From an uncultured Mycoplasmatota bacterium (GTDB taxonomy: Bacteria > Bacillota_I > Bacilli_A > RF39 > UBA660): a DNA stretch of 64,000 bases. A program made the translations under genes and the position numbers. Within the stretch, counting starts at the first letter, position 1. Each line of letters begins with the position of its first letter. The notes beneath the pieces are model-generated. The model made no database searches. It was not told where the DNA came from and saw nothing but the letters and a program-made list of their open reading frames with translations. Shown here piece by piece: positions 1 through 64,000 of this stretch. The stretch lies in assembly GCA_900553855.1 (NCBI GenBank), contig USFG01000008.1:1178-65177 (forward strand). The letters are read 5' to 3'.

Positions 1-460
1 CTCCATTTTCAGTAAGATAATTAAAAGAAGAATTAAGTATTGTTAAGTATACTCCTTTACCTGCTCTAATAGGTGGATTAGTTATAATTAAATCATATTT
101 ATCATTAATTTTATCGTACATATCACTTACAAATACGTTTGCTTTTACCTTATTAGATTTTATATTCATATTTGTTAAGTGAATAGCTCTATTATTAACA
201 TCAACCATATCAAAAGTTATATTTTTTAACTTAGATAACATTATGCCAATAAAACCTACACCACACCCCATATCTAAACCTTTAACATTATCTTTGCCAT
301 ATTTTATATATGTTTCTACTAATACTTTACTTCCTTCGTCTATTTTATCTTTAGAAAATATTCCAAGATCACTTTTAAATTTAAATGTTTCATTATTATA
401 AGTATAGTAAACATCTCTAAGTTCACTTCTTAAATTTTCATTATTATCAAAATATTGCAT
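1..460 (-). CDS. class I SAM-dependent methyltransferase, RsmC/YbxB-like; 3' end runs off the window
   Basis: Not in the ORF track because there is no stop in the window. My minus-strand translation from the ATG at 460-458 gives MQYFDNNENL...GLDMGCGVGFIGI (SAM motif I)...DLIITNPPIRAG (NPP motif). Confidence 0.75.
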   Translation of the reverse strand, partial: MQYFDNNENLRSELRDVYYTYNNETFKFKSDLGIFSKDKIDEGSKVLVETYIKYGKDNVKGLDMGCGVGFIGIMLSKLKNITFDMVDVNNRAIHLTNMNIKSNKVKANVFVSDMYDKINDKYDLIITNPPIRAGKGVYLTILNSSFNYLTENG

Positions 461-477
461 ATCTAACCTTTTATATC

Positions 478-1107
478 TTAAATTGTATATTTACGATATC
501 CTTTCTTTTTTAAATATTTATATGCTTCTAATACATTATCATCTATTTCTATTTTAGGTAAACCAAATAATTTATAGTGCTTTAACATAAATATTTCACC
601 AACTATTTCATTTATAACATCTGATTCAGACATATTATTTTCTTTAACTACTTTATTTATGTACTTTCTTAATGAAAGATTAACTGATGTTACTTTGCAA
701 TCAATATTATATTTTTGACAGATTAACTTAGTTCTTTTTAAAGCATATGGCTTATGAACAATTATTAAGTTGTTATAATTTACTTTTTTTAAAGATTTTC
801 TAATATTTTGTTTAGTTGTTTTAGCATGTTCTTCTAACACTATTTTAGCATTATTAATACCTAATTTAAGAGCATATTCTTTAAACCTTTTTGCTTCACT
901 TTTTTTTATTTTACCAAGTGTTCCTTTACCTTTATATCCACTAAAAATTATTGTTTTAAAGTTGTATTTATCATCTAATTCTTTTACTACTTCAACAATT
1001 GTAGTATCAATAGAACCACAGCCTAAGATAACATCACTTTTACTAATACTATCTTTAGTATTTAAATAATTATATATAATTTCTGCTTTATTTAATATTT
1101 CTTCCAT
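478..1107 (-). CDS. YdcF/DUF218 (ElyC/SanA-like) family protein
   Basis: 209 aa. ILGCGS...IIFSGYKGKG...SEAKRFKEYALKLGI...IVLEEHAKTTKQN matches the DUF218 pattern. Confidence 0.65.
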   Translation of the reverse strand: MEEILNKAEIIYNYLNTKDSISKSDVILGCGSIDTTIVEVVKELDDKYNFKTIIFSGYKGKGTLGKIKKSEAKRFKEYALKLGINNAKIVLEEHAKTTKQNIRKSLKKVNYNNLIIVHKPYALKRTKLICQKYNIDCKVTSVNLSLRKYINKVVKENNMSESDVINEIVGEIFMLKHYKLFGLPKIEIDDNVLEAYKYLKKKGYRKYTI

Positions 1108-1150
1108 AAATATAATTTTAACACTATATTCTTATAATTTATAACATTTA

Positions 1151-1822
1151 TTATATGTTTTTTCTATATTTTTTTATTTTTTCTTCTGTTATCGTCATTT
1201 CATTTTCAACTACATTGGCATTAAAAAATAAATCAACTAAATCACCAAAATATGTATATTTTCTTATTTTACTTAATGACAAAAATAACAAATCCTCATC
1301 TTCTTTTGATATATTTGCAAATAGAAAATTAAGTTTTTCAATTATTATCTTTTTATCTTCATTGTCCAAAATGCTCACTATTTGAGCAAATACGTGTAAA
1401 TCACGCATAGAATTTAATGAATTATCACCATACACATTTATATAATATTTTATGATATCCTGTTTATACTCTGGTTTAATATATTTTAGCACTATACCCA
1501 AATAATAATTAAAAACTGAATTTAAACGAACAGCTAGACAATGAAACATATAATTATATAAATCTTTTTCCTCAGAACTAGATTCTTCTCTAATTATTTT
1601 ATTAGTTTTGATTTTTGTTTCGCTATTGCACACATTTTGATTTTGTCTTTTGATTTCTTGCTCAACTAAATAAACAAAATTATCGCTAGTTTCATATATT
1701 TTTTTATTTTCAATTTCAATATATCCTTGCATTCCAACATCTTTTAAATTTTTAAAGCTTTCAATTATACCTTCAATTGTTGATTCAGCATAAATCTCAA
1801 TTTTATATTCATTATTTATCAT
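1151..1822 (-). CDS. hypothetical protein, translationally coupled to the upstream paralogue-family gene
   Basis: 223-aa ORF whose start overlaps the stop of 1819..2490 by 4 nt (ATGA). No motif recognised. Confidence 0.6.
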   Translation of the reverse strand: MINNEYKIEIYAESTIEGIIESFKNLKDVGMQGYIEIENKKIYETSDNFVYLVEQEIKRQNQNVCNSETKIKTNKIIREESSSEEKDLYNYMFHCLAVRLNSVFNYYLGIVLKYIKPEYKQDIIKYYINVYGDNSLNSMRDLHVFAQIVSILDNEDKKIIIEKLNFLFANISKEDEDLLFLSLSKIRKYTYFGDLVDLFFNANVVENEMTITEEKIKKYRKNI

Positions 1823-2490
1823 TTTCCATTTTCCTTAATTTTTATTTTAGGTTTTTCAACATTTTTAACACAATTAAATATGGCATTTTTTAAGTTTGGA
1901 TTTTTGCTATTTAATATTTTACAAATAGGAATATTTAAAATTATATCATTTGAATCATAAATTAAATCTGCAGTCCAAAGATTGTTAACGTTTTTGATAT
2001 TTTCTTCATCTGTACAAAATACCTTTACTATTAAATCAGGATTATAATTTGGATTTTCCTTTAATAAGTATGTAGATAACATCATAAGGTTAATATGTTC
2101 ATCTATTTCAGGAAGATAAATGCTTAAATTACTTTTTAATTTTTCGTTTTCATCAATGCTTCTTATTAATGCTTCTTCATTTAAATAAATATTAGGTCTA
2201 ACCATCCATACATTTATATTCGGCTTACATTTTATATTTCCATATTCTTTAGATATTTCATTTACCAAATCAGATAATTTAACTGTTAATGTATCTTTAA
2301 GTAAATTTTTACTATCAATTTCTAAATTTACTAGTTCTTCTTCAAGATCTTTTTGCGATTCTTTAAAATCCTTGATTAATCTATCAATATAAATTTTAAA
2401 TGCTTTTTTACGACTTTCAATTTCTTCGATAGTACTTTTTATTTCTTTTTTAGTTGTTTCATATTTTTTAATTTTTTCTATGTCTTTCAT
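1819..2490 (-). CDS. hypothetical protein, member 3 of a local three-copy paralogue family
   Basis: 223 aa. N-terminus (KKAFKIYIDRLIKDFKESQ) and C-terminus (AIFNCVKNVEKPKIKIK) align with 3027..3677. Confidence 0.65.
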   Translation of the reverse strand: MKDIEKIKKYETTKKEIKSTIEEIESRKKAFKIYIDRLIKDFKESQKDLEEELVNLEIDSKNLLKDTLTVKLSDLVNEISKEYGNIKCKPNINVWMVRPNIYLNEEALIRSIDENEKLKSNLSIYLPEIDEHINLMMLSTYLLKENPNYNPDLIVKVFCTDEENIKNVNNLWTADLIYDSNDIILNIPICKILNSKNPNLKNAIFNCVKNVEKPKIKIKENGK

Positions 2491-2504
2491 TGCTTTTCCT
2501 CCTG

Positions 2505-2986
2505 CTAATATCTTTCCAATAATTTAGTTTTCCCTTTTACTTCTTGCGGTTTTAAACAATTTATAACTGTCTTTTTTACTTCCTCATACATTACTATATA
2601 ATATAGTGATAACTCAACAAGTATTTTATCTAAGTCATAATTAATATATATTGATTTACCTAGTAAATTTTTTAATTTAAATAATTTTAATAAACAATTA
2701 TTTTTATGATTTCCATCTCTTTTTATTAAATAATATATGCTTGATTACTAAAATGAAAATCAAGGTATGGATCAAAAAATGTTCTATTATTATTTAATTT
2801 TATCGCTAATTTGCATGATAATTTATCAAATTGTTCAAATGTTGCTTCGATGGTTGATTCACTATAATTTTTAAAGTTTTCAAATGGCATATTAACAATA
2901 AACTTAACTTCTGGTTTTTCAAACTGTTTTTCTTCTACAGCTTTATCAAAATCTTCAAATTGTTGAATTTTTTCTAAATCTGTCAT
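2505..2986 (-). pseudogene. decayed member 2 of the paralogue family (frameshift plus internal deletion)
   Basis: The 86-aa ORF 2726..2986 ends ...FSNQAYII*. The adjacent frame (2508..2744) continues IKRDGNHKNNCLLKLFKL..INYDLDKILVEL..VINCLKPQE, matching the C-half of 3027..3677. This implies a 1-nt indel near 2727-2740. About 57 aa of the coiled-coil region are also missing. Confidence 0.65.
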
Positions 2987-3026
2987 TGTAGTTTCTTCTT
3001 TCTAGTTTGATTATTGCTTATTGCAA

Positions 3027-3677
3027 TTATTTATTTAAAATTTTATGTTTAATTTTAGGTTCTGGTCTTTGCAAGCAATTTATTACAGCTTGTTTAATTA
3101 TATCGTATTCAAAAACGTAATATACTGGTAATTCAATAAGTGCTTTGTCTAAATCATAATTAATTTGTATGGATTTTCCTGATAAATCAAATAATTTTAG
3201 TAAACAATCGTCTTTGCGAGGTTCATCTCTTTTCATTAAATGAATATATGCAAAACTAAAGGTATAATTGGCATTTGAATTTGTTCTATAATTATCTAGC
3301 TTAATTGTTATATTACAAACTAATCTGTCAAATTGATCAAATGTTTCCTCAATATTTTCTTCACTATATTTTTTAAAATCATCAATAGGCATTCCAACTA
3401 TAAGATTAGCTTCTGGCTTAATTTTAGTTAACTTTGCTAGTTCATCTAATAAATCTGCTAAATTAATTGTTACTGTTTTATTTTTAATGTTATCATATTT
3501 TTGATTTCTTAATTCTTCTATTTCATTTGTTATCATTGCTTGAGATTCATTAAAATCTTTGGTTAGTTTAGCAATATATTCTTTAAATGCTTTGTCTCTT
3601 TCTCTTTTTTCAATTTGTTTTAACGCTATTTGTCTATTATATTCTTCATAGGTTTGAATTAATTCTAATTCGTTCAT
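3027..3677 (-). CDS. hypothetical protein, member 1 of the paralogue family
   Basis: 216-aa ORF with a coiled-coil-like N-terminus and a C-terminus ending AVINCLQRPEPKIKHK. No family recognised. Confidence 0.65.
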   Translation of the reverse strand: MNELELIQTYEEYNRQIALKQIEKRERDKAFKEYIAKLTKDFNESQAMITNEIEELRNQKYDNIKNKTVTINLADLLDELAKLTKIKPEANLIVGMPIDDFKKYSEENIEETFDQFDRLVCNITIKLDNYRTNSNANYTFSFAYIHLMKRDEPRKDDCLLKLFDLSGKSIQINYDLDKALIELPVYYVFEYDIIKQAVINCLQRPEPKIKHKILNK

Positions 3678-3758
3678 TATATTCCTTCTTTCAAGTTCTA
3701 TTTTAGTCTACTACATATTAATATTTATTTTCAATAAATTAGAGCAAAAAAATAAAAG

Positions 3759-3944
3759 TTAATCTTCTTTATTAACTTTTATAACTTCTTTTCCCTTATA
3801 AAAACCACATTTAGTGCATGCTCTATGAGGTCTAATTGCTTCTCCACAATTTGGACAACTTACTACGCTAGCAGCAGTTTTCTTTAAATGTGTACGACGC
3901 ATTCTTTTTTTAGTTTTACTTGTTCTACGAAATGGAACAGCCAT
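3759..3944 (-). CDS. rpmF: 50S ribosomal protein L32
   Basis: [19 protein letters not shown]... with a CPNCG..CTKCG zinc ribbon. Sits directly downstream of yceD, as in Bacillus. Confidence 0.95.
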
Positions 3945-3965
3945 GGTATCACTCCTATTCTTTAA

Positions 3966-4370
3966 TTATTCACTTACAATTTCCCAGCCATTTCCTTTTT
4001 GGCTTTCTAATTTTGCTCCCTCTTTAGTTACTCTAATGGGGACTTCCAAGATAACATTTTCCCACAAAATGTCTAATAAATCAAGATAAAAATCATCTTT
4101 TAAGGTATTTTCTAGAATTTCTTCTTCTATATGGGTATTAATTGGAACTAGAACATCTTCTAATGTTATAGCACAAGGCATTACTATTTCTCCATCAATG
4201 TCTAAGTCTAATTCAATATTATCTTCATAATTTACTTTAACTAAACCTTTAACATGCATTCTATTTATTTTTTTAATATTTAATTTTTGATAATCTACTT
4301 TAGATAAATCTAAATCAGTATCTATTTCTAATTTTTTAAATGCATATAATTTTCTTAAATCTAGTTTCAT
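3966..4370 (-). CDS. yceD: YceD/DUF177 family protein
   Basis: 134 aa and acidic. Conserved position immediately upstream of rpmF. Confidence 0.75.
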   Translation of the reverse strand: MKLDLRKLYAFKKLEIDTDLDLSKVDYQKLNIKKINRMHVKGLVKVNYEDNIELDLDIDGEIVMPCAITLEDVLVPINTHIEEEILENTLKDDFYLDLLDILWENVILEVPIRVTKEGAKLESQKGNGWEIVSE

Positions 4371-4579
4371 TACATCATTTGATTCATTTGACGCATAACT
4401 TCTTTAACTTGTTTTTGACTAGGCTTTCTACCCATACTACTCATCATAGTTTCAATCATTTTTTCATTAATTGGGGGATTTTTCTTTAAGTATTTTTGCA
4501 TAAAATATCTTGCTAAAAAGAAACCAATTACAGCACCAATTAAAAGTCCTACAACTACAAGTAAAATATCATGTAACAT
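4370..4579 (-). CDS. yneF: UPF0154 family membrane protein YneF
   Basis: 69 aa: an N-terminal TM, then [35 protein letters not shown], typical of YneF. Confidence 0.8.
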
Positions 4580-4610
4580 TTGTAAATCACTCCTTACGTT
4601 TTTAATTATA

Positions 4611-5030
4611 CTATATATTAACTAAATTAGATAGATAAAAATAGTCTCCTTTTTCAAAATCAATTAAAAATAAGTTAGGTATATCTTCTAAATAGTCTAA
4701 AAAATATGGAGTTATGGTATTAGTTTTTAAGATCATATAACTGTTATTAACAATAAGTTTACTAGCTTCATTAGTGTAATAACTATTAAATGTATGAACA
4801 CTGTTAAAAAGATTATAGCCATCTAAATTGCTCATTTTACCATAAATATATTTATTTAATTCTATTTTATTATATTTATCAACTAAACTGTTATATTCAT
4901 TTTTTAAATAGGTAATGTTTTCTTTGGTACCTAGTTTAATATTAAGTAATGCCTTGTAAAGATTATATGGCATATTTTTAGTTAATTTATAATAATCATT
5001 ATTAATTTTAAAAATATAAAAAGTTCGCAT
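4611..5030 (-). CDS. possible SirA (YneE)-like sporulation inhibitor of replication
   Basis: 139 aa. It lies immediately upstream of yneF, as sirA/yneE does in B. subtilis. The ends (MRTFYIFKI..., ...[10 protein letters not shown]) loosely resemble SirA. Weak evidence. Confidence 0.4.
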
Positions 5031-5106
5031 TTGTTATCACCGAACTTAATATATCAATTTTTTATTTATTATTTTGTCGAATATTGTCAGTCTTTAAGTT
5101 ATTTTC

Positions 5107-5424
5107 TTATTTTTTCTTAGAAGCTTTTTTAGTAGTTGTAGTAATTTCTTCAAATTTTGCTTCTACTTTCATATTGCTTTCGACAACTGTTTTATTTGTT
5201 ACTTCTTTACCATTAGAGTACCATCCAATAAATTTTTTACCTTCCTCTTTTGGATTTTCAGGTAATTTGATTGTTTCTCCTTTAACAACTTTTATTGTTT
5301 CAACCGTTTCGTTATTGTTTGTAAATGTGACTGTAAATGTCGTTTTTACAAAGAATAATGAGTAGACGAATATCAATGTTAAAATGATAGAAACCACTAA
5401 TGTTAATATACTTGTTTTTTTCAT
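5107..5424 (-). CDS. membrane-anchored protein with one Listeria-Bacteroides repeat (Flg_new) domain
   Basis: N-terminal TM, then FTVTFTNNNETVETIKVVKGETIKLPENPKEEGKKFIGWYSNGKEV, the classic repeat pattern. Confidence 0.7.
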   Translation of the reverse strand: MKKTSILTLVVSIILTLIFVYSLFFVKTTFTVTFTNNNETVETIKVVKGETIKLPENPKEEGKKFIGWYSNGKEVTNKTVVESNMKVEAKFEEITTTTKKASKKK

Positions 5425-5457
5425 TATTATTTAACCTCCTAAGTTAATAGTACTATA

Positions 5458-6714
5458 TTATTCTTTAAAATTAAAGATATAATCCATTATTTTGACTTCA
5501 TCACCACGTTTAGCACCTAATTCTTCAAGTTTTTCATCAACGCCCATTTTTTTAAGTTTATAGGCAAAATGCATAACTGATTCGTCTTCAGTGAATCTAG
5601 TCATTTTAAATAATTCTTCGATTTTAGGCCCAGTTAATACCCAAATATTATTTTCTCTATGAATTTCAAATGGGACTTCTTCTTCATATTTATATATTTT
5701 TTCAGTTGTTGTAATACTTGGTGCTTGATTATCACTTTCTTCAACTATTTCACCTAATCTTTTAATTAAAGCATCTAATCCTTCATTATAAACTGAGCTA
5801 ATAGGATATACTTCTAGGTTAGGGTATTTTTCTTTAAATTTAGCTAAGTTTTCTTTAGATTCTGGTAAATCCATTTTGCTAGCGATTACAACACTTGGCT
5901 TCTTTATTAATGATTCATCGTACTTAGCAAGTTCATTGTAAATTGTTTCATAACTTTCTAAAGGACTAAATGAATTTTCTCCTGACATATCAATGATATG
6001 AGCAATTACTTTAGTACGCATAGCATGTTTTAAAAATTTAAAGCCTAGTCCTACTCCTTCTGATGCGCCTTCAATTAATCCTGGTAAATCAGCAATTATA
6101 TATTCTTTACCATAAGTTTTTACAACTCCTAAATTAGGAGATAAAGTTGTAAAATGGTAAGCAGCAATTTTAGGAGAGGCATTTGTTATAACACTTAAAA
6201 GAGTGCTTTTTCCGGCAGACGGAAAGCCAACTAAACCAACGTCTGCTAAAACTTTAAGTTCACATTTAACAAGAAGTTCTTCGCCGGGAGCGCCTAACTC
6301 ACTCATACGAGGGGCTGGATTATCATGAGTTGCTAAAGAACGATTTCCTCTTCCCCCACGACCACCGTGAGCAATTATCTTTGAACCAGAAATTAGATCA
6401 CATATTACTTCATTTGTTTCAAGATTGGTTACAACTGTTCCTTCAGGTACTTTAATAATGACATCTTCAGCATTAGCGCCATTTTGATCGCGACCTTTAC
6501 CATTAACTCCTTTATCGGCTTTTACTGTTTTTTGAACCTTTAGGTCAATTAAGGTTTTTAATGATTTATCAGTAGTAAATATGATATCGGCTCCTTTTCC
6601 ACCGTTACCACCATTTGGTCCACCCATTTCAACAAATTTTTCTCTTCTAAATGAGGTACAACCATCGCCACCTTTACCGGCTATTAATTTAACTGTTACT
6701 TCATCTACAAACAT
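5458..6714 (-). CDS. obg: GTPase Obg
   Basis: MFVDEVTVKLIAGKGGDGCTSFRREKF..GGPNGGNGGKGADI, a G domain (GFPSAGKST) and a C-terminal OCT domain. Confidence 0.95.
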   Translation of the reverse strand: MFVDEVTVKLIAGKGGDGCTSFRREKFVEMGGPNGGNGGKGADIIFTTDKSLKTLIDLKVQKTVKADKGVNGKGRDQNGANAEDVIIKVPEGTVVTNLETNEVICDLISGSKIIAHGGRGGRGNRSLATHDNPAPRMSELGAPGEELLVKCELKVLADVGLVGFPSAGKSTLLSVITNASPKIAAYHFTTLSPNLGVVKTYGKEYIIADLPGLIEGASEGVGLGFKFLKHAMRTKVIAHIIDMSGENSFSPLESYETIYNELAKYDESLIKKPSVVIASKMDLPESKENLAKFKEKYPNLEVYPISSVYNEGLDALIKRLGEIVEESDNQAPSITTTEKIYKYEEEVPFEIHRENNIWVLTGPKIEELFKMTRFTEDESVMHFAYKLKKMGVDEKLEELGAKRGDEVKIMDYIFNFKE

Positions 6715-6793
6715 TTATATCACATCCTTTTTATATTATTTGTTATTAATTTATTTTTATTTCTTTGCTTGGCTATATATATTAACATATTTA

Positions 6794-7054
6794 TTACTTT
6801 AATTCAATGATAGTACAGCCTTCATTTTCATTAGAAATATACATTTTTAAGATTCTTTTATCATTTTTAAATCTTAAATGTAATTCTTGTTTTAATACAC
6901 CTTCTCCTTTACCGTGCACAATTAGGATTTTTTTATGATTTAACTTTAGGTTATCGTTAATAAATTCATCGACAGGAACGTATATCATTTCTCTAGTGTA
7001 TCCGTGTAAGTCAAGACTTGGTAAGATATTTAAAAAGGGGCTACCTTTATACAT
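6794..7054 (-). CDS. Smr domain protein
   Basis: LDLHGYTREM...ILIVHGKGEGVLKQEL matches the Smr pattern. Confidence 0.75.
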   Translation of the reverse strand: MYKGSPFLNILPSLDLHGYTREMIYVPVDEFINDNLKLNHKKILIVHGKGEGVLKQELHLRFKNDKRILKMYISNENEGCTIIELK

Positions 7055-8030
7055 TGGAAGCCTCTTTATTTACATTATTATTAGATTCTTCGACTTGTTT
7101 ACTTTCTATTGTTTCCGTTGATTCAGGTTTTGTATCTACTTTAATTGAACAAGCATCAAATATTTCTTGTTTATCTAAAATGTTATCAATTGTTCCTAGT
7201 TTTTCGGACGCTTTATAACAAGCCATATTGCATATTTTGCCGATAACATCCATATCTAAATTGCTAATTATTCCGTAACAGAGCGCACCTAAGAATGCTG
7301 CTTCCATCATTAAATTATCAACTGGTTTTACTTCGATTTTAGGAATATATTTTACTTGACGATCTTTAACATAAAGTGTCCCATGATTTAGTAAGTTTAA
7401 AGTATATTTAGCATTTTCTAAGTCTTGAATTTTTTGCATTATATCTACTAAAGTTTTAGATTTATTGTAGTTAATTGCTATTTTAGTTAAAGCACTTGCA
7501 AAGTTTTCACTGGCAACAACATAGGCACATCTTTTAGATAAATTATAATATTCTTTTGATACTACATTAGCAAGCATAATCATTTTAGCGTTTGGATAGT
7601 TATTTGAGGCTCCAATTGCACCAGCCATATCTGTTCCATCAACAATTATATAATCTGGATCAAAATCAAATTTATGTTTTGTTAGAAATTGTTCATTATC
7701 AAATATGATATTAGTTCTTGTACCATTAGATTCATTAAGAACACTGTAATTTTTGTTGGTTTTTGTTTCATAATTTACTTCAACAAATTTAGTATCAATA
7801 TGATATTCTTCTAATTTAGATTTTAATTTAATTCCTTCTTCTTCTCCGCCAACAACGCCTGAATAATAAACATTTATTCCCCATTTGGCAAGCATACAAG
7901 CAACATATACGCTTATTCCTCCGTTAGAAATAATTCTTTTGGTTATTTTTTTATCTTTTCCTTCTAATGGGAAATTATCCACTATTTCAGTAACATCTAT
8001 TCTTGGCTTTCCTATCACAATAACATTCAT
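7047..8030 (-). CDS. PfkB/ribokinase-superfamily protein with a degenerate active-site motif
   Basis: 327 aa with a PfkB-like N-terminus (NGGISVYVACMLAKWG). The expected DTxGAGD motif reads VDNLMMEA. Has a low-complexity C-terminal tail. Confidence 0.6.
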   Translation of the reverse strand: MNVIVIGKPRIDVTEIVDNFPLEGKDKKITKRIISNGGISVYVACMLAKWGINVYYSGVVGGEEEGIKLKSKLEEYHIDTKFVEVNYETKTNKNYSVLNESNGTRTNIIFDNEQFLTKHKFDFDPDYIIVDGTDMAGAIGASNNYPNAKMIMLANVVSKEYYNLSKRCAYVVASENFASALTKIAINYNKSKTLVDIMQKIQDLENAKYTLNLLNHGTLYVKDRQVKYIPKIEVKPVDNLMMEAAFLGALCYGIISNLDMDVIGKICNMACYKASEKLGTIDNILDKQEIFDACSIKVDTKPESTETIESKQVEESNNNVNKEASNV

Positions 8031-8087
8031 TTATATCCCTTTACTTTCTATGAATATTATAATATACATTGATTTTATTAACAAGAA

Positions 8088-8531
8088 TTATTTTTTAATT
8101 AATGTTTTGGGCTTTTCTATTTCTTCGGTCATTAAACTTTTAATTTGATCTTTGTTTTTTATAATACAATCAGCTATTATTTTAGCTAAATTATTAACAC
8201 CTTTTAGTGTTTCAATTTTCTTATCATATAAACCATCAATTGTTATGGTTCTAATTTTATTGTTAGGATCATTTATAAGCATTATTCTAAAAATTTGTGA
8301 AAGATTATTATGTTTATTTTCAAATAAAGCATATATTAATTTATAGAAATAGTAGTATAAATCTTTATAATCTAAATCTAATATTTTGTAATTATGAATT
8401 AATGTTAAGTGGCTGAAATAAAAATCATATTTGGATTTAGATGCTTTGTGAATATTAAATTTATCTAAATTAGATGGTAATATGATAGTTACATGAGGAC
8501 ACTCTGATCTTAAATCAATTTCATCACTTCT
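8088..8531 (-). CDS. open frame continuing 8532..9173 after a single in-frame TAA; only internal ATG is at 8282
   Basis: I translated 8283..8531 by hand and found no stop and no ATG/GTG/TTG. It is in the same frame as both flanking track ORFs. Confidence 0.4.
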   Translation of the reverse strand, partial: RSDEIDLRSECPHVTIILPSNLDKFNIHKASKSKYDFYFSHLTLIHNYKILDLDYKDLYYYFYKLIYALFENKHNNLSQIFRIMLINDPNNKIRTITIDGLYDKKIETLKGVNNLAKIIADCIIKNKDQIKSLMTEEIEKPKTLIKK

Positions 8532-9173
8532 TTATTTCATTAACGAGTATTTAGAAAGTATTAACTTCTTAGCACTAGTTTGACCTTTAGTTATAGCCGT
8601 TTCAAAGAAATCTTTTCTTACTTCTTCATAACCATTTTGATTTTTACTACTGTTATAAGGATTTAATATTGTGTATTTTTGCCTTAATTCACTTGTTAAA
8701 ACACGATTATGTAATTTATGACAAAATTCACTTAAGGTAATATTTGATTCATTTTTATCAGGAAAATAATATGAATAGTTATTATTATCAAATTCATTTT
8801 TTACATAATCATCAGAACAACTTGTATAAATTTTTCCTGTTTCTATATTTCTAAACGTTTGATATTCAGTGTTATTATCATTAAATGGGACAGGAAGGCG
8901 ATAATAATCAGTTTCTTCATAACATATTTTACATTCTAACATATAATTGCTTGTATGTACTAATATACTATTTGTTTCGGTAATTTCGATATTTTTTAAT
9001 AATTCCTTTATTATGGACCACGTATCTTCGATTTGCATTCTTTCAAGTTTTATTCCATTAAGTTTTAGATATTCTAAAACATTATCTTCTTTTAATAATT
9101 GGTTAATTCTTGTTCTTCTTTCTAATTCTTGATTATACATTTTCTTTAATTTTATTAATTCTTCTCTTTTCAC
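8532..9173 (-). CDS. hypothetical protein, possibly the N-terminal part of a nonsense-split gene
   Basis: 213-aa ORF starting 2 nt after the XRE-CYTH gene stop. No motif recognised. Confidence 0.6.
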   Translation of the reverse strand: MKREELIKLKKMYNQELERRTRINQLLKEDNVLEYLKLNGIKLERMQIEDTWSIIKELLKNIEITETNSILVHTSNYMLECKICYEETDYYRLPVPFNDNNTEYQTFRNIETGKIYTSCSDDYVKNEFDNNNYSYYFPDKNESNITLSEFCHKLHNRVLTSELRQKYTILNPYNSSKNQNGYEEVRKDFFETAITKGQTSAKKLILSKYSLMK

Positions 9174-9175
9174 TA

Positions 9176-9898
9176 TTAATCCTTTACCAAATAATCAATA
9201 TATTTTCTTCTTTCAATCATATTTAAATCAATTTTTAATTCTTTCATCAAATTTAATAAGTTGTATGTATCTTTTTCAAAATTATCTATTTGATTAATTA
9301 CTTCTATTTCTATAAATAAACCAATGCTTTCAACATTATCAAATGAAAATTCATACTTATTTTCATATACGTATATGGTTCTTTCTTTAACAATTGTTCC
9401 TAATTCATTAACATTTAATTCCTGTAATATTTTATTTAGATTATTTAAATTATCAATTAAAACATCATATTTTTCATAATGAGAATTATTTATTTTCTTT
9501 TTTAAATTAAAGATACACTTTCCATTTTCATTTCTTGTTCTTAACCAACTATTTTTATCTTTTAATCTATAATAAGTATCAATTTGTTTAACAGTATTTT
9601 TGTATTTTGCTGTGTTTTTTACTAAATTTAATATTCTTTCATGTTCGCTTTTATCTACTTTTAGTTTTATTTCTATTTCATTATTATTTAAATTAATGTA
9701 ATCATCACTTATTAAATAATAGAAGCTTTTCTTAAAGTAATTTGATATTTTATAAATCATATTCAAATCTGGTGTTGTACGATTGTTTTCCCAACTAGAT
9801 ATTGTTTTTTCAGATATATGCAAAATATCAGCAAGTTCACTTTGTTTTAAATTATTTGATATTCTAATATTTTTTATTTTTTCTCCTAAACTTTCCAT
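9176..9898 (-). CDS. XRE-family HTH domain fused to a CYTH (CyaB/ThTPase-like triphosphate tunnel) domain
   Basis: N-terminus LKQSELADILHISEKTISSWENNRTTP (HTH_3). C-terminus carries the EIEIKLKV (ExExK) motif, WLRTRNENGK, and KERTIYVY..FSFDNVESIGLFIEIEV. Confidence 0.75.
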   Translation of the reverse strand: MESLGEKIKNIRISNNLKQSELADILHISEKTISSWENNRTTPDLNMIYKISNYFKKSFYYLISDDYINLNNNEIEIKLKVDKSEHERILNLVKNTAKYKNTVKQIDTYYRLKDKNSWLRTRNENGKCIFNLKKKINNSHYEKYDVLIDNLNNLNKILQELNVNELGTIVKERTIYVYENKYEFSFDNVESIGLFIEIEVINQIDNFEKDTYNLLNLMKELKIDLNMIERRKYIDYLVKD

Positions 9899-10011
9899 GT
9901 TATCTCCCTTTCATTTACATTTTATCATAGGTTATTTTAAATATTGCTCTATTTTATGTAGAGTTTATTCTTTAAGCAAAAAAACTGCTAGATTTTTTCT
10001 AACAGTTTACA

Positions 10012-11091
10012 TTATTTCTTTTTTATTTTACTAATTATTAAACTAATAAATGGGATCAAAACGTCGACATATAAATATGGATATTGGAATTTATAGAATA
10101 AATAATTAAATATACATAATAAGATTCCAAATATTTCAAGTAATATTAATATTCTTTTATCTAATAAGTTTATTACGGGGATTAATATTGTTCCAATTAG
10201 CAATAATACTGACAGACCAATTAAAACATAGACTATATTATTTAATAATTTTGCGTTTGTTTCTGTTGTGTTTTTACGAGCATTTTCAACTTCTTTTATC
10301 TTGTCTAATGCATCAATATTTGATTTATTTAGCATCATATCTATACCAACAAAATCTTGAGGCATTGTCATTCTTACATTAAATTCAGATACTTTATCAA
10401 ATTCACCATATAAACCAACTTTTGATTCATTAGAGTTTACTATTTCATGAAACACGCTATTTCTAGGCCCATGAATCCAGATATTATATTCGTCTTCATC
10501 TTCTTTTGTTACTGGATATGGTGTGATTATTCTAACTATTGTTTTATCAGCATTTAAATTTAAATTTTTAAATGTATAATTAAGTTCCTTAATATCGTTA
10601 TGTTTAACAACTGCATTATTTACAGTGTATTCAATGTATAACGCAATATTATCTTCTGATGGATATAATATTTTTAAATCACCAGTACCATTTTTATTAT
10701 CTTTGTATGAATATCCTTCTTTACTAGGATTCTTTAAATCAAATTCTTTTAATGCACTAGTTTCATCACGGTTTAAATTGTTAATATCAATTTTATCGGT
10801 TAATTTAAATGCAGATACTTTGTTTATACTAACACTTGGAGCATTATAAAATGATGATCCTTCGAAGTCAACAGCTTCTTTACCATCAAATGCTTTTGTT
10901 CCAAAACTGTAATAATTTAGTTTTCTATTTAAATAATCTATTTTTCCTTCAACCACAATTAATTCTTTTACTTTTATTGCACCTGCTATTTCTACTTCTG
11001 TATCTATTATATGATTAGTTACTTTATAATCATTTGCATAAACAGATAAAGGTATTAATAACATTACAATAAATATTAATACTTTTTTCAT
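10012..11091 (-). CDS. DUF2207-like membrane protein (signal peptide, extracellular domain, C-terminal TMs)
   Basis: Start moved to MKKVLIF, which is preceded by AAGGTGG. Signal peptide, then about 270 aa extracellular, then 3 TM segments. The family call is tentative. Confidence 0.45.
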   Translation of the reverse strand: MKKVLIFIVMLLIPLSVYANDYKVTNHIIDTEVEIAGAIKVKELIVVEGKIDYLNRKLNYYSFGTKAFDGKEAVDFEGSSFYNAPSVSINKVSAFKLTDKIDINNLNRDETSALKEFDLKNPSKEGYSYKDNKNGTGDLKILYPSEDNIALYIEYTVNNAVVKHNDIKELNYTFKNLNLNADKTIVRIITPYPVTKEDEDEYNIWIHGPRNSVFHEIVNSNESKVGLYGEFDKVSEFNVRMTMPQDFVGIDMMLNKSNIDALDKIKEVENARKNTTETNAKLLNNIVYVLIGLSVLLLIGTILIPVINLLDKRILILLEIFGILLCIFNYLFYKFQYPYLYVDVLIPFISLIISKIKKK

Positions 11092-11121
11092 TTCTACCAC
11101 CTTACTCACTAATTCTAACAT

Positions 11122-11316
11122 TTATATTTTGGGATGTAAAGTGTACATTAGAATTAAAATAGATGGAATTATCATTAATGTTTCGAAATGAGTTACTATT
11201 GTTATCAAATATCTTAAAAATCCATCTATGTATAATTCATTTAAAAAAAATATATAAAACGATATACTATAACTAATGAGAAATAGGCAAATTATAATTT
11301 TTAATAGTTTTATCAT
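11122..11316 (-). CDS. small hydrophobic protein
   Basis: 64-aa ORF with two predicted TM segments. Its stop abuts the next gene. Confidence 0.4.
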   Translation of the reverse strand: MIKLLKIIICLFLISYSISFYIFFLNELYIDGFLRYLITIVTHFETLMIIPSILILMYTLHPKI

Positions 11317-11387
11317 ATTAAATTATATTAATAATGCTTGTATTTATACATATTTTTATAAAATTATTAAAAATAGTAAAAAAATAA

Positions 11388-11416
11388 TTGCACTCTAAAA
11401 TAATTTATGATATATT
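11388..11416 (+). promoter_or_regulatory. sigma-A-type promoter for the tRNA pair
   Basis: TTGCAC (11388-93), 17 nt spacer, TGaTATATT extended -10 (-10 at 11411-16). It lies 13 nt upstream of the tRNA 5' end. Confidence 0.55.
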
Positions 11417-11429
11417 TAAGAAGTGTTAA

Positions 11430-11506
11430 GGATCTTTAGCTCAGTTGGTTAGAGCATCCGGCTCATAACCGGGCGGTCGTAGGTTCGAGTCCTACAAGAT
11501 CCACCA
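11430..11506 (+). tRNA. elongator tRNA with CAT anticodon (Met or lysidine-dependent Ile2)
   Basis: Hand-folded cloverleaf: acceptor GGATCTT/AAGATCC, anticodon loop CTCATAA, T-arm GTAGG-TTCGAGT-CCTAC, encoded CCA. G1-C72 is paired, so it is not an initiator. Confidence 0.9.
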
Positions 11507-11515
11507 TTTTTTTAT

Positions 11516-11600
11516 GCAGGTATGGCGGAATTGGCAGACGCGCTAGACTTAGGATCTAGTGGATACATCCGTGCAGGTTCAAGTCCTGTTACCTGCACCA
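11516..11600 (+). tRNA. tRNA-Leu (TAG)
   Basis: Acceptor GCAGGTA/TACCTGC, anticodon stem CTAGA/TCTAG with loop CTTAGGA, long variable arm, T-loop TTCAAGT, encoded CCA. Confidence 0.9.
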
Positions 11601-11616
11601 TACTTTTGACAAAATT

Positions 11617-11647
11617 AAAGAATGTTCTATTATATTGAACATTCTTT
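11617..11647. terminator. bidirectional intrinsic terminator
   Basis: Perfect 11-bp stem AAAGAATGTTC/GAACATTCTTT with a 9-nt loop. T-rich on both sides. Lies between the tRNA-Leu 3' end and the stop of 11648..12058. Confidence 0.7.
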
Positions 11648-12058
11648 TTATATTTTTCTTAATGAATTAATTTCTTCTCTTGATGAATTTTCTAGAATTT
11701 CATTTTGAACATTGCCAAAGCAATAATAATACAGTTCTTTTAAATTATCAAACATTTTATTTGAATCTCCCAATTCTGTACATTTACTATAATTTTCAGC
11801 AAAACTAGGCTCTTCAATTATTTTTATTTCGTAATCACTTAATTTTGATTCTTTAAGCAAATCTTTTAACATTTTATTGTTACTACCAGGCATTTGTTTA
11901 ATACCTCTCATATTCATATAGATTTGTTTTATTATTTTTAAAATACTATAATAGATATAATAAAAATATTCGGTACCAATTAAATCATGTAAGTCATCAA
12001 TACTTTTATTTACAATTAAAAATGATTTCAAATCATTGTTTCCATTAGATTCTTTCAT
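11648..12058 (-). CDS. hypothetical protein
   Basis: 136-aa ORF with a GGGGGA RBS, 34 nt after the preceding gene. No motif recognised. Confidence 0.55.
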   Translation of the reverse strand: MKESNGNNDLKSFLIVNKSIDDLHDLIGTEYFYYIYYSILKIIKQIYMNMRGIKQMPGSNNKMLKDLLKESKLSDYEIKIIEEPSFAENYSKCTELGDSNKMFDNLKELYYYCFGNVQNEILENSSREEINSLRKI

Positions 12059-12092
12059 AATATATTTTCCCCCATTATTCTTATTTTTAATA

Positions 12093-12518
12093 TTAATGTT
12101 TATTATCTTGTAACATATTTAATAAATCAATTTTAAACATATCTTTTTCAGCATTTGCTTTACTAATCATTACGCCTTTATATGTTGTTAATTCGGCCAT
12201 ATGTCCTTCTAATAATATATCAGATGGAGTTATAGTATCTAACATAACAACATTCTCTTTTTTATAAACAATGTAATGTAATTTAATATCACCGTGAACT
12301 TGACTAAACATATGATCACTCTTAAGTTTTAATTCATATGTTTCAGTTCCTTTAGCTTTATTCTTAGAAACTAGTTCTCCTAAAAAATTACCATTTCTTA
12401 ATGCTGGATAAAAACTAAAGTTTAACTCTTTAAAAGCAAGCATATTATATTTTTTTAATGCTCTTTCTAATTTCTTATATTCATTTTCATTTATATAATC
12501 TAAGATATATCCTTTCAT
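12093..12518 (-). CDS. hypothetical protein (weak RelE/ParE-like pattern)
   Basis: Start moved to MKGYILDY, with a GGGGG RBS 8 nt upstream. The track's TTG start is the -35 box of its promoter. YELKLKSDH...IKLHYIVYKKENVVMLDTI loosely recalls the RelE/ParE core. Confidence 0.55.
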   Translation of the reverse strand: MKGYILDYINENEYKKLERALKKYNMLAFKELNFSFYPALRNGNFLGELVSKNKAKGTETYELKLKSDHMFSQVHGDIKLHYIVYKKENVVMLDTITPSDILLEGHMAELTTYKGVMISKANAEKDMFKIDLLNMLQDNKH

Positions 12519-12552
12519 TTCTAAAACCCCCATATCCCTTATTTGTATATGT

Positions 12553-12581
12553 ATTTTAGCATATATTTTATTAAATGTCAA
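12553..12581 (-). promoter_or_regulatory. near-consensus sigma-A promoter
   Basis: Minus strand: TTGACA, 17 nt spacer, TGcTAAAAT. Confidence 0.6.
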
Positions 12582-12626
12582 ATCATTTGTTCGTAAAATT
12601 CATATTTTTTGTGATATTTTATTTGA

Positions 12627-14942
12627 CTATTTACTTTTTATTATTCTTTTTTCTGTTCTTATTTTGTCTGTTTTATATTTTTTTAAAACTTTTACAAAAA
12701 ATTCTATTGCTTCGTCATAAGATATCATGACGTATGAAAAGCATGAAAGTATTCCAATATTATTACCATTGATTTCAATTTTTGAACGATTTAAACGTGC
12801 AATAGTTCCATTTTGGAATAAAATTGACATATTACTAAATAATTCTAACCAAACATTCATAAAATTCATTTTACGTGAATATCCTAATGATGCTAATCTG
12901 CTGTCTTCATCATCTATAACATCTATAATTGATCTAAATGTTTTTTTAAAGTAAAAATTCATTTTTTCTTCACTATAATCTAATATCTCTTCTCTTAAGA
13001 TAAACATTGCACCTATTTTTGCAAATATTTTTTTAATGTAATCATAACTCATAAATCCAGTTTCTTTATTAATAGTTGCATATTTAACTTGATATTGTTT
13101 TGCATTAGAACTAACATCAGAATCCATTTCATATTTATCATTATAAAAATTCATTTTTAATGGCTTAATAGGTAACAATACTTTAGTATGCATTACATTA
13201 TCATCTTTGGCAAGATCAGAAGAAATTTGTATATTCATTGTTTCAACGTTGCCATTAATAATCAATATTCTATCGTCTTTTTGAGAATATTTGATATCTA
13301 ATTCATCAATATTATTATTAATAATTAATGGTCCATTACCGTAATCATAATAATTTATTAAAATATTTATATGCTTACTTAAAATATGTTCTGGAAAAAT
13401 ATTAAAATCAATATCACATAAAGAAGAATATAATTTAATGGTTTGCTCATATGCTTTATAATCATTAATTATATTAATTAATAAAGTATAAGTTTCTTTC
13501 TTATTAGTATCAGAATCAATAGATGCATCATTATTAGATCTGTTTGAAATATTAAGCAATTCATTTTTAAGCTGTTCTTCAGTTATATCATTTTTGGATA
13601 AATAGTTATTTACTCCTATTAACAGCTTGTAAAAATCTTTTACCACTAAATTACGTTTCAAGTAACTTACATAAATAGATTTTTTATCAGCAAAATAATC
13701 ATTAAATCCGCTTTCATAATCTAATGATAATAATAACTTTAAATTAAAATTTATTATCTTTTCGGTAATTGGAAGGTTATCAAAATAATTAGAAAAAAAA
13801 CTAATGTTAGAAGAGTTTGATAAATTCCAATAATCTTTATCATATTTTTCAAATATAGTCATTAAAATATTAACTATATCTTCTGAATATTGTTTATTTC
13901 CTTTAAATATTGGCGATTGTTTCAATTTTAATAAGACTAATTTGAAATCAATTATTGACCTATAAAATTCTTTTTCATTATTATCCGTAATAGAATTATA
14001 ATATCTACTAAAATTAAAATAACTAAATGAGGGGAAATAAGTATAAACATTGAATATTATTTGATATAAATCTTCAAAGTCTTCTTTGGTTAATTTGTTT
14101 CTGCCATACTTATTAAAGATATTGTAATACATTTTTATTTTCTTTAAATTATCAATTACATTTATTTGCACAACCATATTTTCTATTTCACTATTCGCAA
14201 TTAAATCTAGTTGTTCTTTTAATTTATCTATTAAATCTTTATTTTCATATATAAATTTATCTATAAGTATTTCGATATATGTTGTTTTGTCTGTATTTGT
14301 CAAATTATCATCTAAATTAATTGAAGTGTTAAATAAATCTTTATAATCTTTCTCTACTTCGATATATCTATCATTTAATTCTTTTTCTGTTGGTTCATCT
14401 ATATTTTTAGGATAGTTTGCAATGGCACAGGCGCAGTAATCAGTTATTTTTTGATTAGCAATAATAAGCATATTGTTTATAATGTTCATTTGATGATCTA
14501 AAGCTTTTAATATGTTTATTTTTCTTTTGCCTAAGACATATAACCCCATATGTTTAGCAAGATGTTTTTTATCTTTTCTTAATTCGTTTAAGGCAATATA
14601 TTTATATTTTAAAGTATTATTTATTTCCGTTATTTTATGAGAATAATATATTAATTTTTTACTATCTATTATTGAATTAACAATATTACCAAAATGGTCA
14701 TTATACATAATATCTAGGGCTAATTCTTGATACGTTTTTATTTCATTAAATAGTTCATTATCTAAATTAATATGATTATCTTCAGTATCATAAAAGTTTA
14801 GATATTCTTCTTTTAATTTATTAACATATTCTTGTTCTTCAGTAGTTAATTCTTCATATGTAGGCATTTTAGAATAGGCATTATTAACTATATCTGTATT
14901 ATATATCTTATTTTTCTTTTTAAATAAATTATTCCAAAACAT
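12627..14942 (-). CDS. large hypothetical protein (771 aa), no recognisable domain
   Basis: Long uninterrupted ORF. Start moved to MFWNNLF, 6-7 nt after AAAGGGGA. The track's extension to 15023 covers its own promoter. Confidence 0.7.
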   Translation of the reverse strand: MFWNNLFKKKNKIYNTDIVNNAYSKMPTYEELTTEEQEYVNKLKEEYLNFYDTEDNHINLDNELFNEIKTYQELALDIMYNDHFGNIVNSIIDSKKLIYYSHKITEINNTLKYKYIALNELRKDKKHLAKHMGLYVLGKRKINILKALDHQMNIINNMLIIANQKITDYCACAIANYPKNIDEPTEKELNDRYIEVEKDYKDLFNTSINLDDNLTNTDKTTYIEILIDKFIYENKDLIDKLKEQLDLIANSEIENMVVQINVIDNLKKIKMYYNIFNKYGRNKLTKEDFEDLYQIIFNVYTYFPSFSYFNFSRYYNSITDNNEKEFYRSIIDFKLVLLKLKQSPIFKGNKQYSEDIVNILMTIFEKYDKDYWNLSNSSNISFFSNYFDNLPITEKIINFNLKLLLSLDYESGFNDYFADKKSIYVSYLKRNLVVKDFYKLLIGVNNYLSKNDITEEQLKNELLNISNRSNNDASIDSDTNKKETYTLLINIINDYKAYEQTIKLYSSLCDIDFNIFPEHILSKHINILINYYDYGNGPLIINNNIDELDIKYSQKDDRILIINGNVETMNIQISSDLAKDDNVMHTKVLLPIKPLKMNFYNDKYEMDSDVSSNAKQYQVKYATINKETGFMSYDYIKKIFAKIGAMFILREEILDYSEEKMNFYFKKTFRSIIDVIDDEDSRLASLGYSRKMNFMNVWLELFSNMSILFQNGTIARLNRSKIEINGNNIGILSCFSYVMISYDEAIEFFVKVLKKYKTDKIRTEKRIIKSK

Positions 14943-14967
14943 ATACATTCCCCTTTTATTAGGGTTT

Positions 14968-14996
14968 ATTCTAGCATAAAAGCAAAATTTATGCAA
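14968..14996 (-). promoter_or_regulatory. sigma-A-type promoter of the 771-aa gene
   Basis: Minus strand: TTGCAT, 17 nt spacer, TAGAAT, followed by the AAAGGGGA RBS. Confidence 0.5.
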
Positions 14997-15057
14997 ACAT
15001 TTTTTTGACTTTTGCTTATTCATTAATTATTATTAAATATTTATCATATTAATTAAT

Positions 15058-15414
15058 ATGAATAAAAATATAAGTAGCCAACTATTTGATGTTGAAAAAG
15101 AAAATATTATTTGGTTAATATATCTTTTTATAATTGGAGCAAATTTTATTAGTAATTATTTTGAAGAAAAATATCTTTATACGGTCGATGAAAAGTATCG
15201 TAAAATTTTTAGATATATAAATATTCTTGTTTTGTTTATTGCGTTATGCATATATATTTATACTACTTATGTTACTTATAAAAACACAAAAAAAGATTCC
15301 CCAACTTATAGGAAACTTTTATTACTTGCAAGTATATGTATTTTAATAGGTGGTGCAATTTACTTATATGTTGAAGTGTATAAGAATGCAAATCCTGAAA
15401 TAGATATTATTTAA
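15058..15414 (+). CDS. small membrane protein
   Basis: 118 aa with 3 hydrophobic segments. Its 3' end overlaps the convergent flp gene by 8 nt. Confidence 0.45.
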   Translation: MNKNISSQLFDVEKENIIWLIYLFIIGANFISNYFEEKYLYTVDEKYRKIFRYINILVLFIALCIYIYTTYVTYKNTKKDSPTYRKLLLLASICILIGGAIYLYVEVYKNANPEIDII

Positions 15415-15634
15415 ACATATCCTCTAGAGATGTATCTTTACTAACACATTCGCCTTCTCCAGGTTTATCACCTTGTTTATAATCTTCTCCAATTAGAGAA
15501 CAACCTGTCTTAGTCATTGCATCTTTTAGATATCCTCCAAAATATGAAACTAGTCCTACTACTAATACTGTAACTAATCCAATGATTACTACATATTCTA
15601 CTAAGGCTTGACCACGATTATTTATTTTTTTCAT
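15407..15634 (-). CDS. flp: Flp/Fap-family type IVb prepilin
   Basis: 75 aa. MKKINNRGQALVEYVVIIGLVTVLVVGLV fits the G/xxxxEY processing motif plus a hydrophobic helix. RBS is AGGGTGA. Confidence 0.7.
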   Translation of the reverse strand: MKKINNRGQALVEYVVIIGLVTVLVVGLVSYFGGYLKDAMTKTGCSLIGEDYKQGDKPGEGECVSKDTSLEDMFK

Positions 15635-15651
15635 ATTTTCACCCTATCATT

Positions 15652-15681
15652 ATTATCGCACTAATTTTGCTTTTTTGTCAA
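15652..15681 (-). promoter_or_regulatory. candidate flp promoter
   Basis: Minus strand: TTGACA, 18 nt spacer, TGcGATAAT. Overlaps a divergent TTGCTT-17-TATAAT on the plus strand (15667-15695). Confidence 0.45.
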
Positions 15682-15711
15682 TTATTATATATAATGTAAT
15701 TGTGATTGATT

Positions 15712-15996
15712 ATGAAGATTGTAAAAGCAAATTCTTTTTTTATGAAATTTAAAGGATTAATGTTTAAAAAAAATGTTAATTATGGAATGTTATTTTATAA
15801 AACTAATATGATTCATACATTCTTTATGAGAATTAATATTGATATTTATGGTTTAGATGATAATTTGATTATTATAGAAAAAAGAAAAAATATTAAACCA
15901 TGTAGTGTAGTTGTATTAAAAAATAGTAAAAATACTTTAGAAATACCTTCTTCATTAGATTATGAGATGAATATTGGAGATAGGATTAAATTTTAG
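15712..15996 (+). CDS. DUF192 (COG1430) family protein
   Basis: KGLMFKK..GMLF..IHTFFMR..IDIYGLDDN...LEIP...IGDRIKF fits the DUF192 pattern. ATG at 15712; the track starts at the TTG at 15706. Confidence 0.6.
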   Translation: MKIVKANSFFMKFKGLMFKKNVNYGMLFYKTNMIHTFFMRINIDIYGLDDNLIIIEKRKNIKPCSVVVLKNSKNTLEIPSSLDYEMNIGDRIKF

Positions 15997-16056
15997 TATT
16001 TATCTTTTTTTAAATTTTTGCTAAAATATATCGTGTTATGAAAGGGGCATAAATTT

Positions 16057-16608
16057 ATGAAGTTACCTAATATTAAAATTTTAGATGAGTCAAATAAGAT
16101 TTTACATGAAAAATCTGAAGATGTTGTTTTTCCTTTAGATAGTAAAACTAAAAAACTTATTGATGATTCTTTAACATATTTAGAAATGAGTCAAATTGAA
16201 GAATATTCTGAAAAATATGATTTAAGACCGGGAATGGGACTTTCTTTTGTTCAAATCGGGATTAAAAAAAGAATATTTGTTATTTCAGAAGAACTAGATG
16301 ATGGTAAATTTAGAAGATATGTTGTTATTAATCCGAAAATTATTAGTAAAAGTGAGGAATTAATATACGTAGGCGAAGGTGAAGGTTGTTTATCAGTAAA
16401 TCGTGAAGTTGAAGGCATTGTTCCAAGATATGCTAGAATTACTGTTGCGGCTTTTGATGAAAATGGAAATCCTTTTACTATAAGAGTTCGTGAAGATATT
16501 TCGGTTGCATTTCAACATGAAATTGATCATTTAAATGGTATTTTATTTGTAGATAAAATTGATAAAAAGAATCCATATAAAAATAAAAATCTAATGAGAG
16601 AAATATAA
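16057..16608 (+). CDS. def: peptide deformylase
   Basis: Motifs GLSFVQIG, EGCLS and HEIDHLNG. Confidence 0.93.
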   Translation: MKLPNIKILDESNKILHEKSEDVVFPLDSKTKKLIDDSLTYLEMSQIEEYSEKYDLRPGMGLSFVQIGIKKRIFVISEELDDGKFRRYVVINPKIISKSEELIYVGEGEGCLSVNREVEGIVPRYARITVAAFDENGNPFTIRVREDISVAFQHEIDHLNGILFVDKIDKKNPYKNKNLMREI

Positions 16609-16626
16609 TCATTAGATTTTTTTCTT

Positions 16627-17679
16627 TTAAGTTAATCTTATAATATCTTGAATTGTTATATATACCATTAAAAGCATTAATAGAATGAATCCAACTGAAT
16701 GGAAGACATTCTCAACTTCTGGTTTTACTTTGCTTCCTTTAATTGCTTCTATTATTACAAACAATACTCTTCCTCCATCAAATGCTGGAAATGGAATTGC
16801 ATTAATAACTGCTAAATTTATACTTAAATATGATGTTAGATATAAAAGTTGTCTAAATGTTCCAGCACTCTTAACAACAGTATACATACCAACGGGTCCA
16901 GATAACGCTGATAAAGATAATTTACCGGTAAATAAATTAATTATTATTAGTAACATTGTAGATACAATACTACCTAACTTGGTAAAGGCAAATTTTAATG
17001 AGGGTAAGAATCCTCTTATTTCTTTATCTCCAACTCCAATACCAAATACTTTAGTTTCTGTACCATCTTCATTTATTTTGCTTAATGGGGTTATTTGATA
17101 ACTTTTAATAGTACCATCTTTCTTCTCAATTTCAAATTCAGTATAAGATTTATCATTTTTATAACTCATTATTAATGTTACTTTATCCCAAGTATTTACT
17201 TTATAACCATTTATTTTGGTAATTTTATCACCGACTTCAATGCCTGCTTCAGCAATAGGATAACCTTCTGGAGCATAACCTACTATTGATTTTTGTTCTG
17301 TATGTCCCCAAATAAGTGATTGAACAAATAGTAGAACTAATGCTAGTAAAATATTCATTGTTACTCCGGCTAATAATATTATTACTCTTTCTAATTTAGA
17401 ACGATTACACATGTATTCATTCTTTTTTATTTTTTTATTTTCTTCGTCTTCAATAACTTCTCCAGCCATTGCACAAAATCCACCAATTGGTAATAATCTA
17501 ATGGAATATTCGGTTGGATCGTTTTTATTTTTTCTTTTAAATGAGTAAATTTTAGGTCCCATTCCAATAGCAAATTCATTAACATAAACTCCTATTTTTT
17601 TGGCTGTAATAAAGTGTCCAAATTCGTGAACAAACACTAAAACTCCTAAAATTAATATTAAATATATAATTGATAACAT
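16627..17679 (-). CDS. rseP: RIP zinc metalloprotease RseP/RasP (M50, with PDZ)
   Basis: HEFGHF, a PDZ segment, and NLAVINAIPFPAFDGGRV. Confidence 0.9.
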   Translation of the reverse strand: MLSIIYLILILGVLVFVHEFGHFITAKKIGVYVNEFAIGMGPKIYSFKRKNKNDPTEYSIRLLPIGGFCAMAGEVIEDEENKKIKKNEYMCNRSKLERVIILLAGVTMNILLALVLLFVQSLIWGHTEQKSIVGYAPEGYPIAEAGIEVGDKITKINGYKVNTWDKVTLIMSYKNDKSYTEFEIEKKDGTIKSYQITPLSKINEDGTETKVFGIGVGDKEIRGFLPSLKFAFTKLGSIVSTMLLIIINLFTGKLSLSALSGPVGMYTVVKSAGTFRQLLYLTSYLSINLAVINAIPFPAFDGGRVLFVIIEAIKGSKVKPEVENVFHSVGFILLMLLMVYITIQDIIRLT

Positions 17680-17688
17680 TGTTTCCTC

Positions 17689-18471
17689 CTATAAATAATC
17701 TATAAATATTATAAACAAATATGATACAAATATGATACTATCTAATCTGTCTATTATTCCACCATGTCCAGGAATTAAGTTACTAAAGTCTTTAATATTA
17801 TGATTTCTTTTAATAGCACTAAAGAATAAATCGCCTATTTGAGCTATTATACTTGCAAGTATTAAAATTAAAACTTTGTTTAAAGTTAGAGTATTTCCGA
17901 TAAAATATATATAATATATTGAAGAAAGAATGGTTGATACTAAAAGCCCAGTAATACATCCTTCCCATGTTTTTTTTGGTGATAACTTTGTTACTTTGTG
18001 TTTTCCAATTAACATACCACCAAAGTAAGCGAATGTATCTGTAAAAATTGGAATTAACATTAACAAAATAAAATAACTTAAAGAATAATTTCTAGTTGAT
18101 AATAAAAAGTTTAAACCTAATCCGACTAGAAGTAAAAAGCTTGTTAAGCTAAAAGCATCACTGGTTGTATATTCATTACTTGGTTGGTATTTTATTACAG
18201 GTATTAATGTTAATAGTATGGCTAACGCTAATAATTTGAAATCGAAGTTATTAATTAGAAAATTCGACTCATAATTATTAAATATTATTATCATATAGGA
18301 TATAAACGATAATATTTTCACTATTTTTGGGTATTTATTTAATTTAATTATTTCATAAAACGACATTAATCCTATAACTGCGATACCTAATATGAATGCC
18401 TTGTTTCCAAGTATTATTAATGGAATCGCTATCATTAACATTATAATTGCACTTATTATTCTTTTTTTCAT
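17689..18471 (-). CDS. cdsA: phosphatidate cytidylyltransferase
   Basis: Polytopic membrane protein with SAIKRNHNIKDFSNLIPGHGGIIDRLDS. Confidence 0.9.
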   Translation of the reverse strand: MKKRIISAIIMLMIAIPLIILGNKAFILGIAVIGLMSFYEIIKLNKYPKIVKILSFISYMIIIFNNYESNFLINNFDFKLLALAILLTLIPVIKYQPSNEYTTSDAFSLTSFLLLVGLGLNFLLSTRNYSLSYFILLMLIPIFTDTFAYFGGMLIGKHKVTKLSPKKTWEGCITGLLVSTILSSIYYIYFIGNTLTLNKVLILILASIIAQIGDLFFSAIKRNHNIKDFSNLIPGHGGIIDRLDSIIFVSYLFIIFIDYL

Positions 18472-19148
18472 TAGTTTCCTCCAAATCTTCTATGACGATG
18501 ATTATATTCTTCTAAGGCTAGATCAAACTCGTGTTCATCAAAATCAGGAAAATATACTTTGGTGAAGTATAATTCGGCATAACTAGCTTGCCATAACATG
18601 AAATTTGATAGTCTATATTCTCCACTGGTTCTAATGACTAAATCTAGAGGTGGGATATCTTGATATAAATACTGACTGATATTTTCTTCGGTTATTTCTT
18701 TATTGTCTTTAACTAATTTATTACAAGCGTCGACTATTTCTGACTTTGATCCATAATTAAAGCAAACGTTTAAAGTGCCACCGGTGTTGTCTTTAGTTAA
18801 TTCGGTAACTTTATCAATGCAAGCTAAGACTTTATCAGATAAATTTTCTCTTCGTCCAGAAAAAACTACTTTAATATTATCTTTAGCTAAATTCTTTAAT
18901 TTTTTATTAAATGTAACGATAAGTAAATCCATTAAATAACTTACTTCTTCTATAGAACGATTAAAATTTTCAGTAGAAAAAGCATAGATACTTAAATATT
19001 TAATTTCTTTATCAAATACATATTTAGCAAGGGAACATATGCGATCTGCTCCTGCTCTATGTCCTTCAAGTGATTTCTTATTTTTTTCTTTGGCCCATCT
19101 ACGATTTCCATCCATAATGATACCAACGTGAGTTATTTTATTTTCCAT
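18471..19148 (-). CDS. uppS: undecaprenyl diphosphate synthase
   Basis: HVGIIMDGNRRWA and the RTSGEYRLSNFMLWQ motifs. Confidence 0.93.
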   Translation of the reverse strand: MENKITHVGIIMDGNRRWAKEKNKKSLEGHRAGADRICSLAKYVFDKEIKYLSIYAFSTENFNRSIEEVSYLMDLLIVTFNKKLKNLAKDNIKVVFSGRRENLSDKVLACIDKVTELTKDNTGGTLNVCFNYGSKSEIVDACNKLVKDNKEITEENISQYLYQDIPPLDLVIRTSGEYRLSNFMLWQASYAELYFTKVYFPDFDEHEFDLALEEYNHRHRRFGGN

Positions 19149-19224
19149 TTTTTCACATCCTAATAAAATTATATAATTAAATTATTATTTATGCAAAATA
19201 TATTTGTACTTTTAACAAAAAAGA

Positions 19225-19244
19225 AAATGGATGTTACTCCATTT
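19225..19244 (-). terminator. intrinsic terminator after sufU
   Basis: Minus-strand stem AAATGGA/TCCATTT with a 6-nt loop, followed by TCTTTTTTG. Confidence 0.55.
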
Positions 19245-19255
19245 AAATTTTAATT

Positions 19256-19669
19256 TTATTTTGAAACTAATTTATATAATGCTTTATACGGAAGTGTTGC
19301 ACAGGTTTTACGACTTTCTTGCTTGTACATTTCATCAAAAGCGAGTGATTCATTCATTTTATCTTTATCATAATCTTGTTCATTTATCATGTTGTTAAAA
19401 TTATCTATTATGGCCAAAGCCTCTTCTTTAGTTTTACCAATAATTTCTTTTAACATTATAGATGTACTGGCTGTTGATATAGCACATGCTTCTCCGTCAA
19501 AGTATGCATCTTTAATGATATTTCCATCAAATTTAATAAATATATTTATATTATCAATGCATGATGAATTATTAGCGTTTGCTGTCTTAAAGTCTTCTCC
19601 TTTGGATTCTTTATGAAAAGGATTACTATAATTATCTAATATTATTTCTCTTCTAACTTCTGGTTCCAT
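19256..19669 (-). CDS. sufU: SufU-type Fe-S/sulfur-transfer scaffold
   Basis: 137 aa and NifU/IscU-like, with conserved Cys (NSSCID, GEACAIS, RKTCATL). Lies downstream of sufS. Confidence 0.85.
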   Translation of the reverse strand: MEPEVRREIILDNYSNPFHKESKGEDFKTANANNSSCIDNINIFIKFDGNIIKDAYFDGEACAISTASTSIMLKEIIGKTKEEALAIIDNFNNMINEQDYDKDKMNESLAFDEMYKQESRKTCATLPYKALYKLVSK

Positions 19670-20865
19670 TAAATCATTTCCTTTATTATTTTATCTTTAT
19701 TTGATAATAGTTCAACTAAACTATCTATCTCTTCTTTAGTATTGTAAAAATATAAACTTACTCTTACAGTATTTTTTACGCCGATTGAATGTTTTAATAT
19801 TTTAGCACAATGATTGCCTGCTCTAACACAGATATTGTATTTATTTAAATAATAGGCAACATCTTGACTAAAAACATCTTCTACATTAAAGGCGACTATT
19901 CCACTGTCGGCTTCTTCATTTACAATTTGAATATATGGTATTTTTTCTAGTTTGCTTATTAAATATGATTTTAATTTTTGCTCGTAAATACTGATGGTAT
20001 CCATTCCAATTTTTTCTAAGTAATCAATGGCAGCTCCTAGTCCAATTACACCAGCAATATTAGGAGTTCCTGCTTCTAATCTTTGAGGTAAATCTTTTAA
20101 ATATACTTCATTTTCGTTATCAAAAGATTCATTCATTCCACCACCTAAAAGGATTGGCTCTACTTCTTCTAATAATTCTTTTTTACCATATAAAACACCT
20201 ACCCCAGTTGGCCCACACATTTTATGACCAGAAAAGGCTAGAAAATCGACATCACTATCTTTAACATCACATTTACGATGAGGAACACTTTGGGCTCCAT
20301 CACAGACTACAAATATATTATTTTCATGGGCAAGTTTACATATTTCTTTCATTGGTCTTATATCACCAACAACGTTTGTTATTTCAGCAAGTGAGATTAC
20401 TTTGGTTTTAGGAGTTATTGTCTCTTTTAAATTTTCTAATGTAACATGAAGGTTTCCATCTAATTTAACTCTTTTTATTACTACTCCATATTTTGTTGCT
20501 AATCTAAACCATGGCATAACGTTGCTAGCATGTTCGGCATCAGAAATTATAACTTCATCGCCGGCTTCTAAGTTATTTTCAAAGAATCCTTTTACAATTA
20601 GATTTAAACTTTCGGTTGCTCCACTTGTAAAGACTACTTCATCTGGATTTGCATTAATAAATTTAGCAACTTTAATTCTAGCATTTTCATATTCAACATC
20701 AACTTTATAGCTTAAGCTGTAATCCCCTCTATGGGCATTTGCACAATATTTAGTATAATATTCATTCATTTTGTCTAATACTACTTTAGGTTTAAAAGTT
20801 GTTGCACCATTATCTAAATAGATTACATTGTCCATAAGTTCTTTAGGAAAATCATCACGATGCAT
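19669..20865 (-). CDS. sufS: cysteine desulfurase SufS
   Basis: Class V aminotransferase with SGHKMCGPTGVGVLYGK (PLP Lys) and RAGNHCA (active Cys). Confidence 0.9.
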   Translation of the reverse strand: MHRDDFPKELMDNVIYLDNGATTFKPKVVLDKMNEYYTKYCANAHRGDYSLSYKVDVEYENARIKVAKFINANPDEVVFTSGATESLNLIVKGFFENNLEAGDEVIISDAEHASNVMPWFRLATKYGVVIKRVKLDGNLHVTLENLKETITPKTKVISLAEITNVVGDIRPMKEICKLAHENNIFVVCDGAQSVPHRKCDVKDSDVDFLAFSGHKMCGPTGVGVLYGKKELLEEVEPILLGGGMNESFDNENEVYLKDLPQRLEAGTPNIAGVIGLGAAIDYLEKIGMDTISIYEQKLKSYLISKLEKIPYIQIVNEEADSGIVAFNVEDVFSQDVAYYLNKYNICVRAGNHCAKILKHSIGVKNTVRVSLYFYNTKEEIDSLVELLSNKDKIIKEMI

Positions 20866-20872
20866 AAATATT

Positions 20873-21496
20873 TCACCTCCTTGAATTTAAATATTCTCTT
20901 ATTTTAATTTTTAATTCTTCATTATCAATAACGCTTAATAAATATCCTTGAATTATTAGTTTTTCGGCGTTTTCTTTATTTATTCCTTTACTCATTAAAT
21001 AAAACACTTCATCTTTATTAATATTTCCAATGGCATTTTCATGATTAGCTATTATTTGGCTAGTTTTGATATACATATTGGGTTTGCAAATAACTTTTCC
21101 ATTATTAATATTTATTATTTTAATTTTTTCATCCAATATATTGTTATTATTATTTTTTAGTAATGTACCATCTATGTCTACTTTTGATGTGCCGGAATTA
21201 TTAACTCCTCTTACATTTACTAATACATTTGATTTTTCACCAGCATAGTTAATGTTTATCTTTAAGTCATAATTGGTATTATTAATATATGAATGATTAA
21301 GGACTAGACTTGAATTAGTTCCAATATAAATATTTATTTCATTATTATCATCTATAGCATCTATAAAATAATTTATAGTTAAAGATGAATTATCTTTTAT
21401 TTCTATCGTTTTATTTCCTAATGATTTATTAAAATAATTTATTTCTTTAACTATATCATTATCTACTAATATTATATTATCTTTTTTCATTTGCAT
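20873..21496 (-). CDS. sufD: unusually short SufB/SufD-family protein
   Basis: 207 aa. Beta-helix-like repeats followed by ANHENAIGNINKDEVFYLMSKGINKENAEKLIIQGYL, the SufBD C-terminal signature. Confidence 0.65.
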   Translation of the reverse strand: MQMKKDNIILVDNDIVKEINYFNKSLGNKTIEIKDNSSLTINYFIDAIDDNNEINIYIGTNSSLVLNHSYINNTNYDLKININYAGEKSNVLVNVRGVNNSGTSKVDIDGTLLKNNNNNILDEKIKIININNGKVICKPNMYIKTSQIIANHENAIGNINKDEVFYLMSKGINKENAEKLIIQGYLLSVIDNEELKIKIREYLNSRR

Positions 21497-21509
21497 CTAC
21501 TTAATTAAC

Positions 21510-22238
21510 CTAGATATTCTTATATCCTTGATTTTCTATTTCCTTTGCTAGGGATAAATCACCAGATTTGATGATATGGCCATCTTTCATTATATGAATG
21601 TGACTAGCATTTAACATAGTAAGAAGTGGTTCATGATGAGTTACTAATAAGATTGATGCTTTGGGATGAGTTTCTAAATATTCATTCAAACTATTTGTTA
21701 CTGTTTTTAGGGAGTCTATATCTAAGCCACTATCTAATTCGTCTAAAATAATTAGACTAGGCTCTAGCATCCATAAGTGAAGGAGTTCATTTTTCTTTCT
21801 TTCGCCACCACTCATTCCTTCATTGATTCCACGGTGAATAAAACTTTTAGGAATATCTAATTTTTCACAAATAGATGTCATTTTTTTATTAAAATCAAAT
21901 ATCGATATTGGATTAGGATTATTTTCATTTAGTCTTAGTCTTAACATTTCAGCATTTGATACACCAGGTATTTCAATTGGACTTTGATTTAAAAGATAGA
22001 TTCCTAATCTTGCACGCTCACTTACATTTAATTTTAATAAATCCGTGTCATTATAAAAAATACTACCACTTGTTACAATGTAATTAGGATCACCCATAAT
22101 TGTTTTACATATAGTGCTTTTTCCAATTCCATTTGGTCCCATAATAGCATGAACTTCTTTTTCGTTAACGGCTAGATTAAAATCTTTTAATATTTCTTTT
22201 TCTCCAACTGATACACTTAAATTTTTAATTGTAAGCAT
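21510..22238 (-). CDS. sufC: Fe-S cluster assembly ATPase SufC
   Basis: Walker A GPNGIGKST, signature MSGGERKK, Walker B LIILDELDSGLD. Confidence 0.93.
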   Translation of the reverse strand: MLTIKNLSVSVGEKEILKDFNLAVNEKEVHAIMGPNGIGKSTICKTIMGDPNYIVTSGSIFYNDTDLLKLNVSERARLGIYLLNQSPIEIPGVSNAEMLRLRLNENNPNPISIFDFNKKMTSICEKLDIPKSFIHRGINEGMSGGERKKNELLHLWMLEPSLIILDELDSGLDIDSLKTVTNSLNEYLETHPKASILLVTHHEPLLTMLNASHIHIMKDGHIIKSGDLSLAKEIENQGYKNI

Positions 22239-22278
22239 AATAAATACCTCCTAAATCATTTTACAATAATCTAATAAA

Positions 22279-22309
22279 AACTACAAACATAGTTTTAATT
22301 TTTGTAGTT
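22279..22309 (-). terminator. intrinsic terminator after the repeat-protein gene
   Basis: Minus-strand stem AACTACAAA/TTTGTAGTT immediately after the stop, followed by TTTTATT. Confidence 0.55.
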
Positions 22310-23038
22310 CTATTTGTGATGTTTTTCGCTATTTTCGAGTTTAAATTCAGAAATCAATCCTTTGTTTTGAAATTCAGCTAATAATACTGATTTAATTTCA
22401 TCATCCATACCAGTAGAACTGCATAAGTATTCAAAATCATCTAGAGATATTTTACCGACGCTTTGCGAGTAATCTGAAATTAAACCTTTACTTTTATATC
22501 CTATCTCTAGAAGTCTTTTCATATATGGATCTAATTTCATTGATTCACATAAAAAATTAAAATCATCTAGAGATATTTTGCCAACACTTTGCGAGTAATC
22601 TGAAATTAGTCCTTTACTTTTATATCCTATCTCTAAAAGCCTTTTCGTATGTGAATCTAATTTCATTGTTTCACATAAAAAATTAAAATCATTTAATGTG
22701 ATTGCATTATCTTCTTTTATTTGTTTTTTAATATCGTCCAACTTTGAATATTCTGAAATTATTTGAGGATCATCGCAATTTAAAATAAATGCTTCTTTAT
22801 TACTTAATTCACCACCATTTTTTATTTTTTCTAACAAATCGTCAGCTTCTTTGGTAAAGTTTATACGATTATTAGCAAATAATTCGTATTCTTGTTTAAT
22901 TGATGCAATCGCTAAACTTTTAAGATCATCTTCAGAATACTTATCCTTGTATTTATTTTTTAAGTTTGCTAATCTTTCACTTATGTCTAAATTAGGGTTA
23001 TTGTTTATTTCATCAATACTTATAGTTATTTTCTGCAT
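22310..23038 (-). CDS. hypothetical protein with three tandem 42-aa repeats
   Basis: DDFNFLCE(T/S)MKLD..(K)RLLEIGYKSKGLISDYSQSVGKISL occurs twice, plus one degenerate third copy. Confidence 0.65.
   Translation of the reverse strand: MQKITISIDEINNNPNLDISERLANLKNKYKDKYSEDDLKSLAIASIKQEYELFANNRINFTKEADDLLEKIKNGGELSNKEAFILNCDDPQIISEYSKLDDIKKQIKEDNAITLNDFNFLCETMKLDSHTKRLLEIGYKSKGLISDYSQSVGKISLDDFNFLCESMKLDPYMKRLLEIGYKSKGLISDYSQSVGKISLDDFEYLCSSTGMDDEIKSVLLAEFQNKGLISEFKLENSEKHHK
22436..22687. repeat. two tandem 126-bp coding repeats (22436-22561 and 22562-22687)
   Basis: My hand alignment finds about a dozen mismatches per 126 bp. A degenerate third unit lies at about 22310-22435. Confidence 0.85.
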
Positions 23039-23124
23039 ATTTAATTCTCCTTTTTTATTAAATTATAACAAATAAATTTTGTGATTTCGTGTTTTTTTCA
23101 AATGTTTAACAAATCTTTACATTG

Positions 23125-23454
23125 TTATTTATAATAATTTTCTTTATTTTTACTTATAATTTTTATATCTTCGTCACAATAATATTCTTTGTAAATATTT
23201 TCATAATCTGATGCTAAATCGTTATTAAATGTATAACAGTAATTTAATAATTTATAAAATAAACTTTTAGCTTCTTCATCATTTGCAAATGGCAGACTTA
23301 AGATGGAATCGAATAGTTTACTTATGGTTTGCTCATTAGTTATATGATATTTTATAATTTTTTCAACTTCTTCATTAAGATTATTTAATTGTTTGCTAGA
23401 TATTTCAATTAATTCATTTATTAGTTCCTTTATTTCTTGAAAATCGTTTTTCAT
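23125..23454 (-). CDS. hypothetical protein
   Basis: 109-aa ORF, helical and acidic. No motif recognised. Confidence 0.45.
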   Translation of the reverse strand: MKNDFQEIKELINELIEISSKQLNNLNEEVEKIIKYHITNEQTISKLFDSILSLPFANDEEAKSLFYKLLNYCYTFNNDLASDYENIYKEYYCDEDIKIISKNKENYYK

Positions 23455-23778
23455 ACTTACCCCACTATTTCGAATTTTGAAAATAAGTTTTATTTAATAT
23501 TTTTAGATAATTATTTGGCAGATTTGATCTAGCGACAGTGATTTCTTCATCATTCATCCTGTAAAGTGCCTCGACAACTTCTCCTACATGGTTCAATAAT
23601 CGAGTTTTGATATTAAATATCATTAATTTTTAGCATAAATAATCATTTCCTTTAACTAATTATAACATTAATATTTGCTGGTTTATATAATAATTCATTT
23701 TTTCATAATACAAAAAATTTGTTTTATCTAATTACAATATTTAGCAATAATGATTACTTCCTGTATACATCAATTATA

Positions 23779-24669
23779 TCACACTAATTCATATTCTCTT
23801 GCGATTATTCTATCATCAGAACAATATTTAATAACATATTCATTATCTTGTTTACAAATGATAATTCCAACTGTATCATTTTCTTCTATTGTTTTTATAT
23901 TTTTATCAATATAATTCATGTAAATCATAATTTGGCCAGTATGTTCTTTCTTTAGTTCAGTTATTTTTAATTCCACCACAACATAGCATTTGTACTTAAT
24001 ATTATATAATAGTAAATCTATGTAATTATATCTATCATCTAACTTAATGGGATACTCACTTTTAATAAATGTGAAACTACTTCCTAATTCATCTAAAAAG
24101 TTTTCTATGTCTTCTAAAATTAGTTTTTGCAATATCTTTTCTGAAAAAATATTATATTTATTGCTATTTTTGATTAAAATTGGATTTTTTACAAAATCAA
24201 CTATATTAGATTCATCTTGTTTCATTAATTTATTTTTAGTTTTAATATGTAATCTTTCATATTCTTTATGCTTAATAATTTCTTCTAATTGCCTTTTTGA
24301 TAAGTTCCTTTTTTCTATTTCATTAGCATAATAGTTTATTTCATTATTATCATTTAAACTAAATAATTGTCTAATATGACTAATTGATAATTTGGTCCCC
24401 AGTGGGGACCATTTTTGTTCTTCAAAAAATTGATATAATTGTCTCATTCTTCTTAAAGTTCTTGGGTTGTATTTCTTATCAACTTCAAGTGATAATTTTT
24501 TTGAATATTTACCAATTATATCATCGCCATATTTTTTACCAGCTTCTAGTAATAATTTACCTACCTCATAATGTGTCAAAAGAGTATGCCTTTCTTTTGA
24601 ATAATCTTTTACTTTTGAATATATTTCATTATCAATTAATTTATTTTTTATTTCATTATAATAGTTCAT
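23779..24669 (-). CDS. DUF1016/YhcG-family PD-(D/E)XK nuclease-like protein (copy B)
   Basis: 296 aa. The C-terminus IDLLLYNIKYKCYVVVELK carries a D...ExK motif. The last 90 or so aa are nearly identical to copy A, while the N-terminal half is divergent. Confidence 0.7.
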   Translation of the reverse strand: MNYYNEIKNKLIDNEIYSKVKDYSKERHTLLTHYEVGKLLLEAGKKYGDDIIGKYSKKLSLEVDKKYNPRTLRRMRQLYQFFEEQKWSPLGTKLSISHIRQLFSLNDNNEINYYANEIEKRNLSKRQLEEIIKHKEYERLHIKTKNKLMKQDESNIVDFVKNPILIKNSNKYNIFSEKILQKLILEDIENFLDELGSSFTFIKSEYPIKLDDRYNYIDLLLYNIKYKCYVVVELKITELKKEHTGQIMIYMNYIDKNIKTIEENDTVGIIICKQDNEYVIKYCSDDRIIAREYELV

Positions 24670-25003
24670 ATTACTCCTTTCTACGGACTACAAGTCTCAA
24701 TTTTTAATTTATTATTTTTAATCTTAAATATAATGCTTCCGTCCTCATCTGTTCTATATATTTTTGAATGATCTAGATTATTTAATACTTCTTTATTTGG
24801 ATGACCATACCTATTATTCTTTCCAACACTAATAATAGAGTATTTTGGATTTATCTTATTAATAAAACTTTTACTACTACTTGTCTTACTTCCATGATGG
24901 CCTACTTTTAATACATCTATATTTGATATATTATGTCTTTCTAATATATCCTTTTCTTTATCTACTCCAGCATCGCCCATAAACATAAATTTATAATTAT
25001 TTA
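24667..25003. repeat. 337-bp direct repeat, copy B (partner 26137..26473)
   Basis: My hand alignment finds 3 mismatches (24935, 24969, 24975). It spans the comEC tail, its stop, the RBS and the ATG of the following DUF1016 gene. Confidence 0.9.
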
Positions 25004-25064
25004 TTAAATGAATACTATCTTCCATATGATCAAAGTCTCCATGTGGTGACATACGTTTATACAT
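24681..25064 (-). pseudogene. comEC 3'-end fragment (duplicated, with an internal deletion)
   Basis: Encodes HGDFDHMEDSIHLINNYK|FMFMGDAG...ETCSP. This is the comEC MBL-domain tail lacking about 200 bp between two copies of TTATAATTATTTA. Confidence 0.8.
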
Positions 25065-25239
25065 ATAAATTTGAGCAAAAAAGATTGCAAATTAAAATTC
25101 AATGTTTTTTTAAAATTTTAATGTTTTAAATTAATTGTTTTTTGACTTTTTATGATTTATTCGTTTGTTTTTCTTTGCTTAATTAAATCTTTCAACTCTT
25201 CAACATTTTTAAACATATTTTCATATCCTATACATTAAA

Positions 25240-26139
25240 TCATATTAATTCATATTCTCTGGCAATTATTCTATCATCAGAGCAATATTTAATTACATAT
25301 TCATTGTCTTGCTTACAAATAATAATTCCTACTGTATCATTTTCTTCAATGGTTTTTATATTTTTATCAATATAATTCATATAAGTCATAATCTGACCTG
25401 TATGTTCCTTCTTAAGTTCAGTTACTTTTAATTCTACAACTACATAACACTTGTATTTAATATTATAAAGCAGCAAATCAATATAATTATATCTATCATC
25501 TAATTTGATCTTATATTCGTTATCAATAAAAGTGAATCCATTACCTAATTCTCTTAAAAACGTTGGAATGTCCTCAAGTATTAATTTTTGCAGTATTTTT
25601 TCAGATATAATTTCTTTTTTATTACTATTTCTAATATGAATAGGATTTTTAACAAAGTCTATTATTCTTATATCATTCCTACTTTTCAATTTATTTCTTG
25701 TATCAACTGGTATTCTTTCATACTCATTAGATTTTATTTTATTTCTTAATTGCCTAACATCTAAATTATAGATTTCACATTGATTGACATAATATTCTAT
25801 TTTATTTATATCATCAAATGATAACATTTCATACCAATGACTCCATGTTAACTTTCCCGACAATGTCGGGACTTTTTCAATTATGTTATAAAATTGTTTA
25901 ATTTTATATAATAATGATGACGTATATTTTTTACCAAATTTATTTGTTAATCTTTTAGAGTAGTCCTTTATTACATTTTTTCCATACTTAGTATCTACAT
26001 TTTTTAGTAGTTCTCCAACTTCTAAATATGTTTTTATTTTTTCCTTTGCTTTTGAATAATCTTTTACATTTTGATATATTTCATGATTTAATATCTTGTT
26101 TTCTATTTGTTGATATGTTTTATCTATTTCGTCTATCAT
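25240..26139 (-). CDS. DUF1016/YhcG-family PD-(D/E)XK nuclease-like protein (copy A)
   Basis: 299 aa with the same C-terminal nuclease core as copy B. Starts 11 nt after the comEC stop. Confidence 0.7.
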   Translation of the reverse strand: MIDEIDKTYQQIENKILNHEIYQNVKDYSKAKEKIKTYLEVGELLKNVDTKYGKNVIKDYSKRLTNKFGKKYTSSLLYKIKQFYNIIEKVPTLSGKLTWSHWYEMLSFDDINKIEYYVNQCEIYNLDVRQLRNKIKSNEYERIPVDTRNKLKSRNDIRIIDFVKNPIHIRNSNKKEIISEKILQKLILEDIPTFLRELGNGFTFIDNEYKIKLDDRYNYIDLLLYNIKYKCYVVVELKVTELKKEHTGQIMTYMNYIDKNIKTIEENDTVGIIICKQDNEYVIKYCSDDRIIAREYELI

Positions 26140-26473
26140 ATTACTCCTTTCTACGGACTACAAGTCTCAATTTTTAATTTATTATTTTTAATCTTAAATA
26201 TAATGCTTCCGTCCTCATCTGTTCTATATATTTTTGAATGATCTAGATTATTTAATACTTCTTTATTTGGATGACCATACCTATTATTCTTTCCAACACT
26301 AATAATAGAGTATTTTGGATTTATCTTATTAATAAAACTTTTACTACTACTTGTCTTACTTCCATGATGGCCTACTTTTAATACATCTATATTTGATATA
26401 TTATATCTTTCTAATATATCCTTTTCTTTATCTACTCCGGCATCACCCATAAACATAAATTTATAATTATTTA
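26137..26473. repeat. 337-bp direct repeat, copy A (partner 24667..25003)
   Basis: See copy B. The offset between copies is 1470 bp. Confidence 0.9.
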
Positions 26474-28151
26474 ATTCTATATAAATCACATTACTATTAT
26501 CGTTCTCATTATCATATTCTTTGGTATTTAATATCGTAATTATGTTATTACTTATTGGTATCTTCTCAACATTCTGATAATATTTTATTTTTTTCTTTTT
26601 TAATTCTTTTATTAGATTTGTTTCTAGTTCATTAAAACTATCATTATTTAAAACAATATTTTTTACTTTATAATTATTTATTAAATAAATACTATCTCCC
26701 ATATGATCAAAATCTCCATGAGTTAGAATAAGATAATCTATATGTGAATAACCTAATGACTTCAAAAGTTTAATACATCCTGAACTAACGTTATAATTAC
26801 TTGAACCACCAGTGTCATTCATCACTACAATATCATTGTATATAATTAAAGATGAATCGCCTTGCCCAACATCTAGATAATAAACATAATTATTGTGATC
26901 TATAAATGGTTTTAATTTAAATGATAAAAGATATAAACAAGCTATTAAAATATATTTCTTATTGTTAGATTCAATATATAAATAAATTAAAAGATAATAA
27001 ATTAAATAAAAAATAATATGGACTTTAGGAACAATTATATTTAAAGAAAATATGCTACTTATATTATTAATAAACTCAAGTAAATTTATGGTTAAATTAT
27101 AGATTGGTTCCAAAAATTTTAAAAGAAAAGTTAATAAACTTAAAGGATAAATAATAAATGTGATTAATGGGACATTTATTAAGTTATTTAAAATAGATAA
27201 TAAATTTAATTCATAATTGTTATAAAAAGTTATTGGTACACTAAATAAAAGAGCTATAAATGAAGTTATAAATAGATTGTAAAAATAATTCTTTTTATAA
27301 TATTTAGTGCTCACTATTAAGCCAAATGTTACTAAGCCTGAATATTGGAAACCAATATCAAAAACAATTAAGGGGTTATAAATCATGATTATGGATAAGG
27401 TTATTAGCAAGGCATTTTTGGTACTTATATTTAAATCTAGTTTCTTATTTAATTTAAGAATAATAAAAAAGATTATTGTCCTTAGGATACTAGCTGAAAA
27501 GTTAGTTAAAGTTATATAAAATAATAGGAAAATAATAACTATTAAATCTTTATGTTTAAATTTATTTACTAATTTATAAATTATTAGTGAAAGCATACTA
27601 ATATGCATACCACTTAAGGCAAATAGATGACTTATACCATTGTTTTGATAGGTTTTATAAAATTCTAAATCAGTTTTATCACCAATTATAAAAGCATTTA
27701 AATATCCGTTATTCGTATAATTACTTGTTTTATCTAAAATATATTTTTTAATTTTAAAGGTAATATTTTGATTCTTTTTTATTATTTTTAATTCTTTTGC
27801 ATACATTATGTAAAATATGTGGTTGTTATATAAATATTTTTGATAGTCAAAATTATTAGGAATAGTTGCTTTCTTAGGTAGAGTGTATTCTCCTTTTACA
27901 ACTACTTTATCACCTAATTCGATATTCTCAATATTACTTATATAGACTATTAATTTTTCTTTACCTTTGATAGTTAATTTAAAGGAGTTTTCTTTTTTAA
28001 CAATGGTAGTTACTATACCAGTAAAATCTTCATTTACATTAATCTTACTGGTATAGCCTATCTTTACTTTAATACCAACGTACAAAATGGTTGCGATTAA
28101 TAGACAATAATATATTTTATTAGACTGTAATATTATCTTTAATCTTGTCAT
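26151..28151 (-). CDS. comEC: DNA internalisation competence protein ComEC/Rec2
   Basis: 666 aa with an N-terminal OB-like region, a polytopic competence domain, and a C-terminal metallo-beta-lactamase domain (LTHGDFDHMGD, HHGSKTS). Confidence 0.9.
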   Translation of the reverse strand: MTRLKIILQSNKIYYCLLIATILYVGIKVKIGYTSKINVNEDFTGIVTTIVKKENSFKLTIKGKEKLIVYISNIENIELGDKVVVKGEYTLPKKATIPNNFDYQKYLYNNHIFYIMYAKELKIIKKNQNITFKIKKYILDKTSNYTNNGYLNAFIIGDKTDLEFYKTYQNNGISHLFALSGMHISMLSLIIYKLVNKFKHKDLIVIIFLLFYITLTNFSASILRTIIFFIILKLNKKLDLNISTKNALLITLSIIMIYNPLIVFDIGFQYSGLVTFGLIVSTKYYKKNYFYNLFITSFIALLFSVPITFYNNYELNLLSILNNLINVPLITFIIYPLSLLTFLLKFLEPIYNLTINLLEFINNISSIFSLNIIVPKVHIIFYLIYYLLIYLYIESNNKKYILIACLYLLSFKLKPFIDHNNYVYYLDVGQGDSSLIIYNDIVVMNDTGGSSNYNVSSGCIKLLKSLGYSHIDYLILTHGDFDHMGDSIYLINNYKVKNIVLNNDSFNELETNLIKELKKKKIKYYQNVEKIPISNNIITILNTKEYDNENDNSNVIYIELNNYKFMFMGDAGVDKEKDILERYNISNIDVLKVGHHGSKTSSSKSFINKINPKYSIISVGKNNRYGHPNKEVLNNLDHSKIYRTDEDGSIIFKIKNNKLKIETCSP

Positions 28152-28800
28152 AGATTGTCTTACTTATACCACTTACGTTAATAATATCTTCAGTAGTTTT
28201 AAAATTACCATTTTTAGTACGATATTCAATAATAGCATCTGCTTTACTTGAACCAATACCACTTATAGTCATAAGTTTTTCTTTGCTATCAGTATTGATA
28301 TTGATTTTAGTTTTTTCATTATTCGTTGATTCATTAGTAGTATTTTTATCAACACAATTATTAACTTCAATAGTTTCACATTTGCACTCGGCAACATTAT
28401 TTACTTGCTCAAACGCTTTTGTAGTTGTTAATTCATTTTTATTAAACACATAAATAACCATTTCATTAGTTAACTTTTTGCTAAGATTTAAGTTATTTGT
28501 AGTGGCATTTTTAGTTAAACCACCAGCTTTATTAATAGCGTCGATAATTCTATCACCTTGAGTAAACTCATATACGCCTGGTTTTTTAACACTACCTTTA
28601 ATATCAAAATATAATTTAACTTCTTCTTGTTTTGCAACTTCATTAACTTCTTTAGTTATTATTTCATTATTAGCAACAAAATTATCTTCTACTTCTGTTT
28701 TTTCATTATTTAATTTAAAAAAAGCAATAGTAGATGCTGCTAACAGTAGCAAACAGAACACTAATATTAAATATTTTTTATAATATGATATTTTTTCCAT
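28120..28800 (-). CDS. comEA: ComEA DNA receptor (SLBB + helix-hairpin-helix)
   Basis: TM anchor, GSVKKPGVYEF..GDRIIDAINKAGG, and a C-terminal ISGIGSSKADAIIEYR HhH. Confidence 0.85.
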   Translation of the reverse strand: MEKISYYKKYLILVFCLLLLAASTIAFFKLNNEKTEVEDNFVANNEIITKEVNEVAKQEEVKLYFDIKGSVKKPGVYEFTQGDRIIDAINKAGGLTKNATTNNLNLSKKLTNEMVIYVFNKNELTTTKAFEQVNNVAECKCETIEVNNCVDKNTTNESTNNEKTKININTDSKEKLMTISGIGSSKADAIIEYRTKNGNFKTTEDIINVSGISKTIYDKIKDNITV

Positions 28801-28853
28801 AATTACCTCCTTCTACTAATATATATAGCCAAAAAAAGTTCATTTTACTTTTT

Positions 28854-29582
28854 TTATTTGAAAATTTTTTCTAAAACTTTAATTTCATTTGAATTATTTA
28901 TAAAATTTATTCTGTTTTTGTAAATTTGTTTAATTGATTTAATATATTTCACTTTTTTAAAATTTGGTTTATACAAATATCTTTCTAATAAAAATTTGTT
29001 ATATATAATATTGATATTTAATAACTCTTCATATGTCTTAAAAAGACTTATAAACAATATATTTATTAAATCTAAAGATAGTTTTAAGCAAAAGGTTAAT
29101 ATAACAATGATAATAATACTAATTATACATTTTATGTATATAACAATTTTAAAAGGGATTATGCTTTCTAGCAATGATTCTAATATTTTAGATCCATCTA
29201 AGGGTATAATTGGCAAAAGATTAAATATAATTATAAGTTTGTTGTATTTATTAAATATATCCAGAGATATTGCATTTATTAAATTATATTTAAATAATAT
29301 ATTTGCAATAATAAATAATATAATTTGAAATATTACTCCAGAAATTGAAAGTAAAAATTTAATTATAGTTTTTTCGCTTAACTTAATGTTACTTTCTATT
29401 ATACTTCCGAATGGTAAAATAATAAGTTTGGATACACTTATTTTAAATATTTTCATAGTTATTAAGTGACCTAAATCATGAATAAAAATTATAGATGCTA
29501 TTATGAAGAAATAGTTAAAACGACCACATAAAAATAATATTAAGGCTAAAATGATTGTTAAAGGATGAATATCTATTTTCAT
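28854..29582 (-). CDS. spoIVFB: SpoIVFB-like M50 site-2 metalloprotease with an HDxxH variant motif
   Basis: FIHDLGHLI and NLLPIIPLDGSKIL. Lies downstream of the spoIVFA-like gene, as in Bacillus. Confidence 0.7.
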   Translation of the reverse strand: MKIDIHPLTIILALILFLCGRFNYFFIIASIIFIHDLGHLITMKIFKISVSKLIILPFGSIIESNIKLSEKTIIKFLLSISGVIFQIILFIIANILFKYNLINAISLDIFNKYNKLIIIFNLLPIIPLDGSKILESLLESIIPFKIVIYIKCIISIIIIVILTFCLKLSLDLINILFISLFKTYEELLNINIIYNKFLLERYLYKPNFKKVKYIKSIKQIYKNRINFINNSNEIKVLEKIFK

Positions 29583-29621
29583 ATAATAATTTATTCAAAA
29601 CAAAAAGATAATATTTCTAAA

Positions 29622-30149
29622 TTATAAATAATCATTATAATCTAAAATTTTATTATCTTTCATAAATAACACATATAGTTTGTTGTCTTTGGCTTGGCAA
29701 ATTATATTTTTAGTTTCAACGTAATCATAGAGCTTTACACCTAAATTAGTTATATTTCCATACCAATAGTCAATCCCATCCATTCCTTGAATAATTACTG
29801 TATTTCCGTAGTCTTCTTTTTCACCTATAAAAACTACAATACCACTTTTAAATGGATAAACATTATTAATATCATTTAACACTGCTCCATCTTTATAGGC
29901 ATTAAATGAGGCATACTTTATTTCCTTATTTACTGCTGTAACATTTTCATCAACAATTAATGTTTTGCCAAAAATTTTATTAATAGCAGTACTTAATTTA
30001 CTAAATTTCAAGTTCTTATCGTAAACATTATTTTTGTAAAATAATAAAAATTTATCACTTCGATTGATAAGAATACCAACAACTAAAAATAATAATATGC
30101 TTAATAATACTCTGATAAAAAGTGATTTTATAAATTTTTTTTTATTCAT
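29622..30149 (-). CDS. spoIVFA: SpoIVFA-like protein (TM + degenerate LytM/M23 domain)
   Basis: N-terminal TM and a C-terminal GIVVFIGEKEDYGNTVIIQGMDGIDYWYGNI region. Position between mreD and spoIVFB. Confidence 0.5.
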   Translation of the reverse strand: MNKKKFIKSLFIRVLLSILLFLVVGILINRSDKFLLFYKNNVYDKNLKFSKLSTAINKIFGKTLIVDENVTAVNKEIKYASFNAYKDGAVLNDINNVYPFKSGIVVFIGEKEDYGNTVIIQGMDGIDYWYGNITNLGVKLYDYVETKNIICQAKDNKLYVLFMKDNKILDYNDYL

Positions 30150-30525
30150 TATATTCCGCTTTCTTATTTAATATTTTTAATCCTATATAATAATATATTA
30201 AATTGTATGGTAAATTATTTATTAAAAATTTAATTATATATAAATTAAATTTGTTAAAAATGCTATATAAAATGATGGAAAATAAAAAGTAATAAATTAT
30301 CAAAAATATGTATTTATTTATAAAATTGTTGTTTAAATATTTAAAAATGTTTTTATTTAGCAAATATAATAATGTTATTGTAATTGTAACAAATGGAATT
30401 CCATTTATTATTAAATCTATAATTAATAGATAATATAATAATTTATCATTTAAACAAAAAAGAAATAGTATAATAGATAATAAATAAACATTAAAACAAT
30501 TAAGAGATAAAAAATCAATTATCAT
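30142..30525 (-). CDS. mreD: probable MreD
   Basis: 127-aa polytopic hydrophobic protein directly after mreC. Called by position only. Confidence 0.4.
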   Translation of the reverse strand: MIIDFLSLNCFNVYLLSIILFLFCLNDKLLYYLLIIDLIINGIPFVTITITLLYLLNKNIFKYLNNNFINKYIFLIIYYFLFSIILYSIFNKFNLYIIKFLINNLPYNLIYYYIGLKILNKKAEYNE

Positions 30526-30527
30526 AA

Positions 30528-31151
30528 TTAAATGCTTCTAATTAAAACATAATTAATATTGCTTAAATCAATAGTTTTAATAGTTAATTTTTTATTTAAA
30601 TTATTATTATCTATTTTAATAACTTTACCAATATAAGAATTATTAATACTATAAACTTTGTCATTTATATTCACATTTTCTACTTCACTAACAATTAAAT
30701 TATTATCTATATCGCTATCAATTATCTTGCCATATTCATTATTTATTTTAACTGGAACTCTAGAATTGTAAATATATTTAATTTCCGAATACTTATCATT
30801 AATTTTGGATATAAAACCAATTAAACCATCATTATTTAATACTTCATCATTAATATTATAATTTGTGCCATTAATAATTAATTTATCAAAACTATAATTA
30901 TTTTTATAAACATTAGATATATAGTAATCTTCATTTATATTAATATTGTTTTTAAAATCTAATAAGTTATTATATTCATTTTTTAATCTATTTATCTCGC
31001 TGTTTAAGTAATTTATTTCTATATTATTATCCTTTATAAAAAAAGACTTTAAAGTGTTATTTATTAAATTAACTAAACTATTACGAGATATTACTACTAA
31101 TAATATTATTAATAAAAATATATATTTATTATTTTTCATATAATATTTCAC
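30528..31151 (-). CDS. mreC: probable MreC (short, divergent)
   Basis: TM, a coiled coil (LNSEINRLKNEYNNLLDFKN), then a beta-rich domain. Lies downstream of radC. Confidence 0.55.
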   Translation of the reverse strand: MKYYMKNNKYIFLLIILLVVISRNSLVNLINNTLKSFFIKDNNIEINYLNSEINRLKNEYNNLLDFKNNININEDYYISNVYKNNYSFDKLIINGTNYNINDEVLNNDGLIGFISKINDKYSEIKYIYNSRVPVKINNEYGKIIDSDIDNNLIVSEVENVNINDKVYSINNSYIGKVIKIDNNNLNKKLTIKTIDLSNINYVLIRSI

Positions 31152-31812
31152 CTTCTAGGAAACTATAATAAGATTTTCCACAAGTTATTATATGATCTAT
31201 TAATGGTATTTCAACTATATTTGATGAGGCAAGTAATTTATTAGTTAACAGTTTATCAGCATTTGATGGCTCGGGATTACCTGAAGGATGATTATGCATA
31301 ATAATTATTCCTGATGCATGATTCGTTATTGCATAGTTAAGTATTTCTTTAATGCTTACTAAACTTGAAGTATCAGTACCTTTAAACATTATTTTATAAT
31401 CAATCATTTTCTTCATATTATTAACTAATATAACCAATAATTCTTCTTGTTTGGATTTTACAATCAAATTAGAAAAGTATTTATTTACTTTTTCACTATT
31501 ATTAAGAGAAATTTTATTATCGATAACTAAATTGTTTACTCTTTTTCCTAATTCAATAGCGGCTAATAAATTAATTGCTTTCGCTTCACCAATGCCTTTA
31601 ATTGATGTCAATTCTTTTACGGTTAGATTATTTAAATCATTTAAACTTTTTATTTGATTTAATATTTTAATACTAAGTTCTCTTACGTTTATATCTTTAG
31701 TACCTGTTCCAAGTATAATTGAAATTAAATCTTCATTAGATAAATTTTCAGCACCATATTTTATTAATCTTTCTCTAGGTCGCTCATTCTTTGGTATTTC
31801 TTTTAACTTCAT
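31129..31812 (-). CDS. radC: RadC-family JAMM protein
   Basis: N-terminal ERPRERL and HhH (IKGIGEAKA), C-terminal HNHPSGNPEPSNADK. Confidence 0.9.
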   Translation of the reverse strand: MKLKEIPKNERPRERLIKYGAENLSNEDLISIILGTGTKDINVRELSIKILNQIKSLNDLNNLTVKELTSIKGIGEAKAINLLAAIELGKRVNNLVIDNKISLNNSEKVNKYFSNLIVKSKQEELLVILVNNMKKMIDYKIMFKGTDTSSLVSIKEILNYAITNHASGIIIMHNHPSGNPEPSNADKLLTNKLLASSNIVEIPLIDHIITCGKSYYSFLEGEILYEK

Positions 31813-32216
31813 ATTTCTCCTCCATAACTTTCCATTATAACTTCATTTATAGCCTTAAAGGCATCATCACTAACGTTTATCATACTTTTTTCATACTTGT
31901 TTAAAGCTTTAATTAAACCATTATCATTAACAATTATTTCTTTCTTATAATAAGCTATTTTATTTTTATTAAGATAATCTTCCATTTTAGCAATAGCATC
32001 ATCATTAGAAAGAATACTGTAATATAATCTGTAGACGTCATCGTCTTTGATTAGTATAGAGGAGGGATATTTTTTATTATATTCTTTTGCTAATGTAACA
32101 TCTTTATAAACACCTAATTGAAAGCCAGTCATTTTAATATTTTGATAATCAAATATTAAGTTAGCTATTAGGTATCCTAAAATTAACGCTAGTAAATAAG
32201 GTATTACTTTTTTCAT
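31809..32216 (-). CDS. membrane-anchored protein with a possible SPOR-like domain
   Basis: TM, then GFQLGVYKDVTLAKEYNKKY...YRLYYS. Tentative call. Confidence 0.4.
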   Translation of the reverse strand: MKKVIPYLLALILGYLIANLIFDYQNIKMTGFQLGVYKDVTLAKEYNKKYPSSILIKDDDVYRLYYSILSNDDAIAKMEDYLNKNKIAYYKKEIIVNDNGLIKALNKYEKSMINVSDDAFKAINEVIMESYGGEI

Positions 32217-32405
32217 ATATTATCACCATCATTAATATACGACTATATTTATGATTATTTTGTCGTTATTTGAAATAATACCTCTAAATATTAAATATTA
32301 TATTTTTATCAACTATTCTTTTTTAAAGTTGTAATTAATATTATATATAGCATACATATGTTTGTCAATATATTTTGCTATAAAAAAAGTTGCAAATCTT
32401 GCAAC

Positions 32406-32843
32406 TTATGATAATCTTTCTTTAACTAATTTACTAACTTTAGCCATATCACATCTAGCACCATATTCACTAGAAATAGTTTTAATAACCATTCCCATTT
32501 GTTTAATGCTTTCAGCTTTTACTTTTGTAATTGTTTCTTTAACTATTTTTTCTAATTCTTCATCAGATAATTCTTCTGGTAAATATTCATTTAAAATATC
32601 TATTTCTTTTTGTAATGAATCAGCTAAATCCATACGATTATAACTAGCATATTCATTCATTGAATCTTTTCTAGTTTTAACTTGTTTTTTAATTATTGCT
32701 AAAACTTCATCATCGGTTAAAGGACTTTTTTTATTAATTTCTTCATTTTTTAAAGCACTTTTAAGCATTCTTAATACTGATGTTCTAAATGTATCTTTAG
32801 CTTTCATAGCTTCGGTTAAATCTTTTGTAATTTTTTCAAACAT
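32406..32843 (-). CDS. yqeY: GatB/YqeY domain protein
   Basis: 145 aa: ...LTEAMKAKDTFRTSVLRMLKSALKNEEI... Lies downstream of rpsU, as in Bacillus. Confidence 0.85.
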   Translation of the reverse strand: MFEKITKDLTEAMKAKDTFRTSVLRMLKSALKNEEINKKSPLTDDEVLAIIKKQVKTRKDSMNEYASYNRMDLADSLQKEIDILNEYLPEELSDEELEKIVKETITKVKAESIKQMGMVIKTISSEYGARCDMAKVSKLVKERLS

Positions 32844-32852
32844 AATATCAAC

Positions 32853-33047
32853 CTATTTTCTATTACGATTTTTCTTACGGAAATTTTTTAACATTTCTTT
32901 TTCTTTATTTTTTCTACGAACTCCCGGTTTTTCATATACTCTATGTTTTTTCATTTCTGAAGGGACTCCGCTACGGTTAACACTAACAATAAATCTTTTG
33001 ATTAATTTATCAGTTTCTTCACCAGATCTAGCAACTACCTTAGTCAT
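32853..33047 (-). CDS. rpsU: 30S ribosomal protein S21
   Basis: 64 aa and basic. ...FIVSVNRSGVPSEMKKHRVYEKPGVRRK matches the S21 pattern. Confidence 0.9.
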   Translation of the reverse strand: MTKVVARSGEETDKLIKRFIVSVNRSGVPSEMKKHRVYEKPGVRRKNKEKEMLKNFRKKNRNRK

Positions 33048-33178
33048 TTTCTATTCCCTCCCTTCAAATCAAGATTATTATATCACTTAATTTTAAATGG
33101 CACAATAAATTTTTTATACATATTGTTCTTTTTTACCATTTAAACAAAAAAACTCACATATAGTGAGAATAATTTTAT

Positions 33179-33739
33179 TTATGCACGAGATACATACTTT
33201 CCATCTTTAGTTGATACAATTATAGTTTCTCCTTCAGAGATGAACATAGGAACCTTAATTGTATAACCTGATTCAATTGTAGCATCTTTCATAGCATTAT
33301 TAGTTGTATTTCCTTTAACTGCATCAGTTGTTTCAGTAACTTTGTAATCAATTTTTTCAGGAAGAACAATTCCAAGAATTTCTCCTTCATACATTTGAAT
33401 TTCAATAACTAATCCTTCTTTTAAGAATTTAGCATCATCGCCAATAATTGATGATGATACTTCCATTTGAGAATAGTCATTAGTATTCATGAATACATAA
33501 TTATCATTTTCTTTGTATAAGAATTGCATTTGCATTTTTTCAACATGAGCTTTTTCTAGTTTTAAGTTAGTATTAAAAGTATCTTCAATAGTAGATCCTG
33601 TTCTTAAATCACGATATTTAATTCTAACAAAAGCAGGTCCTTTACCTGGCTTAACATGTTGAAAATCAACGATAGTTACTAATTTACCTTCTAATATTAA
33701 AGTCATACCATTTTTAATATCATTAATATTTACATTCAT
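33179..33739 (-). CDS. efp: elongation factor P
   Basis: 186 aa with FQHVKPGKGPAFVRIKYRDLRTG and three OB-like domains. Confidence 0.95.
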   Translation of the reverse strand: MNVNINDIKNGMTLILEGKLVTIVDFQHVKPGKGPAFVRIKYRDLRTGSTIEDTFNTNLKLEKAHVEKMQMQFLYKENDNYVFMNTNDYSQMEVSSSIIGDDAKFLKEGLVIEIQMYEGEILGIVLPEKIDYKVTETTDAVKGNTTNNAMKDATIESGYTIKVPMFISEGETIIVSTKDGKYVSRA

Positions 33740-33763
33740 AACTTTATTTCCTTACCTTTTTAA

Positions 33764-33931
33764 TTATTTGCTTTCTTTAAAAACTTGTATTTTACGACAA
33801 TTATTACAGAATTTCTTAATTTCTAATTTATCTGGAGTGTTTGCTTTATTCTTTTCGGATGGTCTAGTATAATGACCACAAACTGTACATTTTAGCGCAA
33901 TTGGTTCACGATTTTCATTTTTCTTTGCCAT
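33764..33931 (-). CDS. rpmG: 50S ribosomal protein L33
   Basis: Below the track's size cut-off. My translation is MAKKNENREPIALKCTVCGHYTRPSEKNKANTPDKLEIKKFCNNCRKIQVFKESK (55 aa, CxxC...CxxC). Confidence 0.85.
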   Translation of the reverse strand: MAKKNENREPIALKCTVCGHYTRPSEKNKANTPDKLEIKKFCNNCRKIQVFKESK

Positions 33932-34020
33932 TTTTATTCCTCCTTTTTTTCACCTAACGAAAGTATTATAACACACGAATTATACTAATTCAAACTATTT
34001 TTCTATGCTTTTTAACTGTT

Positions 34021-34875
34021 TTAACATTTTCTACCAATTTTTTCACCTAATTTAACAATTGTTTCAATGTCATTTGCACTATTAAATAAGATATCTTCAT
34101 CAATATTAACATTATTAATTATTAAGATTATGGTCGATGCTCCGAACTTAAAATAGCCTTTTTCTTCACCTTTAATAAATTCATAATTACTATGTTCATT
34201 AACTATTTTACCCACCATTAATGCACCCACTTCAATTTCGATTACATCTCCAAAGGTCTCGGTATGAAGTGTTGTCCACTCTCTTTCGTTTTGAGTAAAG
34301 ACATTTAAATTATTGGTAGCAATTGGTCTAACTGTATGTAAGACACCTTTAATGTGGTTATTTTCTTCTTGGTAACCTGAATCTATATAAGAATATCTAT
34401 GATAATCATCCACACATAAACGAAACACGAGAGCATAAGCATTATCCATATCTAATTTAATATTAGAATCTATTAAATTATTTAAAGTATATTTTGAATT
34501 CTTAATATTAAACACTAAATTTTTAGTAAGTTTATATACTTTTAACTTCGCATCACATGGACTTATTAAGTTATATTTGTCATCATTAATTTTTCTTTTA
34601 CCTTCTTTTATTTTTCTAGTAAAGAAATCATTAAATGATTTATAATCTTTCTTTTCATAATCATTCATATTAATATGATTATTTTTAATAAATTTCGGAA
34701 TCATATTTTTAGAAAAAATAGAGTTTTGATATATGCCAACTATTTTACTTATAAATGGTAATACGATTATTTTTAAAAGAATACGTCCTAACTTAGTTGT
34801 ATATAAAAATACATTTATTTTGCTTTCTTTAATAATAATTTGATTATTTAATCGATCTTTAACTTTATATTCCAT
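34021..34875 (-). CDS. psd: phosphatidylserine decarboxylase proenzyme
   Basis: 284 aa with CVDDYHRY and GYFKFGASTIILI (self-cleavage region). Confidence 0.85.
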   Translation of the reverse strand: MEYKVKDRLNNQIIIKESKINVFLYTTKLGRILLKIIVLPFISKIVGIYQNSIFSKNMIPKFIKNNHINMNDYEKKDYKSFNDFFTRKIKEGKRKINDDKYNLISPCDAKLKVYKLTKNLVFNIKNSKYTLNNLIDSNIKLDMDNAYALVFRLCVDDYHRYSYIDSGYQEENNHIKGVLHTVRPIATNNLNVFTQNEREWTTLHTETFGDVIEIEVGALMVGKIVNEHSNYEFIKGEEKGYFKFGASTIILIINNVNIDEDILFNSANDIETIVKLGEKIGRKC

Positions 34876-34917
34876 AATTCATCACAAAATAAGTATAACA
34901 AAAAAAGAAGCATTATT

Positions 34918-35343
34918 CTACTTCTTATTCTTAGCAGCTCTAACAGTCTTTTTAACTGAGTTAGTTTTCTTTTTAATGTCTTTTGTTACTTTATCTTTTG
35001 TTTTCTTAACTTTTGTTTCTAACTCTTTTTTCATCATTTCAATTTTACTTAATTCATTAGCATATGAAACAACTTGTTTCCAGTACATCATTTTTGCGAA
35101 TCCATATGATATTACTGCAATACCTAAAATTATAACAGTAGCTAAAATATAACTTCCAACAACTTCTTTAATTTCAGGATGAGATACACCATATAACATC
35201 ATTACTAAATATACTAAAATATCAAAGAAACCTACTACTTGAGGAATCATAGAAAATAGCCATATTTTTCTACCTATTCTACTGTTATTAAAATCAGATG
35301 CTAATTTTTGAATACTTTCCTCACTCATATTGTAAACGTTCAT
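34918..35343 (-). CDS. membrane protein with a Lys-rich C-terminal tail
   Basis: 141 aa with 3 hydrophobic segments and a KKTKDKVTKDIKKK tail. Confidence 0.5.
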   Translation of the reverse strand: MNVYNMSEESIQKLASDFNNSRIGRKIWLFSMIPQVVGFFDILVYLVMMLYGVSHPEIKEVVGSYILATVIILGIAVISYGFAKMMYWKQVVSYANELSKIEMMKKELETKVKKTKDKVTKDIKKKTNSVKKTVRAAKNKK

Positions 35344-35399
35344 AAATACTCCTTCTCTATACTATAAAAATTTTATCACATTTAAATTATAATATAAAG

Positions 35400-36380
35400 T
35401 TAATTATTAGAATAATTTAAAACTTTTTCACCTTCTTCTAACATGTTAGTAATTAAAATGCCATAACCTGTTAAGGGATTATCAATAACAACATGGGTTA
35501 CAGCTCCAATTATTTTATTATCTTGAATTATAGGAGAACCACTCATACCTTGAACTACTCCACCAGTTTTATCAATTAATTCCGGGCTTGTAATCTTGAA
35601 GTGTATATTTTTTGTATCATTATTATTAACTCTATCTATTTCAATATCAAAATTTTCGATTTTTTCACCATTAACTACAGTTCTAATTGTGGCGGTTCCT
35701 AATTTAATATCTTTATAAGTTACAACTTCTAAAGTTTGTTTGCTTGCTATATCATAATCATAAATTCCATATATTCCTTTATTAGTATTACTAACAATTG
35801 TTCCGTAATTTATATTACTAAAAAATTTAGCATTTTTAGTTCCGGCTAATCCTTTAACAGATTTATCAATACTTTTAATTGATGTTTTAAAGATTTTGCC
35901 GGTTTTAACCTCAATTAATTTATTAGTTGCACTTTCAATTATTTCGTGTCCTAATGCCCCATATATTTTAGTTTCAGGATCTATATATGAAAGTGTTCCT
36001 ATACCAATAATATTATCTTTAACATATAATCCAGTTTTATATACGCCATCAACTTTGTCTATTTCGATTTCTTTTTCTAGTTCTTTTTCTTCCCTTTTAA
36101 TAGTAATTTTTACCTTATTATCCTTAATATTTTTTTCAATTAGTTTTATCATATTATCAATACAAGTAACTTCTTCATTATTTACTTTTAAAATAGTATC
36201 TCCTACTTTTAAATTATTTTTATTTAATTTACTTTTAACCCTATAGAATCCGACTATTATTACACCTTTATTTTTAACTTCAATTCCTAAAGTATCTCCT
36301 CCAGGAATAATTTTGTCTGAATAGGCTAAAACATTAAAAGGTAACAACAAAATTAGTAGTAAAATTATATATTTTTTCAT
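35400..36380 (-). CDS. spoIVB: SpoIVB peptidase (S55, with PDZ)
   Basis: GIGTLSYIDPETKIYGALGHEI and GMSGSPII. Has a signal anchor and a PDZ domain. Confidence 0.9.
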   Translation of the reverse strand: MKKYIILLLILLLPFNVLAYSDKIIPGGDTLGIEVKNKGVIIVGFYRVKSKLNKNNLKVGDTILKVNNEEVTCIDNMIKLIEKNIKDNKVKITIKREEKELEKEIEIDKVDGVYKTGLYVKDNIIGIGTLSYIDPETKIYGALGHEIIESATNKLIEVKTGKIFKTSIKSIDKSVKGLAGTKNAKFFSNINYGTIVSNTNKGIYGIYDYDIASKQTLEVVTYKDIKLGTATIRTVVNGEKIENFDIEIDRVNNNDTKNIHFKITSPELIDKTGGVVQGMSGSPIIQDNKIIGAVTHVVIDNPLTGYGILITNMLEEGEKVLNYSNN

Positions 36381-36442
36381 ATATTATCACCATTATTATT
36401 ATGGATTTTTATACAATTAAAAAACATCCAGTTATTGGATAT

Positions 36443-37179
36443 TTATTTAAGTTTTTTAACTAAAGCATCTAAATTTCGATGAGCTTCATCTAATGTTTCG
36501 GGTTTAGAATAATGAATAGGAATATTTATTCTTTCATTTAGTAAATTAATCATTTTATAATAATTTTGTAAGCTGTTTTTTAAAGCGTGTTCATCATCAA
36601 ATTTAACTAGATCTTGCTCGAAATCTATTAATTTAACTTCTAAGTTTTCATTTATCAAAAAGTTTTTAGCATGAATATCTATGTAGGCAATTCTTTCTTT
36701 ATGAAGTTCTGATAAAATTGTTAAGCATTTACGATATATTAATAATAAATCTTTTAATGATACTTCATTTTTTATTTCATATAATTGTTTGAAATTCTCA
36801 TAATAAATTATTTCTTGGCCTATAATGTTTCCATCTAATGTAACTACTCCAATAGGAAATGATGTCATACTTATTGAAGGCTGAATGCTTTGTAATTTTG
36901 ATATAAATATTTCATCACGGCAACCATTAAAATTAGGATCCAATGAACATTTATAAATTCTTAAAGCATTCTCGGAATTATAATTTGATTTATAAATATA
37001 TACACCTTCATCATCTATTTGCATTGCACTTTTCTTCGCAAAATAATCATTGGCTTCACGTTTTGTCTCATTAACTAATGTTCCTAAATTACCAAATAAA
37101 TTATCTCTAGTAAACGCAATCTCTCTTATATTTGGGTATAATATTCCATTTTATCTATAAAATTTTCTCTTATTTCCAT
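36443..37179 (-). pseudogene. protein-kinase-like fold gene, frameshifted near its 5' end (or N-terminally truncated)
   Basis: The 193-aa ORF carries IDIHAKNFLI...KLIDFE. The ATG at 37179, with strong RBS AAAGAGGGA, opens MEIRENFIDKMEYYTQI* (stop at 37126-28). The main frame is already open from 37150 but has no start before 37024. Confidence 0.55.
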
Positions 37180-37256
37180 AAAAAATCCCTCTTTTTCCAA
37201 GGGATTTAATATAACATAATTTGCATATAAATTCAATTATTTTTATTTGGATGATT

Positions 37257-38777
37257 TTAAATATCTATTATATCTTCTTCTGTTAAGGTTTTAAGTCTAT
37301 TGTCATTTGCTATGTCTTTGCAATTCGAAGCATGATTTATAACACATTTTTCATATAAATTTCTTGCGAATCTAGCATTGCCAAAATTATCGTCGTTAAG
37401 ATGTTTTTCAAAAATGTTTTTTGCTTTAATTAATGCTTTATCTTCAATTTTGAAATTAGATTTTTTTACAAATAATTTAAATATTTCTAATAATTCAGCA
37501 CTGGTATAATCAGGAAATTCAAATGTGTAGCCTATACGTGATTTAATACCTGAATTAGAATTTAAAAATGGTGTCATCTCTTTAGTATATCCGGCGAATA
37601 TGACAATAAATTCGTTTCGATGATCTTCCATTGCTTTTATTAATGTAGCAATTGCTTCTTCATTATAGCTATTATTTTTACTATATAATGTATAGGCTTC
37701 ATCAATAAATAGTACTCCACCCATTGCTTTATTTATTACTTCATTTGTTTTTGGTCCTGTTTGGCCAACATATTCACCTATCAAATCTTTGGCTGAAACC
37801 TCAACAAGTTTATTATATTTAATATATTTTAAATCGTAAAATATTTCGGCAAGTAGTCTAGCTACGGTTGTTTTACCGGTTCCGGGATTGCCTAAAAAAA
37901 CCATGTGTAAATTAACATCATTTATTTTTACTTTACCTTCTGTTTTATTTTTTAAACTTATTAAATCAATTAATTCATTTATAGATTTTTTTATAATATC
38001 CAATCCAATAAGGTCGTTTAATTCTTTTAAAATATCTTCTAATTTTTTTGGCTTATTAATTTCTGGTAATTTATTATTGAATGCAATATATTTTATTAAA
38101 TTATCACGATATGTAGGATAATCAAGATTACTGTTTAAAAAAGTATCACTTATATATTTTTCAATATCAGTTAAATTATCAATATTAATACTTTTTTTAA
38201 TATCATTCATAATATATTTAGTATCTGGCAATATTTCTTTAATAGAATAGGTAAAGTAGCTATTTTCTAATTCATTGTCATTTTTGATAAATTCTTTTAA
38301 ATTTGATTCCGTATCATTTAATATAACGATGTTTTTATAAGTACTATTGTCTTTTAAAATATTAATTAATTTGGTAGCATCTTTACCACTTAAACTATTA
38401 AAATCACTAATTATTAAAATACCTGATTTATAATAATCTTTAACTTTATTAATATCTTCTATATCTGCTAAAGAAATATTAGTTATATTTGTATTTATTA
38501 AATAATTATTACTTACGCTTTTTAATAAATTGATTATAGCATTTAATGTTTCTTTGTTGTTACCGTATAATAAAATATTAAAATTTATGTATACTCCATT
38601 ATTATAGTTTTTTATGTAGGTAATTATTTTTTTTAGTAATTCTTTTGAGTCTTCATCAATAAGTAATTCTTCTATATTCTTTATTTCTATTTCTTTATCG
38701 ATAGGTGTTATTTTTTCTTCTTTAACTGTTCCAAAAAAATCACGATAAACTTCATCTAATATTTTTCTATTATCCAT
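37257..38777 (-). CDS. SpoVK/CbxX-family AAA+ ATPase with a long N-terminal extension
   Basis: FLGNPGTGKTTVARLLAEIF, GGVLFIDEAYTL, and VIFAGY. About 270 aa upstream of the ATPase module are unassigned. Confidence 0.75.
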   Translation of the reverse strand: MDNRKILDEVYRDFFGTVKEEKITPIDKEIEIKNIEELLIDEDSKELLKKIITYIKNYNNGVYINFNILLYGNNKETLNAIINLLKSVSNNYLINTNITNISLADIEDINKVKDYYKSGILIISDFNSLSGKDATKLINILKDNSTYKNIVILNDTESNLKEFIKNDNELENSYFTYSIKEILPDTKYIMNDIKKSINIDNLTDIEKYISDTFLNSNLDYPTYRDNLIKYIAFNNKLPEINKPKKLEDILKELNDLIGLDIIKKSINELIDLISLKNKTEGKVKINDVNLHMVFLGNPGTGKTTVARLLAEIFYDLKYIKYNKLVEVSAKDLIGEYVGQTGPKTNEVINKAMGGVLFIDEAYTLYSKNNSYNEEAIATLIKAMEDHRNEFIVIFAGYTKEMTPFLNSNSGIKSRIGYTFEFPDYTSAELLEIFKLFVKKSNFKIEDKALIKAKNIFEKHLNDDNFGNARFARNLYEKCVINHASNCKDIANDNRLKTLTEEDIIDI

Positions 38778-38812
38778 TTGTATCTCCTTTATTTAAGAAA
38801 AAAGCATAGATA

Positions 38813-39961
38813 TTATGCTTTTGGTACATTTATTTCGATTAATTTACTCTTTAATTCCTTTTCAATATTTTCAAGTTCGGCTTCTGCTTCCATTCTCTTA
38901 GCATGACCTTCTTCATGAATTTTAATAACATTATCAATGGTTTCAATTAAATCTTGATTTGTTTTCTTAAGAGTTTCAATATCAATAATTGCTTTTTCAG
39001 CTTCCTCAGCTATTTCAATTGAGCCTTGTTTTAATGTTTCACTATTTTTCTTTAACATATCATTAGTTAAATTTGAAACAGCTTGTTGCGATTCTAGGGC
39101 CTTCTTTGAATTATTTATACCTAACGCAAGTACCATTTGATTTTTCCATAATGGGATTGTATTAGTTATTGAACTTTGAATTTTTTCTACTAATTCGGCA
39201 TCATTATTTTGAAGTAATCTAATTTGTGGTGCCATTTGAATAGATATAATTCTTGTAGTTTTTAAATCATAAATTTTCTTTTCGAATCTATTAATTTGAT
39301 TTTCTAAATCTTGAATTTTTTGAGCATCTAATTGTTCATGAGTTTCTTCAAATTTAGCTTTTGCTGCTGGCAATGTTTTATTTTTTAGTTCTTCTAATTT
39401 TCTTTCACCAGCAATTATGTATAATGATATTTCTTTAAAATATTCTAAATTTTTATCATACATTGTATCAAATAAAGCAATATCTTTTAATAAAGTAACT
39501 TTATTTTTTTCTAAACTATTTTCTATTGTATCAACATTTTTTTCAATTTTATTATATTTTGCAATAATCGTACTAATTTCTTTCTTAGCACTGTTAAATA
39601 ATTTAAAGATTCCCTTTTTTGATGTTCCGATAGAAGAATTGAATGATTTGATTTCTCCTACTAAGTTAGCAAGTAACTCACCTGTATCTCCAATATCTTT
39701 TGTTTTAACATCTTCTAATATGTTATCAGAAAAGGCACTTATTTTATTTTGAGCTTTTGCTCCGTATTGAAGTACTAAATTTTGATCCATTACATCAATT
39801 TTAGTAATAAATTCATCAACTGCTTTTTTCTCACTTTCTGATAATTCATCATAATTTAATGATTTTTCAATCTTTTCATCAGTAACTTCTTTACTATTTT
39901 GAGTTAAATTACTAATATTTTCTTCCTTTAATTTGTCTTCTACTTTTAATTCTAAATTCAT
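38813..39961 (-). CDS. TelA/YaaN-family toxic anion resistance protein
   Basis: 382 aa, all-helical, with TelA-like length. Adjacent to an XpaC-like gene, as with B. subtilis xpaC-yaaN. Confidence 0.75.
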   Translation of the reverse strand: MNLELKVEDKLKEENISNLTQNSKEVTDEKIEKSLNYDELSESEKKAVDEFITKIDVMDQNLVLQYGAKAQNKISAFSDNILEDVKTKDIGDTGELLANLVGEIKSFNSSIGTSKKGIFKLFNSAKKEISTIIAKYNKIEKNVDTIENSLEKNKVTLLKDIALFDTMYDKNLEYFKEISLYIIAGERKLEELKNKTLPAAKAKFEETHEQLDAQKIQDLENQINRFEKKIYDLKTTRIISIQMAPQIRLLQNNDAELVEKIQSSITNTIPLWKNQMVLALGINNSKKALESQQAVSNLTNDMLKKNSETLKQGSIEIAEEAEKAIIDIETLKKTNQDLIETIDNVIKIHEEGHAKRMEAEAELENIEKELKSKLIEINVPKA

Positions 39962-39970
39962 TTTTCCTCC

Positions 39971-41158
39971 TTATTTACTTAAATAATCTATTAATTTGTT
40001 ATAATAAGACATTTTTAAACTTGTTACAGTACTTGTTATTTTACTTGGAATACCTATTCCTAAATCAGTTGTACTTATATTTGTACCGGCAACACCTGTT
40101 CTAAATCCATATTTTTCCCAGGCTATACGACTTATTTCTTCATCTTCAAAAGCTGATAATAATTTTTTACCGTTTTCACTGAAAATTGTCAAACAATGAG
40201 AATTCCAAATTGTTGGTTTAGGGTATAAAACTACGATATCATCTTTAACTTGGCTAAAACCAGATGGATTAGAATTAGCAAAATCGATAATACTTTTTTC
40301 ATAATCAACAATCATTGGTTCTCCACCAATACCTGTTTTTAAATATCTTTCAAAAAGGTCAGCAGGGGTATTATTCATATATCCACTCTTTTGATAGAAT
40401 ACTTTTAATTTTTTTAGATTTGTTTCAAGAGTTTGATCATTTATTTCTCCACCACTTAATATAGATAATAACAATCCATAATAAGTTGCTCCTGGAGATG
40501 ATGATACTGGATCAGTTGAAGCTATATTAATATTTCCGTATAGATCTGTTAAGCCAATATCTTTCCATTTTTTACCAGCTAGAATATATTCAATTAATTT
40601 GTTCATATCAGTAATATAGTAAACGCCATTTTCATTAGTAACAATTTCTTCTTTAATTAAAGCATTTACTACTTCTTTCCAACTATATATTACAATTGGT
40701 GTGTTAAGAGTTAAGCCACCATCTAATACGTAATAACGATCTGATTCATTTTTAGTTTTATCTGGTGATAATTTATAATAATCATAGAATCTTTGATCAG
40801 ATGTAAATAAAGCATCATATTTACTAACATTATCACTATTGATAGTAATATTTTCACCATTTTTTATTTTTGTTATTACATCGTTATTTCCTAAATTAAC
40901 ACTTTCTCTAATTAATGGTTTTGTAATAGTTTTACCATTACTCCAATTATCATATACAACTTGAATTTTATATTTTTTGGCTAATAGTTTAGATACTTCT
41001 TTATCTGAAATGAAGTCCTCTTTACCTCCACCAGTTGCAACATATATGGTTGTTAGATTGGAATTTAAAACATCTTTATTACCACTAAAATATTTTATTC
41101 CAACAATAACTCCTATTAGAAGAATAAAAATACTTACTCCAATTATTTTTTTATTCAT
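39971..41158 (-). CDS. membrane-anchored solute-binding-fold protein, paralogous to the N-terminal part of 41773..43353
   Basis: TM anchor. STDPVSSSPGATYYGLLLSIL aligns with SVTSTNTGATAYIGFLNSL of the neighbour. Confidence 0.4.
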   Translation of the reverse strand: MNKKIIGVSIFILLIGVIVGIKYFSGNKDVLNSNLTTIYVATGGGKEDFISDKEVSKLLAKKYKIQVVYDNWSNGKTITKPLIRESVNLGNNDVITKIKNGENITINSDNVSKYDALFTSDQRFYDYYKLSPDKTKNESDRYYVLDGGLTLNTPIVIYSWKEVVNALIKEEIVTNENGVYYITDMNKLIEYILAGKKWKDIGLTDLYGNINIASTDPVSSSPGATYYGLLLSILSGGEINDQTLETNLKKLKVFYQKSGYMNNTPADLFERYLKTGIGGEPMIVDYEKSIIDFANSNPSGFSQVKDDIVVLYPKPTIWNSHCLTIFSENGKKLLSAFEDEEISRIAWEKYGFRTGVAGTNISTTDLGIGIPSKITSTVTSLKMSYYNKLIDYLSK

Positions 41159-41771
41159 TGTTATCCTCCTTTATAATTTCTTCATCATCATAACCATCGG
41201 CTTTAAGCATTGAATTAAATACTTTCATATCAGCATCTATATTTATCATATCATTTTGATACAATCTTTCAAGTATTTTATTAAATGCTTCATCAGCTGA
41301 TTTTAACATTAACTTGGTGGATGATATAAATTCTTTCATCTCTTGTGATGATAAATTTTGATTTTCTATTTCATCATATCTTTTAATTATGCTTAATGTT
41401 ACAGGCAAATAATAGTCGAAAAAGTTAGCTATTTTTCTAATTTTTTTAGGTTCTTTTTCAATGGTACTTATTATTTTATTAGCACTAGTGCTTATATTAA
41501 TTATGTGCTTTTTTAAATCTTCATCTTCAATCTTGTTACGCATATTGTATATATCTTTTGATTCATCTTTAGCGCTTTCAAGAGTTTTTTTAACTGATTC
41601 CGTTGGTATTTGATTTTTTTCATCACTGCTTAGCAATAATTCTCCAGCAATAAATGCGCCGGTTCCTATTAACGCTGAAGGTAATAACGGAAGTGAAAGT
41701 GCCAAATAAGGTATAGCAAAGAAGGCACTTCCTACAACGGCTGATACAGCTTCTTTATACTTTATTTTCAT
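41151..41771 (-). CDS. XpaC-like (5-bromo-4-chloroindolyl phosphate hydrolysis family) membrane protein
   Basis: 206 aa with 2 N-terminal TMs plus a helical domain. Its size and its linkage to TelA resemble B. subtilis XpaC. Confidence 0.5.
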   Translation of the reverse strand: MKIKYKEAVSAVVGSAFFAIPYLALSLPLLPSALIGTGAFIAGELLLSSDEKNQIPTESVKKTLESAKDESKDIYNMRNKIEDEDLKKHIINISTSANKIISTIEKEPKKIRKIANFFDYYLPVTLSIIKRYDEIENQNLSSQEMKEFISSTKLMLKSADEAFNKILERLYQNDMINIDADMKVFNSMLKADGYDDEEIIKEDNNE

Positions 41772-41772
41772 T

Positions 41773-43353
41773 TTAATTATAGCTCCTTACTTCTTTAAAG
41801 GCTTTAAGTAAATCTTCTTTACCATCAAATATTTTGGCGTTGGTAAGTTTAGCTATTTTATCTAATTGTTTTTCACTTGCATCACCGAACGTAATACTGT
41901 AAACAGGAATTTCTTTATTAAGTGTTTTGTAATATTTTGCTAATGTATTGAAGTTTCCTTCATTTATGTAACCATCAGTCATAGCGATAATTGTAGTTGT
42001 ATAATCATCAGTTTCTTTATTTAAGATTTCTAAACCTTTTTGAACAGCATCATAAAGGGCAGTTGAACCACCGACGCGGTATTTATTAATGTTATCTATT
42101 AATTCAGTAGTATTTGTTCCTTCTAATGCTTTCCAAATGTTTGTGACTTTTGTACTAAATGTTATAACAGTTATTTTATCGCCTTTAGAAAATTGTAATC
42201 TGTCTTTAGATGCTTCTTCACTATTTAAAATATAATTCATAGAATCTCTTAATTCTTGGATTCCTTCTCCTGACATACTTCCTGAATAATCTAAGCAGAA
42301 AACTGCATGAGTTGGTTTTCTTAAGCTTTCAATATAAACATTTATTGCTTTTGTAATAACTTTTTTAGATGGAAAATTAGTTACATTTAAATATTTTTCA
42401 GTATCTATTCCCCACTCTGGATTAAATACTTTGGGATTGGTTTTACTACTTACTCCACCGTACCAAGTACGATAGCCATTTTCTTCTAATAATTCCTGAC
42501 CGCTTTCACTTAATAAGAAATTTTGAAAATTTATAAAATCATTTTCTTTAGATTTATCATTACTAATAAACGCAAGAGTCATATCATTTATTGATAGTCC
42601 ATCTTTAGGATAAAATAAATATAATTCTTCTTTATCTTTATCTAGTAATTTTTTATTTATATCTATTAATGATGCTTCATCGGCTATAATTGCTTCATAT
42701 TCATCATTATTTATAAACATTTCTTTAAGATATTCTTCATCACCACTTACTCTTAAAGTTCCAGAAAATAAATTTTTAAGTTCCGTAACTAATTTAGTGT
42801 TATCAAGCATTGTTTCGGTTAGTACTTCAGGATTTCCAGCAAGTGAATTTAAGAATCCAATGTAGGCTGTTGCTCCGGTATTTGTGCTTGTAACAGATGG
42901 CATAACATATTTTATTTTTTTGTTTTTAACTAAAGTAACTATATCATCATTAGTTAATTCTTTTCCAATTAAATTTAGTGATTTAGCTTTACTTTTACGA
43001 ATTCCTAACACGATTGGACTAATCGCAATAGATTTAGAATTACTTGTTAAATATTGATTTTCTAACATATATAGCCACATTGAATTTGATATCCATACTC
43101 CATCGTAACTTTTGGCATTGGTATTTAACTCATCAACTATATCGATGTCTCCCATGTATGTAAAATTTATTTCATATCCTTTTTTATATATTTTATTTTC
43201 TAAAGGTTTCATACTTGAAGAAGCTAAGATATTTAATCTTTTACTTTCAACAACCTCAATCATTTTGTTACTTAACATATCTCCTACAATACAGACAAAC
43301 AAGAAGGTTACAACTAGCGCTATAAAAAGAATTTTATTTTTATTATTCATCAC
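41773..43353 (-). CDS. membrane-anchored solute-binding-fold domain fused to a vWA domain
   Basis: The C-terminus has a complete MIDAS: FCLDYSGSMSG (DxSxS), GGSTALYDAV, and IIAMTDGY. Confidence 0.7.
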   Translation of the reverse strand: MMNNKNKILFIALVVTFLFVCIVGDMLSNKMIEVVESKRLNILASSSMKPLENKIYKKGYEINFTYMGDIDIVDELNTNAKSYDGVWISNSMWLYMLENQYLTSNSKSIAISPIVLGIRKSKAKSLNLIGKELTNDDIVTLVKNKKIKYVMPSVTSTNTGATAYIGFLNSLAGNPEVLTETMLDNTKLVTELKNLFSGTLRVSGDEEYLKEMFINNDEYEAIIADEASLIDINKKLLDKDKEELYLFYPKDGLSINDMTLAFISNDKSKENDFINFQNFLLSESGQELLEENGYRTWYGGVSSKTNPKVFNPEWGIDTEKYLNVTNFPSKKVITKAINVYIESLRKPTHAVFCLDYSGSMSGEGIQELRDSMNYILNSEEASKDRLQFSKGDKITVITFSTKVTNIWKALEGTNTTELIDNINKYRVGGSTALYDAVQKGLEILNKETDDYTTTIIAMTDGYINEGNFNTLAKYYKTLNKEIPVYSITFGDASEKQLDKIAKLTNAKIFDGKEDLLKAFKEVRSYN

Positions 43354-43409
43354 ATATCCATCCTCTAACTAAAAGTATATCATTAGTAAAAAATAAACTC
43401 AATTAAAAA

Positions 43410-43426
43410 AGTACATTTTATGTACT
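43410..43426 (-). terminator. intrinsic terminator
   Basis: Minus-strand stem AGTACAT/ATGTACT with a 3-nt loop, followed by TTTTTT. Confidence 0.55.
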
Positions 43427-43533
43427 CTTGTTTAATATATAATAACAATCCAAAATATTTGTTATATTCTATGCTTATTATCTTATTCTTTTTTATTGTT
43501 ATAATCTTTGCATTTACTTTATTATATGATTAA

Positions 43534-44361
43534 TTATTCAGAAGTGTTTATAATAATATTTCCAACGGCACCATTTATTTTTATTTTAGTTTCTCCGTCA
43601 CCTATTAATGTATCTTCCGAAACATCAAAATCATTTAATATTATATTACCTAAACCTTTATTTATATCAAATTTATAATTATCTTTACTTCGACTTAAAC
43701 CTAAATTTAATCTGCCTACTCCAGTTGTTAAAGTATTTGATCCAGTTAAATCACTTTGGATAGAAGCATTGCCTGCACCCAATTTCAAATTAAGATTATT
43801 TATTGTTCCTGAATTAATATTAATGTTACCTGCACCGCCATTTATCATTGCTTTTTCATAAACATTTATTTCTTTTGCTGTCATTGTTCCAGCACCTAAA
43901 TCCATTAATAATGTTTCTACAAATATTTTATCTATATCTATTTTACCAGCACCTAAATTAAGATCTAATACGCTAATATTAAATTCATTTGGAAGATATA
44001 TTATAATAGTTCCTCTAGATGAGTTGCTAAGATGCCAACTAAATGTTTTATCAGATTTAATTTTTACTTTACTATTTTCGTGATAAAATTTAACATCAGG
44101 ATTATTAGTTTTAACTTCAAATTTTTCTCCTTCTTTAATTTCGATATCATCATTGGAAATATCTATTTTAAAGGATTCAATATTATTAACATTATTGGAT
44201 ATTGTAGTATATTCTTCTAATAATTCGCTTTCTTTTTTATCATTATTTATTGAACTTATTATTTCGCGACTTAAACCAAATATAATTGAAAAAATACTGA
44301 TTACTAAAAATAGTGCAAAAGCGATTGCTAAATATTTAATTATTTTTTGAGTAGTTGTCAT
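43534..44361 (-). CDS. DUF4097 (LiaG/YvlB-like) beta-helix repeat protein
   Basis: TM anchor and repeated LGAG(T/N/K).. units (DLGAGTM, GGAGNINI, LGAGNASI). Confidence 0.65.
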   Translation of the reverse strand: MTTTQKIIKYLAIAFALFLVISIFSIIFGLSREIISSINNDKKESELLEEYTTISNNVNNIESFKIDISNDDIEIKEGEKFEVKTNNPDVKFYHENSKVKIKSDKTFSWHLSNSSRGTIIIYLPNEFNISVLDLNLGAGKIDIDKIFVETLLMDLGAGTMTAKEINVYEKAMINGGAGNININSGTINNLNLKLGAGNASIQSDLTGSNTLTTGVGRLNLGLSRSKDNYKFDINKGLGNIILNDFDVSEDTLIGDGETKIKINGAVGNIIINTSE

Positions 44362-45041
44362 TTAATAGTTACTCCTCCAAATAAACAATTAGCATCAATA
44401 AATATTGTTTTAGATTTTTCAGTAGTTTTGCTTCTTTTATTATTAGAAACTCCACCAAACAAGGAACTTGATTTTACCTTTACTTTATAACCATCTGGCA
44501 CTAAAATATCAATTCCACCAAAAACACTACAAGCATTAATAACAACATCATCTTTTATAGTGGCATTTCTTAAATCTAATTTTATACCACCGAATATGGC
44601 ATTTAAGTTTGTCCCTTTAAATTCCTCATCATCTAATTTAATATTTTGATTAGAAAATGTAGCATTAATTCCTTCGTCTTTGTTTATTTTTGAATTAAGT
44701 TTTTTAATTGATTTACTTACACTAGAATTAAATGTATCTTTAAAAATTAAACTTAAACCGACTATAACAATGATTATAGGTACTATCATTTTCCATATTA
44801 AATCAAAATTGATAATATCGTTTGCTCCAGCTAATAATAATAGTCCAATTACCATCCATACTGCATTCCCAGTTTTATCATCATCTGTTATTAAACCTAT
44901 GAATGATGGAATGATTATGAATAAAGCCCACCAACCATCAAAAAAGATATCAATATCAAATAAGCCGAGTGAATTGCCTCCTAAAATTATACCAATAATT
45001 ATTAGGATTACTCCCCATAAAATATTTTTAAAATTCTTCAT
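44358..45041 (-). CDS. LiaF-like (DUF2154) cell-wall-stress membrane protein
   Basis: 4 N-terminal TMs. The C-terminus has four (I/V/L)FGG(I/V) strands. Confidence 0.6.
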   Translation of the reverse strand: MKNFKNILWGVILIIIGIILGGNSLGLFDIDIFFDGWWALFIIIPSFIGLITDDDKTGNAVWMVIGLLLLAGANDIINFDLIWKMIVPIIIVIVGLSLIFKDTFNSSVSKSIKKLNSKINKDEGINATFSNQNIKLDDEEFKGTNLNAIFGGIKLDLRNATIKDDVVINACSVFGGIDILVPDGYKVKVKSSSLFGGVSNNKRSKTTEKSKTIFIDANCLFGGVTIK

Positions 45042-45138
45042 TCTACCTATTTCCTTTCCTATTATTAATATATAACATATGTAATTTAAAGTAAACTAAA
45101 AAAGATTAATAACATAACCTTTTAATTATTAACCTTTA

Positions 45139-46536
45139 TTATTTAGAGGATAAAACATATAATTTATTATTTTGTGAGTGATTATTTTGTGGTTCAACAC
45201 TATTTAATTTATTTTTTATACTTAATGCATATTCTTTTTTATCTTTTAATTTCAATTCGTTACTGTCTAGAATAGCACTAATAAAATCTTCTAATTCAAC
45301 TCTTGAATGTTCTTCATAGATTGCTTCAGCGAAAGCAGACTCTACTATTCTTTTAATAATTCTTATTGGAAGAATTTTATATCTAGCATCTTGATGTTTA
45401 GTAACATTTATTAGTTCTTCAGTAAGATTAATTAACTCAGTTTCAGTTAAGTTAACTTTTATATTGTATTTTCTTTCTAAATGCAGAACATAATTCATAA
45501 TTATTAATTGAACGTTACGATTATCTAATGGTTTTACATTATTAATAGTTAATCTACTAGTAAAAGCTTTATCTCTAGCAATACTTTCATCGTATTCTTC
45601 ATAAGTAGTTGCACCAATAATAGTTATTTCACCTTTTTCAATATAAGGTTTTAAAATGTTAATAGCATCTATTGGGCTATCTTCAGTTCTTCCTAAATTA
45701 TATAGAGTATGTATTTCATCTATAAATAAAATAACGCTTTGATTATAATTTTTGGCAAATTTTATGACATCTTCTAACTTGTCTTCAAATTCTCCTCTAT
45801 ATTTTGTACCAGCTAATAAACTACCAGTATTTAATTCATAAACTACTTTATCTTTAAGAAATTGCTTGTTAGTATGATTAATTTCGTTTACTAAACCATC
45901 AACAATAGCAGTTTTACCAACACCTGCTTCACCTAAAAGGATAACTGATTTACCAAGTATACATGAAACCTTTATTAGGTCTCTTATTTCTTTTTCTCTA
46001 CCAACTACATTAGTAAGATTTGTTCTACTATTCATATTCTGACATGCTTTTGGAACTTTTTTATTTGTTATTTTTTCAGCACTAGGTTCATAGATTTCAT
46101 CAAAATCTTTATTTTCCATATTTATATCTCCTTTTATTGTTCTATTTAATTTCATTATTTCATCGCTATGAATTACATAGTCTAAATTACTAATATAAGC
46201 ATCAAAATATTCAGATAAATTTTTAAAATCAATTTCTTTTGCTGCTAAATTATTTTTCCATTTAGAAATATTACTACCATATATATTTCCATCGCTACCT
46301 ATACGTAATTCGCTAAATGTATTAACATAAAATTGATATTTAGTACCATTAACTAATTCATATAAACTTGCTCTATATATTTCACTACTTATAGGAAATA
46401 TTATTTTACTCAATACCTCTTCAGCATATATGTTATTATCATATGTAATTAACTTAAAATATATATATCCTATATTAGTATCTCTATCATAAACATCCGC
46501 AACAAATATTTTATCATTTAATTTGTATTCAAACAT
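45139..46536 (-). CDS. single-module ClpA/B/C-type (D1-like) AAA+ ATPase with an unrecognised N-terminal domain
   Basis: VVGREKEIRDLIKV, GEAGVGKTAIVDGL, LAGTKYRGEFEDKL, ILFIDEIHTLYNLG, and GATTYEEYDESIARDKAF. Start moved to MFEYK (RBS AAGGGGGA). The track's extension to 46635 covers the promoter. Confidence 0.75.
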   Translation of the reverse strand: MFEYKLNDKIFVADVYDRDTNIGYIYFKLITYDNNIYAEEVLSKIIFPISSEIYRASLYELVNGTKYQFYVNTFSELRIGSDGNIYGSNISKWKNNLAAKEIDFKNLSEYFDAYISNLDYVIHSDEIMKLNRTIKGDINMENKDFDEIYEPSAEKITNKKVPKACQNMNSRTNLTNVVGREKEIRDLIKVSCILGKSVILLGEAGVGKTAIVDGLVNEINHTNKQFLKDKVVYELNTGSLLAGTKYRGEFEDKLEDVIKFAKNYNQSVILFIDEIHTLYNLGRTEDSPIDAINILKPYIEKGEITIIGATTYEEYDESIARDKAFTSRLTINNVKPLDNRNVQLIIMNYVLHLERKYNIKVNLTETELINLTEELINVTKHQDARYKILPIRIIKRIVESAFAEAIYEEHSRVELEDFISAILDSNELKLKDKKEYALSIKNKLNSVEPQNNHSQNNKLYVLSSK

Positions 46537-46592
46537 TTTATTTTCCCCCTTTTTTAAACTAATATTAATGTATCTCCCTGAAATTAGAATAT

Positions 46593-46621
46593 ATTTTAGC
46601 ATATATTTAATAAAAACACAA
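46593..46621 (-). promoter_or_regulatory. promoter of the AAA+ gene (P2)
   Basis: Minus strand: TTGTGT, 17 nt spacer, TGcTAAAAT. It is embedded in a 52-nt block (46581-46632) homologous to 50078-50129. Confidence 0.5.
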
Positions 46622-46756
46622 ACATTTTTTTGCATTTTTATTTATTTTTATTATTAATTATTAATTTTCATTCATTTTTTATACAAAAAAAGACATTAAT
46701 ATAAATATCTTCTATTTTAAAAATATCATATTATATGTCATTCAATACTTTATTTA

Positions 46757-48385
46757 CTACATTAATTTCTTCTTAATATTACTATCTACCACTTCTTTTG
46801 GTAACTCTAGACCATATTTAATAAATAAATCTTTATGTTTAGACATTTCTATATTAAATTGTTGTCTTAATTCTTCATTTTTACCTATTTCATTAAGTAA
46901 TATTTTTGTATACTCCAAAAGTTCTTTTTTATCCCTTTTTAGAAATTTTTTGTCTTTAAAATAACTTAAATCAATTTTAGCAAGACGATGAAATATTAAA
47001 ATAAATAAACCTGATACTAGTAAGCCCATTGCTACATTAAGAGTAGTATCTGTGCTTTCAAATTCTTTAGATTCTAAATCTATCGTTTTATATATTATCT
47101 CATAATAATCAACTAATTCTGTATACTTAATTGGCGACTTTGATATATCTATAATATTCTTTTTAGATTCAGGTAATAAATTATTTGATTGGATATATTC
47201 AATATATTTTTCAATATCATCGTATCCTAAAAAACTTAAATCGTAAGTTTTTGTTTCTCTTAATTTTAATTTTGCTTCGGCTGCGCCATAATTATATTCT
47301 CTACTTGCTCTTCCTTCTTTTTTAGCAGTTTTATCATCTAAAACATGATATTCAATAAGATATGTTTGTTCTGGCTTTGTTTCATCTACAAATCCAATTA
47401 TTTCTTTTGCATTAGAAGATGTAACTTGATTTGTAATTGAATTGTATATTTCAGTATTAGTTTCATAATAATATGCTGATGTTAATTTCTTAAACCAAGA
47501 AAACACTCCAGAAAATATACCTATTGATATTGATAAAGTTATAGCAGTTGAAATTAGTGATGTAAATAATTTTAATAATGCTTTTTTGCATAATTTTTTA
47601 TAATTCTGTACTTCCTTATCAGCCTTTGTATAGGAACTATATGTGTGGTAGATTTGACTGTCACTTTTATCAATTATAGATAATAAATTTGTCATATCAT
47701 CTTTGATAGACTCTTCTAATTTTTCTTTTTCATCTCTAAAGACAATTGTTTTTATAAAACTATTATCTAAAAGTTCAGCTGGATTCAAATTCTTCTTAGC
47801 ATTGTAATAACATACTTCAATTTCCGGATATTCAGTTAAATCTATGGTATTAATATATTCTTCAATCATTAAACTTATAAACATAGTATCATTAATATCA
47901 TACTTACAAAATTCTAATAGTTCGCTTTTTTGATTCAATTTTATCTCTATAAAAATAACTTTTAAAATAGCATTATAGAATGGTTCAACTACTTGTTTTT
48001 CATCCTCATAATCAACTACTGAAGAATTTCTAATTTTTCTTAAAAGAAGTTTTATTTCATCTATTATTTCGTTTAAGTTTTCACTAGTAATATTAACTTT
48101 ATTTAAATATTTGACATAATAATATGTTTTAACGTAAATAGTATAACTATCTAACTTGGCATCTAACTTTTCTAATTTTCCCGTAGCGTTTATATAGTCA
48201 TTTATTATAAATCCTTCAAAACTATTTTTCTTAGAACTTTTAATATCATTATTATTTTCTATTTTGATGCTATCTAATTCTTCTCTTATTTTAGTTACAT
48301 CAAAACCAATTTTTTCAATTTCTCTTATTTTATTATCTATTTCAATTAATTTAGCTTTATAACTAATTGCGACGTCTGTGTTCAT
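46757..48385 (-). CDS. hypothetical two-TM protein, paralogue 2
   Basis: 542 aa: MNTDVAISYKAKLIEID..., TMs near aa 275-300 and 455-475, and a conserved tail ...LPKEVVDSNIKKKLM. Confidence 0.7.
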   Translation of the reverse strand: MNTDVAISYKAKLIEIDNKIREIEKIGFDVTKIREELDSIKIENNNDIKSSKKNSFEGFIINDYINATGKLEKLDAKLDSYTIYVKTYYYVKYLNKVNITSENLNEIIDEIKLLLRKIRNSSVVDYEDEKQVVEPFYNAILKVIFIEIKLNQKSELLEFCKYDINDTMFISLMIEEYINTIDLTEYPEIEVCYYNAKKNLNPAELLDNSFIKTIVFRDEKEKLEESIKDDMTNLLSIIDKSDSQIYHTYSSYTKADKEVQNYKKLCKKALLKLFTSLISTAITLSISIGIFSGVFSWFKKLTSAYYYETNTEIYNSITNQVTSSNAKEIIGFVDETKPEQTYLIEYHVLDDKTAKKEGRASREYNYGAAEAKLKLRETKTYDLSFLGYDDIEKYIEYIQSNNLLPESKKNIIDISKSPIKYTELVDYYEIIYKTIDLESKEFESTDTTLNVAMGLLVSGLFILIFHRLAKIDLSYFKDKKFLKRDKKELLEYTKILLNEIGKNEELRQQFNIEMSKHKDLFIKYGLELPKEVVDSNIKKKLM

Positions 48386-48388
48386 ATT

Positions 48389-50059
48389 TTATTTTCCTCC
48401 TAATAATTTTTTCTTGGTAGTACTATCAAGTGTTTCTTTAGGAAGCTTAATTTCCATATGCTCAAATAAATCACCATATTTAGCTGCTTCGATATTAAAT
48501 ACTGTTCTAAGTTTCTCATCTTGACCAATTAATGTGAGTAGATCCTTTGTTTGTTCTAAAAATAATTTTTTATCATTTTTAAGATTTTCTTTTGCACTTA
48601 TATATTCTATAAACCTATTAATTAGACATAATTTACTTTCATTGTAATAATCATTAGATAAATTGCAATAGACAATTGCTGCTTCTATGGCAATAGTTAA
48701 AATAGTAAGTATAATAGAAAATGTAACACTATTACTACATGCTTCGACATTTTTGGATTCTAAGTCTATAATATTATAGACAATTTCATAATAATCTACA
48801 TATTCTTGAATAATATCACCATTATCTTTTATGTTAACAATTTCACTGCTATTAACAGGTACAGTAGCATTGCTATTCCAATAATCTAAATACCCATTAA
48901 TATCTTGATATTTTAAATAGCTTAAATCATAAACGATTTTTCTTCGATACCACATAGCATCTTCCTCTGTAATTCTAAAATGATAATTTACTTTAGAATT
49001 ATAGTCTTCAATATCATCACTAGTTAATGTATCATATTTAATAACATAGGCTATTTTATTTGTATCATCAACAATTTCTCGTTCATCACTATGGGTATAA
49101 GTATTATCATAAGAATTGTATGTATCTTTACTAACATCATATGAATATTCTTTGAATAACTTTTTGCCTAAAAAATTAAATAAGCTAAAACTAGCTACGG
49201 GTATTGATAACACTATGGCAACTGCGACAATTGACTTCATAAGTTCTTTAAATTCTAATTTAAATGTTTTAACACTATCTTCATATCTTTTTTCAGTATT
49301 AGAATAATCTTTATATTTTTCTTTAATATCTTTTTCAACTGACTCAATATTTTTAACCATGTTATTAGCAGGAACTCTTATAACATTTTTTAATCTATCT
49401 TTTTCATCTTTAAATACCATTAATTTAAGAAAATCATTATCTAATAGTGAACTATTACTACCATTTCTTTTGATTTCATAGTATTTAGCTTCAATTTCGG
49501 GATATTTTTCAAAATTAATTTCATCAACTGCAGTTTTTATTTTTCTTTCAATAAATGACTTATCGATTTCACTAGCTTTGCAAAATTCTAGCAAAGTGCT
49601 TTTTCCAGTATAGTATATTTCAAAACAAATTACTTTAAAAACACCTGTATAAAATGGCTCAACAATTTTCTTTTCTTCTTCATAATCAATCACTGACGAA
49701 TTTCCAAGACTTCTAAGTAGTTTTTTAATTTCACCAATTATTTCATTAATCCTATCTTCTTTAATATAATTTTTATCTAAATATTCAGCATAATTTTTCA
49801 CTTTAATATATATTTCAAAAGAATCTAAACTGTTATCTAATTTTTCTAATCTTGTCATTGCATTAGAGTAATCGATGATTATAAAGCCTTCAAATTTTTT
49901 ATTTTTAGATGTTTTTACTTTTGAATTAGTATCAATAATAATGTTTTCTAATTCTTCTCTAAATGGTTTAATATTAAAACCAATTCTTTCTATTGCTTCT
50001 ATTTTGTCTTCAACCTGTATTAGTTTAGCTTTGTAATTTAGTGCTACATCTGTATTCAT
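48389..50059 (-). CDS. hypothetical two-TM protein, paralogue 1
   Basis: 556 aa: MNTDVALNYKAKLIQVE..., with the same architecture. RBS is GGGGGG. Confidence 0.7.
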   Translation of the reverse strand: MNTDVALNYKAKLIQVEDKIEAIERIGFNIKPFREELENIIIDTNSKVKTSKNKKFEGFIIIDYSNAMTRLEKLDNSLDSFEIYIKVKNYAEYLDKNYIKEDRINEIIGEIKKLLRSLGNSSVIDYEEEKKIVEPFYTGVFKVICFEIYYTGKSTLLEFCKASEIDKSFIERKIKTAVDEINFEKYPEIEAKYYEIKRNGSNSSLLDNDFLKLMVFKDEKDRLKNVIRVPANNMVKNIESVEKDIKEKYKDYSNTEKRYEDSVKTFKLEFKELMKSIVAVAIVLSIPVASFSLFNFLGKKLFKEYSYDVSKDTYNSYDNTYTHSDEREIVDDTNKIAYVIKYDTLTSDDIEDYNSKVNYHFRITEEDAMWYRRKIVYDLSYLKYQDINGYLDYWNSNATVPVNSSEIVNIKDNGDIIQEYVDYYEIVYNIIDLESKNVEACSNSVTFSIILTILTIAIEAAIVYCNLSNDYYNESKLCLINRFIEYISAKENLKNDKKLFLEQTKDLLTLIGQDEKLRTVFNIEAAKYGDLFEHMEIKLPKETLDSTTKKKLLGGK

Positions 50060-50089
50060 AAACTAATTCCCCCCTATAAATTAAGATAT

Positions 50090-50118
50090 ATACTACCATA
50101 CTTTTAATGAAAAAGCAA
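50090..50118 (-). promoter_or_regulatory. promoter of the paralogue pair (P1)
   Basis: Minus strand: TTGCTT, 17 nt spacer, TAGTAT. It has the same geometry and flanks as P2. Confidence 0.45.
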
Positions 50119-50232
50119 ACATTTTTTTGATTTTATAATATATAAAAACACAAAAGAAAATCTAATGTGTTTAAATTATAAAATATAACATATTACGACC
50201 TATTTTACCCATCCTAAAATAACAATAACTGT

Positions 50233-52407
50233 TTACGCCCTAGTTGGATTATTATCTATTTCAATATTTACTTTACTATTTAATCTATAAATATCATCTA
50301 AGTATTTTAAATGTTCTTTAACCAAATTATAGGCTTTATATTTTAATATTATTTGAAATCTATAAACATTATTTATTTTAAACATTGCAGCTGTTGTTGG
50401 TCCTAAAATTATAACATTAGTAAGTTTTTTATCTAAATAACCTTTAACTTTAGATATTTCTTTAGATGCTTCATTATAATCTTTAGATGCAATTAAAATT
50501 TTAGTTATATAAAAATATGGCGGATATTTAAGAATTTTTCTAATATTCATTTCATAATTATAAAGAGATTCATAATCATTATTTTTAGCATATTCTATTA
50601 TTTTGTTATCACTATTAAATGTTTGAATTACAGCATCTGATTTATCACTTGCTCTTCCAGCTCTACCAATTGTTTGAGTAATAAGTTCAAAAGTATTTTC
50701 TCCACTTCTAAAATCAGGAATATTTAAAGAATCATCTGCATTAATTATGGCTGCTAATGTTACTTTAGGAAAATCAAATCCTTTACTAATCATTTGAGTA
50801 CCAACAATTATGCTTACATCTTCGCTTTCTATTTTAGCTATAATTTCGTCTTGGCTACCTTTTTTACTGGTTGTATCAGCATCCATTCTAACTGTTTTAA
50901 CATTATATCTTTTATTAATTTCTTCTTCTAACTTTTCAGTACCAAGTCCAAAATTAGTTAAAGATTTTTCCATACAACTTGGGCAGGTATCGGGATTATT
51001 AATGGTATATCCACAATAATGGCATCTTAAATTATTACTTGTTTTATGATAAGTTAAAGATATTTCACAATGAGGACATTTAAACGTGTATCCGCAATTT
51101 TTACAATTAACAATAGTTGAAAAACCTCTTCGATTAAGCATTAATAAAACTTGTTCATTTGCTTCTAGTTTCTCCCTTATTTTTTGATCTAAATAATCAC
51201 TTATAATCATATTTCTTTTTTTATATTCTTCTTGCATATCAACTATTTTAGTAGTAGGCATTACACTTTTTCCAATTCTTTTGGTTAAAGATAGTAAAGT
51301 ATAAACCCCTTTTTTAGCCCTAGCCATTGTTTCAAGTGAAGGTGTTGCAGAACCAAGTACAACTGGACAATTGTGATATTTGCTTCTTAAAAGAGCAATA
51401 TCTCTAGCATGATATCTAGGATTACTATCTTGTTTATAGTTACTACTTTGTTCTTCATCTAATATAATTATTCCAATTTTTTCAAAAGGAACAAATATAG
51501 CACTTCTAGTTCCAACAACAATATGAACATCTCCATTTAAAATTTTATGATATTCATCATATTTTTCACCATCTGATAAAGCACTATGGAAAATAGCAAC
51601 ATCACTACCAAATCTTGAATAAAATCTTGAAACTATTTGATGAGTTAAACTAATTTCTGGAACAAGAAGTATTGCACATTTGCCTGTTTTAACTACTTTT
51701 TCAATTAACTCCATGTATACCTCAGTTTTGCCTGATCCAGTTACCCCATGAAGTAAAAATATTTCGCTTTTATTAAAACTTTCCTCTACTTTATCTACTA
51801 CTTCTTTTTGTTCTAAAGTTAGTTCTTTTTTCTTAAAACTATTATTATCAATATTTATTCGATATTTATTAACTTTATTTATTTTAATAATATTTTCATT
51901 AACAAGTTTTTTAACTATATCTAAACTATATTCTTTTTTTAAGATTTTTTCATTATTTAAAAGTCTATTAAGTAGTTCAATTTGTTTAATACTTCTTTTA
52001 TTATTGTTAGTATAATTAATAGCAGTATCTTTATTTATTAATTCTAAATATTCATCATATTTTTGATAACTACTTTTAATTGTTTTTATTTTCATAGAAG
52101 ATGGAAGCATTGCTTGATATGCTTGAATAAGAGAACAAAGGGTTAATTCTTTTAATGTTTTACCAAGCTCTAATAACTCTTTATTTAAACAAAAGTATTC
52201 ATCTGTAATACTTGCTATTTCTTTTAAATTATTGTTATTACAATCATTAGTTATTTCTAAGACAAATCCATTAATTAAGGTATTTCTAAAAGGAACTTTT
52301 ACTTTCATTCCAACTTTTAAATTATCTTTTAAAATATCAGGAATAATATAAGTAAATGTTTGATCTAGGGCTTTAGCACCATATTCAACTAAAATATTAG
52401 CATACAT
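50233..52407 (-). CDS. priA: primosomal replication restart helicase PriA
   Basis: GVTGSGKTEVY, DEEQ, and the zinc module CKNCGYTFKCPHCEISLTYH..LRCHYCGY. Confidence 0.95.
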   Translation of the reverse strand: MYANILVEYGAKALDQTFTYIIPDILKDNLKVGMKVKVPFRNTLINGFVLEITNDCNNNNLKEIASITDEYFCLNKELLELGKTLKELTLCSLIQAYQAMLPSSMKIKTIKSSYQKYDEYLELINKDTAINYTNNNKRSIKQIELLNRLLNNEKILKKEYSLDIVKKLVNENIIKINKVNKYRINIDNNSFKKKELTLEQKEVVDKVEESFNKSEIFLLHGVTGSGKTEVYMELIEKVVKTGKCAILLVPEISLTHQIVSRFYSRFGSDVAIFHSALSDGEKYDEYHKILNGDVHIVVGTRSAIFVPFEKIGIIILDEEQSSNYKQDSNPRYHARDIALLRSKYHNCPVVLGSATPSLETMARAKKGVYTLLSLTKRIGKSVMPTTKIVDMQEEYKKRNMIISDYLDQKIREKLEANEQVLLMLNRRGFSTIVNCKNCGYTFKCPHCEISLTYHKTSNNLRCHYCGYTINNPDTCPSCMEKSLTNFGLGTEKLEEEINKRYNVKTVRMDADTTSKKGSQDEIIAKIESEDVSIIVGTQMISKGFDFPKVTLAAIINADDSLNIPDFRSGENTFELITQTIGRAGRASDKSDAVIQTFNSDNKIIEYAKNNDYESLYNYEMNIRKILKYPPYFYITKILIASKDYNEASKEISKVKGYLDKKLTNVIILGPTTAAMFKINNVYRFQIILKYKAYNLVKEHLKYLDDIYRLNSKVNIEIDNNPTRA

Positions 52408-52512
52408 AATAAATACCTTCTTTCTAACTAATTAATATTATAGCAAATAAAAACATAAATAGTTTAAGTAATTCTATCTATAATTAAAGTTATAAGTTTT
52501 ATTTTTTTATTT

Positions 52513-52552
52513 TTGCCAATTATTTCCACTAGATATATACAAACAATTGTTT
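52513..52552 (+). promoter_or_regulatory. promoter with an overlapping 12-bp palindrome (possible LexA-type operator)
   Basis: TTGCCA (52513-18), 17 nt spacer, TATACA (52536-41). The perfect palindrome AAACAATTGTTT lies at 52541-52552. Confidence 0.4.
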
Positions 52553-52581
52553 TAATATATTTTCATAAGGAGAAATGTCTA

Positions 52582-53850
52582 ATGAAAAATAATTTATATT
52601 CAAATAGAAATATTATTGCAATTGACTTAAAAAGTTTTTTTGCTTCTGTTGAATGTATTCAAAGAGGTCTTGATCCATTTACTACTGCTCTAGTTGTTTG
52701 TGATCCAACTAGAAATGGCGCTATTACTTTGGCAGTTACGCCTTTTTTAAAAAATTTAGGAGTTCCATCTAGAGGAAGAGCCTATGATTTACCTAAAAAT
52801 ATTAAAATATTTAAAGCACCGCCTCGTATGAGCTTATATATTAAAAAAAGCCGTGAGGTTTTAAGTATTTATTTAGAGTATGTTGCTAAAGAAGATATTC
52901 ATGTTTACTCAATTGATGAAGTGTTTTTAGATGTTACTAATTACCTTCATATGTATAATATGACTGATTATGAACTTGCTCAAACTATTATAAATGACAT
53001 AAAGAAAAGAACCGGTCTTACAACAACTGCTGGAATTGGTCCAAATATATTACTTGCTAAAATTTCAATGGATATTGAAGCTAAACACGTTCAAAATAAC
53101 ATTGCTAAATGGACTTATGATGATGTTAAAACTAAATTATGGTCTATCACTCCTCTATCAAAAATGTGGAGCATTGGGCCACGCATGGAACGTAATTTAA
53201 ATAAGCTAGGTCTTTATACGGTAGGAGATATTGCCAAATATGATAAAAATAAATTAAAAGATAAATATGGTATTATTGGTATTGAGCTATGGGAGCATGC
53301 TAATGGGATTGATAACGCTAGAATAAGTGATTTTAATAATTATATTCCAAAAGAAAATTCAATTAGTCATAGTCAAATTTTATTTAAAGATTATAATCAA
53401 AATAACATAATTATTATTATAAGAGAAATGGTAAGTGTTTTAGTTAGAAGGTTAAGAACAGCACATAAACAAACTTCTTCAATTGGTTTAGGAATCGGTT
53501 ACTCTAAGGAAACTGGTGGTGGTTTTTATCACGTAACTAAGCTAGATACTAGTACTTTTAAAGAAGATGAAATAGCTGATATCTGCTTAAACATGTTCGA
53601 TAAATATTATGAAGAATATATGCCAATTAGAAAAGTTTCAATTTCTTTTGGTAGATTATCTGATGATATCGGAATCCAACTTAATATATTTGAATCATAT
53701 GAAGAAGAAAAAACAAACAAAAATGGTGAAATTGTTATAGATGAACTTAATAACAAATATGGTGCTAATATGATTTTGAAAGCATCTAGTTTACTTGAAG
53801 ATTCTACTATTAGAATGCGTAATGGGAAGATAGGTGGTCACAATGCCTAA
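52582..53850 (+). CDS. Y-family DNA polymerase (YqjW/UvrX/DinB-like)
   Basis: IIAIDLKSFFASVE, SIDEVFLDVT, and a little-finger region. Start at MKNNLYS, after AAGGAG. Confidence 0.88.
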   Translation: MKNNLYSNRNIIAIDLKSFFASVECIQRGLDPFTTALVVCDPTRNGAITLAVTPFLKNLGVPSRGRAYDLPKNIKIFKAPPRMSLYIKKSREVLSIYLEYVAKEDIHVYSIDEVFLDVTNYLHMYNMTDYELAQTIINDIKKRTGLTTTAGIGPNILLAKISMDIEAKHVQNNIAKWTYDDVKTKLWSITPLSKMWSIGPRMERNLNKLGLYTVGDIAKYDKNKLKDKYGIIGIELWEHANGIDNARISDFNNYIPKENSISHSQILFKDYNQNNIIIIIREMVSVLVRRLRTAHKQTSSIGLGIGYSKETGGGFYHVTKLDTSTFKEDEIADICLNMFDKYYEEYMPIRKVSISFGRLSDDIGIQLNIFESYEEEKTNKNGEIVIDELNNKYGANMILKASSLLEDSTIRMRNGKIGGHNA

Positions 53851-54175
53851 TCGAAACGCGATTAAATGGGCTCCTTTTAATTCAGTTATTAACGGCAACT
53901 ATATAATGAATATGATAGTTAAAGAAAAATCTAGAATAGTTAAACCGGATTTATCAGAAGAACAAATAAATGAGTTTGAAAATTTAATTAAAGAATCATT
54001 AATTAATAAAATACCTTTAGAATTTACTATTTACGATAATGGATATACTAAAAATATAAAAGGAACCGTTACTAAAATAGACAGTTCCTTAAATAAAATA
54101 TTTTTAAACTATAATAATCATATCTTCTTTTGTGAAATAATGAATATTAAAAAACTAGATTATTTCTTATCGTAA
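53843..54175 (+). CDS. YolD-like protein (UmuD-like partner of Firmicute Y-family polymerases)
   Basis: About 110 aa with MPNRNAIKWAPFNSV. Overlaps the polymerase stop, as in the yqjW-yqjX and uvrX-yolD pairs. Confidence 0.65.
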   Translation: MPNRNAIKWAPFNSVINGNYIMNMIVKEKSRIVKPDLSEEQINEFENLIKESLINKIPLEFTIYDNGYTKNIKGTVTKIDSSLNKIFLNYNNHIFFCEIMNIKKLDYFLS

Positions 54176-55005
54176 TCATCTAAAAATGAATGATTTACTC
54201 CATCTTTGTGCCAAGAAAGTATACAATTCATATTAACATTATCCATTGCTTTAAAAATATTAGCATCAACACTTGGATTAATTTTACGTAAATTTTTAAT
54301 TAGTTCTTTCATTTCTTTACGTTTACTTGTTCCATCATTTATTAAGGAACAACCTTCTGTAAAACGACATGCACAATTTATAAAAGTTAATTCGTTATTA
54401 TTTTTCCAAGCAATAATAGATGCTTCTTTAACTAAATATAGTGGTCTAATTAAATCTATTCCTTCATAATTATCAGAATGCAATTTAGGCATCATTGTTT
54501 TAATTTCGGCTCCATAAAACATTGATAAAAGAGTCGTTTCAATAACATCATCAAAGTGATGACCTAACGCAATTTTGTTGCATCCTAACTCCTTAGCATG
54601 ATTGTATAAATATCCTCTACGCATCCTTGCACATAAATAGCAAGGACTTTTTGAATCCACATTAGCAACTACATCAAAAATATCACTTTCAAACATATCT
54701 AATGGAATATTTAATATTTTTGCGTTATCTAATATAAAATTACGATTATATTCATTATAACCAGGATCCATAACAACATAATGAGCATTAAATTTAACGT
54801 TGCCATGCCTTTGTAATTCTTGAATACACTTCGCAAGTAAAAATGAATCTTTTCCTCCACTAATACAAACCATGACATTATCATTTTCTTCAATTAATTT
54901 ATAATCAGAAACGGCTTTAACAAATTTAGACCATATTTCTTTACGATATGTTGTTATAATGCTTCTTTCTATTTCTTTATACTTCTCCATTTTTAACCTC
55001 TTCAT
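54160..55005 (-). CDS. ttcA: TtcA-like PP-loop tRNA thiolation ATPase
   Basis: CISGGKDS PP-loop plus CYLCARMRRG and CACRF cysteines. Confidence 0.7.
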   Translation of the reverse strand: MKRLKMEKYKEIERSIITTYRKEIWSKFVKAVSDYKLIEENDNVMVCISGGKDSFLLAKCIQELQRHGNVKFNAHYVVMDPGYNEYNRNFILDNAKILNIPLDMFESDIFDVVANVDSKSPCYLCARMRRGYLYNHAKELGCNKIALGHHFDDVIETTLLSMFYGAEIKTMMPKLHSDNYEGIDLIRPLYLVKEASIIAWKNNNELTFINCACRFTEGCSLINDGTSKRKEMKELIKNLRKINPSVDANIFKAMDNVNMNCILSWHKDGVNHSFLDDYDKK

Positions 55006-56107
55006 ATACTTTATTAAATATTTTTATAAATTCATCTATTTCTTCACTAGTTGTTAAATAAGATAAACTAATTCTAATTGATGAACTAGCTCTTCCTTTA
55101 TCTTTAGTTAGTGCATACACTAATTTTGAAGGCGTCATTATTGGACAACAACTAGTTTTACTAGAAACCATTACTCCATTTTGATTTAATTTATCAACAA
55201 AAAGAACTGATTTTACTTTCTTAACACTTATATTAATTGTATAAGGCAAGCTTTTTGCAGTACTATTAATAATTACATCTTTATTTTGTTTTAATAAGTT
55301 AATTAAATAATCATGAAGTTCCTTAACATATTTATATCTTTCATCTAAATTTTTATATGCTTTTTCAATTGCAACTGCCGTACTCGCAATTAAATTGGTA
55401 TTAGGAGTACCACTACGATAAACAGTTGTTGATTTGCCACCTAATATTTGAGGTTTTAACTCGATATTTTTTCTTTTTACTAAAATAGAGATTCCCATTA
55501 ACCCATAAAATTTATGCGGAGCAATAGTTACTAAATCAGCATTTTGAATATCTATATTAATTTTACCAATTGCTTGAGATGCGTCAGTATGGAAAACAAT
55601 ATGATCATAATTTTTTAAAAGCTTTCCAATTTCTTCAATAGGTTGTTTTATTCCAAGCTCTGAATCGACAGAAGTTACTGATACTAAAATAGTTGTTGGT
55701 CTAATCATACTCTTTAAAACATCTATGTCAACTATTCCATCTTTGTTAACTGGAATTATTTCTACTTCATAACCTTCTTCTTGTAAACGTAAACAAGAAC
55801 TCATTACTGAATTATGTTCAAGACTACTAACTAAAATATGATTTCCAAAATTTTTATATCGATAAGATGCACCTAATATCGCTAGATTATTACTTTCAGT
55901 AGCACCACTTGTATAAATTATTTCATCGGGATTAACATTTAAAATATTGGCAATTTTTTTATTAGCTTCATCAATAACTTTTTTAGCCATTTTTCCCATA
56001 TCATGATTAGAGTTCGGATTACCATAATAGTTATTTGTAACATTTACATAGCAATCTAATACATCTTTATCAACCGGGGTTGCCGAAGCATAATCTAAAT
56101 ATATCAT
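54977..56107 (-). CDS. NifS/IscS-type cysteine desulfurase
   Basis: Class V aminotransferase with APHKFYGLMGISIL (PLP Lys) and a SSKTSCC loop. Confidence 0.85.
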   Translation of the reverse strand: MIYLDYASATPVDKDVLDCYVNVTNNYYGNPNSNHDMGKMAKKVIDEANKKIANILNVNPDEIIYTSGATESNNLAILGASYRYKNFGNHILVSSLEHNSVMSSCLRLQEEGYEVEIIPVNKDGIVDIDVLKSMIRPTTILVSVTSVDSELGIKQPIEEIGKLLKNYDHIVFHTDASQAIGKINIDIQNADLVTIAPHKFYGLMGISILVKRKNIELKPQILGGKSTTVYRSGTPNTNLIASTAVAIEKAYKNLDERYKYVKELHDYLINLLKQNKDVIINSTAKSLPYTINISVKKVKSVLFVDKLNQNGVMVSSKTSCCPIMTPSKLVYALTKDKGRASSSIRISLSYLTTSEEIDEFIKIFNKVYEEVKNGEV

Positions 56108-56282
56108 AGGCCCTCCTTAAATATTTATCTAATTTATTATAGAAAAAAAACAAATAATAGTAAATATTAAATTTAATTTGATATTAAAACGTGTATAAAA
56201 TATATTTAAATGGTTATAATAATATTGTCAGAACATAAAATTATAGTTCTGATAATATTACATTAAATAATTAATGTAATAA

Positions 56283-56312
56283 AATGTGGCTACAATAATT
56301 ATAGCCACATTT
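56283..56312 (-). terminator. second hairpin downstream of hup
   Basis: Inverted repeat TGTGGCTA/TAGCCACA with A/T runs on both sides. Confidence 0.5.
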
Positions 56313-56327
56313 TTAAATATAACAAAA

Positions 56328-56348
56328 AAAGAAGCACAGGGCTTCTTT
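56328..56348 (-). terminator. intrinsic terminator of hup
   Basis: Minus-strand stem AAAGAAGC/GCTTCTTT with a 5-nt loop, followed by TTTTTTTG. Confidence 0.7.
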
Positions 56349-56354
56349 AACAAA

Positions 56355-56627
56355 TTAATTTAAAGCGTCTTTTAATTTGTTTCCAGCTTTAAATGTTGGA
56401 GCAACTTTAGCAGGAATTTTAATTTTTTCTTTAGTTAATGGATTAATTCCTTCTCTAGCAGCTCTTTCTTTAGCAGCAAATGTTCCGAATCCAACTAATG
56501 AAACTTTGCCACCTTTCTTTAATGCTTCAGTAATACCAGCAAGTGTTGCATCTAATGCTCTTAGAGCTTCAGCTTTACTCATATTTGCTTCAGTAGCAAT
56601 AAATTCTACTAATTCTTGTTTAGTCAT
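56355..56627 (-). CDS. hup: DNA-binding protein HU
   Basis: MTKQELVEFIA...GFGTFAAKERAAREGINPLTKEKIKIPA. Confidence 0.95.
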   Translation of the reverse strand: MTKQELVEFIATEANMSKAEALRALDATLAGITEALKKGGKVSLVGFGTFAAKERAAREGINPLTKEKIKIPAKVAPTFKAGNKLKDALN

Positions 56628-56776
56628 TTTGACTTCCTCCTATTTTAATAATTTTATAAGGCAAATTACCCTACAAATAAAATTTACCAAAACTAGGGAC
56701 AAAATGCAATAAAAAAGGGCTATTTTTTGAAAAAATATATGATTTTACTTAACAAAATTATCAAATTATCTAAATA

Positions 56777-57394
56777 TTAATCTCTTTTAAACTCTTTTGG
56801 TTTAGTATTAGATACATATTTAACAAATTCACCCATTTTTTTATACTTTTCTATTCCTTCTTCAGTGAAAAAAATACTTTTTCTCAAATTAAATCTACAA
56901 TAACTATCTATTAAGCTTGATATAAAATCTTTTTCTTTATCTTTATTTATATGTATAGTTCTGGGCCATGAAGGAATCAGTTCTTTTGGTAGGTCAACTT
57001 TGTAATTACCTAAGTACGTAAATTTATCTAAATCTTTTTTGGTAATATTTAGTTCAAATAAATAAGAGTATAAATAATTATATTCATCCGGGTAAAATAT
57101 TGTTTTTCGATTTTTCTCTGCATCATCATATGTTTCATGACCATGAAAAGGATAAAATCTTTCTTCCCATATGATTAAATTTTTTTTTACATATTCCGAA
57201 TTGTTAATAGTGTTAAAATCTACATTATCAATGGAATCTATTATTTTGGCTCTAAATAATTTTTTTGAGATACTACTATCATATTTTTCACTAAAATCTT
57301 CTGATTTTATAAATAGAAAATATTTTCCATCAAATTCCTTATTATAATTTTCAATCTTAATAGCAAGCGTATCGCCTTCGTTTAATTTTATCAT
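56777..57394 (-). CDS. hypothetical protein
   Basis: 205-aa ORF. No motif recognised. Confidence 0.5.
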   Translation of the reverse strand: MIKLNEGDTLAIKIENYNKEFDGKYFLFIKSEDFSEKYDSSISKKLFRAKIIDSIDNVDFNTINNSEYVKKNLIIWEERFYPFHGHETYDDAEKNRKTIFYPDEYNYLYSYLFELNITKKDLDKFTYLGNYKVDLPKELIPSWPRTIHINKDKEKDFISSLIDSYCRFNLRKSIFFTEEGIEKYKKMGEFVKYVSNTKPKEFKRD

Positions 57395-57544
57395 TTTTTC
57401 TCCTTTAATTATCTAGTATAAATATATCATATGTTTTTTAGTATGAGAAATAAATTCATATTCTTAATTAATTATATCACTTTAATATTACAAATATATT
57501 AAGTTTCACTATTAAAAAAAAGACAACAATTTAAAATGTTATCT

Positions 57545-59023
57545 TTATAAAACTATAGCTATTAAATTATTTGATCCTTTATTAACTATCTTAGTTACTG
57601 TGTTAGATAATTTATATCTAGTTGCTTCTGGCATCATTGATAATTTAGCTTCTATTCCCTCTTTAACAATGACATCTAAACTTCGACCAAATATTTCACT
57701 TTTCCAAATGCTTGATGGATCTTTTTCATAATCCTTCATTATATAGTTTATTAATTCTTTACTTTGCATTTCAGTTCCAATTATAGGCTCGAATGTGCTT
57801 TCTACATCAACTTTCATTAAGTGAATTGAACTTGCTAAGGCTTTTAACTTAACACCATATTTAGAACCTTGCTTAATAATTTCTGGAGTAGATAGCTTCA
57901 TATCTGATAAGCTTGGATAAACAATACCATATCCTGTTGCTTTAGCCATTTTTAAAGCATCTTTAACACTGGATATTTCATCTTTGCCGCTTGAGTAATC
58001 CATAAATATTTTAAGTAAATTACCTTTGGTTAATGATATTCCGCCAAGAAGTTCTTTTAATGTTTCATTATATAATTCATTTGATGAATCTAAATTTAGA
58101 GTTACAACACCATTAGATGTGTTGACATTAGATATATAGGCTTTAGATATATATTTACTATCTTTATAATAATTAATTATATTTTCAGCATCTTTAAGTT
58201 TGCTTATTCCGTCCATACTCTCTCTTAATTTTGTTAGATATTCCTCTTTAATTGGATGATTATTTGCTAAACTATGAACCCATGATGGAATATTAATTTC
58301 AATATCTAAAATTGGAAATTCATATAGGGCAGTTTTTAAAATTTCATACATATCTAATTCTGTCATTTTATCTACATTGACAGGAAGAACAGGAACATCG
58401 TAATTATCAGTTAAACTTTTAGCTAAATTTCTAGTTTCTTCTTTCTCAGGATGAGTCGTATTTAAAACAACAATAAATGGTTTATTAATCATTTTAAGTT
58501 CAGTTATAACTTTTTCTTCAGTACTGGTTATTTCTCCTCTAGTAAACTCACCAAATGAGCCATCAGTTGTCATAACGATTCCGATGGTAGCATGATCTTT
58601 TATGACTTTTTCAGTTCCAATCTCAGCAGCTTCCATAAAAGGAATTTCTTCGTCATACCAAGGTGTTTTAACCATTCGAGGATTTCCTAATTCATCCTCA
58701 TATCCATTTGCACTTTTAATTACATAACCAACACAATCAATAAGTTTAACATTTGTTTTAAATTCATCTATTTTAATATTTGCTCCTGATGATGGAATAA
58801 ACTTAGGTTCCATGGTCATAATAGTTTTGCCGGGAGCCGATTGTGGTGCTTCATCTATGCATCTTTTCTTTAAATCTTCATCTTCAATATTGGGTACAAT
58901 AAAATTCTCTATCACTTTCTTAATAAATGTAGATTTACCTGTTCTAACTGCTCCAACAACGCCTAAATAAATTTCTCCATTTCCCCAAGTTGAGATGCTA
59001 CTTATTATCTCTTTTTTTTCCAT
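57545..59023 (-). CDS. spoIVA: stage IV sporulation protein A
   Basis: GEIYLGVVGAVRTGKSTFIKK and a 492-aa length. It is close to hup, as in B. subtilis. Confidence 0.95.
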   Translation of the reverse strand: MEKKEIISSISTWGNGEIYLGVVGAVRTGKSTFIKKVIENFIVPNIEDEDLKKRCIDEAPQSAPGKTIMTMEPKFIPSSGANIKIDEFKTNVKLIDCVGYVIKSANGYEDELGNPRMVKTPWYDEEIPFMEAAEIGTEKVIKDHATIGIVMTTDGSFGEFTRGEITSTEEKVITELKMINKPFIVVLNTTHPEKEETRNLAKSLTDNYDVPVLPVNVDKMTELDMYEILKTALYEFPILDIEINIPSWVHSLANNHPIKEEYLTKLRESMDGISKLKDAENIINYYKDSKYISKAYISNVNTSNGVVTLNLDSSNELYNETLKELLGGISLTKGNLLKIFMDYSSGKDEISSVKDALKMAKATGYGIVYPSLSDMKLSTPEIIKQGSKYGVKLKALASSIHLMKVDVESTFEPIIGTEMQSKELINYIMKDYEKDPSSIWKSEIFGRSLDVIVKEGIEAKLSMMPEATRYKLSNTVTKIVNKGSNNLIAIVL

Positions 59024-59120
59024 ACCATTTTCCTTTCATTTAAAATGTATGAAAGTAGTAAATATTTATGCAAAAAAAGACTAAGTTTAATAAAAACTTA
59101 GTAAATTTTAAAATATTAAC

Positions 59121-59822
59121 TTAATTATTATTAACAATATTAATTATTAATGGTGATAAAATAATTAATAAAATTAATGGAATAAATATAAATACACTTA
59201 CTAAACTTATTTTAATGGGCATCTTATTTATTTTGGCTTTAGTATCTAATAAGATTTTATCTGATAAATAAGATAATTGATTACTTAATGATTCAACTAT
59301 ATTACTTCCATAAATATTTGATTCTATTAAGTTTAAAATAATATTATTTACAGTATCAGAAGGAATTCGGTATTTTAAATCATCTAAGGCTTCATTTAAA
59401 CTTTTTCCTAAAGATACATCATCTAACACTTTAATAAATTCGTTTGATAGATCACTATTGATATTGTTACTTGTTAATTCAATTGCTTTAGCTAGATTAT
59501 TACCAGATTCAATGTTTAAACTAAGAATTTGAAAGTAAAATAATGATTCTTTTTCTAGTTTTCTTGCTCTTTTAGCTAATCTATAATCAAAAAATAAATA
59601 TTCAATTAATATAAAATATAGATATGAAATTATTAATGATACTATAAAATTAGTCTTTAATAATATAAGTATTAGAAAAATAAATAGGGTACTTATTAAG
59701 TTAATCAATAATAATTCAACAACATTATAATTTTTTGATAAACCAAATAGTTTATTTTTTCTATTTATTCTTTCTATATGTTCTTTTGTATAAATTTTAT
59801 CTACTAAATTATTCATATTCAA
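59121..59822 (-). CDS. tadC: TadC-like type II secretion F-family membrane protein
   Basis: 233 aa with a TM-helical-TM layout. Last gene of the tad operon. Confidence 0.65.
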   Translation of the reverse strand: MNMNNLVDKIYTKEHIERINRKNKLFGLSKNYNVVELLLINLISTLFIFLILILLKTNFIVSLIISYLYFILIEYLFFDYRLAKRARKLEKESLFYFQILSLNIESGNNLAKAIELTSNNINSDLSNEFIKVLDDVSLGKSLNEALDDLKYRIPSDTVNNIILNLIESNIYGSNIVESLSNQLSYLSDKILLDTKAKINKMPIKISLVSVFIFIPLILLIILSPLIINIVNNN

Positions 59823-60789
59823 TCCTCAATATTCTTTTTATAATTAATATATAACTTATATATAATATAATTATAAGTAAAATTATTAAATAACCAAATG
59901 GGGTTGTAAGTAATGGTGCAAAGTAATCAGGACTAATTAATAGTAGTATACCAGTTAATAAAATTGGCATAGTAAGTAAACAATAATAAACTAATTTTGA
60001 TGATGCTGTCATACTATTTAATTCATCTTTTAATCTTTTGTTGTTAGTAAATGAATTTTCAATATTAGTAAAAACTCCAACTAGATTTCCACCAGTTAAA
60101 TTAAGCAATGATAATGTGCTGGTTATATACTTAATATCTTCTATTTTAGCACGTTCATAGAATCTATCAAAAACATCTTTTAAATCTAACCCATATTCTA
60201 AGTCATAACTTATTTTAGAAAATTCTTCTTTAATTGGACCTGATAAATCTTTAACGACCATATCAACTGCTTGAGTAATGTTATATCCTGATTTAAAGGC
60301 ATTATTCATTATAACTACTGCTTTTAATAAATCTTGTTCAATATGCTTAGTACGTTTTTTATAAGCAATATTAAGAATAATATTATAAGCGTAATAACTT
60401 AAAAATATTATTAAAATTAAAAACATAAAATTTAAATTATTTTCAAATAAACTATAGAGTATATAAAGAATTCCACTTCCAATTGATATACAAAATTTAG
60501 TAGCTATAATTGATAAACCGTTGTAATCTTTATAAGAATATTTATTAAATTTTTTTGCTTTATTTTTAAAATATACTGATTTTTCTAGTACTTTAATTAT
60601 ATTTTGCTTAATGTTTAGGTATAACTTTAAGAGGCTATCACCTAAACTAGTTGTGTTATTATTATTTTTTATAGTATATTTATTTATTTTATTACTTAAT
60701 TTTAGAGTTCTATTTAATCTAATTGTATAATAAATAATCCATATTAAACATAAAATAAATATAAATTTAATCAGTATATTTAATAACAT
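59809..60789 (-). CDS. tadB: TadB-like type II secretion F-family membrane protein
   Basis: 326 aa and polytopic. Lies directly downstream of the CpaF/TadA ATPase. Confidence 0.65.
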   Translation of the reverse strand: MLLNILIKFIFILCLIWIIYYTIRLNRTLKLSNKINKYTIKNNNNTTSLGDSLLKLYLNIKQNIIKVLEKSVYFKNKAKKFNKYSYKDYNGLSIIATKFCISIGSGILYILYSLFENNLNFMFLILIIFLSYYAYNIILNIAYKKRTKHIEQDLLKAVVIMNNAFKSGYNITQAVDMVVKDLSGPIKEEFSKISYDLEYGLDLKDVFDRFYERAKIEDIKYITSTLSLLNLTGGNLVGVFTNIENSFTNNKRLKDELNSMTASSKLVYYCLLTMPILLTGILLLISPDYFAPLLTTPFGYLIILLIIILYISYILIIKRILRIEYE

Positions 60790-60804
60790 ATTATTATTTC
60801 CTTT

Positions 60805-62130
60805 CTATTTAAATATTAAATCTAAATCATCTATTCCTCTTGATTTTAATAAGTTATATACAGATGGTTTCTTTTTACATTTAATAAATTCACCGTTTTC
60901 TTCTCCATCTTTAGTTAAACCATTTCGTCTATATTCAAATATAGTATTTAATTTAATCGTATCATTTTCAAAACCAACTACTTCTGATATATTGGTTATT
61001 TTTCTTTTGCCATCATGTAATCTTTCGATGTTTATGACAATGTCTATTGCGTTTTCAATATATTGTCTTATTGCTCTTATAGGGATTTCAATGCCGCTCA
61101 TTAAAACCATTGTTTCTAATCTATTTAATGCATCTGAACAACCATTGGCATGCAATGTGGTTAATGAACCTTCGTGACCAGTATTCATCGCTTGTAGCAT
61201 ATCAAACGCTTCTTTACCACGACACTCTCCAACGATTATACGATCTGGTCTCATTCTTAAGGCATTTATAACAAGATCTCTTATTGTTACTATTTTATTA
61301 TTGTTATAATTCATAGTTCTTGTTTCTAAACTTATAACGTGTTCTTGTTCTAATTTTAATTCAGCAGCATCTTCAATGGTAATAATACGTTCATCATTGC
61401 CAATAAATGAGCTAAGTACATTTAAAAGTGTTGTTTTACCACTACCAGTTCCACCACATACAATTATATTTAATTTGCCTCTAACAGCACCTTCTAAGAA
61501 AATAGCCATTTCATTAGTTAAACTACCTACTCTTAAAAAATCGTCTATTTTAGTCATATTTCTTTTAAATTTACGAATAGTTATAACAGGTCCATTAACT
61601 GATAATGGAGGTATAACAGCATTAATTCTAGATCCATCTTTTAATCTTGAATCAACCATTGGACTAGAAGAATCAATAGTTCTTCCTTGAGGTCCAATTA
61701 ATCTTTGAATTGTTCTAATAATATGATCATCATTTATAAATGAAACACTGTTATCTTTAACTATTTTACCATCTATTTCAACATATATATCTTTTGGCCC
61801 ATTAACCATTATTTCACTGATATTGTCATCTTTTAATAGTTCACTTAATGGCCCATTACCACTAATTTCATCTTCTATTAAATTATAAATATGATTCCTT
61901 TCAACATTAGATAAATCATAACCTTCTAAACATTTATCTATTTCATCATCAATAAATTCATTTAAATTAACACCTTCAGGAATCTCAGTATCAACCAATC
62001 TCTCGATAATTATTTTTCTTAATTTATCTAATAGTTTCTTATCAGGGAAGGCATCATAATCTGTTAGAACACTATTTACTAATTCTTTATCTTTATTAAA
62101 GTTAAAAGATTTTAATAATGAACTACTCAT
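60805..62130 (-). CDS. tadA: CpaF/TadA secretion ATPase
   Basis: [36 protein letters not shown], and [13 protein letters not shown]. Confidence 0.92.
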
Positions 62131-62872
62131 CTTTATTACCTCCTATAATCTCATTTGCTATTAATTTAAATATTTTTTCATCTTTAAATTTAGAATATTT
62201 ATAAGTTATAATTTCTCCATTAACAACTAATTCATCTAAGTTATTTACATGAAAACTGGAACTGATTACATAATCAACATTATGGCCTATAATATTTTTG
62301 ATATCATAATTACTGAAATAATCTTTATTAGGTATAAAACTATTATTAAGAATTATTTTATACTTATCTAAATTGTTTTCTATAAATAAATTTACTAGAT
62401 TTTTTATGTTTTTAAGAGAAACACAATCGTTTGTAGTTAATAGGTAAACTACATCACTTTTATCCAAACTATAAACACTTATCTCATTAAGTATACTTGG
62501 GGTATCTATTAATACAACATCATAATTATATACACTTTTTTCGAGTAAGATATCTATATATTTAACATCAATTCTACTTGCGTATCTAGGATCTTTTGGA
62601 CTTGCCACAAATGAGATGTTTTCATCATATTTGGTAATATATTTATCTAAATCATTATATTTATTGTTTATATAATCTTCAACAAAATTAAATATAGTTT
62701 TGTTTGCTTCTCTATTTAGAGATATAGCAATTGCTCCATTAGTTAAATCTAAATCAACAATTAAAACTTTTTTATTTAATTTAGAAAGTGTTCCGGCAAG
62801 TGATAAAAGAGTTGTTGTTTTACCAACTCCACCTTTTCCACCATAGAAACATACAATTTTACCTCTAGCCAT
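62123..62872 (-). CDS. tadZ: TadZ/CpaE-like MinD/ParA-family ATPase (no receiver-like N-domain)
   Basis: FYGGKGGVGKTTTLLSLAG and LIVDLDL. Confidence 0.75.
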   Translation of the reverse strand: MARGKIVCFYGGKGGVGKTTTLLSLAGTLSKLNKKVLIVDLDLTNGAIAISLNREANKTIFNFVEDYINNKYNDLDKYITKYDENISFVASPKDPRYASRIDVKYIDILLEKSVYNYDVVLIDTPSILNEISVYSLDKSDVVYLLTTNDCVSLKNIKNLVNLFIENNLDKYKIILNNSFIPNKDYFSNYDIKNIIGHNVDYVISSSFHVNNLDELVVNGEIITYKYSKFKDEKIFKLIANEIIGGNKDE

Positions 62873-62873
62873 A

Positions 62874-63245
62874 TTAAATGTCCCCTTTATTATCTTCTAT
62901 AATTATACCATTATTTGAATTAATAACAACATAATTTATACTAACTGTATAATTTTTTAAATTAACTATATTACCAAATACACTTTTTATTTTATAACTG
63001 TTTTGAATATATACTTTATCATTTTCTTTTTTATACTTAAAATCATCTACTTTATAACCATTTTGTCTATATAAATCAACTATTTTGTCTTCTTCAAGAG
63101 TACTATTTAGAATTGTTCTAGTAACATTTTCATATTTATTTTGACTATTAATTATATAAGCATAATCATAGAGAAAACTAAAAACAATAAATATTACGGG
63201 AATAATTATTATAAATATAACTAAACTTTGACCTTTATTGTTCAT
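62874..63245 (-). CDS. TadE/TadF-like pseudopilin lacking the conserved Glu
   Basis: MNNKGQSLVIFIIIIPVIFIVFSF, where Ile replaces Glu at +5 after the Gly. Confidence 0.6.
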   Translation of the reverse strand: MNNKGQSLVIFIIIIPVIFIVFSFLYDYAYIINSQNKYENVTRTILNSTLEEDKIVDLYRQNGYKVDDFKYKKENDKVYIQNSYKIKSVFGNIVNLKNYTVSINYVVINSNNGIIIEDNKGDI

Positions 63246-63564
63246 TTAATATTACCCTTTCACATTTTATTACATAAGGATTACCTAAAACAAGTGATAA
63301 ACCAGGGGTTATTGTTTTATAATCTTCGGTTATTTGTAAATATGTATAATTATCTTTTATTTGATAAGTAAATTTGTTGTTGGTAATTTGATTTATTTCA
63401 TCTATTTTGTTTTCTTTATAAAGAATAGTTACATTGTTCATATTTGATTCCAATTTATTTTTATATGAAAAAATTGTCATAAAATCTACTAGTAGCATAA
63501 TTATGAATATGATTACTGGAAGTATAATTATAAATTCAACTAAAGCTTGACCTTTCTTATTCAT
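63235..63564 (-). CDS. TadE-like pseudopilin
   Basis: MNKKGQALVEFIIILPVIIFIIMLLVDF. Start moved to M7 of the track ORF because the promoter -10 box lies at 63589-94. Confidence 0.65.
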   Translation of the reverse strand: MNKKGQALVEFIIILPVIIFIIMLLVDFMTIFSYKNKLESNMNNVTILYKENKIDEINQITNNKFTYQIKDNYTYLQITEDYKTITPGLSLVLGNPYVIKCERVILNEQ

Positions 63565-63588
63565 TTTACCAACCCTTATCATAATTAA

Positions 63589-63617
63589 ATTATAAGATAT
63601 TTTTTAAAGTTTTACAA
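63589..63617 (-). promoter_or_regulatory. promoter of the tad operon
   Basis: Minus strand: TTGTAA, 17 nt spacer, TATAAT. Confidence 0.55.
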
Positions 63618-63643
63618 TTATATATTAAATTTTAGAGCAAAAT

Positions 63644-63669
63644 AAAAGCAACTTTTTATAGTCGCTTTT
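63644..63669 (-). terminator. intrinsic terminator after the Cys-rich gene
   Basis: Minus-strand stem AAAAGCGAC/GTTGCTTTT (one G-U pair) with an 8-nt loop, followed by ATTTTG. Confidence 0.5.
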
Positions 63670-63676
63670 ATTTTTG

Positions 63677-64000
63677 TTACCCTTTTCTACAACAATAACA
63701 ATATTTATCATCATACCATATTAACATAGGAATTCCGTCACCAATATAACAGTCACATTCAAATTTTAATTGTTTTGATACTTTACTAATACACACTCCT
63801 GATGATCCACCTGATGAACCTCCTGATGATCCACCATCTGTACATGTACACCTGTCTTCAGTCCACCATCTGTCACATTGTTTGCCTGTTGCAACATCAT
63901 ATTTATAATGCCTTTTTTGACAATATGTATTTTTAGGATCCTGTCTTTCACATTGCCATGTCTCAGTAGTTTGAGAACACTCCACATAACATTGTTGAGT
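63677..64000 (-). CDS. Cys-rich protein with a (GGSS)3 linker; 5' end outside the window
   Basis: The frame stays open to the window edge (TQQCYVECSQTTETWQCE...). I count 17 Cys in the 107 visible residues. The C-terminus is CYCCRKG. Confidence 0.6.
   Translation of the reverse strand, partial: TQQCYVECSQTTETWQCERQDPKNTYCQKRHYKYDVATGKQCDRWWTEDRCTCTDGGSSGGSSGGSSGVCISKVSKQLKFECDCYIGDGIPMLIWYDDKYCYCCRKG

Follow-up and report, generated by a model that had tools for sequence, protein, structure and literature searches.

In the very AT-rich DNA of an uncultured gut bacterium, two adjacent genes code for two-pass membrane proteins with both termini inside the cell, which belong to a family not described before. 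One clade of this family (clade I) keeps its genes in tight operons with that of a Clp-type AAA+ ATPase made of the D1 module only, across deep divergence and despite changing flanking genes. This single-ring ATPase thus acquires a candidate dedicated membrane partner, and with it a concrete, testable pairing. Our best reading, to which we give a probability of about 0.45, is an accessory membrane-associated AAA+ remodelling module in which the ATPase would be devoted to the clade I proteins, although these can do without it, and would act by a mechanism that we infer; together, the three proteins may form a membrane-tethered unfoldase.

The genes lie within the 64,000-nt stretch of DNA analysed here (the window; Table 1). 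Gene B begins 3 nt past the stop codon of gene A, with an RBS-like AGGTGG inside the 3′ end of gene A. The 465-aa form of the ATPase starts at an ATG at 46536 with the RBS GGGGG, leaving a gap of 220 bp from gene B. The initial annotation had put the ATPase about 120 bp downstream, which holds (121 bp) for an alternative in-frame ATG upstream, at 46635, but not for the 465-aa start.

Table 1. Features of the region, with positions in the window
Feature	Position	Strand	Remarks
Membrane protein A	48389..50059	(-)	556 aa; ORF; match to family HMM E = 2.9e-134
Membrane protein B	46757..48385	(-)	542 aa; paralogue of A
D1-only Clp-type AAA+ ATPase	45139..46536	(-)	465 aa
Promoter block P1, upstream of gene A	50078..50129	(-)	
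Promoter block P2, upstream of ATPase gene	46581..46632	(-)	
AT-rich hairpin + U7, candidate intrinsic terminator	46685..46739	(-)	after gene B
LiaF-like membrane protein	44358..45041	(-)	LiaF-TM + LiaF C-terminal toastrack
DUF4097 toastrack protein, N-terminal TM	43534..44361	(-)	4-nt overlap with LiaF-like gene

An orphan family of two-pass membrane proteins

Proteins A and B align over their full length with 41% identity (E = 1e-114), and both begin with MNTDVA..YKAKLI and terminate in ..LPKE..DS..KKKL; the tandem paralogy and shared end motifs described in the initial annotation are therefore confirmed. Hydropathy places the TM segments at residues ~276-294 and 445-463 of one paralogue and ~273-295 and 447-470 of the other, and the positive-inside rule assigns an N-in/C-in topology to both. 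In the AlphaFold2 model of B (pLDDT 89.5), an unbroken 82-residue helix (220-301) leads from a helical N-domain into TM1, followed by a beta-rich loop domain (305-442), TM2 and C-terminal helices. Protein A is predicted to consist of a cytoplasmic helical N-domain, TM1, a beta-rich extracellular loop, TM2 and a cytoplasmic helical tail. Hydropathy, model and charge distribution thus agree with the architecture proposed earlier.

The initial annotation recognized no family for either protein, and profile and fold searches likewise place neither in a characterized one. Proteins A and B have no Pfam, NCBIfam, PADLOC or PHROG match, a PDB profile search with the two-TM proteins gave nothing significant (best E = 0.036), and the model of B matches no PDB fold (Foldseek best E = 0.13, TM 0.23) and has only weak, low-TM matches in BFVD (TM <= 0.23). 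None of the 58 family members scanned against Pfam exceeded the cut-off. The family therefore combines a confidently predicted fold with the lack of any PDB or Pfam relative.

Among 1.84 billion (1.84e9) representatives, the family comprises ~145 clusters at 50% identity, and all members examined come from uncultured Bacilli with 22-29% GC. Its most conserved part is a cytoplasmic helical domain of ~215 residues carrying NSS-x-x-DY-x-x-EK-x-IVE, while the extracellular loop is richer in indels and less similar in sequence (family mean identity 22% versus 30% for the N-domain; A against B 34% versus 53%). Tandem arrays are frequent and reach eight copies; because such amplification occurs in some abundant uncultured Bacilli of the human and animal gut, the family is probably important at the membrane or cell surface. 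A rough neighbour-joining tree splits the family into two clades, with all ATPase-linked membrane genes in clade I; in the larger clade, no D1-only ATPase was found within 8-10 kb of the membrane genes (L014-L016, L023-L026, L033, L034).

A single-ring Clp D1 ATPase with its own N-domain

Residues 173-414 of the ATPase align to residues 184-437 of ClpA (E = 1e-36), and the confinement of the matches to this segment upholds its initial description as a D1-only protein devoid of a second module and of Clp_N. The D1 module (PF00004, E = 1.8e-14) contains Walker A GEAGVGKT (202), the pore loop KYRG (245), Walker B ILFIDE (269), GATT (308) and AFTSR (324), and thereby has the Walker A/B motifs, sensor-1 and single Arg finger of the classical/Clp D1 clade of the AAA+ superfamily as well as the pore-1 K-Y-R of Clp D1 modules. 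Residues G205, G207, K208, T209, D273, E274, T310, T311 and R328 are invariant across 26 subfamily members, as are the pore-loop residues R247 and G248 in the subfamily, and the pore-1 segment AGTKYRGEFE differs from that of ClpA at one residue. Judged by these residues, the protein is a hexamer-type Clp D1 motor that has kept everything needed for ATP hydrolysis and threading.

Neither AAA_2 (PF07724) nor ClpB_D2-small matches the ATPase, Clp_N (PF02861) is not detected even at E <= 1, and the score lies far under all NCBIfam equivalog cut-offs (163 bits against 993 for ClpA). With D2 and Clp_N absent, the protein falls outside the class 1 Clp/Hsp100 members (ClpA, ClpB, ClpC and ClpV). The IGF/IGL-type loop by which ClpA and ClpC dock onto ClpP sits in D2, and the lack of D2 therefore implies the lack of a ClpP-binding loop. 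In place of D2, the Clp N-domain, the M-domain and the ClpP-docking region, the ATPase carries an orphan N-domain (residues ~1-135), modelled as a beta-sheet with two helices and followed by a disordered linker. Nothing in the PDB matches the modelled fold of this domain, which is conserved across the subfamily, as is a C-terminal tail of the form K-[IL]-[LY]-x-[LF]. Single-module proteins of this subfamily account for ~30 of the 120 ATPase matches listed, and, to our knowledge, single-ring Clp D1 proteins with a substrate-recognition domain of their own are essentially unstudied.

In PADLOC-DB, the ATPase only weakly matches TRIP13 and IetA (E = 2e-6 to 5e-6), reflecting generic AAA+ similarity, and PADLOC and PHROGs return nothing for the membrane proteins; accordingly, A, B and the ATPase belong to no known anti-phage defence system in that database.

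Genomic linkage, neighbours and promoters

The clade I operons span four divergent lineages, in which the identity of the ATPase drops to 36% and the genes flanking the linked pairs differ. The membrane gene and the ATPase gene are separated by only ~34-36 nt, with no promoter between them, in L004 and L007, and are adjacent in L012 and L013 (ATPase 53% identical). The most divergent ATPase (36%) is embedded within a membrane-gene array in L018 (TM-TM-ATPase-TM, gaps of 1-11 nt). The order is TM-TM-ATPase-TelA in L020, and in L019 a truncated family member is followed after 12 nt by an ATPase whose N-domain is duplicated. The pairing on which the initial annotation had staked its proposal thus recurs elsewhere. 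Since it does so in distant relatives, the membrane proteins and the ATPase probably cooperate at the membrane.

The link is not obligatory, and the notion of the three genes as a fixed module did not survive the comparison. Among relatives whose PriA is 97-98% identical, L002 keeps both membrane genes and cleanly lacks the ATPase, while L001 and L003 keep the membrane genes followed, directly after gene B, by a decayed 5′ remnant of the ATPase gene; because none of the three has an intact ATPase, the membrane proteins function without it. Conversely, solo ATPase homologues with the same N-domain occur in three lineages (L009/L010, L011 and L021). The L012 ATPase gene sits on the chromosome, in synteny with the housekeeping genes priA, spoIVB and psd. 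As all linked cases fall into one clade, the linkage may trace back to a single ancestral event, and should therefore be counted once, as an observation retained over time, rather than as repeated independent gains.

Directly downstream of the ATPase gene lie the LiaF-like and DUF4097 toastrack genes, and among close relatives the three are present or absent as one block, which sister strains lack as a whole. XpaC and TelA are also found among the window neighbours. TelA/XpaC and LiaF/toastrack proteins have been tied to membrane stress (PMC6811118, PMC3498285, PMC11237479), and these stress genes have been connected with tolerance to daptomycin and bacteriocins (PMC6811118, PMC12791056). The recurrence of such neighbours suggests that the module responds to stress on the membrane or envelope. 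Between 34 and 52 kb, the scanned ORFs include the LiaF-like and toastrack genes, but neither a histidine kinase nor a response regulator nor PspA. No PspA, Snf7 or MIT match was found in A, B, the ATPase or 14 neighbouring ORFs scanned, and hhalign comparison with TelA and XpaC was negative.

The homology of the two promoter blocks stands: P1 and P2 are identical at 42/52 positions, whereas over 200 shuffles of both intergenic regions the top-scoring ungapped 52-mer averaged 30.7 ± 1.4 (max 36). The 14-mer CAAAAAAATGTTTG, present in both blocks, is not confined to the two units, as the window contains exactly three copies of it (0 expected), the third at 14994-15007. Reading of the sequence, as opposed to a tool call, assigns to P1 a -35 TTGCTT (50113-50118), a 17-nt spacer and TGg-TAGTAT (-10 at 50090-50095), followed by TAATTT and the RBS. 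The same reading assigns to P2 a -35 TTGTGT (46616-46621), a 17-nt spacer and TGc-TAAAAT (-10 at 46593-46598). Next come the vestiges of a copied P1 leader and RBS (cagggagat...attagttt), ahead of the ATPase's own RBS. Neither block was among the top hits of a generic consensus promoter scan.

In relatives, the P1 block is kept ahead of the first membrane gene, P2 is not present in L004, L007 and L012, and the ATPase is either directly co-transcribed or served by a different promoter. P2 is hence strain-specific, copied from the promoter and leader of the membrane genes, and the duplicated promoter, real as it is here, characterizes this strain's arrangement. Because the P-block also precedes unrelated genes, namely a 771-aa orphan in the window and the helicase island of L001/L003 (two large ResIII-like helicases), a shared promoter is no proof of shared function. 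After gene B, the candidate terminator hairpin (MFE -14.1 kcal/mol, weak z = -1.5) was not called by a GC-rich terminator scan; its 3′ half and T-tract persist in L002. In this strain, such a hairpin would split the membrane-gene and ATPase transcription units, and the duplicated promoter and leader would re-couple their expression.

Possible functions and likeness to known systems

If the module operates as we favour, the membrane proteins would offer their cytoplasmic N-domain or their Lys-rich C-tail as a docking site for the N-domain or the conserved C-terminal tail of the ATPase. By threading a terminus, the ring would then remodel (hetero-)oligomers of the paralogues, take them apart or extract them; in another version, the membrane proteins could be anchors that let the ATPase act on other membrane clients. 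Either way, its action would be non-proteolytic. In favour of a remodelling module are the rarity of both partners, their short-gap adjacency in divergent lineages and the stress-type neighbours; against it, the presence of the ATPase in the window's clade tracks that of LiaF and DUF4097 and not that of the membrane genes. A bolder version is distinctly unlikely in our estimate: a previously unknown ATP-driven membrane machine of reduced-genome gut Bacilli, in which a Clp motor of one ring, equipped with its own docking domain, would put together, take apart or thread paralogue hetero-oligomers, as a functional parallel, built from unrelated parts, to Vps4/ESCRT-III, NSF/SNARE or a translocon.

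The preference of the ATPase for its LiaF and DUF4097 neighbours, gained and lost with it as one block, fits a somewhat unlikely alternative, namely that the two gene types share a neighbourhood through descent alone. In that case, the family of A and B would have its own ATPase-independent role (structural, sensing or surface), with arrays diversifying the extracellular loop, and the ATPase would be a general cytoplasmic chaperone or a LiaF/toastrack partner whose adjacency in clade I is inherited synteny. Most of the family indeed lacks a nearby ATPase, sister strains drop the ATPase and retain the membrane genes, solo ATPases exist, and the arrays of up to eight copies and the indel-rich, less identical loop also speak for it. 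However, mere descent sits poorly with an adjacency that lasts to 36% ATPase identity while all other flanking genes change, with operon gaps of 1-36 nt and an ATPase inside the L018 array, and with LiaF and DUF4097 not adjoining the ATPase in L018, L019 and L020.

The presence/absence polymorphism between near-identical strains, with a clean absence in L002 and a helicase island in L001/L003, would also be expected if the region past the membrane genes were a hotspot for accessory cargo, with ATPase-LiaF-toastrack as one cargo, perhaps for phage defence or stress, replaced elsewhere by the helicases, and the P-block as a portable boundary promoter. We regard this as quite improbable: the TRIP13 and IetA matches that might hint at defence are generic, the membrane proteins have no PADLOC or PHROG match, no integrase or other mobility gene adjoins the block in the window, the L012 ATPase is chromosomal amid housekeeping genes, and the remnant after gene B in L001/L003 points to loss from an ancestral operon and not to ATPase insertion. 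Highly improbable, in turn, is an export system in which the paralogues would form a channel or ring fed with unfolded substrates by the Clp-like motor, as HSP101 does for EXP2 in PTEX. An intact threading pore loop free of a protease-docking part, long stalk helices running into the TM segments and several co-encoded paralogues would suit it, but each chain has only two TM helices, neither predicted substrate genes, nor an oligomeric-pore signal, nor fold similarity to secretion components was found, and the family mostly occurs without the motor.

Should the coupling of the membrane proteins to the ATPase be true, it would represent a new route for recruiting AAA+ motors to membranes, linked to the poorly understood LiaF/toastrack/TelA/XpaC stress genes; should it be false, a new lineage-restricted membrane family and the reuse of a promoter cassette in a variable chromosomal region would remain.

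The closest likeness of the ATPase is to the D1 ring of ClpA, ClpC and ClpB (E. coli ClpA, PDB 1ksf, 6w1z), with near-identical Walker A, ILFIDEIHT and AGTKYRG-FE, and its expected mechanism is likewise that of a hexameric ring threading polypeptides; unlike them, it has a single module with no Clp_N or M-domain, and carries the orphan N-domain and a K-I-L-x-L tail. Short database proteins of ~439 aa (P0186, P0190, P0203 and others) are also single-module and D1-type, but with PF02861, PF00004 and PF17871 they keep the Clp N-domain and AAA_lid_9, and share only ~43% identity with the ATPase across the D1 part. The Lia systems of Bacillota resemble the locus in the LiaF-like and DUF4097 genes gained and lost with the ATPase, and differ in having LiaRS and LiaH/PspA, which do not adjoin here; the membrane family is unrelated to LiaF, and the LiaF link is not seen in L018, L019 and L020.

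Vps4 with ESCRT-III/Snf7, and PspA, which also has AAA+ partners (PMC11237479), share with this locus an AAA+ ring encoded beside helical, membrane-associated paralogous partners, a likeness that extends here to the envelope-stress context (LiaF-TM, toastrack). With neither a helical-hairpin protein nor an MIT-domain AAA+ among the ORFs scanned, the locus is not itself a PspA/ESCRT-III and Vps4-type system: the ATPase is of the Clp-D1 type, outside the classical Vps4 clade, and its putative partners, integral to the membrane with two TM segments, have an extracellular domain and show no sequence or fold similarity to PspA/Snf7.

Clp-type motors have also been put to work at membranes. ClpV/TssH belongs to the membrane-spanning type VI secretion apparatus, where it recycles sheath proteins, and HSP101 in the Plasmodium PTEX translocon feeds unfolded substrates to the membrane channel EXP2; both have two rings and partners of known fold. 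A and B have no detected homology or fold similarity to those partners, and the parallel would be one of principle, a Clp-family unfoldase that serves an apparatus at the membrane and not ClpP.

Paired membrane genes and their orphan family

The three minus-strand genes named in the initial annotation are all present, and the locus combines a D1-only Clp-type motor, a new membrane family and a duplicated promoter (see the table). Genes A and B lie 3 nt apart and, as had been proposed, encode paralogues that align end to end (41% identity, E = 1e-114), each with two transmembrane segments by hydropathy. The Lys/Arg counts flanking these segments fit an N-in/C-in topology. In a confident AlphaFold2 model of B (mean pLDDT 89.5, built on 58 family members), a helical N-domain with an 82-residue helix (220-301) running into the first transmembrane segment is followed by a beta-rich domain (305-442), the second transmembrane segment and C-terminal helices.

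A and B are members of an orphan, new membrane family. The initial annotation had recognised no family for either, and neither they nor 58 diverse relatives match Pfam, NCBIfam, PADLOC or PHROG; a sequence-profile search of the PDB gave only low-complexity helical noise, Foldseek returned no match of the model with a meaningful TM-score in PDB or BFVD, and literature searches found the family nowhere described. Two candidate assignments were rejected, namely DUF6556 (E = 0.06), which reflects coiled-coil and transmembrane noise, and the BFVD 'PA14' and tail-protein matches to the model (TM <= 0.23, rmsd 16-30 Å). Comparison by hhalign of the family profile with TelA, XpaC and the 771-aa orphan of the window was likewise negative.

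HMMER, run exhaustively over 1.84 billion representatives, recovered 145 clusters of the family, with full-length members of 490-650 aa that mostly align end to end, the remainder being fragments. GC content is 21-29% at every recovered locus, and those records that bear a name belong to gut MAGs of uncultured 'Bacilli' or 'Tenericutes'. Conservation is highest in the cytoplasmic N-domain (53% for A against B; family mean, 30%), which carries the near-universal motif S-x-T-x-DY-x-x-EK-x-IVE...Y...IKLE; the extracellular loop varies more and is indel-rich. Members are typically amplified in tandem, with one to three copies in the window's own species-level clade, two to three at each of five other loci (L008, L016, L025, L030 and L032) and, in the largest amplification seen, eight on one contig (L014, 1-17438). 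Six of these eight form a near-continuous array interrupted solely by a Peptidase_S51 gene, and gyrB and a dUTPase gene separate two sub-arrays on the same contig.

Features of the locus, its surroundings and one related locus (window positions unless stated)
Feature	Position	Strand	Remark
priA			upstream of gene A
P1	50078-50129		promoter block before gene A
Protein A	48389-50059	minus	556 aa
Protein B	46757-48385	minus	542 aa
P2	46581-46632		promoter block before ATPase gene
ATPase	45139-46536	minus
SBP_bac_11+VWA	41773-43353	minus
XpaC/Halogen_Hydrol	41151-41771	minus
Orphan protein	39971-41158	minus	395 aa
TelA	38813-39961	minus
Second AAA protein	37257-38777	minus	AAA_lid_6 and 280-aa unknown N-region
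Protein-kinase-like fragment	36443-37024	minus
SpoIVB	35400-36380	minus
PS decarboxylase	34021-34875	minus
ORF, 75 aa	15407-15634	minus	N-terminus Flp- or type-IV-pilin-like (MKKINNRGQALVEYVVIIGLV…)
Third 14-mer copy	14994-15007	minus	CAAAAAAATGTTTG, exact match
Orphan protein	12627-14942	minus	771 aa
P0134	L019 8001-9752		duplicated-N-domain ATPase beside shortened 349-aa membrane-family member

The D1-type ATPase and its N-domain

The ATPase start is best placed at the ATG at 46536, yielding 465 aa, because a GGGGG ribosome-binding site (RBS) stands there and the homologues begin MFEYK. The protein matches the D1 module of ClpA/B/C only (ClpA 184-437, E = 1e-36), and the Clp_N domain and the second module are both absent, in agreement with the initial reading; lacking D2, it has nothing to dock ClpP. 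It keeps an intact Walker A and Walker B, KYRG pore loop and sensor-1, together with one intact Arg finger, and is thus a catalytically competent motor; the motor residues being invariant, an active threading ring is expected.

The ATPase falls in a small subfamily of single-module D1-type proteins (449-606 aa) that share a conserved strand in the N-domain (...YA-EEISTG-IFP...) and a K-I-L-x-L motif near the C-terminus. This N-domain is new: Foldseek found nothing in the PDB to match its model (pLDDT 72), a beta-sheet with two helices followed by a disordered linker, and literature searches turned up no account of any D1-only Clp protein that carries it. In four variants of about 585-605 aa (P0132-P0135) the N-domain is duplicated, the …IYAKE…LFP… signature occurring twice. 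Another relative, the 783-aa P0130 (L021 473-2824), bears this N-domain and, after it, a tandem pair of D1-like modules, with Walker A motifs at 240 and 516 (numbering of the 794-residue open frame), making it a D1-D1 rather than a D1-D2 double ring; it lacks an exact KYRG pore motif.

Linkage, strain variation and promoters

Operonic linkage of the ATPase and membrane genes is confined to one clade of the membrane family (clade I), to which all ATPase-linked membrane genes belong in a neighbour-joining tree. In the close relatives L007 and L004, the ATPase gene follows the membrane gene by about 34-36 nt with the RBS alone between them, and in L012/L013 the order is priA, a single membrane gene, ATPase (53% identical), LiaF-like and DUF4097 genes. 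The more distant L018 (ATPase 36% identical) has the arrangement TM-TM-ATPase-TM (TM, membrane-family gene), its genes lying 1-11 nt apart; the surroundings differ, with HTH-CYTH upstream and FtsW downstream. L020 has TM-TM-ATPase-TelA. At L019, a truncated family member lies 12 nt upstream of the doubled-N-domain ATPase, the pair being flanked by thioredoxin and mnmA genes. Directly upstream of the TM-TM-ATPase operons in the related contigs L018 (3392-4105) and L020 (167-880), an HTH_3 + CYTH protein, a candidate regulator, is encoded together with an orphan of roughly 185 aa.

The neighbourhood survey called for initially thus found the pairing at these loci, but the genes are unlinked elsewhere. 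In the other clade (clade II), no such ATPase occurs within 8-10 kb of the membrane genes (L014-L016, L023-L026, L033 and L034; L017, where the contig ends after the membrane gene, was left out of the downstream count), the only AAA+ matches being ordinary 770-aa Clp proteins 8 kb off and without the N-domain. Solo ATPase homologues occur at L009/L010, L011 and L021; a 538-aa unannotated protein near the one in L011 was considered as a membrane-family member and is not one. By tetranucleotide composition and GC all loci are alike, the solo ATPase of L011 and the clade II membrane genes of L016 from the same metagenome among them, so the comparison is neutral on whether those two share a genome. 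The scan of genome contigs covered the window's own clade alone, and a homologue search with the broad profile reached close relatives only, owing to its word index.

Strains with 97-98% identical PriA (L001-L003 and L007) vary at the locus itself. L007 is without gene B; L002 is without P2, ATPase, LiaF and DUF4097, the hairpin after gene B being joined straight to the upstream region of the SBP-VWA gene; and in L001 and L003 what is left of the ATPase is a decayed 5' remnant (…KVYAEEVVSKIIFPISGEY…) directly after gene B. There, a promoter block and a helicase island follow (L001 9640-16250; L003 3800-6000), the island holding small unknown ORFs alongside two large ResIII-like helicases that have C-terminal repeats (591 and 823 aa), which marks a variable hotspot. 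From this variation, the ancestral state in the window's clade looks like a tight TM-ATPase operon, and the membrane genes can dispense with the ATPase. An insertion of ~2.5 kb, absent from the window, separates priA from gene A in L002, L005 and L006, and in L006 contains one ORF of 304 aa plus two small ones on the reverse strand.

The similarity reported between P1 and P2 holds, with 42 of 52 positions identical (shuffled intergenic regions, 30.7 ± 1.4, maximum 36), but the ATPase start lies 220 bp, not ~120 bp, downstream of gene B. Every relative keeps P1 before its first membrane gene. P2 is restricted to the arrangement in the window and to L001/L003, two loci where it heads the helicase island rather than the ATPase. 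Since a vestigial P1 leader and RBS stand after the P2 -10 box, ahead of the ATPase's own RBS, P2 is a segmental copy of the promoter and leader that serve the membrane genes. In the window strain, a weak hairpin after gene B (AT-rich, with a U7 tract; z = -1.5) would separate two transcription units, and the copied P2 would then restore common control of both.

The shared 14-mer, initially noted in these two units, has three copies within the window (0 expected). The third has the P1/P2 layout (-35 TTGCAT, 17-nt spacer, TGc-TAGAAT) and precedes the gene for the 771-aa orphan, which is unrelated to the membrane family and has no Pfam or PHROG match; the block is therefore a wider promoter type or regulon signal rather than one private to the module, and may reflect either common membership of a regulon or reuse of a promoter cassette. 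No Rfam RNA family was found between 43.0 and 50.4 kb, and a generic promoter/terminator scan, which gave 68 promoter-like sites where 66.7 would be expected, was uninformative at 24% GC.

Possible function of the pairing

The ATPase gene is followed by LiaF-like, DUF4097 toastrack, SBP+VWA, XpaC, orphan, TelA, second AAA, kinase-like fragment and SpoIVB genes, and 34021-43353 (minus strand) is a run of envelope-stress-type genes. LiaF/toastrack and TelA/XpaC proteins have been tied to membrane stress and to daptomycin and bacteriocin tolerance (PMC11237479, PMC6811118, PMC3498285, PMC12791056). These downstream genes, with TelA beside the L020 operon, are the sole pointer to a physiological role, and hint at one.

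Our tentative reading, to which we assign a probability of about 45%, is that the ATPase serves as an accessory partner of the clade I membrane proteins. Its N-domain or tail would dock on their conserved cytoplasmic parts, and the docked ATPase would remodel or extract membrane-protein assemblies without proteolysis, probably in a setting of membrane stress. Of the three-gene module first proposed, the tight operonic linkage recurs in clade I, but the ATPase-free clade II, the solo ATPases and the strain losses stand against an obligate unit; the coupling of ATPase and membrane protein is facultative. The same absences would suit the main rival, inherited synteny with no functional coupling, which the retention of the pairing in the altered context of L018 would suit less well and which we consider rather unlikely. 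An island or defence origin, to which the helicase hotspot might point, is improbable. A translocon, as might be imagined from a threading motor beside membrane proteins, is less probable still.

The membrane family and its pairing with the ATPase are both new and open to test, in hosts that are uncultured. In its broad kind, the arrangement resembles other AAA+ motors with a dedicated membrane partner, the partner family here being an orphan.
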